From Bacteroidales bacterium (lineage in GTDB: Bacteria > Bacteroidota > Bacteroidia > Bacteroidales > UBA12077), in assembly GCA_028282585.1 (NCBI GenBank), contig JANQHR010000108.1, positions 1-33,563 on the forward strand: a stretch of DNA of 33,563 bases, given 5' to 3'. The notes beneath the pieces are model-generated. The model did no database searches, was not told the origin of the DNA, and worked only from the letters and a program-made list of their open reading frames with translations. How positions within the stretch are numbered: position 1 is the first letter of the stretch; each line of letters begins with the position of its first letter. Shown here one piece after another: positions 1-33,563 of this stretch. The position numbers were made by a program, and so were the translations under genes.

Positions 1-2
1 CA

Positions 3-551
3 CATCATGCAAACTATGATTTTGGCGAAGGATATTGTATGTTCAACGATATAGCAGTTGCATCTAAATATTTATTAAATAACAAAGAGGTTAATCAGAT
101 TCTTGTGGTTGACTTGGATGTTCATCAAGGTAATGGAACAGCGAACATTTTCAGTAACGAAAGCAGAGTTTTTACTTTTAGTATGCATAGTGAAACCAGT
201 TTTCCTTTAAGAAAAGCAAAGTCAGACCTTGATATTCCTTTAGCTCCGTTAACAGATGATAGTGAATATTTAAGTCTGCTTAATGAACAGTTAATAAAGT
301 TAATTAATATTGTAAAACCGGACTTTATATTTTATCAGTGTGGAGTGGATATTCTTACAAATGACCAATTGGGGCATTTGAATGTAACAAAGGAAGGATG
401 CGCGGAACGAGACAAAATAGTATTAGAAACCGCTCATAAGCATGAAATCCCGCTTACAGCGTCCATGGGGGGCGGTTATGCTGCAAATATTGATGAAATT
501 GTAGATGCACACTGTAATACATATAGAATAGCAAAAGAAATCTATAACTAA
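3..551 (+). CDS. Histone deacetylase family (Zn-dependent amidohydrolase), 5'-truncated by window edge
   Basis: Frame is open upstream of the listed Met: from nt 3 it reads HHANYDFGEGYCMFND (HHA...GxCxFND motif), then DLDVHQGNG, GVD...DQLG and GGGY HDAC motifs. Confidence 0.92.
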   Translation, partial: HHANYDFGEGYCMFNDIAVASKYLLNNKEVNQILVVDLDVHQGNGTANIFSNESRVFTFSMHSETSFPLRKAKSDLDIPLAPLTDDSEYLSLLNEQLIKLINIVKPDFIFYQCGVDILTNDQLGHLNVTKEGCAERDKIVLETAHKHEIPLTASMGGGYAANIDEIVDAHCNTYRIAKEIYN

Positions 552-555
552 AATT

Positions 556-915
556 ATGAAAATTGATAAACAGCAAACTGGCGGTATTATTTTCTTTCAA
601 ACCAAAAAAATAGAGGAGGTTAGTAATTTTTATCTAGAAAAAGTAGGTTGTTCATTATGGCTCGATCAGGGAGGATGTAAAATTTTACAATTTGAGAATA
701 TGCTTTTCGGATTTTGCCAACGTGAAAATGTTGATGACCAAGGAATGATTACTTTTTATTATCCTTCGCAAGAAAAGGTAAACCTAATGTATAAGCAATT
801 AAAAAATATATCTCTTTCTGAACCTAAAGATAATCCTAAATATAGGATTTATCACTTCTATGCAAAAGATCCCGAGGGGCGAAATATTGAGTTTCAGTAC
901 TTCTGGGATGAGTAG
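556..915 (+). CDS. VOC/glyoxalase-like protein
   Basis: 119 aa with FY..KVG near the N-terminus and FYAKDPEGRNIEF at the C-terminus, typical of the vicinal oxygen chelate fold. Confidence 0.8.
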   Translation: MKIDKQQTGGIIFFQTKKIEEVSNFYLEKVGCSLWLDQGGCKILQFENMLFGFCQRENVDDQGMITFYYPSQEKVNLMYKQLKNISLSEPKDNPKYRIYHFYAKDPEGRNIEFQYFWDE

Positions 916-917
916 GT

Positions 918-2102
918 TTAAATAAATTTCATGCTTACTTCTTTCAAAAACTTGTTTTCCAAAGTTTCTGCAATACGACGAACAACCGTTCTTCTTATTT
1001 CAAGTTCGACAGGTAAGTTTGGATCCTGGTGGGCGATATTTACCCTTGTGCCTATTACAAAATGTATTTCATCGCTTTCCTTTAAAAGTTTAACTATTTG
1101 ATCGGCTGGTCCTTTGCCAAGTAAATAATTATTATTATAAACTTTAAGAATTTCGGACACTTTACTAAGCGTAAGAATACCTTCGGTAACCAAGTCTATT
1201 CCTGTCATATAAGCTACTGGAGGAAGGTCGGGATCATGGAACTCAAAGCTGTCTTCAATTTCAAGTTCTAATTCACGTGAAATAATGTCAGCGGTAGTTG
1301 CCCCGCTTAGAATCTTTTTTCCTTCAAAATTCTTAACAACTTCAGCTAGTTTTATATCTCTTTCTTCTTCGTAAGGAGGTCCTGTACAGAGCAGTAATTT
1401 TCTAGGTTCTCTAAAATAAATGGCTGCACAACTGGTATCATCTTTTGCGTGGTAACCATCATTTTGGTAAGCCATATTAACAATTTTTCCAGCCAATTTA
1501 TTTGCAGATATTTCAGGGTTGTTGGCAACTAATCTTTTTGTAAAATCTTCCAGATTATCATGCCCCCAACCAAAAGGATATTTTGCACTTCCCATACCTG
1601 ATTGTGTAATTCCATCGCTGCAAAATATAATTCGATCTTCCTTTTGTGCATGAAAAGTACAGTTTTTTAATATTTTACCAGCATTTTGTTCTCCTTCCAT
1701 AACAACAGTTTGCCACTTAGGATCAAATATCTGATCTTTTCTGATTATTATAGTTTCGGGATTGTCATATTCCAATATATTTGTTTTACCGTCTTCTTCA
1801 ATATCAATTATAGTAAACGTTGAGTAGCTAATGTGTCGCTTGCTGCAAACGGGCAAGGTATTCATAATAATTTCAGCAATACGGTTAACATCTTTATGCT
1901 CCTTAGTGAAATTTAATGCCATGGTCGAGGTAAGTGTAGCTAGCATATTAGCTTTAACTCCGTGCCCCATGCCATCCGATAGAACTACAATGGTCCGTTC
2001 TTCAGCTTTTATTCTTTCTGAAAGAAATACATCACCACAGATCCTTTCACCTTCGTGATTTTTCTGAATGCAGTCAACTTCTATGTAAAACTTATTATCC
2101 AT
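918..2102 (-). CDS. SpoIIE/PP2C-family Ser/Thr phosphatase, HfsC-like
   Basis: Metal-binding motifs CGD, VLSDGMGHG, CSDGI and KDDTS; C-terminal extension (GPP, DLVTEGILTL, NIAHQ) as in hydrogenase-linked phosphatases; lies directly downstream of a hydS-like gene. Confidence 0.9.
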   Translation of the reverse strand: MDNKFYIEVDCIQKNHEGERICGDVFLSERIKAEERTIVVLSDGMGHGVKANMLATLTSTMALNFTKEHKDVNRIAEIIMNTLPVCSKRHISYSTFTIIDIEEDGKTNILEYDNPETIIIRKDQIFDPKWQTVVMEGEQNAGKILKNCTFHAQKEDRIIFCSDGITQSGMGSAKYPFGWGHDNLEDFTKRLVANNPEISANKLAGKIVNMAYQNDGYHAKDDTSCAAIYFREPRKLLLCTGPPYEEERDIKLAEVVKNFEGKKILSGATTADIISRELELEIEDSFEFHDPDLPPVAYMTGIDLVTEGILTLSKVSEILKVYNNNYLLGKGPADQIVKLLKESDEIHFVIGTRVNIAHQDPNLPVELEIRRTVVRRIAETLENKFLKEVSMKFI

Positions 2103-2227
2103 CTTTTATTTTCAAATCCTAAACTGTGAAAAATCGACAATCTTTTGCAATTACTTACCGCATAGTATTTCACGTTTATAACTAATTTACTATTTGGACA
2201 ATTTACGAATACACATTTAAGCCATCA

Positions 2228-4087
2228 TTATTCCTTCTTGCTCATTTTATATAATTCGATTATTGAATTTAGCATCTGCTCAGTTTCCGATGCTCCTTCT
2301 CCTAATAAGAACCCTATCTTTTGCACCATTGCCAGATTTTTATCTATTACATCAGTAACCCTTTTTAGAACTTCTTCTTTTCTAACTTCAGGTGAATACA
2401 TATCTCTAAAAACCGCTCCAAGTATTTTTCCTTTTCTAATTGTAAATATGGATAGATTTAATAGTTTATCTTCAATATGAATATCTCTATTTAATATATT
2501 TTCATTTGATGAGAAAACATGAGAAAACATATTGTAAATATTAAACGGAAGCAGAGTTTTAAGGTCGGCTCCTATTAAACCTGGAATAACTTCATCTATT
2601 GATTTGGCTTCTTCACCTAAGAGTTCTATAAAACTATTGTTGGAATGTATTATTTTTAAGTTTTTATCTAATATTACAACTCCTGACGGTAGTTTCTGAA
2701 GCATTCTGCCAATTGTATCCGAGGCCTCTTTTGCTGCTTCTTTTTCTTTTTGTGCAACCTCTTCAGATTCTTGTAAGGCCTTTTGGGTTTGAGCTAATTT
2801 CTCGTTTGTAGATTTTAATGCCTTGATGTAATCGTGCCTGTTTCTTAGTGAGAATGTTAAACACATATCTACCTTCGCTAATCCTTTAGCTACCGCAACA
2901 GCAAAATCCCGACAGGTATTATATCCGCATGCATTACATCCCAGGTTAGGATTTTTACCTTCTTTCCCAATAGCCTTTAATATTTCATTAATTCTATCTT
3001 CAGAAGGCATTTCGATTCTCTGATTATCATTTATAAAGTTTCTTGAATAATCAAGATTCCAAAATTTATCAATTTCTTCTTGCCACTTTTCTTTATTGAA
3101 GTTTTTAAGTCTTTTATTAGCATAATCAGTTACTCGGGTTCTTCGAATAAATTTTTTCCCGGCTTTAGAGGTTCCGGGCCCCATTAAACAACCTTCACAG
3201 TAATAAAGATTGAAATGTTTCCTAATGGTATCAATATCCTTATGAAACTGCTTTGTAGCATTTAGCATATTTGCCTTACCCTCGGCAGTTATGACTTCAC
3301 CTTCCAGTAAATTTTCGCTAATATTAGCTGCTTGCAACAGGCCATTCGCTATTGGGAATAATGAACCTTTATAACCAATCGGTGGGTCAAATTCAGCAAA
3401 TTCTACTTTACTTTCTTTAATCTTAAATTCATCAAATAACTCGCGTAGTTCATGAAAAGTTAAAACTGAGTCGATTTTTCCATCTCCATCAAATAAGTTA
3501 GCTTCATCCTTACTGTCAATACATGGGCCGATATAAATCACCTTTATATCATTTCCATAAAGTTCTCTTACAATCTTAGATGTTGCAACCATAGGTGAAA
3601 CTAATGGAGCCAGATTTTCAACCAATTCCGGTTGAAATTTTTGAACATGAGAAACAACCACCGGACAAGCCGTTGTTATATAATATTTTCCTTTAAAGTT
3701 TTTAAATAATTCGGCATATTTAAATGCTACGATATCTGCTCCAAATGAAACTTCGTTGACATAATCAAAACCTAGTGATTTAATCATTTGAACAAATTTG
3801 CGGTAATCGGTTATATCATGGAATTCACCTGAAATACTTGGAGCTACGATAGCAACTTTTTTATTTTTCGATTTTAATATCTCCTTTGTAGCTGATTTTG
3901 AATCGCGATATGTTATAGCATTTTCAGGGCATACAGAAGTGCAACTTCCACATCCGATACATCGATCCGGAATTATTCTCGCATAATCTCTGTTAGCTTT
4001 TACCTCTATTGCATTTACAGGGCAAACTCTTACACATGAATAACTTAAGTTACATTTATCTTTTAATATCTCAACTAATGGTTTCAT
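2228..4087 (-). CDS. hydS: Group C (sensory, phosphatase-linked) [FeFe]-hydrogenase with FeS and PAS domains, HydS/HfsB-like
   Basis: N-terminal ferredoxin motifs (CNLSYSCVRVCP, CIGCGSCTSVCP); H-domain motifs APS, TTACP, GPCIDSKDE and NLYYCEGCLMGPG; CNACGYNTC...C FeS domain; coiled coil; PAS (LQKLPSGVVILD...N.SF); C-terminal QKIGFLLGE helix. Confidence 0.85.
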   Translation of the reverse strand: MKPLVEILKDKCNLSYSCVRVCPVNAIEVKANRDYARIIPDRCIGCGSCTSVCPENAITYRDSKSATKEILKSKNKKVAIVAPSISGEFHDITDYRKFVQMIKSLGFDYVNEVSFGADIVAFKYAELFKNFKGKYYITTACPVVVSHVQKFQPELVENLAPLVSPMVATSKIVRELYGNDIKVIYIGPCIDSKDEANLFDGDGKIDSVLTFHELRELFDEFKIKESKVEFAEFDPPIGYKGSLFPIANGLLQAANISENLLEGEVITAEGKANMLNATKQFHKDIDTIRKHFNLYYCEGCLMGPGTSKAGKKFIRRTRVTDYANKRLKNFNKEKWQEEIDKFWNLDYSRNFINDNQRIEMPSEDRINEILKAIGKEGKNPNLGCNACGYNTCRDFAVAVAKGLAKVDMCLTFSLRNRHDYIKALKSTNEKLAQTQKALQESEEVAQKEKEAAKEASDTIGRMLQKLPSGVVILDKNLKIIHSNNSFIELLGEEAKSIDEVIPGLIGADLKTLLPFNIYNMFSHVFSSNENILNRDIHIEDKLLNLSIFTIRKGKILGAVFRDMYSPEVRKEEVLKRVTDVIDKNLAMVQKIGFLLGEGASETEQMLNSIIELYKMSKKE

Positions 4088-4101
4088 ACAATTAATAGAA
4101 A

Positions 4102-4347
4102 TTAATCTTGGGCAAATAGGTTATTTAATAAAAAGATCACATTTTCAGGTGTAATATTCTGATATTCCTTATTATCAACTTTTAAAATTGGACCGTTTGC
4201 ACAATTTCCATAGCAATGATTTCCATGGAAAAAAACTTTATCTTCCAATTGATGTTCCTTTACATAATCTTTAATAATCTTTACAGTATTTTTATTTCCT
4301 CTTGAAAAGCAGGAACTACCCAAACATATTATAATCTCTTTTTTCAT
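4102..4347 (-). CDS. Thioredoxin-like [2Fe-2S] protein (NuoE-like small subunit), HfsA-like
   Basis: CLGSSC...CYGNC..GP (CxxxxC...CxxxC) in 81 aa; first gene of the hfsABC-like operon. Confidence 0.88.
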   Translation of the reverse strand: MKKEIIICLGSSCFSRGNKNTVKIIKDYVKEHQLEDKVFFHGNHCYGNCANGPILKVDNKEYQNITPENVIFLLNNLFAQD

Positions 4348-4535
4348 TTAAAGGTTTTATCAAAATTCCAGATACAATATTTTTCTTGCAAGATAGCTAA
4401 AATTATGATTGTTGCTGTAAAATATGATAGTATGTTATAAAATATGTAAATATGTGGATTTATTTAATATATTCGATTTGTATGATAATGTGTTTATTAT
4501 TAGATAGTTGTTGTTTTATTGGCTTTGCTATCGTA

Positions 4536-4570
4536 TTGTTAATAAAATAACAGTGTTCCAAAATTAACAA
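4536..4570. promoter_or_regulatory. Tandem Rex-type operators
   Basis: TTGTTAA-TAAA-ATAACAG (4536-4553) and GTGTTCC-AAAA-TTAACAA (4553-4570) resemble TTGT(G/T)AA-N4-TT(C/A)ACAA; rex is in the downstream operon. Confidence 0.7.
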
Positions 4571-4578
4571 TAAATGAT

Positions 4579-4586
4579 TATATTTG
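4579..4586 (+). promoter_or_regulatory. Bacteroidota sigma-70 -7 element for the hydCBA operon
   Basis: TATATTTG matches TAnnTTTG exactly, 30 nt upstream of the ATG at 4617. Confidence 0.65.
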
Positions 4587-4616
4587 CATCAATAGTTCTT
4601 AAATAAAAAATGGTTT

Positions 4617-5078
4617 ATGTCACGTTTAGATGAAATACTGGAAAAGTATCCATTTGTTCAAAGAGATAATCTTATTCCAATATTACAAGACATTCAGGAT
4701 GAGTTTGGATGCTTGACTGAAGAGGCCATTGTGAAAGTGGGGAAATATTTAAACCTACCAACAGCCAAAATATTCGGTTTGGCAAGTTTTTATAATCATT
4801 TTCGATTTGTAAAGAAGGGTAAATATCATATTAAAGTTTGTAATGGAACTTCTTGTCATGCTTACGGAAATACTTTAATCTTAAATGAGCTCGAAAAGAA
4901 ACTTGAGATAAAAAGTGATGAAGTAACTAAGGATGGTAATTTTAGTATTGAAGAATCAACATGTATGGCTTCATGCGGTAATGGACCTGTAGTTTCTGTT
5001 AATGAAAGATATTATACAAATGTAGATATCGAAAAGCTTGTTGAAATAATTGATTATTATAAAGGTTTGGAAGAATAA
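4617..5078 (+). CDS. hydC: NuoE-like [2Fe-2S] subunit of a HydABC-type hydrogenase (HydC/HndA-like)
   Basis: LIPILQDIQ helix, ASFYNHF, and CNGTSC...CMASC..GPV [2Fe-2S] ligands. Confidence 0.9.
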   Translation: MSRLDEILEKYPFVQRDNLIPILQDIQDEFGCLTEEAIVKVGKYLNLPTAKIFGLASFYNHFRFVKKGKYHIKVCNGTSCHAYGNTLILNELEKKLEIKSDEVTKDGNFSIEESTCMASCGNGPVVSVNERYYTNVDIEKLVEIIDYYKGLEE

Positions 5079-5081
5079 ATT

Positions 5082-7028
5082 ATGTCTCAAGATAGTATTA
5101 AATATAAAGAGTTCTTGATATCTAATGTACTTAAGGCAAAGGAAGAAATTCAAGATAAAAATGTTTTAAACACGCTACAATTTTTACAGCGTAAAAGAAT
5201 TGAAAAACCAATTATTACAATATGTATAAGTTCGTCTTCAATAGTAACAGACGTTTATTATTTAAAAGAAAATATTGAGGAATACCTTATTGAAAGAGAT
5301 ATAGACGCAGAATTAATTCCGGTTGGAAGCATTGGCTTATGTAGCTTAGAAGTTATTTTATCGGTTCAGTTACCTGGTAAAACACAGCTTTTCTATAAAC
5401 AGGTATCACCTGAAAATATTATTTCAATTCTTGATGGAACATTTAACAATTTTATTCAAGAAGAAAATGTATTAGGACAACAAAGAAATGAACTGCAAGA
5501 TCCATGGGAAAATGTACCATTTTTGGATGAGCTTGCTTATTTTAAAAATCAACAAAGATTAGTACTGAATAATTGTGGATTTGTTAATCCCGAATCTATT
5601 GAAGAATATATTGCACAGGGTGGATATAAATCTTTTTATAGCGCTATAAATTTTCATACCCCGGAAGAGATTTGTGATATAATTGAGAATAGCGGACTTC
5701 GTGGGCGTGGAGGAGAAGGTTTTTCTACAGGAAAAAAATGGAAAATTGCTTATCAAACACCTAGTGATCAGAAATATCTGATTTGTAATGCAGGGGAAAG
5801 TGATCCTGGGGCATTTATGGAACGTTTACTTATGGAAAGTGACCCTCACAAATTAATTGAAGGAATTGCCATTTCTGCTTATGCGATTGGAGCACAAAAA
5901 GCTTATATATATATTGAATCAGAATATGAACTTTCAATCGAAAGAATAAAAAATGCAATTATACAGGCAAAGCAATATGGAATTCTAGGTCACGATATAT
6001 TTGAAAGTGGATATAATTTTGAAGTTATAATAAAGAAAGGGGCAGGAGCTTACGTTTGTGGAGAAGAAACTGCTTTAATCAGTAGTTTGGAAGGTAAACG
6101 TGGAAAACCGCATTCTAAACCGCCGTATCCGGCAGTTCAAGGATTATATAACCAACCAACGGTTGTAAACAACGTTGAGACGCTTGTAAACATTCCAGTT
6201 ATCATAGAAAAAGGTGCTGAATGGTTTAGTTCAGTTGGGACAAAAGAAAGCAAAGGAACCAAAGTATTTTCCGTATCGGGGAAGGTAGATCTGAATTGTC
6301 TTGCAGAGGTTGAAATGGGAACCAAATTGAGAGATGTAATTTTCAGGGTTGCCGGGGGAATGAAAAATGGAAAACGATTTAAAGCAGCCCATATTGGAGG
6401 ACCATCCGGAGGTAGCTTAGCAGAAAATCATCTTGATACAATTATTGATTATGAGTCGGTAATGTTAACAGGAGTTTCTCTGGGATCAGCAGGAATAGTT
6501 GTTTTGGATGAAGATAACTGTGTTATTGATATGGTAAAATATTTCATGAATTTCATGAAAAAGGAAAGCTGTGGAATTTGTATACCTTGTAGAGAAGGAA
6601 CAAGAAGAATGCATGAAATACTTGAGAACATTAGTAAACGTCCGGTTGATGAAAACGGACATACAACTTTACAGCGCTTTAAAGGAGTAATGCAACTGGA
6701 GAGTCTGGCTGAAGTTCTAAAAGATACATCAATGTGTGGATTAGGCCGTAAAGCATCTAATCCGGTATTAAGCACGTTAAAATGGTTCAGAGAAGAATAT
6801 GAGGATCATATTTTTGAGCGTAAATGTGAAGCAGGAATATGTCAGGAGTTAAGAACATTTGAAATAGATGTGGAAGCTTGTACAGGATGTACTCTATGTG
6901 CTAAAAAATGTCCTACCGGGGCTATTTTTGGTACAGCCAGAAATGCTCATTTCGTTGTTCAGGATAAATGTATAGGATGCGGAATTTGTTTCGAAACTTG
7001 TAAGTTTTCTGCGGTAATAAGTAAATAG
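5082..7028 (+). CDS. hydB: NuoF-like FMN/NADH subunit of a HydABC-type hydrogenase (HydB/HndC-like), divergent
   Basis: SGLRGRGG, CNAGESDPGAFM, YVCGEETALISSLEG, GGPSG, ESCGICIPCREG...MCGLG, HIFERKCEAGIC and two C-terminal CxxCxxCxxxC motifs. Confidence 0.9.
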   Translation: MSQDSIKYKEFLISNVLKAKEEIQDKNVLNTLQFLQRKRIEKPIITICISSSSIVTDVYYLKENIEEYLIERDIDAELIPVGSIGLCSLEVILSVQLPGKTQLFYKQVSPENIISILDGTFNNFIQEENVLGQQRNELQDPWENVPFLDELAYFKNQQRLVLNNCGFVNPESIEEYIAQGGYKSFYSAINFHTPEEICDIIENSGLRGRGGEGFSTGKKWKIAYQTPSDQKYLICNAGESDPGAFMERLLMESDPHKLIEGIAISAYAIGAQKAYIYIESEYELSIERIKNAIIQAKQYGILGHDIFESGYNFEVIIKKGAGAYVCGEETALISSLEGKRGKPHSKPPYPAVQGLYNQPTVVNNVETLVNIPVIIEKGAEWFSSVGTKESKGTKVFSVSGKVDLNCLAEVEMGTKLRDVIFRVAGGMKNGKRFKAAHIGGPSGGSLAENHLDTIIDYESVMLTGVSLGSAGIVVLDEDNCVIDMVKYFMNFMKKESCGICIPCREGTRRMHEILENISKRPVDENGHTTLQRFKGVMQLESLAEVLKDTSMCGLGRKASNPVLSTLKWFREEYEDHIFERKCEAGICQELRTFEIDVEACTGCTLCAKKCPTGAIFGTARNAHFVVQDKCIGCGICFETCKFSAVISK

Positions 7029-7037
7029 TCAAGAGTT

Positions 7038-8762
7038 ATGCCAATCGAAATAGAGGTAAATAATAAAAAAATACAAGCTAAAAAAGGTGAAACAGTTTTA
7101 GAAGTTTTAAACAGAGGTGGCATAAAGGTGCCGACTCTATGCAGAATGGAGGGATTTTCAGCTACAGGAGCTTGCAGAATGTGTGTGGTTGAGGTTGAAG
7201 GCAAATCAGATTTAATTCCATCGTGTTCTTATCCAATCGAAAAATCCTTAAAGATAAGAACGCACACCCCCCGGGTAATTAAGGCAAGAAAAATGCTTGT
7301 TGAACTGCTTCTTTCAAATCATCCTGATGATTGTTTATATTGTTCAAGTAATAGTAATTGTGAACTTCAGGATATGGCAGTTGAACTTAATATTCGAGAG
7401 AGAAGAATCTCAGGAGAAAAAACAAAAGCCAATATAGACCAATCGAGTCCGGGAATTGTTAGGGATCCGGCTAAGTGCATTTTATGTGGCCGTTGTGTTA
7501 GAGTATGCGAAGAAGTTCTTGGAGTTTCTACCTTTGATTTTAAAAAGCGGGGTCATAAAACTGGTATTGCAACCAGTATGGATAAGGACCTAAACTTTTC
7601 GAATTGCGTTCATTGCGGACAATGTTTAGTAGTTTGCCCAACAGGTTCTTTATATGAGAAAACAAATATTGATGTGGTCCAACAAATGTTGAACAATAGA
7701 GATATTGAAGTAATTGTTCAATATTCTCCAAGTATTGCTATTTCTATTGCAGATGAGTTGGGGTTACGTCCCGGGAAAGACTTAAACGGAATTTTAAATG
7801 CAGTTCTGAGGAGAATGGGTTTCAGTAAAATTTTTGATACTTCTTTTGCTGCGGATATTGCAATTTTTGAGCAAGCTGCAGAATTAGCCGATAGGATTAA
7901 AAATGAAGAAAATATCCCAATGATAAGCAGTTGCTGCCCGGCATGGATTAAGCATATGGAGCAATCATTCCCTGATATGACGGATCATGTTTCGACAACA
8001 AAATCACCACAACAAGTTTTAGGAGCTTTGATTAAGACTTATTATGCTGATAAAGAGGATATTTCTCCTGAAAAGATTTTCTCAGTATCAATTATGCCAT
8101 GTACCGCAAAAAAATTCGAATCGCAACGTGAAGAAATGACGCAGCGTGGAATTTCCGACATAGATGCAGTATTAACTACTCGTGAACTATTGAAATTAAT
8201 CAGACTTTATGGTATAGATGTACATTCTATTGATGAAGAAATATCAGATAATCCATTTAATACAAGAAGCTCGGCTTCTAAATTAGTTTCAGTTTCAGGA
8301 GGACTATCAGAGAGTGTGGCAAGAACGTTATGTTACCATTTAACGGGTAAAGAATTACCAGATCTTAAAATTACAAAACTTAGAGGAACAAAAGAGTTTC
8401 GCAAGACTGATATTAAGGTAGGAAAGCATAATGTCGGCTTTGCTGTAATTAATGGACTGGGAGCGGCTAGTAACTTGATATCAGATATTAGAGAAGGTAA
8501 AAGTAAGGTTCAATTTATTGAAATTATGGCTTGTCCGGGAGGATGTATTAATGGAGGAGGACAGCCCTATGATACCGATGAGAAATCATTAAAGAACAGA
8601 TCAAAGGCTATATATGACCTGGATGAAAAAGAAGCTATTAAAGTAGCCCATAAAAACCCTAATTTAATTAATTTATACAAAGAGTTTTTAGGAGAACCTT
8701 TCGGAGAAAAGGCTGTTAAATTATTGCATACCAGCTATAAAAAACGTGATGTTTTATTATAA
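7038..8762 (+). CDS. hydA: Group A3-like [FeFe]-hydrogenase large subunit (HydA/HndD-like), divergent active site
   Basis: [2Fe-2S] (C...GACRMC...SC), His-ligated [4Fe-4S] (HPDDCLYCSSNSNC), 2x[4Fe-4S]; H-cluster motifs SSCCPAW, MPCTAKKFE and EIMACPGGCINGGG; C-terminal LLHTSY. Confidence 0.92.
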   Translation: MPIEIEVNNKKIQAKKGETVLEVLNRGGIKVPTLCRMEGFSATGACRMCVVEVEGKSDLIPSCSYPIEKSLKIRTHTPRVIKARKMLVELLLSNHPDDCLYCSSNSNCELQDMAVELNIRERRISGEKTKANIDQSSPGIVRDPAKCILCGRCVRVCEEVLGVSTFDFKKRGHKTGIATSMDKDLNFSNCVHCGQCLVVCPTGSLYEKTNIDVVQQMLNNRDIEVIVQYSPSIAISIADELGLRPGKDLNGILNAVLRRMGFSKIFDTSFAADIAIFEQAAELADRIKNEENIPMISSCCPAWIKHMEQSFPDMTDHVSTTKSPQQVLGALIKTYYADKEDISPEKIFSVSIMPCTAKKFESQREEMTQRGISDIDAVLTTRELLKLIRLYGIDVHSIDEEISDNPFNTRSSASKLVSVSGGLSESVARTLCYHLTGKELPDLKITKLRGTKEFRKTDIKVGKHNVGFAVINGLGAASNLISDIREGKSKVQFIEIMACPGGCINGGGQPYDTDEKSLKNRSKAIYDLDEKEAIKVAHKNPNLINLYKEFLGEPFGEKAVKLLHTSYKKRDVLL

Positions 8763-8773
8763 AACTTAGTGAA

Positions 8774-10756
8774 ATGGCAAATAAGGACAGAGATTTAGTA
8801 TATACGCTTAAGAATAGATGCAGGGTCTGCTATACCTGCGTAAGAGAGTGTCCTGCCAAGGCTATTAAAATAATTAACGGGCAGGCAGAAGTATTAAACG
8901 AACGTTGTATTGTTTGTGGGAATTGTACTAAAGTCTGCAGTCAGGGGGCTAAAGTATATTTAAATACGGAAGATCGTTTTCATAGCTTATTAAAAAATGG
9001 AAGAAAGAATGTAGCTATTGTTGCACCAAGTTTTCCTGCAGAGTTTAAGGAAATCTCCAATCATAAAATTTTTGTTTCAATGATTAGGGCAATCGGTTTT
9101 GATGTAGTTTCTGAAGTTGCTTTTGGTGCTGATTTAGTTGCAAAAAAATATCGGGAATTAATTGATAAAGGAAGTGATAAATGCTTTATATCATCTGACT
9201 GCCCGGCAGTGGTTTCATATATTGAGCATTATCATTCAGCTTTAGTAAAAGATTTGGTACCCATTGCTTCTCCTATGGTAGCTATGTCAAGAGTTGTAAA
9301 AAAGAAATATGGTGATGACATTAATCTGATTTTTATAGGCCCTTGTGTTGCAAAAAAATCAGAGTCAGATGAAGTAGATGAAATGATTACTTTCACCGAA
9401 TTAAGAAATGTATTTGAAGAGAAAAGAATTACACAAAAAACTGTAGTTCCAACCGAATTTGATCCTCCGCTCGGAGGAAAAGGTGCTATTTTTCCGGTTA
9501 GCAGGGGATTGTTACAAACCGCAGGAATAACAGATGATGTATTTGATGGGAATATTATTGTTGCAGAAGGAAGAACAAATTTTCAAGAAGCAATTAAAGA
9601 ATTTGAGGATGGTTTATTACGTTCTCATCATTTGGAGTTATTAAGTTGTGAAGGTTGTATTATGGGACCCGGAATGTCGAGTAAAGGAAAGCATTATGCT
9701 CGCAGAATTTTAGTTAATAATTATGTTCAAAAAAAGATTAATAGCTTAAATGAAGCCGATTGGCAAAAGCAAATTGATGAGTACATTGATATTGATTTAT
9801 CAGCAGAATTTGAACCTAAGCATAAATCATTGAAATTTCCAGATTGGAGTGAGATTAAGAAAGTATTGGAATCTATGGGAAAACTTACACCAAAAGATCA
9901 TTTAAATTGTGGTGCTTGTGGTTACGAATCATGCGAAGATCATGCAACAGCTATTGTACAGGGGTTAGCTGAAAATGAAATGTGTTTGCCATTTACTATA
10001 GAAAAGCTACACAATTCTGTAAATGAACTTGCAATAACCAATGATAAGCTTACTTCAATGCAGCAAGCCTTGAAGCAATCAGAGAAAATGGCAAGTATGG
10101 GGCAGTTATCAGCAGGTATTGCACATGAATTAAATAATCCACTTGGAGTAGTAATCATGTATGCGAATATATTGTTAGATGAAGCCAAGAAGGATTCTGC
10201 TATTTATAAGGATCTTAAATTGATTGTTGACCAAACAAACAGATGCAAAAAAATTGTGGGTGGATTATTAAATTTTGCAAGAAAGAATCAGGTTAACTCA
10301 TCAAAAATTGATATTATAAAACTGGCAAAAGAAAGTGTTCAGGCTGTGGTGGTTCCGAAGCAAATAGAAGTGTTAATTGATCAGGAGAATGTTAAGGATC
10401 CTCATGCAATGATCGATCATGAGCAAATGATGCAGGTTTTAACTAATTTGATCAAGAATGCGATTGACGCAATGCCCGATGGTGGAAAAATTGACATCAA
10501 GCTTGAAGATAATAACGATGAAGTGTTTTTTATAGTAAAGGATACAGGAATTGGAATCGATAAAGAGGCAATAGATAAAATATTTGAACCATTTTATACA
10601 ACAAAAGGAATTGGAATGGGAACAGGATTAGGACTTGCAACAACTTATGGTATTGTTAAAATGCATAAAGGAAAAATTACAGTATTTTCAAATAATGATC
10701 CTGAAAAAGAACCAACAGGAACAGAATTTAAGGTATCAATTCCAAGGTTTCAGTAA
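8774..10756 (+). CDS. Group C (histidine kinase-linked) [FeFe]-hydrogenase domain fused to HisKA-HATPase_c
   Basis: 2x[4Fe-4S] (CRVCYTCVRECP, CIVCGNCTKVC); H-domain SSDCP, GPCVAKKSE and ELLSCEGCIMGPG; CGACGYESC...C FeS domain; coiled coil; H-box AHELNNPL, N-box NLIKNA, DTGIG, FEPFYTTK and GTGLGL. Confidence 0.9.
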   Translation: MANKDRDLVYTLKNRCRVCYTCVRECPAKAIKIINGQAEVLNERCIVCGNCTKVCSQGAKVYLNTEDRFHSLLKNGRKNVAIVAPSFPAEFKEISNHKIFVSMIRAIGFDVVSEVAFGADLVAKKYRELIDKGSDKCFISSDCPAVVSYIEHYHSALVKDLVPIASPMVAMSRVVKKKYGDDINLIFIGPCVAKKSESDEVDEMITFTELRNVFEEKRITQKTVVPTEFDPPLGGKGAIFPVSRGLLQTAGITDDVFDGNIIVAEGRTNFQEAIKEFEDGLLRSHHLELLSCEGCIMGPGMSSKGKHYARRILVNNYVQKKINSLNEADWQKQIDEYIDIDLSAEFEPKHKSLKFPDWSEIKKVLESMGKLTPKDHLNCGACGYESCEDHATAIVQGLAENEMCLPFTIEKLHNSVNELAITNDKLTSMQQALKQSEKMASMGQLSAGIAHELNNPLGVVIMYANILLDEAKKDSAIYKDLKLIVDQTNRCKKIVGGLLNFARKNQVNSSKIDIIKLAKESVQAVVVPKQIEVLIDQENVKDPHAMIDHEQMMQVLTNLIKNAIDAMPDGGKIDIKLEDNNDEVFFIVKDTGIGIDKEAIDKIFEPFYTTKGIGMGTGLGLATTYGIVKMHKGKITVFSNNDPEKEPTGTEFKVSIPRFQ

Positions 10757-10770
10757 TAAAATTAAAGATT

Positions 10771-11166
10771 ATGGCAGAGAACAAAAAGCAAATACTAATA
10801 GCCGATGACGATGAGGATTACCTATTCCAAATGGAGGCTTATATTAGAAGTTTTGGTTTTGATGTAATAAAAGCTGAAAGTCAGAAAGAAGCTGAAATAT
10901 TAATCGAAAATACAAAACCGGATTTGGCTATTTTTGATTTAATGATGGAAAGGGATGATAGCGGTTTTATGCTTTGCTATAAGATGAAAAGAAAACATCC
11001 TGATGTGCCAATTATTTTAGCAACTGCCGTAGCTTCTGAGACAGGGATTTCATTCGGAGTAAACTCTCCAACTGATCAGCAATGGATAAAAGCGGATTTG
11101 TACTTAGAAAAAGGAATCAGAAAAGATCAGTTGCACAGAGAAATTAATAAATTATTAAAGTTATAA
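10771..11166 (+). CDS. Single-domain response regulator (receiver only)
   Basis: ILIADDD, phospho-acceptor DLMM, IILAT and YLEKG; no output domain. Confidence 0.88.
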   Translation: MAENKKQILIADDDEDYLFQMEAYIRSFGFDVIKAESQKEAEILIENTKPDLAIFDLMMERDDSGFMLCYKMKRKHPDVPIILATAVASETGISFGVNSPTDQQWIKADLYLEKGIRKDQLHREINKLLKL

Positions 11167-11182
11167 CATAACAAGTCAATTA

Positions 11183-11286
11183 AAAGAATAATGAATATCG
11201 ATTAACGAATATTGATTCTAGAAGTAAATATTTAATTTTTGAAATTACTTCATCATTCTTAAATCGTTAATCGTCATTCTATAATC
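11183..11286. repeat. Inverted array of degenerate 7-nt repeats (long imperfect hairpin)
   Basis: Left arm AAAGAAT AATGAAT ATCGATT AACGAAT ATTGATT CTAGAAG; right arm CTTCATC ATTCTTA AATCGTT AATCGTC ATTCTAT AATC. CGATTAACGA/TCGTTAATCG and GAAGTAA/TTACTTC are exact reverse complements. Confidence 0.7.
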
Positions 11287-11304
11287 AAATATATTTAATA
11301 TTAG

Positions 11305-12423
11305 ATGAAGAAATTAAATGTTTTAGTTGTGGATGATGAGCCGGGGATTCGTTCCGGGGTGAGTAGAATATTAAGTAATTTTACGGTTAGCTATCCTTTT
11401 ATGGATACTGATATTGGATTTAATATACTTGAGGCAGAAACAGGTGAGAAGGCAATTGATATTATTGATTCAGAACAAATTGAGATTGTTCTTTTAGATA
11501 ATAAATTACCTGGTATACAGGGAACTGATGTTCTTGATTTTATCAATAAAAATAAACCGGACATTCTGGTAATGATGATAACTTCTTATGCATCATTGGA
11601 GTTGGCAATTAAAGCAACTAACATTGGAGCTCATGATTTTATTCCTAAACCATTTACACCACAGGAGTTAAAATCGTCTTTAGAAAATGTATCCAAGCAT
11701 CTTTTCCTTAGAGGGATGACAAAGAAAATGAATAAAGAAGGAAAAGAAATCCGTTATCAGTTTTTATCAGTATTGTCGCATGAATTAAAAGCACCCTTAA
11801 ACGCGATAGACGGATATTTACGTATGATGCAAAATAAAGAAGTGGGTGATAATATTGAGGATTATCAACAGATGATTGATAGATCTTTAAATAGAATAAA
11901 AGGCATGCGAAATCTTATTATGGATTTGTTGGACTTGACCAAAATTAGATTAGAAAAGAAAACAGAACGGTTAGAGAATGTAAAAATTAAAGATATTGCA
12001 CAAAATGCAATTGAAGCTATCAACCCTTATGCAATTCAAAAAGATGTAACAATTAATTTAATAGATGAAAGTAATTGTATATTGAATGCAGACCCAAGTG
12101 ATATGGAGATCATTTTTAATAATTTGATATCTAATGCTGTAAAATATAACAAAAACGGGGGTTCCGTTGATGTAAAACTTAAATGTAATAAGGGCAATTT
12201 GATAATAATTGTGAGTGATACAGGTATAGGAATGACGAATGAAGAAACAACAAAACTGTTTAATGAATTTTTCAGGGTTAAAAGTGAGCAAACTAAACAT
12301 ATTACGGGAAGCGGATTAGGGCTTTCCATAGTAAAAGGTATAGTTAACTTATATAAGGGCGAAATTAGTGTGGAAAGTAAGATTGGTGAAGGTTCTACTT
12401 TCCGTATAATATTGCCAGTGTAA
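11305..12423 (+). CDS. Hybrid receiver-histidine kinase (REC-HisKA-HATPase_c), cytoplasmic
   Basis: VLVVDDE, LLDNKLPG and FIPKPF receiver; SHELKAPL H-box, NLISNAVKY, DTGIG and GSGLGL. Confidence 0.92.
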   Translation: MKKLNVLVVDDEPGIRSGVSRILSNFTVSYPFMDTDIGFNILEAETGEKAIDIIDSEQIEIVLLDNKLPGIQGTDVLDFINKNKPDILVMMITSYASLELAIKATNIGAHDFIPKPFTPQELKSSLENVSKHLFLRGMTKKMNKEGKEIRYQFLSVLSHELKAPLNAIDGYLRMMQNKEVGDNIEDYQQMIDRSLNRIKGMRNLIMDLLDLTKIRLEKKTERLENVKIKDIAQNAIEAINPYAIQKDVTINLIDESNCILNADPSDMEIIFNNLISNAVKYNKNGGSVDVKLKCNKGNLIIIVSDTGIGMTNEETTKLFNEFFRVKSEQTKHITGSGLGLSIVKGIVNLYKGEISVESKIGEGSTFRIILPV

Positions 12424-12463
12424 TTTTTTTTTGTAAATTGACCAGTTAAATAATTTGATTGAT

Positions 12464-13090
12464 ATGAATAGACTTCCAGAAAAAACGATAGGAAGATTAA
12501 GTGAATACAGAAGAACTTTATTGAATTGTTTAGCCGATGGCAAAACACATATTTATTCACATGAATTAGCAAATTTACACAATATTACTGCCGTTCAGGT
12601 TCGAAGGGATATTATGCTAATTGGATATTCAACCACCTTAAAGAAAGGTTATGATGTTAAAGCATTAATTGATGTTATCGGTGATATTATTGATACCGAA
12701 AAAGGGTTGAATGCTGCAGTTATTGGAATAGGTAATTTAGGACGAGCTATAACAACTTACTTTAAAGGCAAAAGAACAAAATTGAAAATTGCCGCTACAT
12801 TTGATACTGATCCGGAGAAAACAAATAGAGTTATATCAGGTGTTAAGTGTTACCCAATGGGTGAATTAAATAATGTTATAAAGGAGCAGGATATTAAGAT
12901 AGGTATATTAACTGTACCTCCAGAAGATGCTGCAGCTGTCTCGGAATCTTTGATTATGGCAGGTATAAAAGGCATTCTGAATTATACATCAACACCTTTG
13001 AATGTTTCTCCAAATGTGTACCTCGAGGAATACGATATGATTACGTCTTTGGAGAAAGTAGCTTATTTTGTAAAACAAACTGAGGAATAG
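12464..13090 (+). CDS. rex: Redox-sensing transcriptional repressor Rex
   Basis: LPEKTIGRLSEY...SHELA...QVRRD...GYDV winged helix, GIGNLG Rossmann motif, AGIKGILNY. ATG at 12464 preferred over TTG at 12455. Confidence 0.92.
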   Translation: MNRLPEKTIGRLSEYRRTLLNCLADGKTHIYSHELANLHNITAVQVRRDIMLIGYSTTLKKGYDVKALIDVIGDIIDTEKGLNAAVIGIGNLGRAITTYFKGKRTKLKIAATFDTDPEKTNRVISGVKCYPMGELNNVIKEQDIKIGILTVPPEDAAAVSESLIMAGIKGILNYTSTPLNVSPNVYLEEYDMITSLEKVAYFVKQTEE

Positions 13091-13121
13091 TAGCCTAGAA
13101 TATGATTATGTTGTTTTGAAG

Positions 13122-14054
13122 ATGCAGGTACATAGAAGCTTTGAAAGTTTAAATCAAATTAAGAATCCGGTAGTTACAACAGGAACTTTTGATGGTGTTC
13201 ATTTAGGCCATAAAGTTATTATTGATCGTTTAAATAAATTGGCCAAAAACATTAGGGGTGAATCAGTTTTAATAACATTTCATCCGCATCCCAGAAGAGT
13301 CTTATATCCTGAAACGGCTGGTAAAAATCTAAAACTTATTAATTCACAAAATGAAAAGATACATTTGCTTGATAAAACTGGACTGGATCATCTGGTAATT
13401 ATTAACTTCACAAAGGAATTCTCTGAGACATCTTCGCATGAGTTTGTCGAAGGCATTTTACTAGCCAAACTAAAAGCAAAAATTATAATTGTTGGTTTTA
13501 ACCATCATTTTGGGCATAATCGTGAAGGTGATTATTCTTATTTATATGAATTAACCAAAACTCATGATTTTATTGTTGAAGAGATCCCGGAACAGGATTT
13601 GGAAAATGAAACGGTAAGTTCAACTATTATTCGTAAGGCATTGTTGGAAGGAAGAATTCAAAGAGCGAATGCTTATCTGGATCATTTTTTTATTGTAACC
13701 GGAAGGTTAAAAGATGGTCATCCAAAGTGTTTAGAAGTTGGATTTCCAACTCTTGAAATGATTGTGGAAGAAGATGTTAAGCTTGTTCCACCGGAAGGAG
13801 TATATGCTGTTAGCTTAACTTTGGAGGGTGTTAGATATCGTGGTATGTTAAATATTAAAACTTTTAAGGATTTAAATCTCCCCAGTATTCAGGTTCATTT
13901 ATTTGATTACGATTCAAATTTTAATTTAAAAAATAAAGAAGCTACAATTACTTTTCATAAAAGAATACGTGATGAACTTCAATTGAATAATGTACAAAGT
14001 CTTAAAAATCAATTAGAAAAGGATAAGGAAGTAATTGCAGAATTAATTTATTAA
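13122..14054 (+). CDS. ribF: RibF-family FAD synthetase; intact FMN adenylyltransferase domain, degenerate riboflavin kinase domain
   Basis: GTFDGVHLGH, TFHPHP, VGFNHHFG and VSSTIIR in the N-domain; GFPTLE, PPEGVY and IQVHLFD in the C-domain. ATG at 13122 preferred. Confidence 0.85.
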   Translation: MQVHRSFESLNQIKNPVVTTGTFDGVHLGHKVIIDRLNKLAKNIRGESVLITFHPHPRRVLYPETAGKNLKLINSQNEKIHLLDKTGLDHLVIINFTKEFSETSSHEFVEGILLAKLKAKIIIVGFNHHFGHNREGDYSYLYELTKTHDFIVEEIPEQDLENETVSSTIIRKALLEGRIQRANAYLDHFFIVTGRLKDGHPKCLEVGFPTLEMIVEEDVKLVPPEGVYAVSLTLEGVRYRGMLNIKTFKDLNLPSIQVHLFDYDSNFNLKNKEATITFHKRIRDELQLNNVQSLKNQLEKDKEVIAELIY

Positions 14055-14056
14055 TA

Positions 14057-16240
14057 CTAGAACCTAAACAATAAATCTAATAATACAGATCTTGGTTCCA
14101 ATCTATAATCAAAAGGATAGGCATAGTTTTTTACAATAAACCTTTCTTTATTCGTAAGGTTCTTTACTTGCAGACCAAACTCAATTTTAGGCGTAATTTT
14201 ATATGCAAGTTTTACATCCATATTTATCCAGGCATCCAATGTTCTGGGCCTATATTGTTCCATGCCAATATAATAGTCAGATTCTCTTCTTTCTACCTTT
14301 CCTTGATAATGGAAAAGAATTGTTGTATAAAAATCTCGATAATTGTAATATAAACCCATATTAAAAGTTGATGCGGGAGCCCAGGTAACCGTATTTTTAC
14401 TAACTGCAATAGTTGTGTCAGTAATATTTTCATTCAATCGCTTCGCAAACGAATAATTTAAAAAACCTGTTAAATTGTTATACGCAATTTGGATTTCCGC
14501 TTCAAACCCAGCTGTTTCCTGAGAAAAAATATTTGTGCTTAAATTAGCATTTGCAGTACTATATGCAATTATATTTTCAAAATTAACCCAATATCCATTT
14601 AACTTAAAATTGATGTTGTTATTTATAGTCCAGTTTAATTCTATATCAAAATTCGTTGATTTTTCAGGTTCTACCTCTTCAATATTAGAAGCTAAGGTGT
14701 ATGTGTTTGAGCCAAACATTTCAGTGGGTTCAGGAGTTCTGAATGCCTGACCAAAAATTGCTTTTAACGATAAATCTTGGTTTAAACTAAAAACTAATGC
14801 AGCTCGTGGAGTAAACATACTGTAACTTTTATCTTTTAATTGTGTTGTATCATTGTTTAAATTGCTGTCATATGTAAAAAACATATGGTCATAACGGCCA
14901 CTCAGAGTAACTTGAAATTTATTAAAGAATTTTGGAGAAACAAATTGCATATAAATGGCAACATTCTTTATTGGTTTACCATCAATATATTCGAACCAGG
15001 GATCTAAATTATAAGTTGTAAAAAAAGTATCGGGACTTGTATTCCAATTATTCATTTCAAGGTTTGAAGTATGTTCTTGGTCACCATTGTATAAAAAAAT
15101 ATCCCCTTCAATTCCAGTAATTATTCTGTGATTATTAAGGTTTATGTCACACTGTAACCTAGCCCATATATCTTGCGCATCAGTCTTAAGATACTCACTT
15201 AGCCCTCTTGGGTAAAAAAACAATTTATCCGAGCCTCCATCAATATTATATCTCATATTCCAATCTATTCCGTGTTTTTGATATCTAATAGCTGTTTCCC
15301 AATTGAACAGTTTATTATTGTCATTAATATATTTGAATGCGAATATTCGTCGGTGTTCTTTCATGTTTTCTGGTTGGTCGGGAATTTTAAAAAGCCAGCC
15401 ATGCCCTGTTCTGAAACTCCAGTGTTGTTCATGAAATTGAAATGATAAACCTTCAAGTTTATCTTTACCATATATTTTTGCAAATAAATATGAGTTGCTT
15501 CTTTGGTCAAATATCTTTGTTTTAATTAATTCCCCATTAACATCAATTCTACTAGAATCATCGTATGATTCGTATTCATTTCCATCAGTTTCATAATAAC
15601 TAAAGCTTAAAACCATTCCAAACTTTTTATTCTCATCCCCTAATGCAAAATCATAGATTTGGCTATTTTGAAACTCTCTTCTAAAACGAGCGATGCCAAA
15701 TTCGTCAAAATCGTCAGCATTGTTAGTATTAAGAGTTATTACACCATTTATAGCATTGCTTCCATATAAAGCACCTCCTGCACCTCTTATGATTTCTAAA
15801 GATTTTGTAAAGATTAACGGAGTTATCTCCCAGGTATATGCAGTTCCATATAAATTATCATTATACGGAATACCATCAATGAGCATTAAATAATGATTGT
15901 TGTTCCAGCCTTCAAACATCCCTCTAAACCCAATGGTTCGTCTTTCATAATCATATGATGGATGAAATCCGGGCTGGTAATATAAAACTTCATTTATACT
16001 TAAACTACCAAAATGATTAATCTTGTTTTGTGGAATAACTGTAATAATATTAGGTGCATCAGATTGCTTTTGCATAATTTTAGATGCAGATATTACTTCA
16101 ATATCCATTAGCTCTTCAAGTGACATTGCATAATAGTCCTCAATCGAAAGAGTGTCTGTTTGATTGGTTGCAATTATGTAGTTGCAGAAATAAATTAGAA
16201 AAAACATTAGGAATAAAGTAATCAACCAATGCTTTTTCAT
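14057..16240 (-). CDS. TonB-dependent outer-membrane receptor
   Basis: Signal peptide, MSLEELMDIEVISASK leader, plug motifs LIDGIP and EIIRGAGGALYGSNAINGVI, AFRTP, VKNLTN and C-terminal Phe. Confidence 0.92.
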   Translation of the reverse strand: MKKHWLITLFLMFFLIYFCNYIIATNQTDTLSIEDYYAMSLEELMDIEVISASKIMQKQSDAPNIITVIPQNKINHFGSLSINEVLYYQPGFHPSYDYERRTIGFRGMFEGWNNNHYLMLIDGIPYNDNLYGTAYTWEITPLIFTKSLEIIRGAGGALYGSNAINGVITLNTNNADDFDEFGIARFRREFQNSQIYDFALGDENKKFGMVLSFSYYETDGNEYESYDDSSRIDVNGELIKTKIFDQRSNSYLFAKIYGKDKLEGLSFQFHEQHWSFRTGHGWLFKIPDQPENMKEHRRIFAFKYINDNNKLFNWETAIRYQKHGIDWNMRYNIDGGSDKLFFYPRGLSEYLKTDAQDIWARLQCDINLNNHRIITGIEGDIFLYNGDQEHTSNLEMNNWNTSPDTFFTTYNLDPWFEYIDGKPIKNVAIYMQFVSPKFFNKFQVTLSGRYDHMFFTYDSNLNNDTTQLKDKSYSMFTPRAALVFSLNQDLSLKAIFGQAFRTPEPTEMFGSNTYTLASNIEEVEPEKSTNFDIELNWTINNNINFKLNGYWVNFENIIAYSTANANLSTNIFSQETAGFEAEIQIAYNNLTGFLNYSFAKRLNENITDTTIAVSKNTVTWAPASTFNMGLYYNYRDFYTTILFHYQGKVERRESDYYIGMEQYRPRTLDAWINMDVKLAYKITPKIEFGLQVKNLTNKERFIVKNYAYPFDYRLEPRSVLLDLLFRF

Positions 16241-16363
16241 AAAACTGGTATTTGATGGTTATAGAATTTTATTTCAATGTTACAAAACAAAACTTGACAG
16301 TTAGGCAATCAAAACAAATTTATAAAAATACGATTTGTTAATCAACACCACACAGTCATAGGA

Positions 16364-17068
16364 TTACATAATCCTTAAAATATCAATTTTGATTTTATTC
16401 ATTTTGTCTGAATTCAATGCTCTTTCGGCAAATGGAATATCCAGTGTAAATTTTTTATTAATTTTCACAGGTGCTTCACTAAAAACATAAATATTGTTTC
16501 CTAAGAGTAATGCTTCATCAATATCGTGAGTTACAAATATTACAGTTCTTTTATCCGTTAACCACAATTGACCGAACGCTTTTATGAGATTTAGTTTTAG
16601 TTTTATATCAAGAGCTTTTAAGGGCTCATCCATTAAAATAATATCTGAACCATACGAGAATGCACGAGCGATTGCAACACGTTGTTTCATTCCGCCACTT
16701 AATTTCGAAGGGTAAAAATCTGCAAACTTCTCAAGTTCAACTAACCTCATATATTTATCTGCTATTTCAAGCTTCTCACTTTTGGACTTATGTTTATTTA
16801 AAACAAATGCAATGTTTTGTTTTACAGTTTTCCAGGGAAGAAGTCTTGGTTCCTGAAATATGTATGATAATTCTTTTTGACTGTATCCTTCAAATTGACC
16901 TTTATCTGCTTTAGAATTATTACTAATCAGGTTAAGTAGCGTTGTTTTGCCACAGCCTGAAGGCCCTAAAATACAGGTAATTGTATTTTCTTCAATTTCG
17001 ATATTAAAATTCTCGAAAAGAGTAATTTCACCAAATGATTTATATAATCCTTTTATTAATAATGGCAT
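16364..17068 (-). CDS. NitT/TauT-family ABC transporter ATP-binding protein
   Basis: Walker A GPSGCGKT, FQEPRLLPW, LSGGMKQR, LMDEP and VTHD. Confidence 0.93.
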   Translation of the reverse strand: MPLLIKGLYKSFGEITLFENFNIEIEENTITCILGPSGCGKTTLLNLISNNSKADKGQFEGYSQKELSYIFQEPRLLPWKTVKQNIAFVLNKHKSKSEKLEIADKYMRLVELEKFADFYPSKLSGGMKQRVAIARAFSYGSDIILMDEPLKALDIKLKLNLIKAFGQLWLTDKRTVIFVTHDIDEALLLGNNIYVFSEAPVKINKKFTLDIPFAERALNSDKMNKIKIDILRIM

Positions 17069-17069
17069 A

Positions 17070-17822
17070 TTATCTCCAAATCACAATTGACTGTTCAACT
17101 TTACGGATAATTAATTCAAATAAGTAACTTATAATTACAGCGATAATAGTCCAGGCAATAACTTCATTTACAATTAGATATGTTTGAGCTGTTTGCATTA
17201 AGGTACCAATGCCGAATTGGGGTTGGCTTAAAACTTCTCCAATGATAATGGCTCTCCAACCAAAGCCCATTGCGCTCGATGCGCCAGAAAATATAAATGG
17301 AATTATTGCTGGTAAATAAACTTCTTTAATAATTTTATAATGTTCAACCCCGTATATTCTGGACATTTCAATCAAATCCTGGTCCATATTCTTAATTCCA
17401 TCTATTACATTACCACATATAAAAGGAAACATCGTTAAGAAAGCAATAAAAATGGCTACATAATCAACCTTAAACCAGATAAGTGCTAAAAGAATTAAAG
17501 AAATAACCGGAGTTGACCTAATAGTAACCAAAATTGGTTTAAGGAAAGGATCAAAATATTTGTTGATGCCGGCAAAAATGCCTAATGAAACGCCTAAAAT
17601 AAAAGAAATTATAAAACCAATAATTCCCCGAAAAATAGTTGCTCCAATAATTTTTAAAAAATCTTCACTTATAAAGAGGTTTAATGTTGCAATAATTGTT
17701 GATTCTGGTGATGGTAAAATTAAATCTGATTTATATAACATAGATGCAACTTTCCAAATACCCAGTAATATTAACACGGAAATAATTGAAATAACCCTTT
17801 TTATCGAATTACTGTCTTTCAT
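17070..17822 (-). CDS. NitT/TauT-family ABC transporter permease
   Basis: LPSP, about six hydrophobic helices, LIEMSRIYG EAA-like loop, WRAIIIGEVL and GIG. ATG at 17822 preferred. Confidence 0.9.
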   Translation of the reverse strand: MKDSNSIKRVISIISVLILLGIWKVASMLYKSDLILPSPESTIIATLNLFISEDFLKIIGATIFRGIIGFIISFILGVSLGIFAGINKYFDPFLKPILVTIRSTPVISLILLALIWFKVDYVAIFIAFLTMFPFICGNVIDGIKNMDQDLIEMSRIYGVEHYKIIKEVYLPAIIPFIFSGASSAMGFGWRAIIIGEVLSQPQFGIGTLMQTAQTYLIVNEVIAWTIIAVIISYLFELIIRKVEQSIVIWR

Positions 17823-17889
17823 GATCAACTTATTTGATCGAAAATTACAAATAAAATCGGACTAAATTACAGAGAGGTATAAAAGCAAT

Positions 17890-18282
17890 TTATTTATTAA
17901 TATGCTCGGCAATTTTCTTGATCAAATAATCAGGTCTAACCGGTTTGGAAATATAATCATCACAACCAAATTCGAGAGCAATTGCTTCATCATCAGATAA
18001 AGCAAAAGCGGTAAAAGCGATGATTGGAATATTTCTACTAACTGTACGAATATATTTAGTAGCCTCTAAACCACCCATTTCAGGCATGCGGATATCCATC
18101 AAAATAATGTTAATGTCAGGATTTTCTTTGAAGATTTTTACGGCTTGCTCTCCATTTTCAGCATGGTAAATCTTGATATTTGTTTTTCTTAGTGCTTTTT
18201 CGAGAATGATATAATTATGTAATTCATCGTCGGCAATTAATATACTTTTTTTGTTCCAATCGTAGGTGTTTGACGAATCCAT
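17890..18282 (-). CDS. Single-domain response regulator (receiver only)
   Basis: ILIADDE, ILMDIRMPEMGG, IAFTAFA and DDYISKPV. Confidence 0.92.
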   Translation of the reverse strand: MDSSNTYDWNKKSILIADDELHNYIILEKALRKTNIKIYHAENGEQAVKIFKENPDINIILMDIRMPEMGGLEATKYIRTVSRNIPIIAFTAFALSDDEAIALEFGCDDYISKPVRPDYLIKKIAEHINK

Positions 18283-18373
18283 TTTTTTCAGTTTAAAATC
18301 TTATAGGTATACGCTCTTACAAGCAAAAGGTTAAATTAATAAATAAATTTAAAAAAATATTTTCTAATCTAAG

Positions 18374-19324
18374 TTAATTCAAGAAGAAATTATCATCGGG
18401 AATTTTATTTCCTATAATTACAGGATTCAATTCGTAAAAGCTTTTAAGATATTGAGTAATTTCTTTTTTCATTTCTGATGCTTTTCTAAAATCCAGGTTA
18501 CATCTTGGGATGGTAGATATTGCAACTTCTGTATTTGGTAAAATATTGTATTTTACAATAAGTTCAGCTGCTTTCTCTTGATTTTGAATTACCCAACTAC
18601 TTGAATTTTTATATGATTGAAGAATTCTTTCAAGTTCAATTTTATTTTGTAAAATGAAATCATGATGAACCAAGAAAGCTGTTTGGGCGATTGGTATCTC
18701 ATTTACTTTTTTCCATTCGGCATTTAGATCCATGATAGGATAAACTTGTTTATTTTTTTGCATAACAAGACTAACCATAGGTTCGGAAATTACTGCCAGA
18801 TCAGCCTGATTTGCAGCAACAGCATTTGCAAGTTCGATATGAGTAGGAAAAGAATAATCTAGTATTATGTCTTGATTAGGATCAATTCCATTTTGAACTA
18901 AAAGATACCTAAATAATACATCAGGAGTCATACCCTTTGCCATTAAATTAATTCGTTTTCCTTTTAAATCATTCCACGTTTTGACGGTAGAATCATTTCC
19001 GAATAAGTATAAAGTTCCCCAAACCGGAATTGCTGCCAACTTATAGGGCAAACCTTTGTTGTAAAGAATAGCCCCCATGGTAGTGGGAAGGATTGCAAAA
19101 TCAACTTCATTTTCAAGCATTAGCTTCCTAACCTGAATAGGCTCATTATATATTTTTATTTCAATGTTTTGATTATCAGATTGATTTAAGCTATCGATCA
19201 TTTTAATCATACCAATTGCTGAAGGGCCTTTTAAGGTAGCAATTTTAATTTTTTCGGAATCTCTTTTTTCCATACAACTTAATAAAAGAATCGGTAGAAG
19301 AAATACAACATATATCTTTTTCAT
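18374..19324 (-). CDS. NitT/TauT (SsuA/THI5-like) ABC substrate-binding lipoprotein
   Basis: MKK...LLLSC lipobox; TLKGPSAIG, KGMTPDV and AVISEP; same strand as the cognate permease and ATPase. ATG at 19324 preferred. Confidence 0.85.
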   Translation of the reverse strand: MKKIYVVFLLPILLLSCMEKRDSEKIKIATLKGPSAIGMIKMIDSLNQSDNQNIEIKIYNEPIQVRKLMLENEVDFAILPTTMGAILYNKGLPYKLAAIPVWGTLYLFGNDSTVKTWNDLKGKRINLMAKGMTPDVLFRYLLVQNGIDPNQDIILDYSFPTHIELANAVAANQADLAVISEPMVSLVMQKNKQVYPIMDLNAEWKKVNEIPIAQTAFLVHHDFILQNKIELERILQSYKNSSSWVIQNQEKAAELIVKYNILPNTEVAISTIPRCNLDFRKASEMKKEITQYLKSFYELNPVIIGNKIPDDNFFLN

Positions 19325-19460
19325 AAATCTATTTTTTATCAATATTACGCAATTTTGTAATCTTTAGATGATGTTTTAATTATTGTGCACGAATTCATTT
19401 TTATAACGAAAGCAACTAAATAATTATACTTTACATCTATTATTTAAATACAAAACTACC

Positions 19461-20696
19461 ATGAAAAAATTAATCTACCATTTATTATTAATTCCACTAA
19501 TTATTATATCATGCCAAAATGATGAAGGTGGACCAGAATTTCCAACTGAGGAAAAGGAAATTATTTTATCTACAGAATCTATAAATATGGTAAATAGCGA
19601 TAACCAGTTTGGAATTGAATTTTTCAAAGAAATTATTGCAAGTGAACCGGATATAAATTTAATGATCTCACCACTAAGTTTGTCTCAGGCATTATTAATG
19701 ACTTATAATGGAGCTGATGGAGATACGAAAAGTGCTTTTGAAGAAACGCTTTTTCTAAATAGCTTAACAACAGAAGAAATTAATCAAGCTCAAAAAGACT
19801 TGGTTGAGGCATTATTAGAGGTTGATCCCGGTATAACAATTAGCATTGCTAATTCCATTTGGTGCAGAGAAGGTTTATCTGTGAAGCCTGAATTTATTAA
19901 TGTAAATCAAAATTATTATGATGCAGAAGTTAGAGAAGAACTATTTGATCAGAATACTGTAAATCTTATCAATTCATGGGTTAACGATAAAACAAATGGT
20001 AAAATCGATGATATAATTGATTCAATTGATCCTTTAACGGTTATGTTTTTAATAAATGCGGTATACTTTAAGGGAAACTGGAAGTTTGAATTTAGTGAGG
20101 AGAATACCGTTGATAGTGATTTTTATTTGAGTAATGGAAATACGATTGAAGTTCCGTTTATGAACCAGGAAGTTACTGCAAATTTAATGTATCATGATGT
20201 TTTCCAGATGCTTGAATTACCATATGGTAGAGGAAATTATAGAATGTTGATTTTACTACCAGTCGATGGTAAATCCATTCAAGATATGATCGAAGAACTG
20301 GATTTTGAAAATTATGACGAGTGGTTATTAAACCTTCAAGAAGGAAATGTTGAAGTTAGTATTCCTAAATTCAAATTTAAATATGAAAAAACGATCAATG
20401 ATTTGTTAAAATCAATGGGGCTTTCTGTTGCATTCGATCCGAATAATGCCGATTTCTCAAATATAAGTGAAGCTTTAGAATTATATATAAATAGAGTGAA
20501 ACATAAAACATTTGTTGAAGTAAATGAAAAAGGAACTGAAGCGGCTGCAGTGACGTCTGTTGATATATATACTAACAGTGCAGACCCAACCTATCATAAG
20601 TTTATTGCGAATAAACCGTTTTTATTTGTTATTCGTGAGAAATATACCAATTCAATTTTATTTATGGGTAAGGTAGAGGATCCTTCCAAAGAATAG
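19461..20696 (+). CDS. Serpin-family lipoprotein (miropin-like protease inhibitor)
   Basis: Lipobox IIISC; ISPLS, INSWVNDKTNGKI, LINAVYFKGNW, hinge EKGTEAAAVT and signature FIANKPFLFVI...ILFMG. Confidence 0.93.
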   Translation: MKKLIYHLLLIPLIIISCQNDEGGPEFPTEEKEIILSTESINMVNSDNQFGIEFFKEIIASEPDINLMISPLSLSQALLMTYNGADGDTKSAFEETLFLNSLTTEEINQAQKDLVEALLEVDPGITISIANSIWCREGLSVKPEFINVNQNYYDAEVREELFDQNTVNLINSWVNDKTNGKIDDIIDSIDPLTVMFLINAVYFKGNWKFEFSEENTVDSDFYLSNGNTIEVPFMNQEVTANLMYHDVFQMLELPYGRGNYRMLILLPVDGKSIQDMIEELDFENYDEWLLNLQEGNVEVSIPKFKFKYEKTINDLLKSMGLSVAFDPNNADFSNISEALELYINRVKHKTFVEVNEKGTEAAAVTSVDIYTNSADPTYHKFIANKPFLFVIREKYTNSILFMGKVEDPSKE

Positions 20697-20778
20697 ATTT
20701 GATGGTCCTTTTCAGTAGGAGTACAATTTAAAACTAAAAACTGTTATTTATCATATTGGCATTGTAAAGAAATGTTCT

Positions 20779-20801
20779 TACCTTTGTTAAGGAAATAACA
20801 G
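20779..20801 (+). promoter_or_regulatory. -7 promoter element overlapped by a Rex-type operator for the hydG operon
   Basis: TACCTTTG (20779-20786, TAnnTTTG) overlaps TTGTTAA-GGAA-ATAACAG (20784-20801), whose arms are identical to the operator at 4536. Confidence 0.72.
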
Positions 20802-20882
20802 TAAAACCTATTTGCTCTTTCTGAGAAACGGATATATTTCTGTTTCAAGGTTAAAGAATAAATCTAATCCGGAGGAAATCTG

Positions 20883-21137
20883 ATGGAAAAGAGAATTGGA
20901 ACTGCACTTATACTAATCGAAAAATCGGATATCGTTCAGAAGATGAACGAGATCGCATTTAATCATTCCAACATTATTATTGGTCGTCAAGGTTTGCCAC
21001 GTAGCAATGGCCAAAATATTATTTCTCTTGTTCTTGAAGGTACAACCGATGAAATTGGTTCTTTAACCGGACAGCTTGGACGCCTTAAAGGTATACAAGT
21101 TAAGTCAGTACTCTTAAAGAATAAAAAAGATGAATAG
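20883..21137 (+). CDS. TM1266-family 'iron-only hydrogenase system regulator' (ACT-like)
   Basis: MEKRIG...IIIGRQGLP...IISL...DEIGSLTGQLGRLKGIQVKS pattern; directly upstream of hydG. Confidence 0.88.
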   Translation: MEKRIGTALILIEKSDIVQKMNEIAFNHSNIIIGRQGLPRSNGQNIISLVLEGTTDEIGSLTGQLGRLKGIQVKSVLLKNKKDE

Positions 21138-21222
21138 CTTTTTTATTTATTGGTTTATTTGTATGCCCATTTTTAGATTAAATGGTTTACTTAGTAACAA
21201 GAAATAATTAAAAATAAATGAT

Positions 21223-22650
21223 ATGAAATTTTATCCAGAAAAATACAAAATTAAGGACCAACGAATGAAACCATTTATTGATCCTGAAGAAATTTGGGAT
21301 TATATAAATAACACGGAATCAAATAAGGAAAGAGTTCGAGAAGTTATTGCGAAGGCCTTAAATAAAAAAAGACTAAACCTTGAAGAAACAGCAGTTTTAA
21401 TAAATGCGAATGATCCGGAATTAATTGAAGAGATTAAGCAAGGAGCAAAAACTTTGAAGGAAAAAGTTTATGGAAATAGAATAGTATTATTCGCCCCATT
21501 GTATGTAGGAAATAAATGTACTAATAATTGCGAATATTGTGGATTTAAGGCTAGTAATAAGGATGCAATTCGTCAAACCTTAAGCGACCATGAGTTAGTA
21601 AAAGAAGTTGAAGCACTTGAAGACAATGGGCAAAAGAGGCTAATTCTTGTTTATGGTGAACATAAACATTATTCTCCTGAGTTTATAGCAAAAAATGTTA
21701 AAACGGTTTATAGTGTAAAGAAGGGAAACGGAGAAATAAGACGCGTAAATATAAATGCTGCACCACTTGATATTGAAGGATTTAGAACAGTTAAGGATGC
21801 AGGAATTGGTACGTATCAGATTTTCCAGGAAACTTATCATCCGGAAGCTTATGCAAAGTATCATCTTGGGGGTAAAAAGAGAGATTTTGAGTATAGGTTA
21901 ACTTCACTCGATAGGGCTCAAGAAGCAGGCTTAGATGATGTTGGTATAGGAGCTTTATTTGGATTATACGATTGGAGATACGAAGTTTTAGCTATGGTTC
22001 GGCATACGAATCATTTTGAGGCTTGCTATAATGTTGGTCCGCACACAATTTCATTTCCGCGTATACAAGATGCATCAGCAGTAAACGTTGATCCTAAGTA
22101 TATGATTACAGATGATGAATTTACCAGGTTAATAGCAATCTTAAGGTTGGCAGTTCCATATACCGGCTTAATATTAACTGCAAGAGAATCAGAGCAGGTC
22201 CGCCGTGAAGTTATGTCATTTGGGGTTTCTCAGATTGATGGAGGTACCAAATTAGAACTTGGGTCTTATCACCAAAGCCAGAATGAGGAGCAGAACCTTA
22301 ACCGTGAGCAATTCGCAATTAACGATAATAGGTCGTTAGCGGAAATTATAGACGAATTAATTGAAAACGAATATTTACCATCTTTCTGTACAGCCTGTTA
22401 TCGTTTGGGTAGAACAGGAGAGCATTTTATGGAATTTTCAGTACCTGGTTTTATTAAAAGGTTCTGTACACCAAATGCAATATTAACTTTGGCAGAATAT
22501 ATCGAAGATTATGCAACTCCAGAAGTAGCAGATAAGGCTTGGAAAATTATTGATAAAGAAATTAAAGGCTTGGATGATGAAAAAGTGGTGGGATTGCTTA
22601 ATAAAAGAATTGAAAAAATAAAACAAGGTGAAAGAGATATGTATTTTTAA
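21223..22650 (+). CDS. hydG: [FeFe]-hydrogenase H-cluster radical SAM maturase HydG
   Basis: FAPLY..N.CTNNCEYC radical SAM motif, FQETY, GPHTISFPR (dangler-Fe His) and auxiliary CTAC-x22-C motif, which distinguishes it from ThiH. Confidence 0.95.
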   Translation: MKFYPEKYKIKDQRMKPFIDPEEIWDYINNTESNKERVREVIAKALNKKRLNLEETAVLINANDPELIEEIKQGAKTLKEKVYGNRIVLFAPLYVGNKCTNNCEYCGFKASNKDAIRQTLSDHELVKEVEALEDNGQKRLILVYGEHKHYSPEFIAKNVKTVYSVKKGNGEIRRVNINAAPLDIEGFRTVKDAGIGTYQIFQETYHPEAYAKYHLGGKKRDFEYRLTSLDRAQEAGLDDVGIGALFGLYDWRYEVLAMVRHTNHFEACYNVGPHTISFPRIQDASAVNVDPKYMITDDEFTRLIAILRLAVPYTGLILTARESEQVRREVMSFGVSQIDGGTKLELGSYHQSQNEEQNLNREQFAINDNRSLAEIIDELIENEYLPSFCTACYRLGRTGEHFMEFSVPGFIKRFCTPNAILTLAEYIEDYATPEVADKAWKIIDKEIKGLDDEKVVGLLNKRIEKIKQGERDMYF

Positions 22651-22697
22651 TTATTTCTTAAAAGTTGTATTTTAATCATCAAACTAAAAAATTAAAT

Positions 22698-22961
22698 ATG
22701 TCTGAAAAAAGAATTATTGGTATAAATGTTCTCGATCGTATAAAGGAAGCGGGGAGAACCCAAAAAGTATTGGGCAAATACGCCACTTCTATAAAAACTC
22801 GTTTAGGTTTTCATGAATTAAGTGAAGATGTGTGTAGCAGAAACGGATTTATCATTTTAGAATTAACCGGAGAAAAATCTGATTGGGATAATCTTGAAAA
22901 TGAGTTGAATGAGATTGGTGGTATAAATATTCAGAAAATGTCTTTTGACTTAAATAAATAA
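22698..22961 (+). CDS. Small ACT-like protein of hydrogenase maturation clusters (paralog 1)
   Basis: IIGI...DR..EAG..QKVL.KY...IKTRLGFHE...C...GFIILEL...QKM.F. ATG at 22698 preferred over TTG at 22665. Confidence 0.75.
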   Translation: MSEKRIIGINVLDRIKEAGRTQKVLGKYATSIKTRLGFHELSEDVCSRNGFIILELTGEKSDWDNLENELNEIGGINIQKMSFDLNK

Positions 22962-22998
22962 TTTTTGTAACTTGTTTTGCTAAACCCTTTTTTAGATT

Positions 22999-23259
22999 AT
23001 GAGTAAAGAAACCAGAATTTTAGGTGTATTAATAACTGATAGACAGCAAGAAGCTGGTAAAGTTCAAAACGTTCTAACAAAATATGGTTGTTCAATAAAA
23101 ACCCGCTTAGGTTTACATGAAGTAACAGATGAAGCTTCTAGTACAAGCGGATTATTGTTGCTTGAATTAACCGGGGATGTAATCGAAATGAATAGCCTCG
23201 AGAACGAATTGTTAGCTGTTGAAGGCACACAAACTCAGAAAATGATTTTTGTGGATTAA
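22999..23259 (+). CDS. Small ACT-like protein of hydrogenase maturation clusters (paralog 2)
   Basis: ILGV...DR..EAG.VQ.VL.KYGCSIKTRLGLHE...GLLLLELTG...QKM.F; clear tandem paralog of 22698..22961. Confidence 0.78.
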   Translation: MSKETRILGVLITDRQQEAGKVQNVLTKYGCSIKTRLGLHEVTDEASSTSGLLLLELTGDVIEMNSLENELLAVEGTQTQKMIFVD

Positions 23260-23278
23260 ATTTTAGGGGTATTGAAAG

Positions 23279-23314
23279 AAAAAAGCGCAGATTGTGATTA
23301 TCTGCGCTTTTTTT
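23279..23314. terminator. Bidirectional intrinsic terminator
   Basis: AAAAAAGCGCAGAT-TGTGATT-ATCTGCGCTTTTTTT, between the convergent hydG operon and hemerythrin gene. Confidence 0.88.
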
Positions 23315-23339
23315 GATATTAATATTTTTAACTTATGAT

Positions 23340-23741
23340 TTAAGCTACCTGATTAATATAGTTTTTAAAATCCAAATCCGCACTACTTGTGTGGTTTATA
23401 AGCCAGTCGGTAAGATATTCTATCATTTCGTTTACCACACTTGATTTTCCATTCAAAACATCTTTACAAAACATTGCTATTTTAAAAATAAAATCAATGT
23501 GCATTTTTTCATGCTCCTCTAGTTTGGGGTATTTGACTTCTCTTAAAAGTCTTTCTTCGTCTTTAAAATGCTTTTTTGCATATCTTAATAAGCTACTTAG
23601 CGTTTCACCAATTAATGGAGAATTTATATCATCTTTATATTCTAGAATTAAATTGTTAGTTAAATCGAATAGTCCTTTATGTTGATTATCAATTACGATA
23701 TTTTCAACACTGAGACTTTCATTCCATTTTAAGAGATCCAT
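23340..23741 (-). CDS. Single-domain bacteriohemerythrin
   Basis: All di-iron ligands are present: IDNQH, HFKDEE, HEKMH and WLINHTSSAD. Confidence 0.92.
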   Translation of the reverse strand: MDLLKWNESLSVENIVIDNQHKGLFDLTNNLILEYKDDINSPLIGETLSSLLRYAKKHFKDEERLLREVKYPKLEEHEKMHIDFIFKIAMFCKDVLNGKSSVVNEMIEYLTDWLINHTSSADLDFKNYINQVA

Positions 23742-23846
23742 TTATAGTTAGTTAAATTGTTATTAAATTCTGTTACGTAGAATAACATTACTAGTTTCGA
23801 TTACAATGTTAAAGTGATGTTATATTTTTACTATTTTTAAAAGTCC

Positions 23847-23871
23847 AAACCCTGGTTTTATGCCAGGGTTT
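23847..23871 (-). terminator. Probable terminator hairpin of the efflux operon
   Basis: AAACCCTGG-TTTTATG-CCAGGGTTT, 23 nt past the stop of the last efflux-operon gene. Confidence 0.65.
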
Positions 23872-23894
23872 TAATCTTCGTAGTTACCTTTATA

Positions 23895-24233
23895 TTATAA
23901 TTTCTCCCATTCAAATGTTTTACGCATAATCCCGATATGTGCTGTGATACTTAAAGTTTTATAATTAACTGTTAATTCAGCATCAACAAGTTTATCCATT
24001 TTTATTGAATATAATTTACCTTTCCACTTACCATTTTGGTAAACAAAGTTTTTTAATATTTGCGTTCCTTCTTTGGCTTTTTCATTATCAGAACTCACTA
24101 TTTCGCCAAAATATTCGCCATTCTTTTCATAGATCTCAATCTTGGTATTATCTCTATTAGTATTCCATACTCCGGATAATTCGCCTGTTGGTGCAATCAT
24201 GGAGATTATTATATTTAATAATAGAATTTTCAT
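23895..24233 (-). CDS. DUF2147-like exported small beta-barrel protein
   Basis: Signal-like N-terminus and G.W......KIEIY..NG.Y.G.IV...G..IL..F....G.W.GKLY pattern. Confidence 0.7.
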   Translation of the reverse strand: MKILLLNIIISMIAPTGELSGVWNTNRDNTKIEIYEKNGEYFGEIVSSDNEKAKEGTQILKNFVYQNGKWKGKLYSIKMDKLVDAELTVNYKTLSITAHIGIMRKTFEWEKL

Positions 24234-24244
24234 AATAACTGGTT

Positions 24245-25549
24245 TTAGTTAGAATTATAATCGTCAATTACCCCACCCGTTAGTCTTAGTAAAGTATGGT
24301 AACTTTGAATAAGGTTATACATTGCATTTTGATAGTTCAGCGCTGTGTTTGAATAAAGTTGCTGAATGTCTCTGAAATTGAAAGAGTTGATCGAACCATT
24401 TTCATATTTCTGTTTTGATAATTCAAGGTTAAGTTCGGCTGCCTTAAGATTTTCTTCTGCCAGTGTTAAAAGTTCTTGCCTAACTTCATATAATTCAAAT
24501 TCTTGAAATAACTGGTTTTTTAGTTCTTGTTGAATCTCTGTTGTTTCAATTTCTGAAATCTCTTGTTCAATTTTAGCAGCTTGTAGTGCTCTTCTTCTTG
24601 AACCTCCTTCATAAATTGAATAGGATACACTCATATTTAAACTGGTATTATAGCCACTTAATGATATATCAGGATTAGTATTATAATCTGTTTCAGAATC
24701 GGAATAGCTTCCCGAAGCTCCTACTGCAATAGTTGGATAATAGGCACTTTTAGATGATTTAACTTCTAATTTAGCCATCTCCAAATTTATATACTGATTC
24801 TTTAGGGTGTTATTATTTTCAAGCATCTTTGATTCTAAATTGGTTAATTCAAAATCCTTTGCAGCTATATCAAAAGATGATATGTAGATGTATTCCTTGT
24901 TTAAATCTGCAGCCATCAAGTTATTTAGTTGTCTTTTTGCATTATTGTATGATGATTTAGCTGATAAATAATTTGATTTGTCTTCTAAATATGAATTTTG
25001 AGCTTGCAATAAGTCGTAGGTAACAGAAGTTCCCAAGTGTTTCCTTTGTTTTTCCTGCTCATATCTATCTTCAGATAAATTCATTGATTTTTCAGCTATT
25101 CCCATATTCTTTTCGGTTAAAAGAATATTGTAATAAGCCAGAATTACATCTACAATGGTATTTTCAACAGTTATTGCTAAATTCCCTTCAGACATTTTTT
25201 CTAACTCTTCCAGGCTTTGCTTAGTAATTCTGGCTCCAAATCCGCGGAATATTACCCAATTTAAGTCTACCGAACCATTCAATGTACTATTTGTATAATC
25301 ATCATTATCATTGTTATTCCATGATTCGCTTCCTGCTCCTGTAAAACTTACAGTTGGCAGAGCACCGGTATTCCCCCAGGAATTGTTTAATTCATTTATT
25401 TCGTGAGATTTCCGTACGGTTACAATCCCGTAATTATTTTCCAATGCTTTTTGTACAGCATCCTCAATACTTAACCGGTTTATATCCTGGCTAAATACTG
25501 GAAAACTTGCTATGAAAAGTGCTATACTCATTATAATTTTTGTTTTCAT
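24245..25549 (-). CDS. TolC-family outer membrane efflux channel
   Basis: Signal peptide from MKTKIIMS (ATG 25549); LSIEDAVQKALENN, AYYNIL, YYPTI and YENGSIN repeats. The longer ORF-track start reads through a repeat element. Confidence 0.9.
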   Translation of the reverse strand: MKTKIIMSIALFIASFPVFSQDINRLSIEDAVQKALENNYGIVTVRKSHEINELNNSWGNTGALPTVSFTGAGSESWNNNDNDDYTNSTLNGSVDLNWVIFRGFGARITKQSLEELEKMSEGNLAITVENTIVDVILAYYNILLTEKNMGIAEKSMNLSEDRYEQEKQRKHLGTSVTYDLLQAQNSYLEDKSNYLSAKSSYNNAKRQLNNLMAADLNKEYIYISSFDIAAKDFELTNLESKMLENNNTLKNQYINLEMAKLEVKSSKSAYYPTIAVGASGSYSDSETDYNTNPDISLSGYNTSLNMSVSYSIYEGGSRRRALQAAKIEQEISEIETTEIQQELKNQLFQEFELYEVRQELLTLAEENLKAAELNLELSKQKYENGSINSFNFRDIQQLYSNTALNYQNAMYNLIQSYHTLLRLTGGVIDDYNSN

Positions 25550-25564
25550 TTTTTTCTGTGTTAT

Positions 25565-25667
25565 TGTCAAAACTAAGCCTGGCATCTTTTTAAGCCAACT
25601 GGCAAGTTCCAGGCAGGCTTGCCGAAACAGATTTATAACCATGCTTTTCGACAAGCTCAAGGTGACA
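25565..25667. repeat. REP-like nested palindromic element
   Basis: Termini TGTCA...TGACA; inner arms GCTTGCCGAAA (25617-27) / TTTCGACAAGC (25646-56); second pair GCCTGG (25577-82) / CCAGGC (25609-14); GC-richer than the flanks. Confidence 0.65.
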
Positions 25668-25671
25668 GTTA

Positions 25672-28600
25672 TTAAAATTCTTTTTCCATTGCTTTGCCTA
25701 ACTTCACATCAATTTGATGATTAATAACTGCAACTTCAACAGATTCCGGAGTAATAGTTTCTTTTGAGAATAAACTCTTAATTTTCACTCTTAAACTGTT
25801 TGACATTACTATTGCCAAAGGTTGAATTAATAATATAAACATGGTTCCGAATAATATACCGTATGCTAGTGCTATTGCCATTGGAACAAGGAATTGCGCA
25901 TCCGGACTGTTTTCTAAAATTAATGGCATTAATCCTGCTGTTGTTGTAACAGTAGTTAATAAAATTGCTCTAAACCTTGATTTTCCTGCATCAATAGCTG
26001 CTTCAAGAACTTTCATTCCTTTAACAAGATTCTGGTTATATTTAGATAGAAATACAATTGAATCATTTATAATCGTACCCGACATAGCAACGAAACCCCA
26101 CAAACTCATCATCGAAATTGGTTCGCCATGTATTCCATGTCCCCAAATAGCACCTAAAAAACCAAGTGGAATCATAACTAAGATTAAAAATCCCTGTATG
26201 AATGATTTGAAGTAAATCATGATTATTATCACTATGATTAGAAAAGCTATTCCAAAATACTTAACAATACTTCCCATTTGTTCATTAGTATCTTTTTGTT
26301 GGCCTTGGTGCATGTAAGTTATATCAGGATGTTCTTCCATTATTTCTGGTAGAATCTCTGTTTCAATAAAATCCAGGATAGGTGGGACAGCTTCACTTTG
26401 GTCTTTTAAATACGCGTTAACGCGTATTTCCGTGCGTCCATTATATCTATTGATTTTACTTAAACTTCGTTCTGTTGATAATTCAGCTAACCTTGATAAA
26501 GGATATTGCCCACTTGGTGTAGTAATCATCATGTTCTCTAACTGCCCCGTGCTTTCTCTATTATCTAGCGGATAACGAACATAAACCCAAATTTCATCTT
26601 TACCTTCTTGCATACGCTGCGCCAGGGCCCCGAAATAACCGCTTCTAACCTGCTGCATTAAAGAGTTTTGAGTTAGCCCTAACACGTAAGCTTCTGGTTT
26701 CAAGGTAATTTGAATTTCCTGGCTACCTATCTGACTATTATCCGTGATATTAAATAAAGATGGCATTTTCTCCAATTCTTCTTCCAGCTTCTTTTTAGCT
26801 TGGTTAAGTTCATCCGTATCGTAACCTAATAGACTTATAGATACCGGAGCTCCAAAACGGTTCGAAGCGCCAACAGCATATTTATATGCTTCCGGAATCT
26901 TTCCTGTTTTTTCTGATATTGCGGTTTTTATAATTTGATCGTTGACTTCGGTATCTTCCAAGGGGCTTAAAAAAACATTTATCAATCCGGCATTTGTTCC
27001 GGTTTCTGTTCCATCAAAAGCACTTCCTGTTGAAACCTGTGTGGCAGATATATAAGAAATAGTATCTCCATATTCTTCCATTAACTCTTTATTCACTTCC
27101 CAAACTTGTGTTTCGACCCAGAATAGTTTTTCTTTTGTAATTTCTTCATTGATTCCTGGTTTTAAAGCCAAATCAATACTAAACATATCAGAAGGTTGAG
27201 GAGGGAAGAAAGTAAATGGAATCTTACCTCCCAAGACTAATCCTCCTGTTAAAATTACTAATGAGGTTATAGTCGCTAAGCTTAAACCTTTATGTTTTAA
27301 AACTCTTCTAATTAAAGGAAGGTAAAGCCTGTCTCTTAAATACATTAAGAATTTATCGAGTTTATTTCTTGTTTTTCCGTAAATTGATTTTTCGTTAGTT
27401 GGCTTTAGTACTTTTGGGTTAGCCAGATGGCCTGGTAGTACAAATATTCCTTCAGCCAGAGAAAACAACAAACATATTATTACAACAAATGCCATTTCAT
27501 ACATCATTGCTAGGTTTCCTTCAATAAAGAAAAGAGGCGTAAATGCAATGATAGTGGTAGTAATGGATGTAAATACTGCCGGTAAGACTTCTAACGTTCC
27601 GTCAATTGCAGCCCGGCGTGGAGATTTACCCATCTCGAAATGAGTGAAAATGTTTTCACCTATTACAACACCGTCATCAACCAGAATGCCTATAATCAAT
27701 ATCATACCAAAAAGAGAAATGATATTGATTGTTATTCCGTATAAAGCCGCAACGATAAACATTCCTAAAAATGAAGCCGGAATACCCCATGCTACCCAAA
27801 GAGATAACCTGAAGTTTAGAAGTAAAGAAAGCATTATAATAACTAGTATGATTCCCATTAACCCGTTTTGAATAAGGATAGAAAGTTGCCCGTCGATTAT
27901 GTCCAGAAAATCGTGAAGAATTTTAATCTCAGTACCCTCATGTATTTTGTTATATTCTTTGGTATAAGCCGTAACATATTCTGAAATTTCATCTAAATCT
28001 TCATTCATTAATTTCTGAATCATAAAAGTAACACTGGGTTTTCCTTCAACGTAACTTCCATTAGGAGTTTCTTCAAATTGTAACTTAACATCCGCAACAT
28101 CGCCAACTTTTACGGTTCTACCATTCTGGTTAGTTTTTACAACTATTTCTTTAATATCATCTGGTTCAACCGAACGCTGACGGCTGATAACTTTGATTTC
28201 CTCGCGTGGATTTTTAATAGTACCTCCATGTATATCCAGATTATTTGATGCTATAGCTGACTGAATGTCACTAAAAGTAAGGTTGAATCTTCTTAATTGA
28301 GTTTCATCTATCTCAACAACTAGCTCAAGATTATTAGGTAAACCCATTACGGTGATTTGAGATATTACTCCGGAGGCTAGCAGGTCATCTTCAACACGAT
28401 TGGCCGCTTTGTTAAGTTTTAACAAATCATTATCATCCGAAGATAAAGTAATAAACATAGACATATCTTTTGTCCTGTTTTTAGAAACGATTGGTTTTTC
28501 TGCATCGGCTGGAAAATTAGAAACACCGTCTACGGCATTTTTAGTATCCGATAGCAATTCATCCATATCGTAATTACTTAAACCAATAATTGTGATTTGT

Positions 28601-28869
28601 GAGAAATTCTCGCTTGAAATGGATGAAAATTCTTTGATCCCGGGAATTCCTCTTATTGCGTCTTCAACTAAAGTTGTAACACCATTTTCCATTTCTTGAG
28701 GGGTTGCTCCGTGATAAGTAACCGTAACGGTAATTACTTTGGATTCAACCAGAGGGAAAGTAGCTTTTTTCATGGAAATCAAGGATATTGACCCAATTAA
28801 AAGCAAGACTACAATAACTACTTTTCCATAGAACGGATACTTTACAAATGCTGATAATATCTTTTTCAT
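25672..28869 (-). CDS. RND efflux permease (AcrB/AcrD/AcrF family)
   Basis: 1065 aa with two large periplasmic loops; GILVDDGVVIGENI, INDSIV and SRFRAILLTTVTT motifs. Confidence 0.95.
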   Translation of the reverse strand: MKKILSAFVKYPFYGKVVIVVLLLIGSISLISMKKATFPLVESKVITVTVTYHGATPQEMENGVTTLVEDAIRGIPGIKEFSSISSENFSQITIIGLSNYDMDELLSDTKNAVDGVSNFPADAEKPIVSKNRTKDMSMFITLSSDDNDLLKLNKAANRVEDDLLASGVISQITVMGLPNNLELVVEIDETQLRRFNLTFSDIQSAIASNNLDIHGGTIKNPREEIKVISRQRSVEPDDIKEIVVKTNQNGRTVKVGDVADVKLQFEETPNGSYVEGKPSVTFMIQKLMNEDLDEISEYVTAYTKEYNKIHEGTEIKILHDFLDIIDGQLSILIQNGLMGIILVIIMLSLLLNFRLSLWVAWGIPASFLGMFIVAALYGITINIISLFGMILIIGILVDDGVVIGENIFTHFEMGKSPRRAAIDGTLEVLPAVFTSITTTIIAFTPLFFIEGNLAMMYEMAFVVIICLLFSLAEGIFVLPGHLANPKVLKPTNEKSIYGKTRNKLDKFLMYLRDRLYLPLIRRVLKHKGLSLATITSLVILTGGLVLGGKIPFTFFPPQPSDMFSIDLALKPGINEEITKEKLFWVETQVWEVNKELMEEYGDTISYISATQVSTGSAFDGTETGTNAGLINVFLSPLEDTEVNDQIIKTAISEKTGKIPEAYKYAVGASNRFGAPVSISLLGYDTDELNQAKKKLEEELEKMPSLFNITDNSQIGSQEIQITLKPEAYVLGLTQNSLMQQVRSGYFGALAQRMQEGKDEIWVYVRYPLDNRESTGQLENMMITTPSGQYPLSRLAELSTERSLSKINRYNGRTEIRVNAYLKDQSEAVPPILDFIETEILPEIMEEHPDITYMHQGQQKDTNEQMGSIVKYFGIAFLIIVIIIMIYFKSFIQGFLILVMIPLGFLGAIWGHGIHGEPISMMSLWGFVAMSGTIINDSIVFLSKYNQNLVKGMKVLEAAIDAGKSRFRAILLTTVTTTAGLMPLILENSPDAQFLVPMAIALAYGILFGTMFILLIQPLAIVMSNSLRVKIKSLFSKETITPESVEVAVINHQIDVKLGKAMEKEF

Positions 28870-28900
28870 GATTTTATTTTTTGTGATTTGAAAAAAGAGT

Positions 28901-30016
28901 TTAAATTCTCGCTAACACTTTTGTTCCATCAGATATTTCAGCAAGGGATTCTGTTACCAGAATTTCGCCGTCATTTATTCCAGAAATTATGAAATGATCA
29001 TCCAATGCTCTTTCAATTATAATGGCACTGGATTTCAATTTTTCATCTTGTATTACAAAAACCTCATTTTCACTGTTTACGGCTTCACGAGGAATTTTTA
29101 TTCCGGAAACGTTTTTTGAAATACTAAATTCAACGTCAACAAATTCTCCTTCTAAAAATGAATTATTTCCATTAGGGTAATAGTCAATATAAACGTTGAT
29201 TGATTGAGTTGATTGATCAACAAAATCAGCAATTCTTGATACCTTACCTGATTCAATATGTGTTGAACCAATTAATTCAACGGGGTTATTTACCCTTATC
29301 CATTTAGCGTCTTCTGGCAAAACTGGGACTATAACTTCTAACTTATCGGTTCTTATAATACTCGCTAGTTCAACACCCATACTTGCGACAGCTCCAATTT
29401 CCCGGTAAACCGTTTTAAAGCTTCCATCAAATGGTGCATATATCGTGTATTTTTCTAAATTGATTTCTTGTTGTCGTAATGAATAATATTCGGTTAAAAC
29501 ACCTTTAGATGCCAAATAAATCTGTTCTTTCTCTGTTTTTATTTCAGGAAGGTTCGGTAAATCAGAATTAACTTGCACACTGTTGAAGAATTTTCTCCAT
29601 TTATTATACTCATCCGGAAAATCTACGTTTATATCAGGTAAGATTCCTGATAGTGTTCTTAAGAAGCTACTTTTACCAGACATCAATGATGCTTTCATAT
29701 CATCGTTATAAATATGAATTAGTAAATCATTCTCTTTAAATTTTTGCCCTGTTTTAAAGGGAACATCGCCCTGTATGATTTTTCCGCTAACCTCAGCCGA
29801 AAGAGAAATGTTCTCATAAGAAGATATACGCCCTCTATATTTAATATCAGAGTCGTAGTTTTGGTTTTTTGCTATTTGAGCTTTTACATTAATTAGGTTC
29901 TTAGCCTGTTCATTTTTTTGTGGAACAGGTTTACTCATGATTAACCTGCCAGTAATCATAATTGAAATAAATACGATCACAACTGCAGTGATTGTGTAAA
30001 AAACTTTTGTTTTCAT
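28901..30016 (-). CDS. RND membrane-fusion (periplasmic adaptor) protein
   Basis: N-terminal anchor, SAEVSGKI, IYAPFDG and IPREAV; first gene of the efflux operon. ATG at 30016 preferred. Confidence 0.9.
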   Translation of the reverse strand: MKTKVFYTITAVVIVFISIMITGRLIMSKPVPQKNEQAKNLINVKAQIAKNQNYDSDIKYRGRISSYENISLSAEVSGKIIQGDVPFKTGQKFKENDLLIHIYNDDMKASLMSGKSSFLRTLSGILPDINVDFPDEYNKWRKFFNSVQVNSDLPNLPEIKTEKEQIYLASKGVLTEYYSLRQQEINLEKYTIYAPFDGSFKTVYREIGAVASMGVELASIIRTDKLEVIVPVLPEDAKWIRVNNPVELIGSTHIESGKVSRIADFVDQSTQSINVYIDYYPNGNNSFLEGEFVDVEFSISKNVSGIKIPREAVNSENEVFVIQDEKLKSSAIIIERALDDHFIISGINDGEILVTESLAEISDGTKVLARI

Positions 30017-30093
30017 ATTAATAATATTTTTGATGATTATAATTTTCAATTTTGAGACAATATTAGGGTGTGATTCAACTTATTGAAAATTTA

Positions 30094-30123
30094 TTGAACC
30101 AAGCCCGGTAGTTTTTAAACCAA
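30094..30123 (-). promoter_or_regulatory. Putative LytTR binding site (9-12-9 direct repeat)
   Basis: On the minus strand TTGGTTTAA-N12-TTGGTTCAA, about 30 nt upstream of a near-consensus -7 element TAATATTG (30058-30065) and next to a LytTR regulator gene. Confidence 0.65.
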
Positions 30124-30262
30124 TTGATTTTCAATTGGAATAATGGTTTTATTTGACGATCATTCAATAAAATTGTACTTTCGTTAATGTATATGGAATG
30201 TTTGTTCAAAAAACTTGAAGTGATTGTTCAGTGAAGATAAATTTGAACAAAAAATAATTATT

Positions 30263-31276
30263 ATGGCTAGAAATTATATTACTTGGTGGTTTAAATTTAT
30301 TATATGGTTATCATTTACGATTCTCTTTTTTGCAACCGCAAGTTATTTTTCCGATTTTGGTTATGCTTTAATTGGTGGTATGATCTCGTCAGCAATAATG
30401 TTGATTATACTTTTGATAAATGAATATTGGTTATTTCCCAAATATTTTACCTTTAGTCGTAAACGGTTTATAATTATAAATTTTTCAATTGTTTTATTGT
30501 TAACGATATTTCATTTTTTCTTTGAGAAAAATTTTGTGCCAAAGAAGTTAGAGATTGAACTTGTAGATCTTCCCTTTATATTTCCTGTATTACGTTCCTT
30601 TGCAATGGTTACTTTAGGTAATTTTATTAGTATAACTATTTTATTATCAATAGAATTAAGGCGCAGGGCAGAAAGTGAGAAGTTGCTTAAAGAAGAAAAA
30701 CTAGGAACTGAGCTAAAACTTTTAAAAGCACAAATAAACCCGCATTTTATTTTTAATGCCCTAAATAATATTTATTCTTTAACATATACTAAATCGGAGG
30801 CAGCACCTGATAGTGTATTAAAGTTGTCAGGAATGCTACGCTATGTTTTTTACGATTGTAGCAGTGACCATGTAATGTTAAGTGCAGAATTGGATTATAT
30901 ATCTAATTTCATTGCATTTCAACAAATGAAATCAGAGCATGAGCAAGGTATTCAATTTAATTATGAAGGAATAAACGGAGACCTTGAAATTGCCCCGATG
31001 CTTTTTATACCTTTTATTGAAAACGCTTTCAAGTATAGTAAAATAGAAGAATATATCGATGCTTATGTGAAAATAAAATTATCAACAGAATCTGATGTAT
31101 TAAATTTTGAAATTAAAAACTCTATTCCTTACCAGGGGAAAGCATTTTCAGGTAATGGAATGGGAATTAATAATGTACGACAAAGGTTAGACTTACTATA
31201 CCCCAATAAATATCAACTTAATATTGAGGATAATGAAACGAGTTTCTTGGTAAATCTAAAAATTGAATTAAAATGA
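30263..31276 (+). CDS. LytS/YehU-type membrane sensor histidine kinase
   Basis: About four N-terminal TM helices; LKAQINPHFIFNALN, PFIENAFKY and GMGINNVRQRL. ATG at 30263 preferred. Confidence 0.92.
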   Translation: MARNYITWWFKFIIWLSFTILFFATASYFSDFGYALIGGMISSAIMLIILLINEYWLFPKYFTFSRKRFIIINFSIVLLLTIFHFFFEKNFVPKKLEIELVDLPFIFPVLRSFAMVTLGNFISITILLSIELRRRAESEKLLKEEKLGTELKLLKAQINPHFIFNALNNIYSLTYTKSEAAPDSVLKLSGMLRYVFYDCSSDHVMLSAELDYISNFIAFQQMKSEHEQGIQFNYEGINGDLEIAPMLFIPFIENAFKYSKIEEYIDAYVKIKLSTESDVLNFEIKNSIPYQGKAFSGNGMGINNVRQRLDLLYPNKYQLNIEDNETSFLVNLKIELK

Positions 31277-32001
31277 AAATCAGGTGTATAGTAATAGATG
31301 ATGAGGCTTTGGCCAGAAAATATTTAAAGGATTACATTTCTAAGGTTCCATTTTTGGAATTTATTGATGACTTTAATTCCCCTTTAAAAGCATATAATTT
31401 ACTGGAAATTGGAAAGGTTGATTTGATGTTTCTGGACATTCAAATGCCTGATATTACCGGATTGGATTTTCTAAAAAGTTTAAACCGTAAACCTTATGTT
31501 ATTTTAACAACCGCTTATAAGGAATATGCTTTGGAAGGATATGAGCATGATATTTCGGACTACCTGTTAAAACCATTTTCTTTTGAGCGTTTTTTAAAAG
31601 CGGTAAATAAAGTAAACAATCAAATGTTAAGCAAAGAAAAGAAACCTGAGCCAACTGCAAATTATAATCAAACTGATTTTCATGAGGATTACATAATTAT
31701 TCGTGCTGATAGAAAATACTACAAAATTAATTATGATGATTTGATCTTTGTTGAGGGACAAAAAGCTTACGTAACTTTCCATTCGGAAGGTAAAAAGAAT
31801 GTAACTGCTTTAGCTTCATTAAAAGAACTTGAAGAAAAACTACCAGAAAAAAAATTCATCAGAATTCACAAATCTTATATCGTTTCAGTAAAGAAAATTG
31901 ACTCTTTGGAAGGCAATATGATTGAAATTGCAGGAGAGAAATTACCTGTTGGGAAAAGTTTCAAACCAAAAGTTGCCGAACTTTTTGGATTGGATGAGTA
32001 A
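31273..32001 (+). CDS. LytTR-family response regulator
   Basis: Receiver (VIDDE, FLDIQMP, YLLKP) plus LytTR domain (FIRIHKSYIV, LPVG); ATGA overlap with the kinase stop. Confidence 0.95.
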   Translation: MKIRCIVIDDEALARKYLKDYISKVPFLEFIDDFNSPLKAYNLLEIGKVDLMFLDIQMPDITGLDFLKSLNRKPYVILTTAYKEYALEGYEHDISDYLLKPFSFERFLKAVNKVNNQMLSKEKKPEPTANYNQTDFHEDYIIIRADRKYYKINYDDLIFVEGQKAYVTFHSEGKKNVTALASLKELEEKLPEKKFIRIHKSYIVSVKKIDSLEGNMIEIAGEKLPVGKSFKPKVAELFGLDE

Positions 32002-32076
32002 ATAGAAATTAGTTGTTTCATTAAAAAATTTTATAAGTGGTTATTTCTTTATCTTTAAAGGCAAAATAACATTATT

Positions 32077-33563
32077 GTGAAATTTTTACTTGGTATAATT
32101 ATAGTTCTAGGTTTGTTTATTAAACCTATTATTGCTGTTCCCGTTAATTTGGATAGTTTAAAAACTGAGGTAAGGAAATTACCCAATGATACTTTAAAAG
32201 TTATAGAACTCGCAAAATTATCCAAGCGATTTTCTAAATATCGGGTTGATACTTCTATAATTTTAGGGTTGGAAGCTTTGGAATTATCAAGAAAATTAGC
32301 TTATCAATATGGAGAAGCTTATAGTTTATTAATCTTGGGCGTGGATCACTTAAATTCAGGAGAAAATTATAATAAATCAATAGAATATTTAAAAGCGGCT
32401 TATCAAATTTTCAATATAATTAATAATAAAGCCTACAAAGCAAGGACACTAAATATTTTGGGTGAAGTATACAGGGAAAAAGGAAATTATGATAAAGCCA
32501 TTGAGAATTATACTATTTCATTAGATGTTTCCAGAAAAATTCAGGATACGGTAATGCTTTCCGCGTTATATAATAATATTGGACTATTATATTTTGAGAT
32601 TTTCCAATATGATAAATCTGTAAAGTTTCATAACTTAAATCTGGAGCTGCTTAAAAAGATGAGAAATGAGGGAGATTTTTTTAATTGCTTTATGAATTTA
32701 GGTCTAGTTTATACTAAAATGAAAGATTATGAAAGAGCATTAGATTACTTTGGGCAAGCTTTAATTCATTTAAAAGAAAATAACTTTTATGATAAACTCC
32801 TTTTAGTTCATAATCTAGGATTAGTATATGAGAAATTAGAAAAATATAAATTAGCATTTCGTTATTATAACGATGCGGTTAACCTTGCAAAAACAATAGG
32901 TAATAAAAATAAATTGATACACTCATATCTTGGAATAGGAAATGTATTAATTGCACAAGGAGATTTTTTAGAAGGTGAGGTGTATTTACTTAGAAGTTAT
33001 GAACTAGCTGTAGAAATTGAAGACTTATCTAAACAAAAAAGATTAGTAAATAACCTTAGAATATTTTATAAAAACAGAGAAAACTACAAAGAAAGTTTAA
33101 AATATCTTGAGATTTATGATGACCTTGAAGATAGTATATTTAATATGGAATATCTTAAGCAGGTTACCCTTTTAGAACAAAGATTCGAAGCTGAGAAAAA
33201 GCAACAGCAAATAGAATTACAGGAAGCTGAAATTGAACAGCAAAACACTGTAAAAAGGGCTTTGTTAGGAGGGTTAATAGCTTTGATAATAGTTGTAGTT
33301 GTTGTAAGCTATGCTTATATCATAAAACGCAAGGCTAATGTTAAAATAAAAAAACAAAAGAATGAAATTGAGCAACAATCTGAGCATTTAAAAGAATCCA
33401 ATGTTATTTTGCAACAACAAGCTTTAAGTGCTCAAATGAACCCACATTTTATTTTTAATACCTTGAATTCTATTCAATGCTTTATTTATGAAAATAACAA
33501 AGAAGCTTCGAATAAATACCTTACCCGGTTTTCCAAATTAATGAGGCTAACACTTGATAATTC
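32077..33563 (+). CDS. TPR-repeat periplasmic sensor fused to a LytS-type histidine kinase, 3'-truncated by window edge (absent from ORF track)
   Basis: Frame from GTG 32077 begins MKFLLGIIIVLG (signal peptide); TPR-like repeats (LNILGEVY, YNNIGLLY, FMNLGLVY, VHNLGLVY); one TM helix; ALSAQMNPHFIFNTLNSIQ at 33421; no stop seen before the window end. Confidence 0.88.
   Translation, partial: MKFLLGIIIVLGLFIKPIIAVPVNLDSLKTEVRKLPNDTLKVIELAKLSKRFSKYRVDTSIILGLEALELSRKLAYQYGEAYSLLILGVDHLNSGENYNKSIEYLKAAYQIFNIINNKAYKARTLNILGEVYREKGNYDKAIENYTISLDVSRKIQDTVMLSALYNNIGLLYFEIFQYDKSVKFHNLNLELLKKMRNEGDFFNCFMNLGLVYTKMKDYERALDYFGQALIHLKENNFYDKLLLVHNLGLVYEKLEKYKLAFRYYNDAVNLAKTIGNKNKLIHSYLGIGNVLIAQGDFLEGEVYLLRSYELAVEIEDLSKQKRLVNNLRIFYKNRENYKESLKYLEIYDDLEDSIFNMEYLKQVTLLEQRFEAEKKQQQIELQEAEIEQQNTVKRALLGGLIALIIVVVVVSYAYIIKRKANVKIKKQKNEIEQQSEHLKESNVILQQQALSAQMNPHFIFNTLNSIQCFIYENNKEASNKYLTRFSKLMRLTLDN

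Follow-up and report, generated by a model that had tools for sequence, protein, structure and literature searches.

A possible retuned third HydABC paralogue in an H2/redox signaling island of Bacteroidales

Does a HydABC-like trimer encoded between two sensory-type hydrogenases make H2 in bulk, or does it take part in signaling? An initial annotation of the locus proposed the second: an attenuated HydABC that serves as a redox input module for the kinase encoded with it. We analyzed the 33,563-nucleotide stretch of Bacteroidales DNA that carries the locus (the window), together with related loci.

Organization of the locus

The locus covers positions 918 to 14054 of the window. The genes hydC-hydB-hydA and those for HydHK, REC, REC-HK, Rex, and RibF run divergently from the genes for PP2C, HydS, and a small ferredoxin; gene calls agree with the initially annotated arrangement and its coordinates. 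Domain content was assigned from Pfam and NCBIfam profile matches.

918 to 2102, minus strand: PP2C (SpoIIE/RsbX/RsbU-type) Ser/Thr phosphatase (PF07228, 49.2 bits)
2228 to 4087, minus strand: HydS, putative sensory [FeFe]-hydrogenase of group C type (PF02906, 144.9 bits; PF04060, 35.1 bits)
4102 to 4347, minus strand: small thioredoxin-like [2Fe-2S] ferredoxin of 81 aa, encoded upstream of hydS (PF01257, 39.3 bits)
4348 to 4616, no strand: AT-rich intergenic region separating the divergent hydS and hydC operons (read from the sequence)
4617 to 5078, plus strand: HydC, NuoE-like [2Fe-2S] subunit, cluster C1 (PF01257, 158.6 bits)
5082 to 7028, plus strand: HydB, NuoF-like flavin/NAD subunit (PF01512, 156.8 bits; TIGR01959, 464.2 bits, below the cut-off of 558.65)
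7038 to 8762, plus strand: HydA, M3-type H-cluster subunit (best PDB match, T. kivui HydA1, 8a6t_A, 533 bits)
8774 to 10756, plus strand: HydHK, fusion of H-domain, FeS, and HisKA/HATPase (PF02906, 151.6 bits; PF04060, 36.3 bits; PF00512, 48.9 bits; PF02518, 89.5 bits)
10771 to 11166, plus strand: stand-alone REC (PF00072, 58.6 bits)
11305 to 12423, plus strand: REC-HisKA-HATPase hybrid kinase, REC-HK (PF00072, 81.9 bits; PF00512, 52.0 bits; PF02518, 93.4 bits)
12455 to 13090, plus strand: Rex, NADH/NAD+-responsive repressor (NF003995, 198.6 bits; cut-off, 126)
13116 to 14054, plus strand: RibF, FAD synthetase/riboflavin kinase (PF06574, 157.6 bits; PF01687, 74.2 bits)
21223 to 22650, plus strand: HydG, H-cluster maturase (TIGR03955, 510 bits; cut-off, 312)

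Pfam matches bear out the claim that three H-domain proteins (HydS, HydA, and HydHK) are encoded at one divergent locus. The packing from hydC to REC is as tight as had been described, with gaps of 3 (hydC-hydB), 9 (hydB-hydA), 11 (hydA-kinase), and 14 nt (kinase-REC). REC-HK, rex, and ribF, identified by their Pfam and NCBIfam matches, follow 3' of REC as annotated, after gaps of 138, 31, and 25 nt, in that order. A motif scan of the window found no Rex-box-like match within 4348 to 4616, and sigma-70 and terminator scans of the window gave matches only at chance level. HydG lies outside the conserved block and is context only.

Gene order was scored in nonredundant related loci with enough flanking sequence. 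HydA is encoded ≤300 nt upstream of HydHK in 79 of 84 loci, and REC ≤300 nt downstream in 88 of 89; the HydA-HydHK-REC arrangement is far beyond chance. REC-HK is encoded in 90 related loci, Rex in 76, and the small ferredoxin in 62; ribF, with which the conserved block ends, is found in 66. In a sample of 401 genomes from the order Bacteroidales, 158 encode HydHK.

The two sensory-type proteins are 40% identical over 476 aa. HydS comprises two [4Fe-4S] clusters, an H-domain, a CX2CX4CX16C FeS domain (PF04060), and a PAS-like C terminus; the initial label HydS-PAS holds for the H-domain, which is clear, but the PAS match is subthreshold (PAS_8, 21.5 bits; cut-off, 21.8). Judged against the sensory and catalytic H-domain patterns (the former taken from PMC10055695 and PMC8163306), HydS departs from the catalytic consensus (299A, 353G, and 358S) while keeping all four H-cluster Cys residues. 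HydHK has a sensory-type H-domain with 299D and 353G, and K358 is kept; its H-box His, N and G boxes, and H-cluster Cys residues are invariant across 61 sequences.

The best-conserved protein of the locus is PP2C (62 to 89% identity among related loci). Its predicted model (pLDDT, 89.5) has an N-terminal domain that resembles SpoIIE, RsbX, and RsbU structures and a conserved C-terminal alpha/beta domain of ∼160 aa that belongs to no known family. This second domain had no Pfam match and no Foldseek match at an E value of ≤0.001; its best VIA match was E. coli NuoG residues 373 to 532 (Z score, 10.5). No RsbW-type Ser/Thr kinase is encoded at the locus. In the translated small ferredoxin, the four Cys residues are arranged as C-x4-C and C-x3-C.

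HydA and HydB are altered in step

The alignment of the window HydA to CpI chains is gapless over 209 to 412, placing its Q279 at CpI E279 and its V417 at CpI F417; a third change is G418S. PDB chain 6gm0_A is itself a CpI variant with Q at column 279. Every Fe-S and H-cluster Cys ligand is kept, as are C299, K358, M353, M497, S319, E282, and R286. In sequence terms, the window HydA is a mild form of the alteration. The CpI E279Q variant is described as "largely inactive," with Gln "clearly" interrupting the proton path (PMC6226526); the window HydA might retain turnover, provided that a water molecule spans the gap at Q279. Column comparison upheld the claim that all three H-domains (HydS, HydHK, and HydA) deviate from the catalytic consensus. 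Against NF040763 (cut-off, 765 bits), the other two HydA paralogues of this genome reach 894.7 and 903.9 bits and the window HydA 723.9; among other kinase-linked HydA proteins, canonical ones score 802 and 805 and strongly altered ones 515 to 571.

HydC keeps the four Cys ligands of C1 in 82/82 orthologues. When aligned to solved HydB chains, the window HydB has lost the N-terminal [2Fe-2S] cysteines of cluster B5 and kept the ligands of B1 to B4. Its loops read GRGGEGFSTG and CNAGESDPG, compared with GRGGGGFPTG and CNADEGDPG in paralogues and solved homologues. The deviation first noted in the nucleotide loops is thus a remodeling of the flavin-site loops in which the Asp of CNADE becomes Gly. 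Together with the Gly-to-Glu change in the neighboring loop, this change could be compensatory, preserving FMN binding.

Q279 occurs without F417 in 19/19 same-genus orthologues, and the substitutions are therefore not strain specific. Among 89 kinase-linked HydA proteins across Bacteroidales, E279 is kept in 11 and absent in 78, C299 is kept in 33 and absent in 56 (Ala in 38), M353 is kept in 28 (Thr in 49, Ser in 6), K358 is kept in 40 and absent in 49 (Met in 39), and M497 is conserved in 85. HydA paralogues that lack kinase linkage are canonical in 26/26 cases, with E279 missing in none. The suggested co-occurrence of altered HydA with the fused kinase was thus found. Altered states are fixed within clades, e.g., A-S-T-M-A-E-M at positions 299/319/353/358/417/418/497, and the HydA proteins of sister clades are shifted further toward the published sensory pattern than that of the window.

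Column tallies by clade revealed that HydB changes in step with HydA. At the position of the NADE-loop Asp, canonical proteins have D (7/7), the window clade has G (19/19), and the strongly altered group mostly has K or R (40 of 45). The B5 cysteines are lost in the window clade and in the strongly altered group; retention of the B1 to B4 ligands, the B2 His among them, has a single exception, a Ser in the strongly altered group (n = 45).

The dN/dS ratios (0.03 to 0.14) indicate purifying selection, not decay: HydA values range from 0.026 to 0.135 in 12 pairs, and a canonical pair (0.066) falls inside the same range. The genome also has canonical hydABC elsewhere, as the initial annotation had supposed, in the form of two HydABC-type loci on one contig (C111), which can carry bulk H2 metabolism.

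Kinase linkage and alternative explanations

Kinase linkage seems to be older than the attenuation. In the 8 earliest-branching kinase-linked loci, HydA and HydB are fully canonical according to the tree and alignment columns, suggesting that the kinase was first linked to a normal enzyme; this branching order is provisional because the tree came from a quick search without a mixture model and raised long-branch warnings. Kinase-linked loci from other classes are fully canonical in 5/5 cases. With canonical HydA and HydB beside the same kinase, linkage alone fits a sensor located next to the enzyme that it regulates. The H-cluster site of HydHK is itself complete, and position 299 holds a proton-competent Asp, so H2 sensing would be possible without HydABC. 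One genome, G020 (98% complete), keeps hydCBA under purifying selection and has no full-length fused kinase. Thus, the idea of a sensory HydABC is supported only in part: it has fared well in its comparative predictions (conservation, kinase specificity, and selection), but obligate coupling of the trimer to the kinase is weakened by the sequences of the canonical early loci, HydHK's own H-domain, and G020.

Both the canonical kinase-linked loci and G020 also suit a regulated catalytic paralogue, in which HydCBA would be a working hydrogenase with altered kinetics (for example, slower, binding H2 more tightly, or biased differently) and the sensors would control its expression or activity. We regard this as a serious possibility that is nonetheless on the unlikely side. 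Published HydS-HydABC and BfuABC-T clusters are read in this way in the available text (PMC11406978, PMC8163306), the window HydA retains C299, K358, M353, M497, and all cluster ligands, HydG is encoded nearby, and the B2 His, which Schut et al. tie to bifurcating members in the text available, is present in HydB. Difficult to square with mere regulation are the inactivity reported for CpI E279Q, the loss of B5 and replacement of the flavin-site Asp in every clade member, and the two canonical HydABC loci that the genome already holds; the loss of C299, K358, and S232 in sister clades is more than kinetic tuning.

We consider it improbable that HydCBA is an Fe-S/flavin relay for HydHK in a BfuABC-T holoenzyme, with the HydHK H-domain reacting and the HydA site vestigial. 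Such a relay would agree with the retention in HydHK of K358 and a nearly invariant Asp299, since Asp is named as the only functional replacement for C299 (PMC10055695), and with a 44-row clade in which HydA lacks C299 and K358 and has S232 replaced, the four cluster cysteines being kept. Precedent comes from NiFe-Bfu, whose HydA has a [4Fe-4S] cluster instead of an H-cluster (PMC9304861), and Zheng and Huang name the sensory hydrogenase the "T subunit" (PMC11406978). However, the H-cluster pocket of the window HydA is nearly intact, G020 lacks HydHK, and canonical HydA proteins adjoin the same kinase.

A redundant third paralogue that is drifting toward loss under relaxed selection would fit the somewhat lower conservation of HydA (63 to 77%, versus 72 to 90% for HydHK and 71 to 87% for HydB at the same loci), scattered extra changes (e.g., C299F and M497Q in one genome), a HydA split into two matches at one locus (L072), and a stop inside hydHK at another (L083), but we think this explanation very improbable given dN/dS ratios in the range of the canonical pair, intact frames in nearly all of ∼90 loci, invariant Fe-S ligands, and altered states conserved within clades.

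Proposed role of HydCBA

A third HydABC that is altered yet under selection and lies between two sensors and a phosphorelay suggests signaling over bulk H2 production. The reading that we favor, with about even confidence, is that HydCBA is a retuned third paralogue in an H2/redox signaling island, of low turnover and regulatory rather than devoted to bulk H2. It builds on direct observations (anatomy, conservation, restriction to the kinase-linked paralogue, selection, and two canonical HydABC loci). Two putative group-C-type sensors flank HydCBA, HydS with PP2C on one side and HydHK followed by REC and REC-HK on the other. The trimer would be retuned away from fast bifurcation, with Q279 predicted to interrupt the proton path and F417 lost, and the loss of B5 and the remodeled flavin-site loops would make HydB part of this retuning. 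HydCBA would then be a low-turnover module that slowly equilibrates with H2, NAD(H), and ferredoxin for regulation. It might be a redox input read by the cotranscribed kinase and relay, or else an electron sink or source that sets and resets the neighboring sensor hydrogenases; a separate NADH/NAD+ readout would come from Rex. The sensory-type TmHydS and TamHydS still turn over H2 at low rates (PMC10055695, PMC8163306), and by analogy "attenuated" is not the same as "noncatalytic."

Comparison with known systems

The initial annotation knew of no characterized sensory HydABC. Similar clusters of BfuABC with a sensory subunit T are published; we found no report in the literature of coordinated sensor-like remodeling of HydA and HydB. 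BfuABC-T (also BfuABCT or BfuTABC) is described from Hydrogenedentota (Zheng and Huang 2024, PMC11406978). Like the window, it pairs a group A3 HydABC/BfuABC operon with an extra group C sensory [FeFe]-hydrogenase gene, located either 5' of bfuC or immediately 3' of bfuA, whose product has a PAS or histidine-kinase domain. Order B-A-C occurs there too, and the second HydABC paralogue of this genome shares it. The P1 to P3 motifs vary, and the consensus retains the first P1 Cys; the available text does not mention loss of proton-path residues, K358, B5, or the flavin-site Asp, which are lost in the window clade or its sisters. Unlike BfuABC-T as described, the window has both sensor types in one locus, plus PP2C, REC/REC-HK, Rex, and RibF.

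HydS of Thermotoga maritima (TmHydS) belongs to group C, M2f, and TamHydS to group D, M2e (PMC10055695, PMC8163306). As far as these are described, HydS and HydHK of the window share with them two [4Fe-4S] clusters, an H-domain, the CX2CX4CX16C motif, a residue other than Cys at 299, Gly at 353, and an adjoining group A trimer. Altered HydA proteins of the clade gain changes of the same type (C299A, M353T/S, and loss of E279/E282). The window HydA differs in being an M3-type trimer subunit with NuoG-like N-terminal clusters, not M2e or M2f, and its changes are limited to E279Q, F417V, and G418S.

In Firmicutes, the HydS-PP2C-kinase-Rex model of Ruminococcus albus (Zheng et al. 2014, as cited in PMC5707799 and PMC9304861) and hfsABCD of Thermoanaerobacterium saccharolyticum (PMC5707799) likewise have an H-domain/PAS protein as proposed H2 sensor that signals via Ser/Thr phosphorylation enzymes, Rex in the same redox decisions, and a small gene preceding the hydS-like gene. 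The available descriptions do not include a histidine-kinase fusion, REC relay, or altered HydABC. In the cultured Bacteroidales strain Petrimonas mucosa ING2-E5A, a histidine-kinase-linked group C1 [FeFe]-hydrogenase is reported, from annotation, to lie near a four-gene Hnd-type bifurcating hydrogenase (PMC7768429).

A precedent for a HydA without H2 chemistry is NiFe-Bfu (HydABCSL) of Acetomicrobium mobile (Schut et al. 2022, PMC9304861), described as having a HydA in which a [4Fe-4S] cluster replaces the H-cluster and which relays electrons to another H2-activating subunit; its operon includes a histidine-kinase gene. NiFe-Bfu has a NiFe dimer as partner, is proven to bifurcate, and keeps all five BfuB clusters, whereas the window HydB lacks B5 and the trimer has a sensor kinase as its candidate partner.

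Gene content of the contig

The ORF list and domain scans bore out the gene map of the initial annotation. The window is an entire contig (C120) from an assembly of 4.89 Mb and 98% completeness, and its closest named records are MAGs labelled Bacteroidales or Bacteroidota. The features that concern us are listed below, with the divergent minus-strand genes in their order of transcription.

4102-4347, minus strand: thioredoxin-like [2Fe-2S] protein, 81 aa, transcribed first
2228-4087, minus strand: HydS, a group-C-type putative sensory [FeFe]-hydrogenase, 619 aa, with 2x[4Fe-4S], an H-domain, a PF04060 FeS domain and a sub-threshold PAS at the C-terminus
918-2102, minus strand: PP2C phosphatase, 394 aa, transcribed last
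4617-5078, plus strand: hydC, divergent from the minus-strand genes
5082-7028, plus strand: hydB
7038-8762, plus strand: hydA
8774-10756, plus strand: HydHK, an H-domain/FeS/HisKA/HATPase fusion, 660 aa
10771-11166, plus strand: REC protein
11305-12423, plus strand: REC-HisKA-HATPase protein
12455-13090, plus strand: rex
13116-14054, plus strand: ribF
21223-22650, plus strand: HydG, radical-SAM H-cluster maturase (TIGR03955, 510 bits), about 7 kb downstream of the locus

The gaps from hydC through the REC gene are 3, 9, 11 and 14 nt. Promoter and terminator scans gave no more than the shuffled expectation, with a sigma-70 promoter model that may not fit this phylum. Neither hydE nor hydF is among the annotated ORFs adjoining HydG; a serpin gene (411 aa, 19461-20696, PF00079, 386 bits) lies directly upstream of it. 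A plus-strand ORF of 119 aa (556-915), flanked by a truncated histone-deacetylase-family gene (39-551) and the PP2C gene, has no Pfam match, even at E≤1. The stretch from 23340 to 33561 carries unrelated genes: hemerythrin, DUF2147, a three-gene RND efflux system (OEP, AcrB-type and HlyD-type), a LytTR two-component pair and a TPR-His_kinase protein running off the contig end. The ORFs at 24-29 kb had been considered as a SusC/SusD pair; this was rejected, as they are the RND efflux genes.

HydABC of the window

The window encodes an M3-architecture HydA together with a NuoF-like HydB and a NuoE-like HydC (Pfam and NCBIfam); in PDB searches, the top matches were HydA1 and HydB chains from solved HydABC structures. 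Because the HMMER alignment of HydA with CpI chains is gapless over 209-412, window numbering equals CpI numbering there. The two substitutions first read from the sequence were recovered in an alignment in CpI register, with Gln at 279 and Val at 417. The proton-transfer pathway (C299, E279, S319, E282 and R286) is thus not intact, with Gln at 279 and the other four residues present; C300, M353, C355, K358, M497, C499 and C503 are present as well. C300, C355, C499, C503 and every accessory (N-terminal) cluster ligand are invariant in an alignment of 62 HydA sequences. The Gln in column 279 is also found in PDB chain 6gm0_A, a CpI variant. In the accessible text of Duan et al. (PMC6226526), CpI E279Q is “largely inactive” and the Gln “clearly interrupts” the proton path.

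Against NF040763, the model for NADH-dependent [FeFe] hydrogenase of group A6, window HydA scores 723.9 bits, below the cut-off of 765, whereas its own-genome paralogues score 894.7 and 903.9 bits and two canonical kinase-linked HydA proteins (those with unaltered catalytic-site residues) score 801.6 and 805.2 bits. The four Cys that serve as C1 ligands in HydC are kept in 82/82 sequences. Bifurcating or confurcating H2 turnover with NADH and ferredoxin is, for the window HydABC, only a class trait predicted from sequence.

HydB was said to deviate in its nucleotide loops, and it does: the window has GRGGEGFSTG and CNAGESDPG versus the canonical GRGGGGFPTG and CNADEGDPG, the forms found in solved HydB chains and in own-genome paralogues. 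Of the N-terminal cysteines kept by the paralogues, window HydB has just two. The NADE-loop Asp, which we take to participate in flavin binding, is replaced by Gly in 19/19 members of the window clade, and the neighboring Gly-rich loop gains Glu, Asp or Gln in all 19. This Asp is kept in 7/7 canonical kinase-linked loci (canonical HydA with a scorable HydB) and in the four own-genome paralogues examined. The seven canonical loci have the loops GRGGGGFP(T/S)G and CNADEGDPG and 3 or 4 N-terminal Cys in two scored stretches. Among 45 strongly altered loci, the Asp has become Lys in 34 and Arg in 6, and the N-terminal Cys pattern is not conserved. HydB thus changes in step with HydA across the canonical, window-clade and strongly altered groups.

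All three groups retain the ligands of Fe-S clusters B1 and B2 (with the His in H-x5-C-x4-C), as well as those of B3 and B4, with one Ser exception. In the window clade (19 loci), the N-terminal Cys pattern is not conserved, with 0-2 of 3 present; from the papers' wording, we infer that this N-terminal domain holds cluster B5. All Bfu enzymes keep B1-B5 and C1, and the B2 His is missing from non-bifurcating homologues, according to the accessible portion of Schut et al. 2022 (PMC9304861). Judged by these clusters, window HydABC falls short: the ligands of B1, B2 with its His, B3, B4 and C1 are present, and the N-terminal B5 cysteines are not conserved.

Distribution and conservation of the locus

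HydA matches in 41 related genomes fall into two bands, orthologues at 56-77% identity and two canonical paralogues at 38-45%. The substitutions are not strain-specific: Gln279 is present in 19/19 same-genus full-length orthologues and Phe417 in 0/19, and several of these orthologues also vary at M353, P354, K358, C299 or M497. Among 20 wider loci, 12 have all eleven genes in the same order, five are truncated at contig ends, one is missing just the small ferredoxin match, and two have deletions. Locus L044 (genome G011) lacks the kinase, REC, REC-HK and divergent genes; locus L052 (genome G020, 98% complete) lacks only the kinase fusion, with hydCBA kept and no full-length HydHK.

To place these loci in a broader frame, 185,579 species genomes were scanned with a HydHK alignment; at least 597 relatives were confirmed, of which the best 80 were kept. 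These 80, chosen by HydHK match, and 20 loci chosen by HydA match gave a non-redundant set of 96 after removal of four with HydA identical to loci already included. Among the sampled loci, which include the best 80 of at least 597, HydA lies ≤300 nt upstream of HydHK in 79/84 with enough flank, REC lies ≤300 nt downstream in 88/89, and divergent HydS and PP2C are found in 52/61. The same gene order recurs in about 90 loci from different assemblies, and we therefore reject an assembly artefact. In an even sample of 401 genomes from the order, HydHK occurs in 158 (97/236 genera); among 401 drawn from the phylum it occurs in 23, including other classes at 41-46% identity.

A few loci depart from this pattern. 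hydA and hydHK are not adjacent in L114 and L116 (about 3-3.5 kb between) and L130 (about 640 nt), which points to inserted sequence in these three. An internal stop in hydHK of L083 (4280-6229), a TGA in the hydHK match of G118:C15:46321-48288 and a hydA split into two matches in L072 (8286-9975) could be sequencing errors or real breaks. A MAG titled Thiohalospira sp. (L062) carries an 11-gene locus 72-85% identical to that of the window; its label is probably wrong, since all its tree neighbors are labelled Bacteroidales or Bacteroidota.

Graded alteration of kinase-linked HydA

We scored the window HydA and 88 other kinase-linked HydA proteins at ten columns.

Residues of 89 kinase-linked HydA proteins (window plus 88; sampled loci, including the best 80 of at least 597), CpI numbering
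Residue; kept; main replacements
E279; 11/89; L 26, Q 23, I 21
E282; 45/89
R286; 61/89
C299; 33/89; A 38, D 6
S319; 87/89
M353; 28/89; T 49, S 6
K358; 40/89; M 39
F417; 13/89; A 38, V 15
G418; 17/89; E 44
M497; 85/89

The proposal that the HydA signature accompanies the fused kinase stood up to this comparison: while so few kinase-linked proteins retain E279, 20/20 HydA paralogues without a kinase link from the same relatives are canonical at all scored columns, as are 6/6 more. In the accessible parts of PMC10055695 and PMC8163306, the hallmark of sensory [FeFe]-hydrogenases is C299 to Ala, M353 to Gly/Ser/Thr and altered E279, E282 and S319; the changes seen in kinase-linked HydA are of these kinds. 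In other classes, HydA is canonical in 5/5 kinase-linked loci.

We computed a quick maximum-likelihood tree from 95 HydA rows, with six canonical paralogues as the root. In it, kinase-linked HydA forms one clade (SH-aLRT 100) in which eight fully canonical proteins branch first. The altered forms lie in an 81-row clade (support 99) that contains the 20-row clade of the window (98) and a 44-row clade with a long stem (0.5 changes per column) carrying C299A, K358M, F417A and G418E. This branching order is provisional, because long-branch joins were flagged and the search was quick. HydS/PP2C is found in none of the six early canonical loci with enough flank to judge; altered HydA has it in 52/55 versus 0/6, a contrast that reflects very few evolutionary transitions and is not a statistic.

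A comparison of dN with dS had been proposed to separate purifying selection from decay, and it indicates purifying selection. Of 13 pairs, 12 gave a value of NG86 dN/dS for HydA, and these range over 0.026-0.135, or 0.055-0.135 in the seven pairs with dS <1; for the canonical pair L082-L087 it is 0.066. The remaining genes of the locus are in the same range or lower, except hydC in two pairs. On these low values we reject a pseudogene or decay reading and conclude that the altered states are selected.

Putative sensors, relay, phosphatase, and Rex

HydS and HydHK each have a 2x[4Fe-4S] N-terminal domain, an H-domain with the four Cys ligands and a C-terminal CX2CX4CX16C (PF02906, PF04060 and Cys columns). 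Their H-domains depart from the catalytic consensus, as originally noticed: HydS has 299A, 353G, 358S, 279K and 319A, and HydHK has 299D, 353G, 279K and 319V, with K358 present. Both agree with the sensory pattern as given in the available text of PMC10055695 and PMC8163306, with 299 not Cys, 353 small and the proton path altered. The signalling domain is clear in HydHK (HisKA, 48.9 bits; HATPase, 89.5 bits). For HydS, described before as a HydS-PAS protein, the H-domain part held, and the PAS matches fall just below cut-offs (PAS_8, 21.5 vs 21.8; PAS_9, 19.8 vs 27). We treat both proteins as putative sensors whose H2 response and signal transmission are predicted.

HisKA, HATPase_c and Response_reg matches of the relay exceed Pfam cut-offs. 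H451, N558/N562, D590/G592/G594 and the G616-L621 box do not vary among 61 HydHK sequences, and the receivers, read by eye from translations, carry the acidic-pocket and phospho-acceptor Asp. A complex prediction for full-length HydA with HydHK 1-420, from separate alignments, scored 0.01 against a mark of 0.32 and gives no verdict either way. Two kinases with a different N-terminus, G020:C37:13896-14651 (606 aa) and G009:C210:6021-6611 (553 aa), have C-terminal halves 51-54% identical to the kinase half of HydHK, which points to domain swapping on the same kinase core.

Of all the proteins of the locus, PP2C is the best conserved. The fold predicted for its N-terminal domain is that of the partner-switching phosphatases SpoIIE, RsbX and RsbU, and a PDB sequence search returned RsbX alone, as a weak match to this domain. 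Residues 235-394 (window 921-1400, minus strand) form a conserved, confidently modelled alpha/beta domain of about 160 residues (pLDDT 89.8), for which there was no Pfam match and no Foldseek match at E≤0.001; a protein atlas gave unnamed clusters only, in which homologues occur as separate proteins of about 150 aa. In VIA-align, the domain matches E. coli NuoG 373-532 best (7awt_G; Z 10.5, rmsd 3.1, 117 aligned residues), and FhcB and formate-dehydrogenase domains come next. The modelled likeness to a NuoG/formate-dehydrogenase-type alpha/beta domain is a lead only.

Elsewhere in the genome, contig C90 (about 200-2391, plus strand) encodes a complete tandem-PAS protein (about 315 aa) followed by a PP2C paralogue, with no H-domain. 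Identity is 46% between the PAS protein and the PAS-like C-terminus of HydS, and 48.6% between the paralogue and window PP2C over 394 aa; this pair supports the view that the PAS region and the phosphatase are functionally linked.

Rex scores above the cut-off of its curated model (NF003995, 198.6 bits vs 126). A gapped operator consensus had no exact match, and an 18-mer consensus with ≤3 mismatches gave 3 matches vs 5.5 expected, none in the intergenic regions of the locus; the Rex motif of Bacteroidales may differ.

Other HydABC loci in the genome

PF02906 matches occur at seven places in the genome. A second canonical hydABC had been sought elsewhere, and two further HydA genes were found on contig C111, each with HydB and HydC neighbors. 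These paralogues are 41-42% identical to window HydA and fully canonical (299 C, 353 M and 358 K in a genome H-domain alignment in CpI register), so that two canonical HydABC loci are available for bulk H2 metabolism. In several relatives (loci L047-L051, L056 and G008:C1:434188-465527), all three HydABC-type loci lie within about 30 kb, and in this hydrogenase island the canonical paralogue of B-A-C order directly adjoins the PP2C gene; in the window's own assembly, the loci are split between C111 and C120.

Two more H-domain proteins, C14:36503-37846 and C111:15151-16371 (both minus strand; 471 and 454 aa), end in the CX2CX4CX16C motif and are free of PAS and kinase domains. Residue 299 is Pro or Phe, and in overall type these proteins resemble M2e (group D-like). 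The one on C111 is a few kb from a canonical hydB-hydA-hydC locus, and a second Rex paralogue (31% identical) lies about 7 kb further along C111.

Proposed role and evolution of the kinase-linked HydABC

On the simplest account, the ancestral operon combined a normal HydCBA with a co-transcribed hydrogenase-kinase sensor and relay, of the type published as BfuABC-T, a BfuABC cluster with an extra sensory subunit (PMC11406978, in part). Within Bacteroidales, the HydCBA paralogue would then have been joined by HydS, PP2C and the small ferredoxin, and next retuned in the H-cluster pocket as well as at the flavin site, its two catalytic ends, with the Fe-S wire kept. A HydCBA so retuned would keep electron transfer and give up fast chemistry; a regulatory role fits best, a judgement for which we put the chances at about even. 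The complex may instead still be catalytic, with altered kinetics, and be merely regulated by the sensors. This rival is serious because the window's form is mild, and we consider it quite possible, if less probable than a regulatory role. By analogy with NiFe-Bfu, HydHK could be the H2-reactive subunit and HydCBA its relay, which for this window seems improbable.

The initial annotation had proposed a sensory HydABC that feeds the kinase. Conservation of the signature, its co-occurrence with the kinase, the two canonical loci and selection favor the idea in part; G020, which keeps hydCBA without a full-length HydHK, speaks against obligate coupling. More broadly, and only tentatively, we suggest that in a large Bacteroidales clade a whole bifurcating-type HydABC became a sensor-grade redox module, forming with HydHK a BfuABC-T “signalosome” of which the window is a mild early form. 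HydA would take on the sensory active-site pattern, with the extreme lineages losing C299 and K358 and replacing S232, and HydB would lose B5 and the flavin-site Asp, the Fe-S wire staying intact throughout. Such an assembly would weigh H2 against the NAD(H) and ferredoxin pools and pass the outcome to the His-Asp relay, with HydS/PP2C and Rex as parallel inputs.

Anaerobic Bacteroidales are major fermenters in sediments, digesters, and guts. The characterised sensory enzymes, TmHydS and TamHydS, have been studied in isolation. The locus offers a natural series, from canonical through mild (the window) to strongly sensor-like HydA/HydB, in the same operon frame with a hydrogenase-kinase fusion. 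With this series one can test whether complexes of the bifurcating type are able to serve as redox sensors, which second-sphere residues decide between catalytic and sensory behavior, and how these bacteria choose between H2 and other electron sinks. Genome surveys that take “group A3” genes for H2 producers may be counting many copies whose catalysis is not fast.

Full-text searches of the accessible literature found no account of sensor-like substitutions in HydA or HydB, or of their coordinated remodelling, inside a HydABC operon. Several components of the arrangement are already in print, in the portions of the sources available: group C sensors beside HydABC (PMC8163306), PAS- or kinase-bearing “T” genes in BfuABC clusters (PMC11406978), involvement of PP2C and Rex (via PMC5707799 and PMC9304861), and a kinase-linked group C1 enzyme near the Hnd genes in Petrimonas (PMC7768429).

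Follow-up and report, generated by a model that had tools for sequence, protein, structure and literature searches.

The very high rates of group A [FeFe] hydrogenases are held to rest on a strictly conserved proton-transfer chain (PMC6226526; bioRxiv 10.64898/2026.09.22.753672; PMC10407848; the literature is cited throughout from partial texts of the papers). The locus described here belongs to a 33,563-nucleotide stretch of Bacteroidales DNA that was analysed as a whole (the window). It encodes a catalytic subunit, HydA*, in which the central glutamate of this chain, E279 of CpI, is replaced by glutamine. The gene raises the question of whether such a protein is still an H-cluster enzyme, how fast it would turn over, and for what purpose it has been kept.

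Identification of HydA* and its proton-transfer residues

The gene and the relevant features of its product are as follows.

7038..8762, + strand: hydA*, M3-type group-A [FeFe] hydrogenase catalytic subunit, 574 aa, Q279
7725..7739, + strand: SPSIA, residues 230-234 (S230 codon starts at 7725); APSVR in CpI
7872..7874, + strand: CAA codon of Gln279, the CpI E279 proton-relay position
8277..8318, + strand: SKLVSVSGGLSESV, residues 414-427; V417, S418 and S424 in place of F, G and M
8715..8717, + strand: V560, at the position of CpI H565, the proton-path entrance histidine, which is lost

The reading frame is open and free of stops. Pfam assigns Fe_hyd_lg_C (287 bits), Fer2_4, NADH-G_4Fe-4S_3 and Fe_hyd_SSU to HydA*, and the model for [FeFe] hydrogenases of group A (TIGR02512) is matched with 435.8 bits, above its NCBIfam curated cut-off of 405.95. 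The best-scoring model is that of the NADH-dependent enzymes of group A6 (NF040763), despite a score of 723.9 bits that lies below the cut-off of 765. The closest solved structure is HydA1 of T. kivui (8a6t; E 7e-159). The H-cluster motifs L1 (xSCCPxW), L2 (MPCxxKxxE) and L3 (ExMxCxxGC) are complete, with all four cysteines (SSCCPAW at 297, including C299/C300; MPCTAKKFE at 353; EIMACPGGC at 495). The gene adjoins those of a NuoF-like HydB and a NuoE-like HydC, which is the arrangement of the trimeric HydABC enzymes of group A3; the full cluster set of group A3 HydB, including the N-terminal [2Fe-2S], is not present in the HydB of the window. C299, M353 and M497, which are replaced in the sensory groups C and D, are all found in HydA*, and its Pfam domains are only FeS, H-domain and small-subunit domains, with no sensory output domain. 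HydA* is presumed to work as the catalytic subunit of an [FeFe] hydrogenase of HydABC type (group A3-like).

A HMMER alignment of HydA* with solved structures is gap-free against CpI over residues 209-412, and the numbering of the two proteins is therefore identical in this region; against three HydABC structures, too, it shows no gap near 279. The segment FEQAAELADR starts at residue 277 and places the glutamine at 279; the E-E pair of CpI, T. kivui HydA1 (8a6t), A. woodii HydA1 (7q4v) and T. maritima HydA (7p5h) is E-Q in HydA*. The other three residues of the C299-E279-S319-E282 pathway, termed 'strictly conserved' (PMC6226526), are present, and E278, R286, M353, K358, M497, Q325 and C300/C355/C499/C503 are also retained. 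The histidine exchanged for V560 is one of two, H565 and H569, that have been proposed as the site of proton entry (bioRxiv 10.64898/2026.09.22.753672). A previous reading of this DNA from the sequence alone had named the E279Q equivalent, the retained C299, S319, E282 and R286, the three intact motifs and the exchange of F417 for valine. The alignment to the CpI, T. maritima and A. woodii enzymes, which it had proposed as a check, bears out each of these, and all of its coordinates are correct on direct reading. The loss of H565 was absent from that account.

The pocket of the distal iron is predicted to be relined by S230, V417, S418 and S424. The CpI segment GAIFGATGGVMEAA aligns with SKLVSVSGGLSESV of HydA*, with V417 encoded by GTT at 8286-8288; F417 is situated in the gas channel and close to the amine bridge (PMC11023054, PMC10055695). 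The changes A230S, F417V, G418S/A and M424S/A/T are specific to the clade described below, with S230 in 62 of 64 clade rows and alanine in 47 of 50 E279 rows. The change of APSVR to SPSIA had been read correctly, but the accompanying loss of arginine is not a special feature, since 48 of 50 E279-bearing relatives lack it as well (S 35, T 11, R 2, P 2 at that position). At the H565 position, I, N, R, V, T or K occurs in clade rows, and H in 47 of 50 E279 rows. The co-substitution T275A lies one helical turn from 279 and, like A230S, T297S and G418S, is specific to the clade; these four changes are grouped near the relay and the pocket. The only acids gained in the wider clade, D316 and E400, lie toward the surface; none is found inside the proton chain.

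CpI variants E279Q and E279A retain less than 1% of activity; in E279Q, the glutamine fills the site and 'clearly interrupts' the pathway with no extra water, and interruption of the pathway enriches the hydride state (PMC6226526). By analogy with this engineered enzyme, the proton-transfer chain of HydA* would be cut mid-way and deprived of its entrance histidine, and protons would enter and leave the active site slowly. Its H2 turnover would therefore be much slower than that of both canonical paralogs of HydA encoded in the genome, and that HydA* is very slow can reasonably be inferred from the analogy. T275A could make room for bridging waters, and the loss of rate may be smaller than in CpI E279Q.

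Phylogenetic distribution of the substitution

The survey of the Glu-to-Gln exchange proposed with the sequence-only reading was carried out on database homologs and on genomes. Among 120 database homologs, residue 279 is Q in 63, E in 48, L in 4, M in 2, and H, G and S in one each. In a tree built with the signature columns removed, the glutamine forms fall in a 64-row clade (63 Q and 1 H, query included; support 98), in which Q279 is found in 63 of 64 members, at identities as low as about 58%. These 64 rows and every non-E form are enclosed by a larger clade of 77 rows (support 99), and an IQ-TREE analysis of 49 genomic copies yields a single 33-row variant clade (support 99). In the Q sub-clade, E278, E282, S319, Q325 and the H569 equivalent are each present in 64/64 rows, R286 in 62/64, M497 in 61/64, P231 in 60/64, C299 in 56/64, K358 in 55/64 and M353 in 48/64. 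Conservation of E282, S319 and R286, together with glutamine itself at 279, suggests that what remains of the relay is still in use. That the adjacent E278 takes over the relay, a possibility raised with the sequence-only reading, is rejected at the level of sequence by the gap-free alignment and by the invariance of both E278 and the H569 equivalent; E278 would keep a role of its own, the anchoring of H569 (bioRxiv 10.64898/2026.09.22.753672).

The census drew on a sample of 401 genomes from this order; residues were read in 149 of them, in the best match of each genome only, and 124 further genomes with weaker matches were left aside. Residue 279 is E in 80 of the 149 (69 of these fully canonical), L in 17, Q in 16, M in 9, V in 8, I in 8, T in 6, A in 2, and N, G and D in one each. 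The best match lacks E279 in 69 genomes, and C300, C355, C499 and C503 are kept in all 69 of these copies; the H565 equivalent is kept in 1/69, versus 66/69 canonical copies. Further erosion is confined to the variant clade, some members of which have lost C299, K358 or M353 (retained in 39, 47 and 44 of the 69 non-E copies, respectively). Many of the 150 representatives nearest to the query (50% clustering) likewise keep the cysteines without C299, K358 and M353. Valine occupies 279 in a locus of an uncultured Bacteroides (L010), and the available names of cluster members are generic only ('[FeFe] hydrogenase, group A', 'ferredoxin'). In this variant clade of Bacteroidales hydC-hydB-hydA-hydS(kinase) modules, position 279 appears to be free to be any non-acidic residue.

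Selection and the canonical paralog

Compared with a close relative (G401), hydA* has a dN/dS of 0.062; for the two copies of canonical hydA the values are 0.013 and 0.062, for the sensors 0.017-0.028 and for Rex 0.010. As hydA* and canonical paralog 1 share the same value, the constraint on hydA* can be called relaxed only relative to paralog 2. Identities to a second genome (MAG82) are 76% for HydA*, 79% for HydB* and 71% for HydC*, versus 91%, 92% and 89% for canonical HydA, HydB and HydC when the same two genomes are compared. The hydA* module is changing faster than the main canonical copy.

Orthologs of the canonical paralog on contig C111 of this genome (PAR2-type HydA, E <= 1e-200) are present in 67 of the 69 non-E genomes and in 11/11 genomes with E279 plus other key changes, and in only 2 of 69 genomes with a canonical module HydA. 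In the named PAR2-type loci, E279, C299, K358, F417 and H565 are found in 48/48. The variant clade is under purifying selection, and its members nearly always share the genome with a separate canonical HydABC. It has a single origin, and its links with the canonical paralog, with Rex and with the hfs-like genes described below are therefore inseparable from shared ancestry. An independent-pairs test of the PP2C-HydS2 unit against loss of E279, with 2-4 usable pairs and one origin, gave p = 1.

A sequencing or assembly error at the CAA codon, which the sequence-only reading had named as an objection to itself, or the decay of hydA* into a pseudogene, has next to no probability. Both are refuted by the recurrence of glutamine in 63 database homologs and 16 genomes and by the dN/dS of hydA*; the open frame and the conserved gene order also speak against them.

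Genomic context

The genes around hydA* that bear on its function are listed below.

918..2102, - strand: PP2C/SpoIIE phosphatase (hfsC-like), PF07228, 64-88% identical in syntenic loci
2228..4087, - strand: HydS2, sensory-type H-domain protein (hfsB-like), 619 aa, Fe_hyd_lg_C 144.9 bits, Fer4, FeS
4102..4347, - strand: thioredoxin-like [2Fe-2S] protein (hfsA-like), 81 aa, PF01257 39.3 bits (cut-off 24.8)
4617..5078, + strand: hydC*, NuoE-like thioredoxin-like [2Fe-2S] subunit, PF01257 158.6 bits
5082..7028, + strand: hydB*, NuoF-like FMN/NADH subunit with C-terminal 2x[4Fe-4S], Complex1_51K, NADH_4Fe-4S, Fer4
8774..10756, + strand: HydS-histidine kinase, sensory-type H-domain with FeS, HisKA and HATPase (Pfam)
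10771..11166, + strand: stand-alone receiver (response regulator), PF00072, syntenic in relatives
11305..12423, + strand: hybrid receiver-histidine kinase (Pfam), syntenic in relatives
12455..13090, + strand: Rex-like redox-sensing regulator, Put_DNA-bind_N and CoA_binding (Pfam)
13116..14054, + strand: RibF, FAD synthetase / riboflavin kinase (Pfam), after Rex in most variant-clade loci
21223..22650, + strand: hydG, H-cluster radical-SAM maturase, TIGR03955 510 bits (cut-off 312)

The genes hydC*, hydB* and hydA* are separated by 3 and 9 nt, and the HydS-kinase gene starts 11 nt after hydA*. The closest solved relative of hydB* is HydB of A. woodii (7q4v_B; E 2.5e-180). One of the three cysteines of the N-terminal [2Fe-2S] motif of canonical relatives is left in hydB*, and none in loci L008, L009 and L025; these ligands are lost in several sublineages of the variant clade, that of the window included. 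The 81-aa [2Fe-2S] protein was considered as a replacement for the missing HydB cluster. This is ruled out by its distribution: the 23 loci that encode it all carry the PP2C-HydS2 pair, and some of them have intact HydB cysteines.

Both sensory hydrogenases of the island depart from HydA* at the C299 position. The HydS-kinase has D, G and L at the C299, M353 and M497 positions; HydS2 has Ala at that of C299, and no Pfam PAS match was found in it. The four H-cluster cysteines and the phospho-histidine of the HydS-kinase are invariant in 39/39 loci of both clades, which rules out a kinase that has no H-cluster of its own and for which HydA* does the sensing. The eight-gene order from the PP2C gene to the hybrid kinase is kept in five named MAG loci, two of which end at a contig end, and at least the order from hydC to the hybrid kinase is kept in 35 of 40 genome loci. 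A Rex gene is found downstream in 29 loci of the variant clade; none of the 16 loci outside it has one there. hydG is found on the same contig, 12.5 kb downstream of hydA*, and HydE and HydF are also encoded in the genome. The divergent unit 918-4347 corresponds in gene order and content to what we take to be the arrangement hfsA-hfsB-hfsC, assuming the domains that we assign to hfsA, hfsC and hfsD.

A scan with what we take to be the Rex operator consensus gave 3 matches with 3 mismatches, versus 5.5 expected by chance, and no match in the 4088-4616 intergenic region. A scan for sigma-70 promoters and terminators remained at or below the shuffle expectation and is uninformative for this phylum.

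Proposed function and alternative explanations

We lean, with appreciable doubt, towards the view that HydA* is an H-cluster enzyme with an interrupted relay and a low turnover that became specialised after duplication. Bulk H2 metabolism would have been left to the canonical enzyme, and the duplicate would serve a specialised job at low flux. The non-Glu relatives nearly always accompany ordinary hydrogenase and hydrogen-sensor genes, and HydA* is therefore probably slow and specialised. The two sensory hydrogenases, the phosphorelay, the PP2C phosphatase and Rex suggest that this job is regulatory or redox-poising.

The part of the sequence-only reading that expected a cofactor-binding protein fits the data: with the H-cluster cysteines, C299, K358, M353, M497 and Q325 in place and the maturases encoded in the genome, HydA* very probably still binds the H-cluster. 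The contrary view, in which H2 chemistry has been abandoned and the H-domain serves as a [4Fe-4S] scaffold within a complex for NAD(H)/ferredoxin electron transfer or redox sensing, is quite improbable. It would explain why the four cysteines outlast C299, K358 and M353 in the 69 non-E copies and in many of the 150 nearest representatives, and it agrees with the loss of the HydB FeS site in several sublineages. The protein of the window and its sub-clade, however, mostly keep C299, K358, M353, M497, Q325 and P231, residues that to our knowledge serve only to hold or tune the [2Fe] subcluster, and hydG on the same contig also argues against a mere scaffold. Slow turnover, in turn, is challenged by an unlikely account in which HydCBA* is a competent bifurcating hydrogenase of normal rate. 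Protons would follow a rerouted or water-bridged path, Gln279 holding the waters and A275, S230 and S418 adding room and hydroxyls, so that E279Q is compensated and tunes only the bias or the pH optimum. The dN/dS of hydA*, the near-fixation of Gln with E282, S319, R286, C299, E278 and H569 in the Q sub-clade, the gathering of T275A, A230S, T297S and G418S around relay and pocket, and the use of other proton routes by groups C and D (PMC10407848) are in keeping with such a path. Against it, L, M, V, I, T, A, N or G takes the place of E279 in the wider clade with no common compensating residue, the new acids D316 and E400 are found only toward the surface, and the entrance histidine is lost too. 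The variant is, moreover, almost never the sole copy in a genome, and CpI E279Q, with no added water, falls below 1% activity (PMC6226526).

A sensing role of HydA* is possible on the evidence of its sequence and neighbours, but 'suited to sensing', the conclusion of the sequence-only reading, finds no support in the protein itself: it has no output domain and keeps C299, M353 and M497, and its operon, hydC-hydB-hydA, also encodes an intact NADH/FMN subunit. We regard as doubtful the full form of this idea, in which HydCBA* is a dedicated H2/redox-sensing complex and thus to the [FeFe] enzymes what the regulatory hydrogenase is to the [NiFe] enzymes. The splitting of H2 at a proton-trapped H-cluster would charge the FeS/FMN chain almost stoichiometrically, and its redox state would be read by the phosphorelay of the predicted co-transcribed HydS-kinase, by Rex, or by both, which would in turn control how strongly the island's canonical HydABC genes are expressed. 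If this were true, the further-eroded relatives, which keep the cysteines without C299, K358 and M353, would form a large unrecognised family of redox sensors derived from hydrogenases.

Significance

HydA* is one member of a widespread natural clade without the central glutamate and the entrance histidine, in which the H-cluster site is under purifying selection. In the order sampled, 69 of 401 genomes have a non-Glu best match, and canonical HydABC is almost always present too. The clade offers natural partners for the engineered E279 variants and a direct test of the importance of the relay in a bifurcating complex. Metagenome surveys that equate every 'group A3' gene with H2 production may over-count. 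The A3 enzyme of Bacteroides thetaiotaomicron is reported to show low activity and low transcription (PMC12578642), on which loss of E279 may bear. No published description of a naturally occurring group A enzyme that has another residue in place of E279 was found in the available portions of PMC6226526, PMC10407848, PMC9304861, PMC11406978, PMC11216029, PMC12578642, PMC7311640 and a bioRxiv preprint, to which supplementary alignments and tables, such as Supplementary Table 2 of PMC12578642, may add. The accessible text of PMC7311640 gives no HydB cluster differences.

Comparison with known systems

The HydABC enzymes of T. kivui (8a6t), A. woodii (7q4v) and T. maritima (7p5h) share with HydCBA* the same three subunits and domain layout, and HydA* and HydC* carry every cluster ligand. 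By contrast, HydA* has Q279, Val at H565, A230S, F417V, G418S and M424S, the N-terminal [2Fe-2S] ligands of hydB* are mostly lost, and hydA* is predicted to be co-transcribed with the HydS-kinase in a sensor-rich island. The unit 918-4347 is similar to what we take to be the composition of Hfs (hfsABCD, Thermoanaerobacterium) and HydS (Ruminococcus albus). hfs has been treated as a regulator (PMC5707799).

CpI E279Q and CrHydA1 E141Q (Duan et al. 2018, PMC6226526) carry the same Glu-to-Gln exchange as HydA* at the same site and likewise retain C299, S319, E282 and R286. HydA*, unlike CpI E279Q, is natural and clade-fixed and combines the exchange with loss of H565, T275A and the pocket changes; because of these additional changes, the >99% activity loss of the engineered enzyme may not transfer quantitatively.

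The [NiFe] regulatory hydrogenases (HoxBC / HupUV) belong to an unrelated enzyme family and may be analogous in function alone: an energy-converting enzyme has become an H2 sensor of low turnover that acts together with a histidine kinase encoded nearby (PMC5665086). A parallel Glu-to-Gln exchange at their proton gate found no confirmation; the glutamine named for them replaces a conserved histidine (PMC5665086). HydA* resembles the putative sensory enzymes of groups C (TmHydS) and D (TamHydS) in that the canonical proton path is broken, low turnover is expected and the neighbours are signalling genes. In these sensors, C299 is mostly replaced by Ala, M353 by Gly/Ser/Thr and M497 by Ser, and PAS or other output domains are carried or adjoin (PMC10055695, PMC10407848). 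HydA*, by contrast, has C299, M353 and M497, the full M3 N-terminal cluster chain and the partners HydB and HydC, with no output domain.

Residue states of HydA*

The variant hydrogenase genes lie in a gene island with the following features in the window.

918-4347, minus strand: hfsABC-like unit, divergent from hydC* and encoding an easily overlooked, small thioredoxin-like [2Fe-2S] protein of 81 aa, a second H-domain protein of the sensory type (HydS2) and a PP2C phosphatase
before hydB*, plus strand: hydC*, NuoE-like
5082-7028, plus strand: hydB*, NuoF-like, with FMN/NADH motifs and a C-terminal 2x[4Fe-4S] region
7038-8762, plus strand: hydA*, encoding a 574-aa protein
8774-10756, plus strand: fusion of a HydS-type H-domain with a histidine kinase (HydS-kinase), starting 11 nt past hydA*
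12455-14054, plus strand: Rex-like redox regulator and RibF, directly 3' of the module
21223-22650: HydG

The Pfam domains of HydA* comprise a [2Fe-2S], a NuoG-type [4Fe-4S] and two ferredoxin-type [4Fe-4S] sites, Fe_hyd_lg_C (287 bits) and a small-subunit domain. Its solved-structure matches (phmmer) are HydA1 of T. kivui (8a6t, E 7e-159), HydA1 of A. woodii, HydA of T. maritima and CpI, all four of which have Glu-Glu where HydA* reads Glu-Gln. The alignment to CpI is gap-free over residues 209-412, so that the numbering of both proteins coincides there. On CpI numbering, HydA* has S230-P231-S232, E278-Q279, E282, R286, C299-C300, S319, M353-C355-K358, V417-S418 and M497-C499-C503. The Gln at the E279 position claimed by the sequence-only reading (codon CAA at 7872-7874) is thus confirmed, as are the replacement of F417 by Val (GTT at 8286-8288) and the retained equivalents of C299, S319, E282 and R286. 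The change of APSVR to SPSIA is present too, but the loss of its Arg is no special mark, since it is common to E279-bearing relatives. That reading had overlooked Val560, the equivalent of CpI H565. A sequencing error at Gln279, which it had allowed for, is excluded by Gln in 63 of the aligned database homologs. HydA* scores above the cut-off of TIGR02512 (NCBIfam group A) and just below that of the NCBIfam 'A6 NADH-dependent' model (723.9 versus 765); its homologs carry generic database names.

The Gln clade and selection

In an alignment of 120 database homologs of the H-domain, residue 279 is Gln in 63, Glu in 48, Leu in 4, Met in 2, and His, Gly and Ser in one each. A tree built with the signature columns removed places the Gln forms (63 Gln and one His, query included) in one clade (support 98), nested in a 77-row clade (support 99) that holds every non-Glu form and 4 Glu forms. 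E278, E282, S319, Q325, the H569 equivalent and all four cysteines are invariant across the 64 rows of the Gln clade; R286 is found in 62 rows, C299 in 56, K358 in 55 and M353 in 48. S230 occurs in 62 of the 64, position 417 is V/I/P/H/T/N, 418 is S/A, 424 is A/S/T, and I/N/R/V/T/K stand at the H565 equivalent. Among the 50 Glu forms, A230 occurs in 47, F417 in 46, G418 in 44, M424 in 43 and H565 in 47.

Compared with its counterpart in the close relative G401 (protein 91% identical), hydA* shows a dN of 0.045, a dS of 0.715 and a dN/dS of 0.062, indicating purifying selection; together with the clade-wide Gln279, this rules out a pseudogene. Of the two ordinary HydA copies of this genome, canonical paralog 1 has the same ratio (0.062), whereas the ratio of canonical paralog 2 (0.013) is about 5-fold tighter. 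The sensors and Rex are under tighter constraint in the same genome pair (0.010-0.028).

Census across the order

The search covered 401 genomes of the order, this one among them, and 273 match at E <= 1e-60; the census reads the best match per genome in 149 listed genomes, the other 124 having weaker matches. Residue 279 is Glu in 80, Leu in 17, Gln in 16, Met in 9, Val in 8, Ile in 8, Thr in 6, Ala in 2, and Asn, Gly and Asp in one each. Fully canonical copies (E279, C299, M353, K358 and F417) number 69, and 11 have E279 with other key changes. The four cluster cysteines are kept in all 69 non-Glu copies, C299 in 39 (Asp in 10), K358 in 47 (Arg in 13), M353 in 44 and F417 in 15. The H565 equivalent persists in 1 of the 69 non-Glu versus 66 of the 69 canonical copies; loss of the central Glu thus goes with loss of the entrance His. 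From a set of 1.84 billion proteins, the 150 nearest representatives at 50% identity gave 155 aligned stretches, of which 44 are non-Glu (Gln in 10).

Within the variant clade, which holds the non-Glu forms, Leu/Ile-279 copies often carry Asp in place of C299, and position 417 is Tyr in several copies, the residue found in sensory TmHydS (Y223); examples are loci L104, L129, L132, L143, L149, L177, L202 and L203. Both residues hint at other proton routes in those sublineages. Two HydA matches (G274:C21:22155-23852 and G107:C20:25800-27515) contain one in-frame TAA each and are possibly broken. The top match of the representative search, P0121 (4122 aa; 1503 bits, 35% identity), has seven separate H-domain-like stretches; it may be a giant protein with multiple hydrogenase domains, or else the gene may be mis-predicted.

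Canonical paralogs

Seven Fe_hyd_lg_C genes are present in the genome, which comprises 4.89 Mb in 173 contigs. Both canonical HydA copies, on contig C111, read E-E, F417-G418 and H565; HydF and HydE are encoded elsewhere. Orthologs of paralog 2 (E <= 1e-200) were found in 170 of the same 401 genomes (69-100% identical). They are present in 67 of the 69 non-Glu genomes and all 11 with E279 and other key changes, yet in only 2 of the 69 with a canonical module HydA; as related genomes are not independent, these counts, like those of ligand loss in HydB, are descriptions and not statistical tests. The hydCBA-HydS-kinase module in its canonical form hardly ever shares a genome with the paralog-2-type HydBAC operon (both in those 2 of 69), and 90 genomes with the paralog-2 type fall outside the 149. 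With at most three candidates scored per genome, 68 of the 69 non-Glu genomes have at least two HydA-like matches, and 31 of the 69 canonical genomes have one. All 48 named paralog-2-type loci retain E279, C299, K358, F417 and H565. Several genomes have the canonical and variant operons on one contig, separated by 8-20 kb. Between this genome and the related MAG82, the variant HydA/HydB/HydC are 76%/79%/71% identical, the canonical ones 91%/92%/89% and the sensors 85-88%.

The gene island and its conservation

On the plus strand, hydC*, hydB* and hydA* are followed by HydS-kinase, a receiver, a receiver-kinase hybrid, the Rex-like regulator and RibF. RibF makes FMN/FAD, the cofactor of HydB. 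The minus-strand trio presumably corresponds to the hfsA-hfsB-hfsC pattern; its members are always together in the 23 loci where it was found. The hfs system is treated as a regulator in the available text of PMC5707799. A bacterial serpin (PF00079, 386 bits) is encoded at 19461-20696, between the module and hydG.

The order of the eight genes running from PP2C to the hybrid kinase is repeated in the relatives' MAG loci L008, L009 and L011 and, followed to the contig end, in L017 and L025; L010 has the hydC-to-hybrid-kinase part only. Among 40 genome loci with 8-kb flanks, 35 contain the core from hydC to the hybrid kinase, the exceptions being L140, L143 and L145 (no HydS-kinase match; L145 also lacks the hybrid kinase) and L156 and L157 (most downstream genes missing). 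The upstream PP2C-HydS2 pair is present in 22 (19 non-Glu, 3 Glu with an altered pocket) and missing from 18 (16 Glu, 2 non-Glu). Rex stands 3' of the module in 29 variant-clade loci; of three without it, two end at the contig edge and one truly lacks it. None of 16 loci outside this clade has Rex after the module, and Rex with RibF directly after it is confined to the variant clade among the relatives examined. Upstream of hydC*, no match to the Firmicutes Rex-box consensus was found. In an IQ-TREE phylogeny of 49 copies, non-Glu and changed-pocket forms group in a single clade of 33 rows (support 99), whose sister group is the all-Glu module forms. This single origin renders an independent-pairs test powerless (p = 1).

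Loss of the N-terminal [2Fe-2S] ligands of HydB is confined to the variant clade, where it affects several sublineages, the window's among them; all 13 canonical module forms with an alignment have at least three motif cysteines. The thioredoxin-like domain of HydB* (residues about 44-90) retains one of three, and HydB of L008, L009 and L025 none; the loss recurs independently in other variant-clade sublineages.

In HydS-kinase, C299, M353 and M497 are replaced by Asp (SSDCP), Gly and Leu, respectively, whereas characterised sensors have Ala at C299. CpI C299D retains 30-80% activity, according to the accessible part of PMC6226526.

Probable role and comparison with known systems

In CpI, the accessible text of PMC6226526 reports, E279Q and E279A leave <1% of H2 release, and cutting the relay enriches the hydride state. 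Proton entry is proposed to involve H565, H569, S320 and E278 (bioRxiv 10.64898/2026.09.22.753672, as available), and F417 lies in the gas channel and close to the amine bridge, TmHydS having Tyr at this position (available text of PMC11023054 and PMC10055695). By analogy, HydA* most likely still assembles the H-cluster but exchanges protons slowly. The relay may instead be compensated and water-bridged, in view of the fixed Gln, T275A and the conservation of E282, S319 and R286; in CpI E279Q, the Gln fills the space of the carboxylate and no extra water enters (PMC6226526, same text). More eroded relatives may have lost H2 chemistry completely: many non-Glu representative stretches keep the cysteines while C299, K358 and M353 are also gone.

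HydA* is most likely a low-turnover enzyme that was retained once canonical HydABC had taken over bulk H2 metabolism. The regulator-rich island and persistence under selection point to a regulatory or redox-poising job. Counting against a sensor role, the adjoining HydS-kinase retains its own H-cluster site: the three substituted residues, four cysteines and phospho-His do not vary among the 39 loci of canonical and variant clades (from the series L008-L011 and L118-L155).

In the literature searched, with supplements outside its scope and sources partly accessible, no group A enzyme with a natural replacement of E279 is described. HydA* departs from sensory groups C/D, having no output domain and keeping C299, M353 and M497, unlike known sensors. 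HydCBA*, the complex of the variant subunits, shares its subunit set with canonical A3 enzymes but differs from them in the proton pathway and the N-terminal cluster of HydB.
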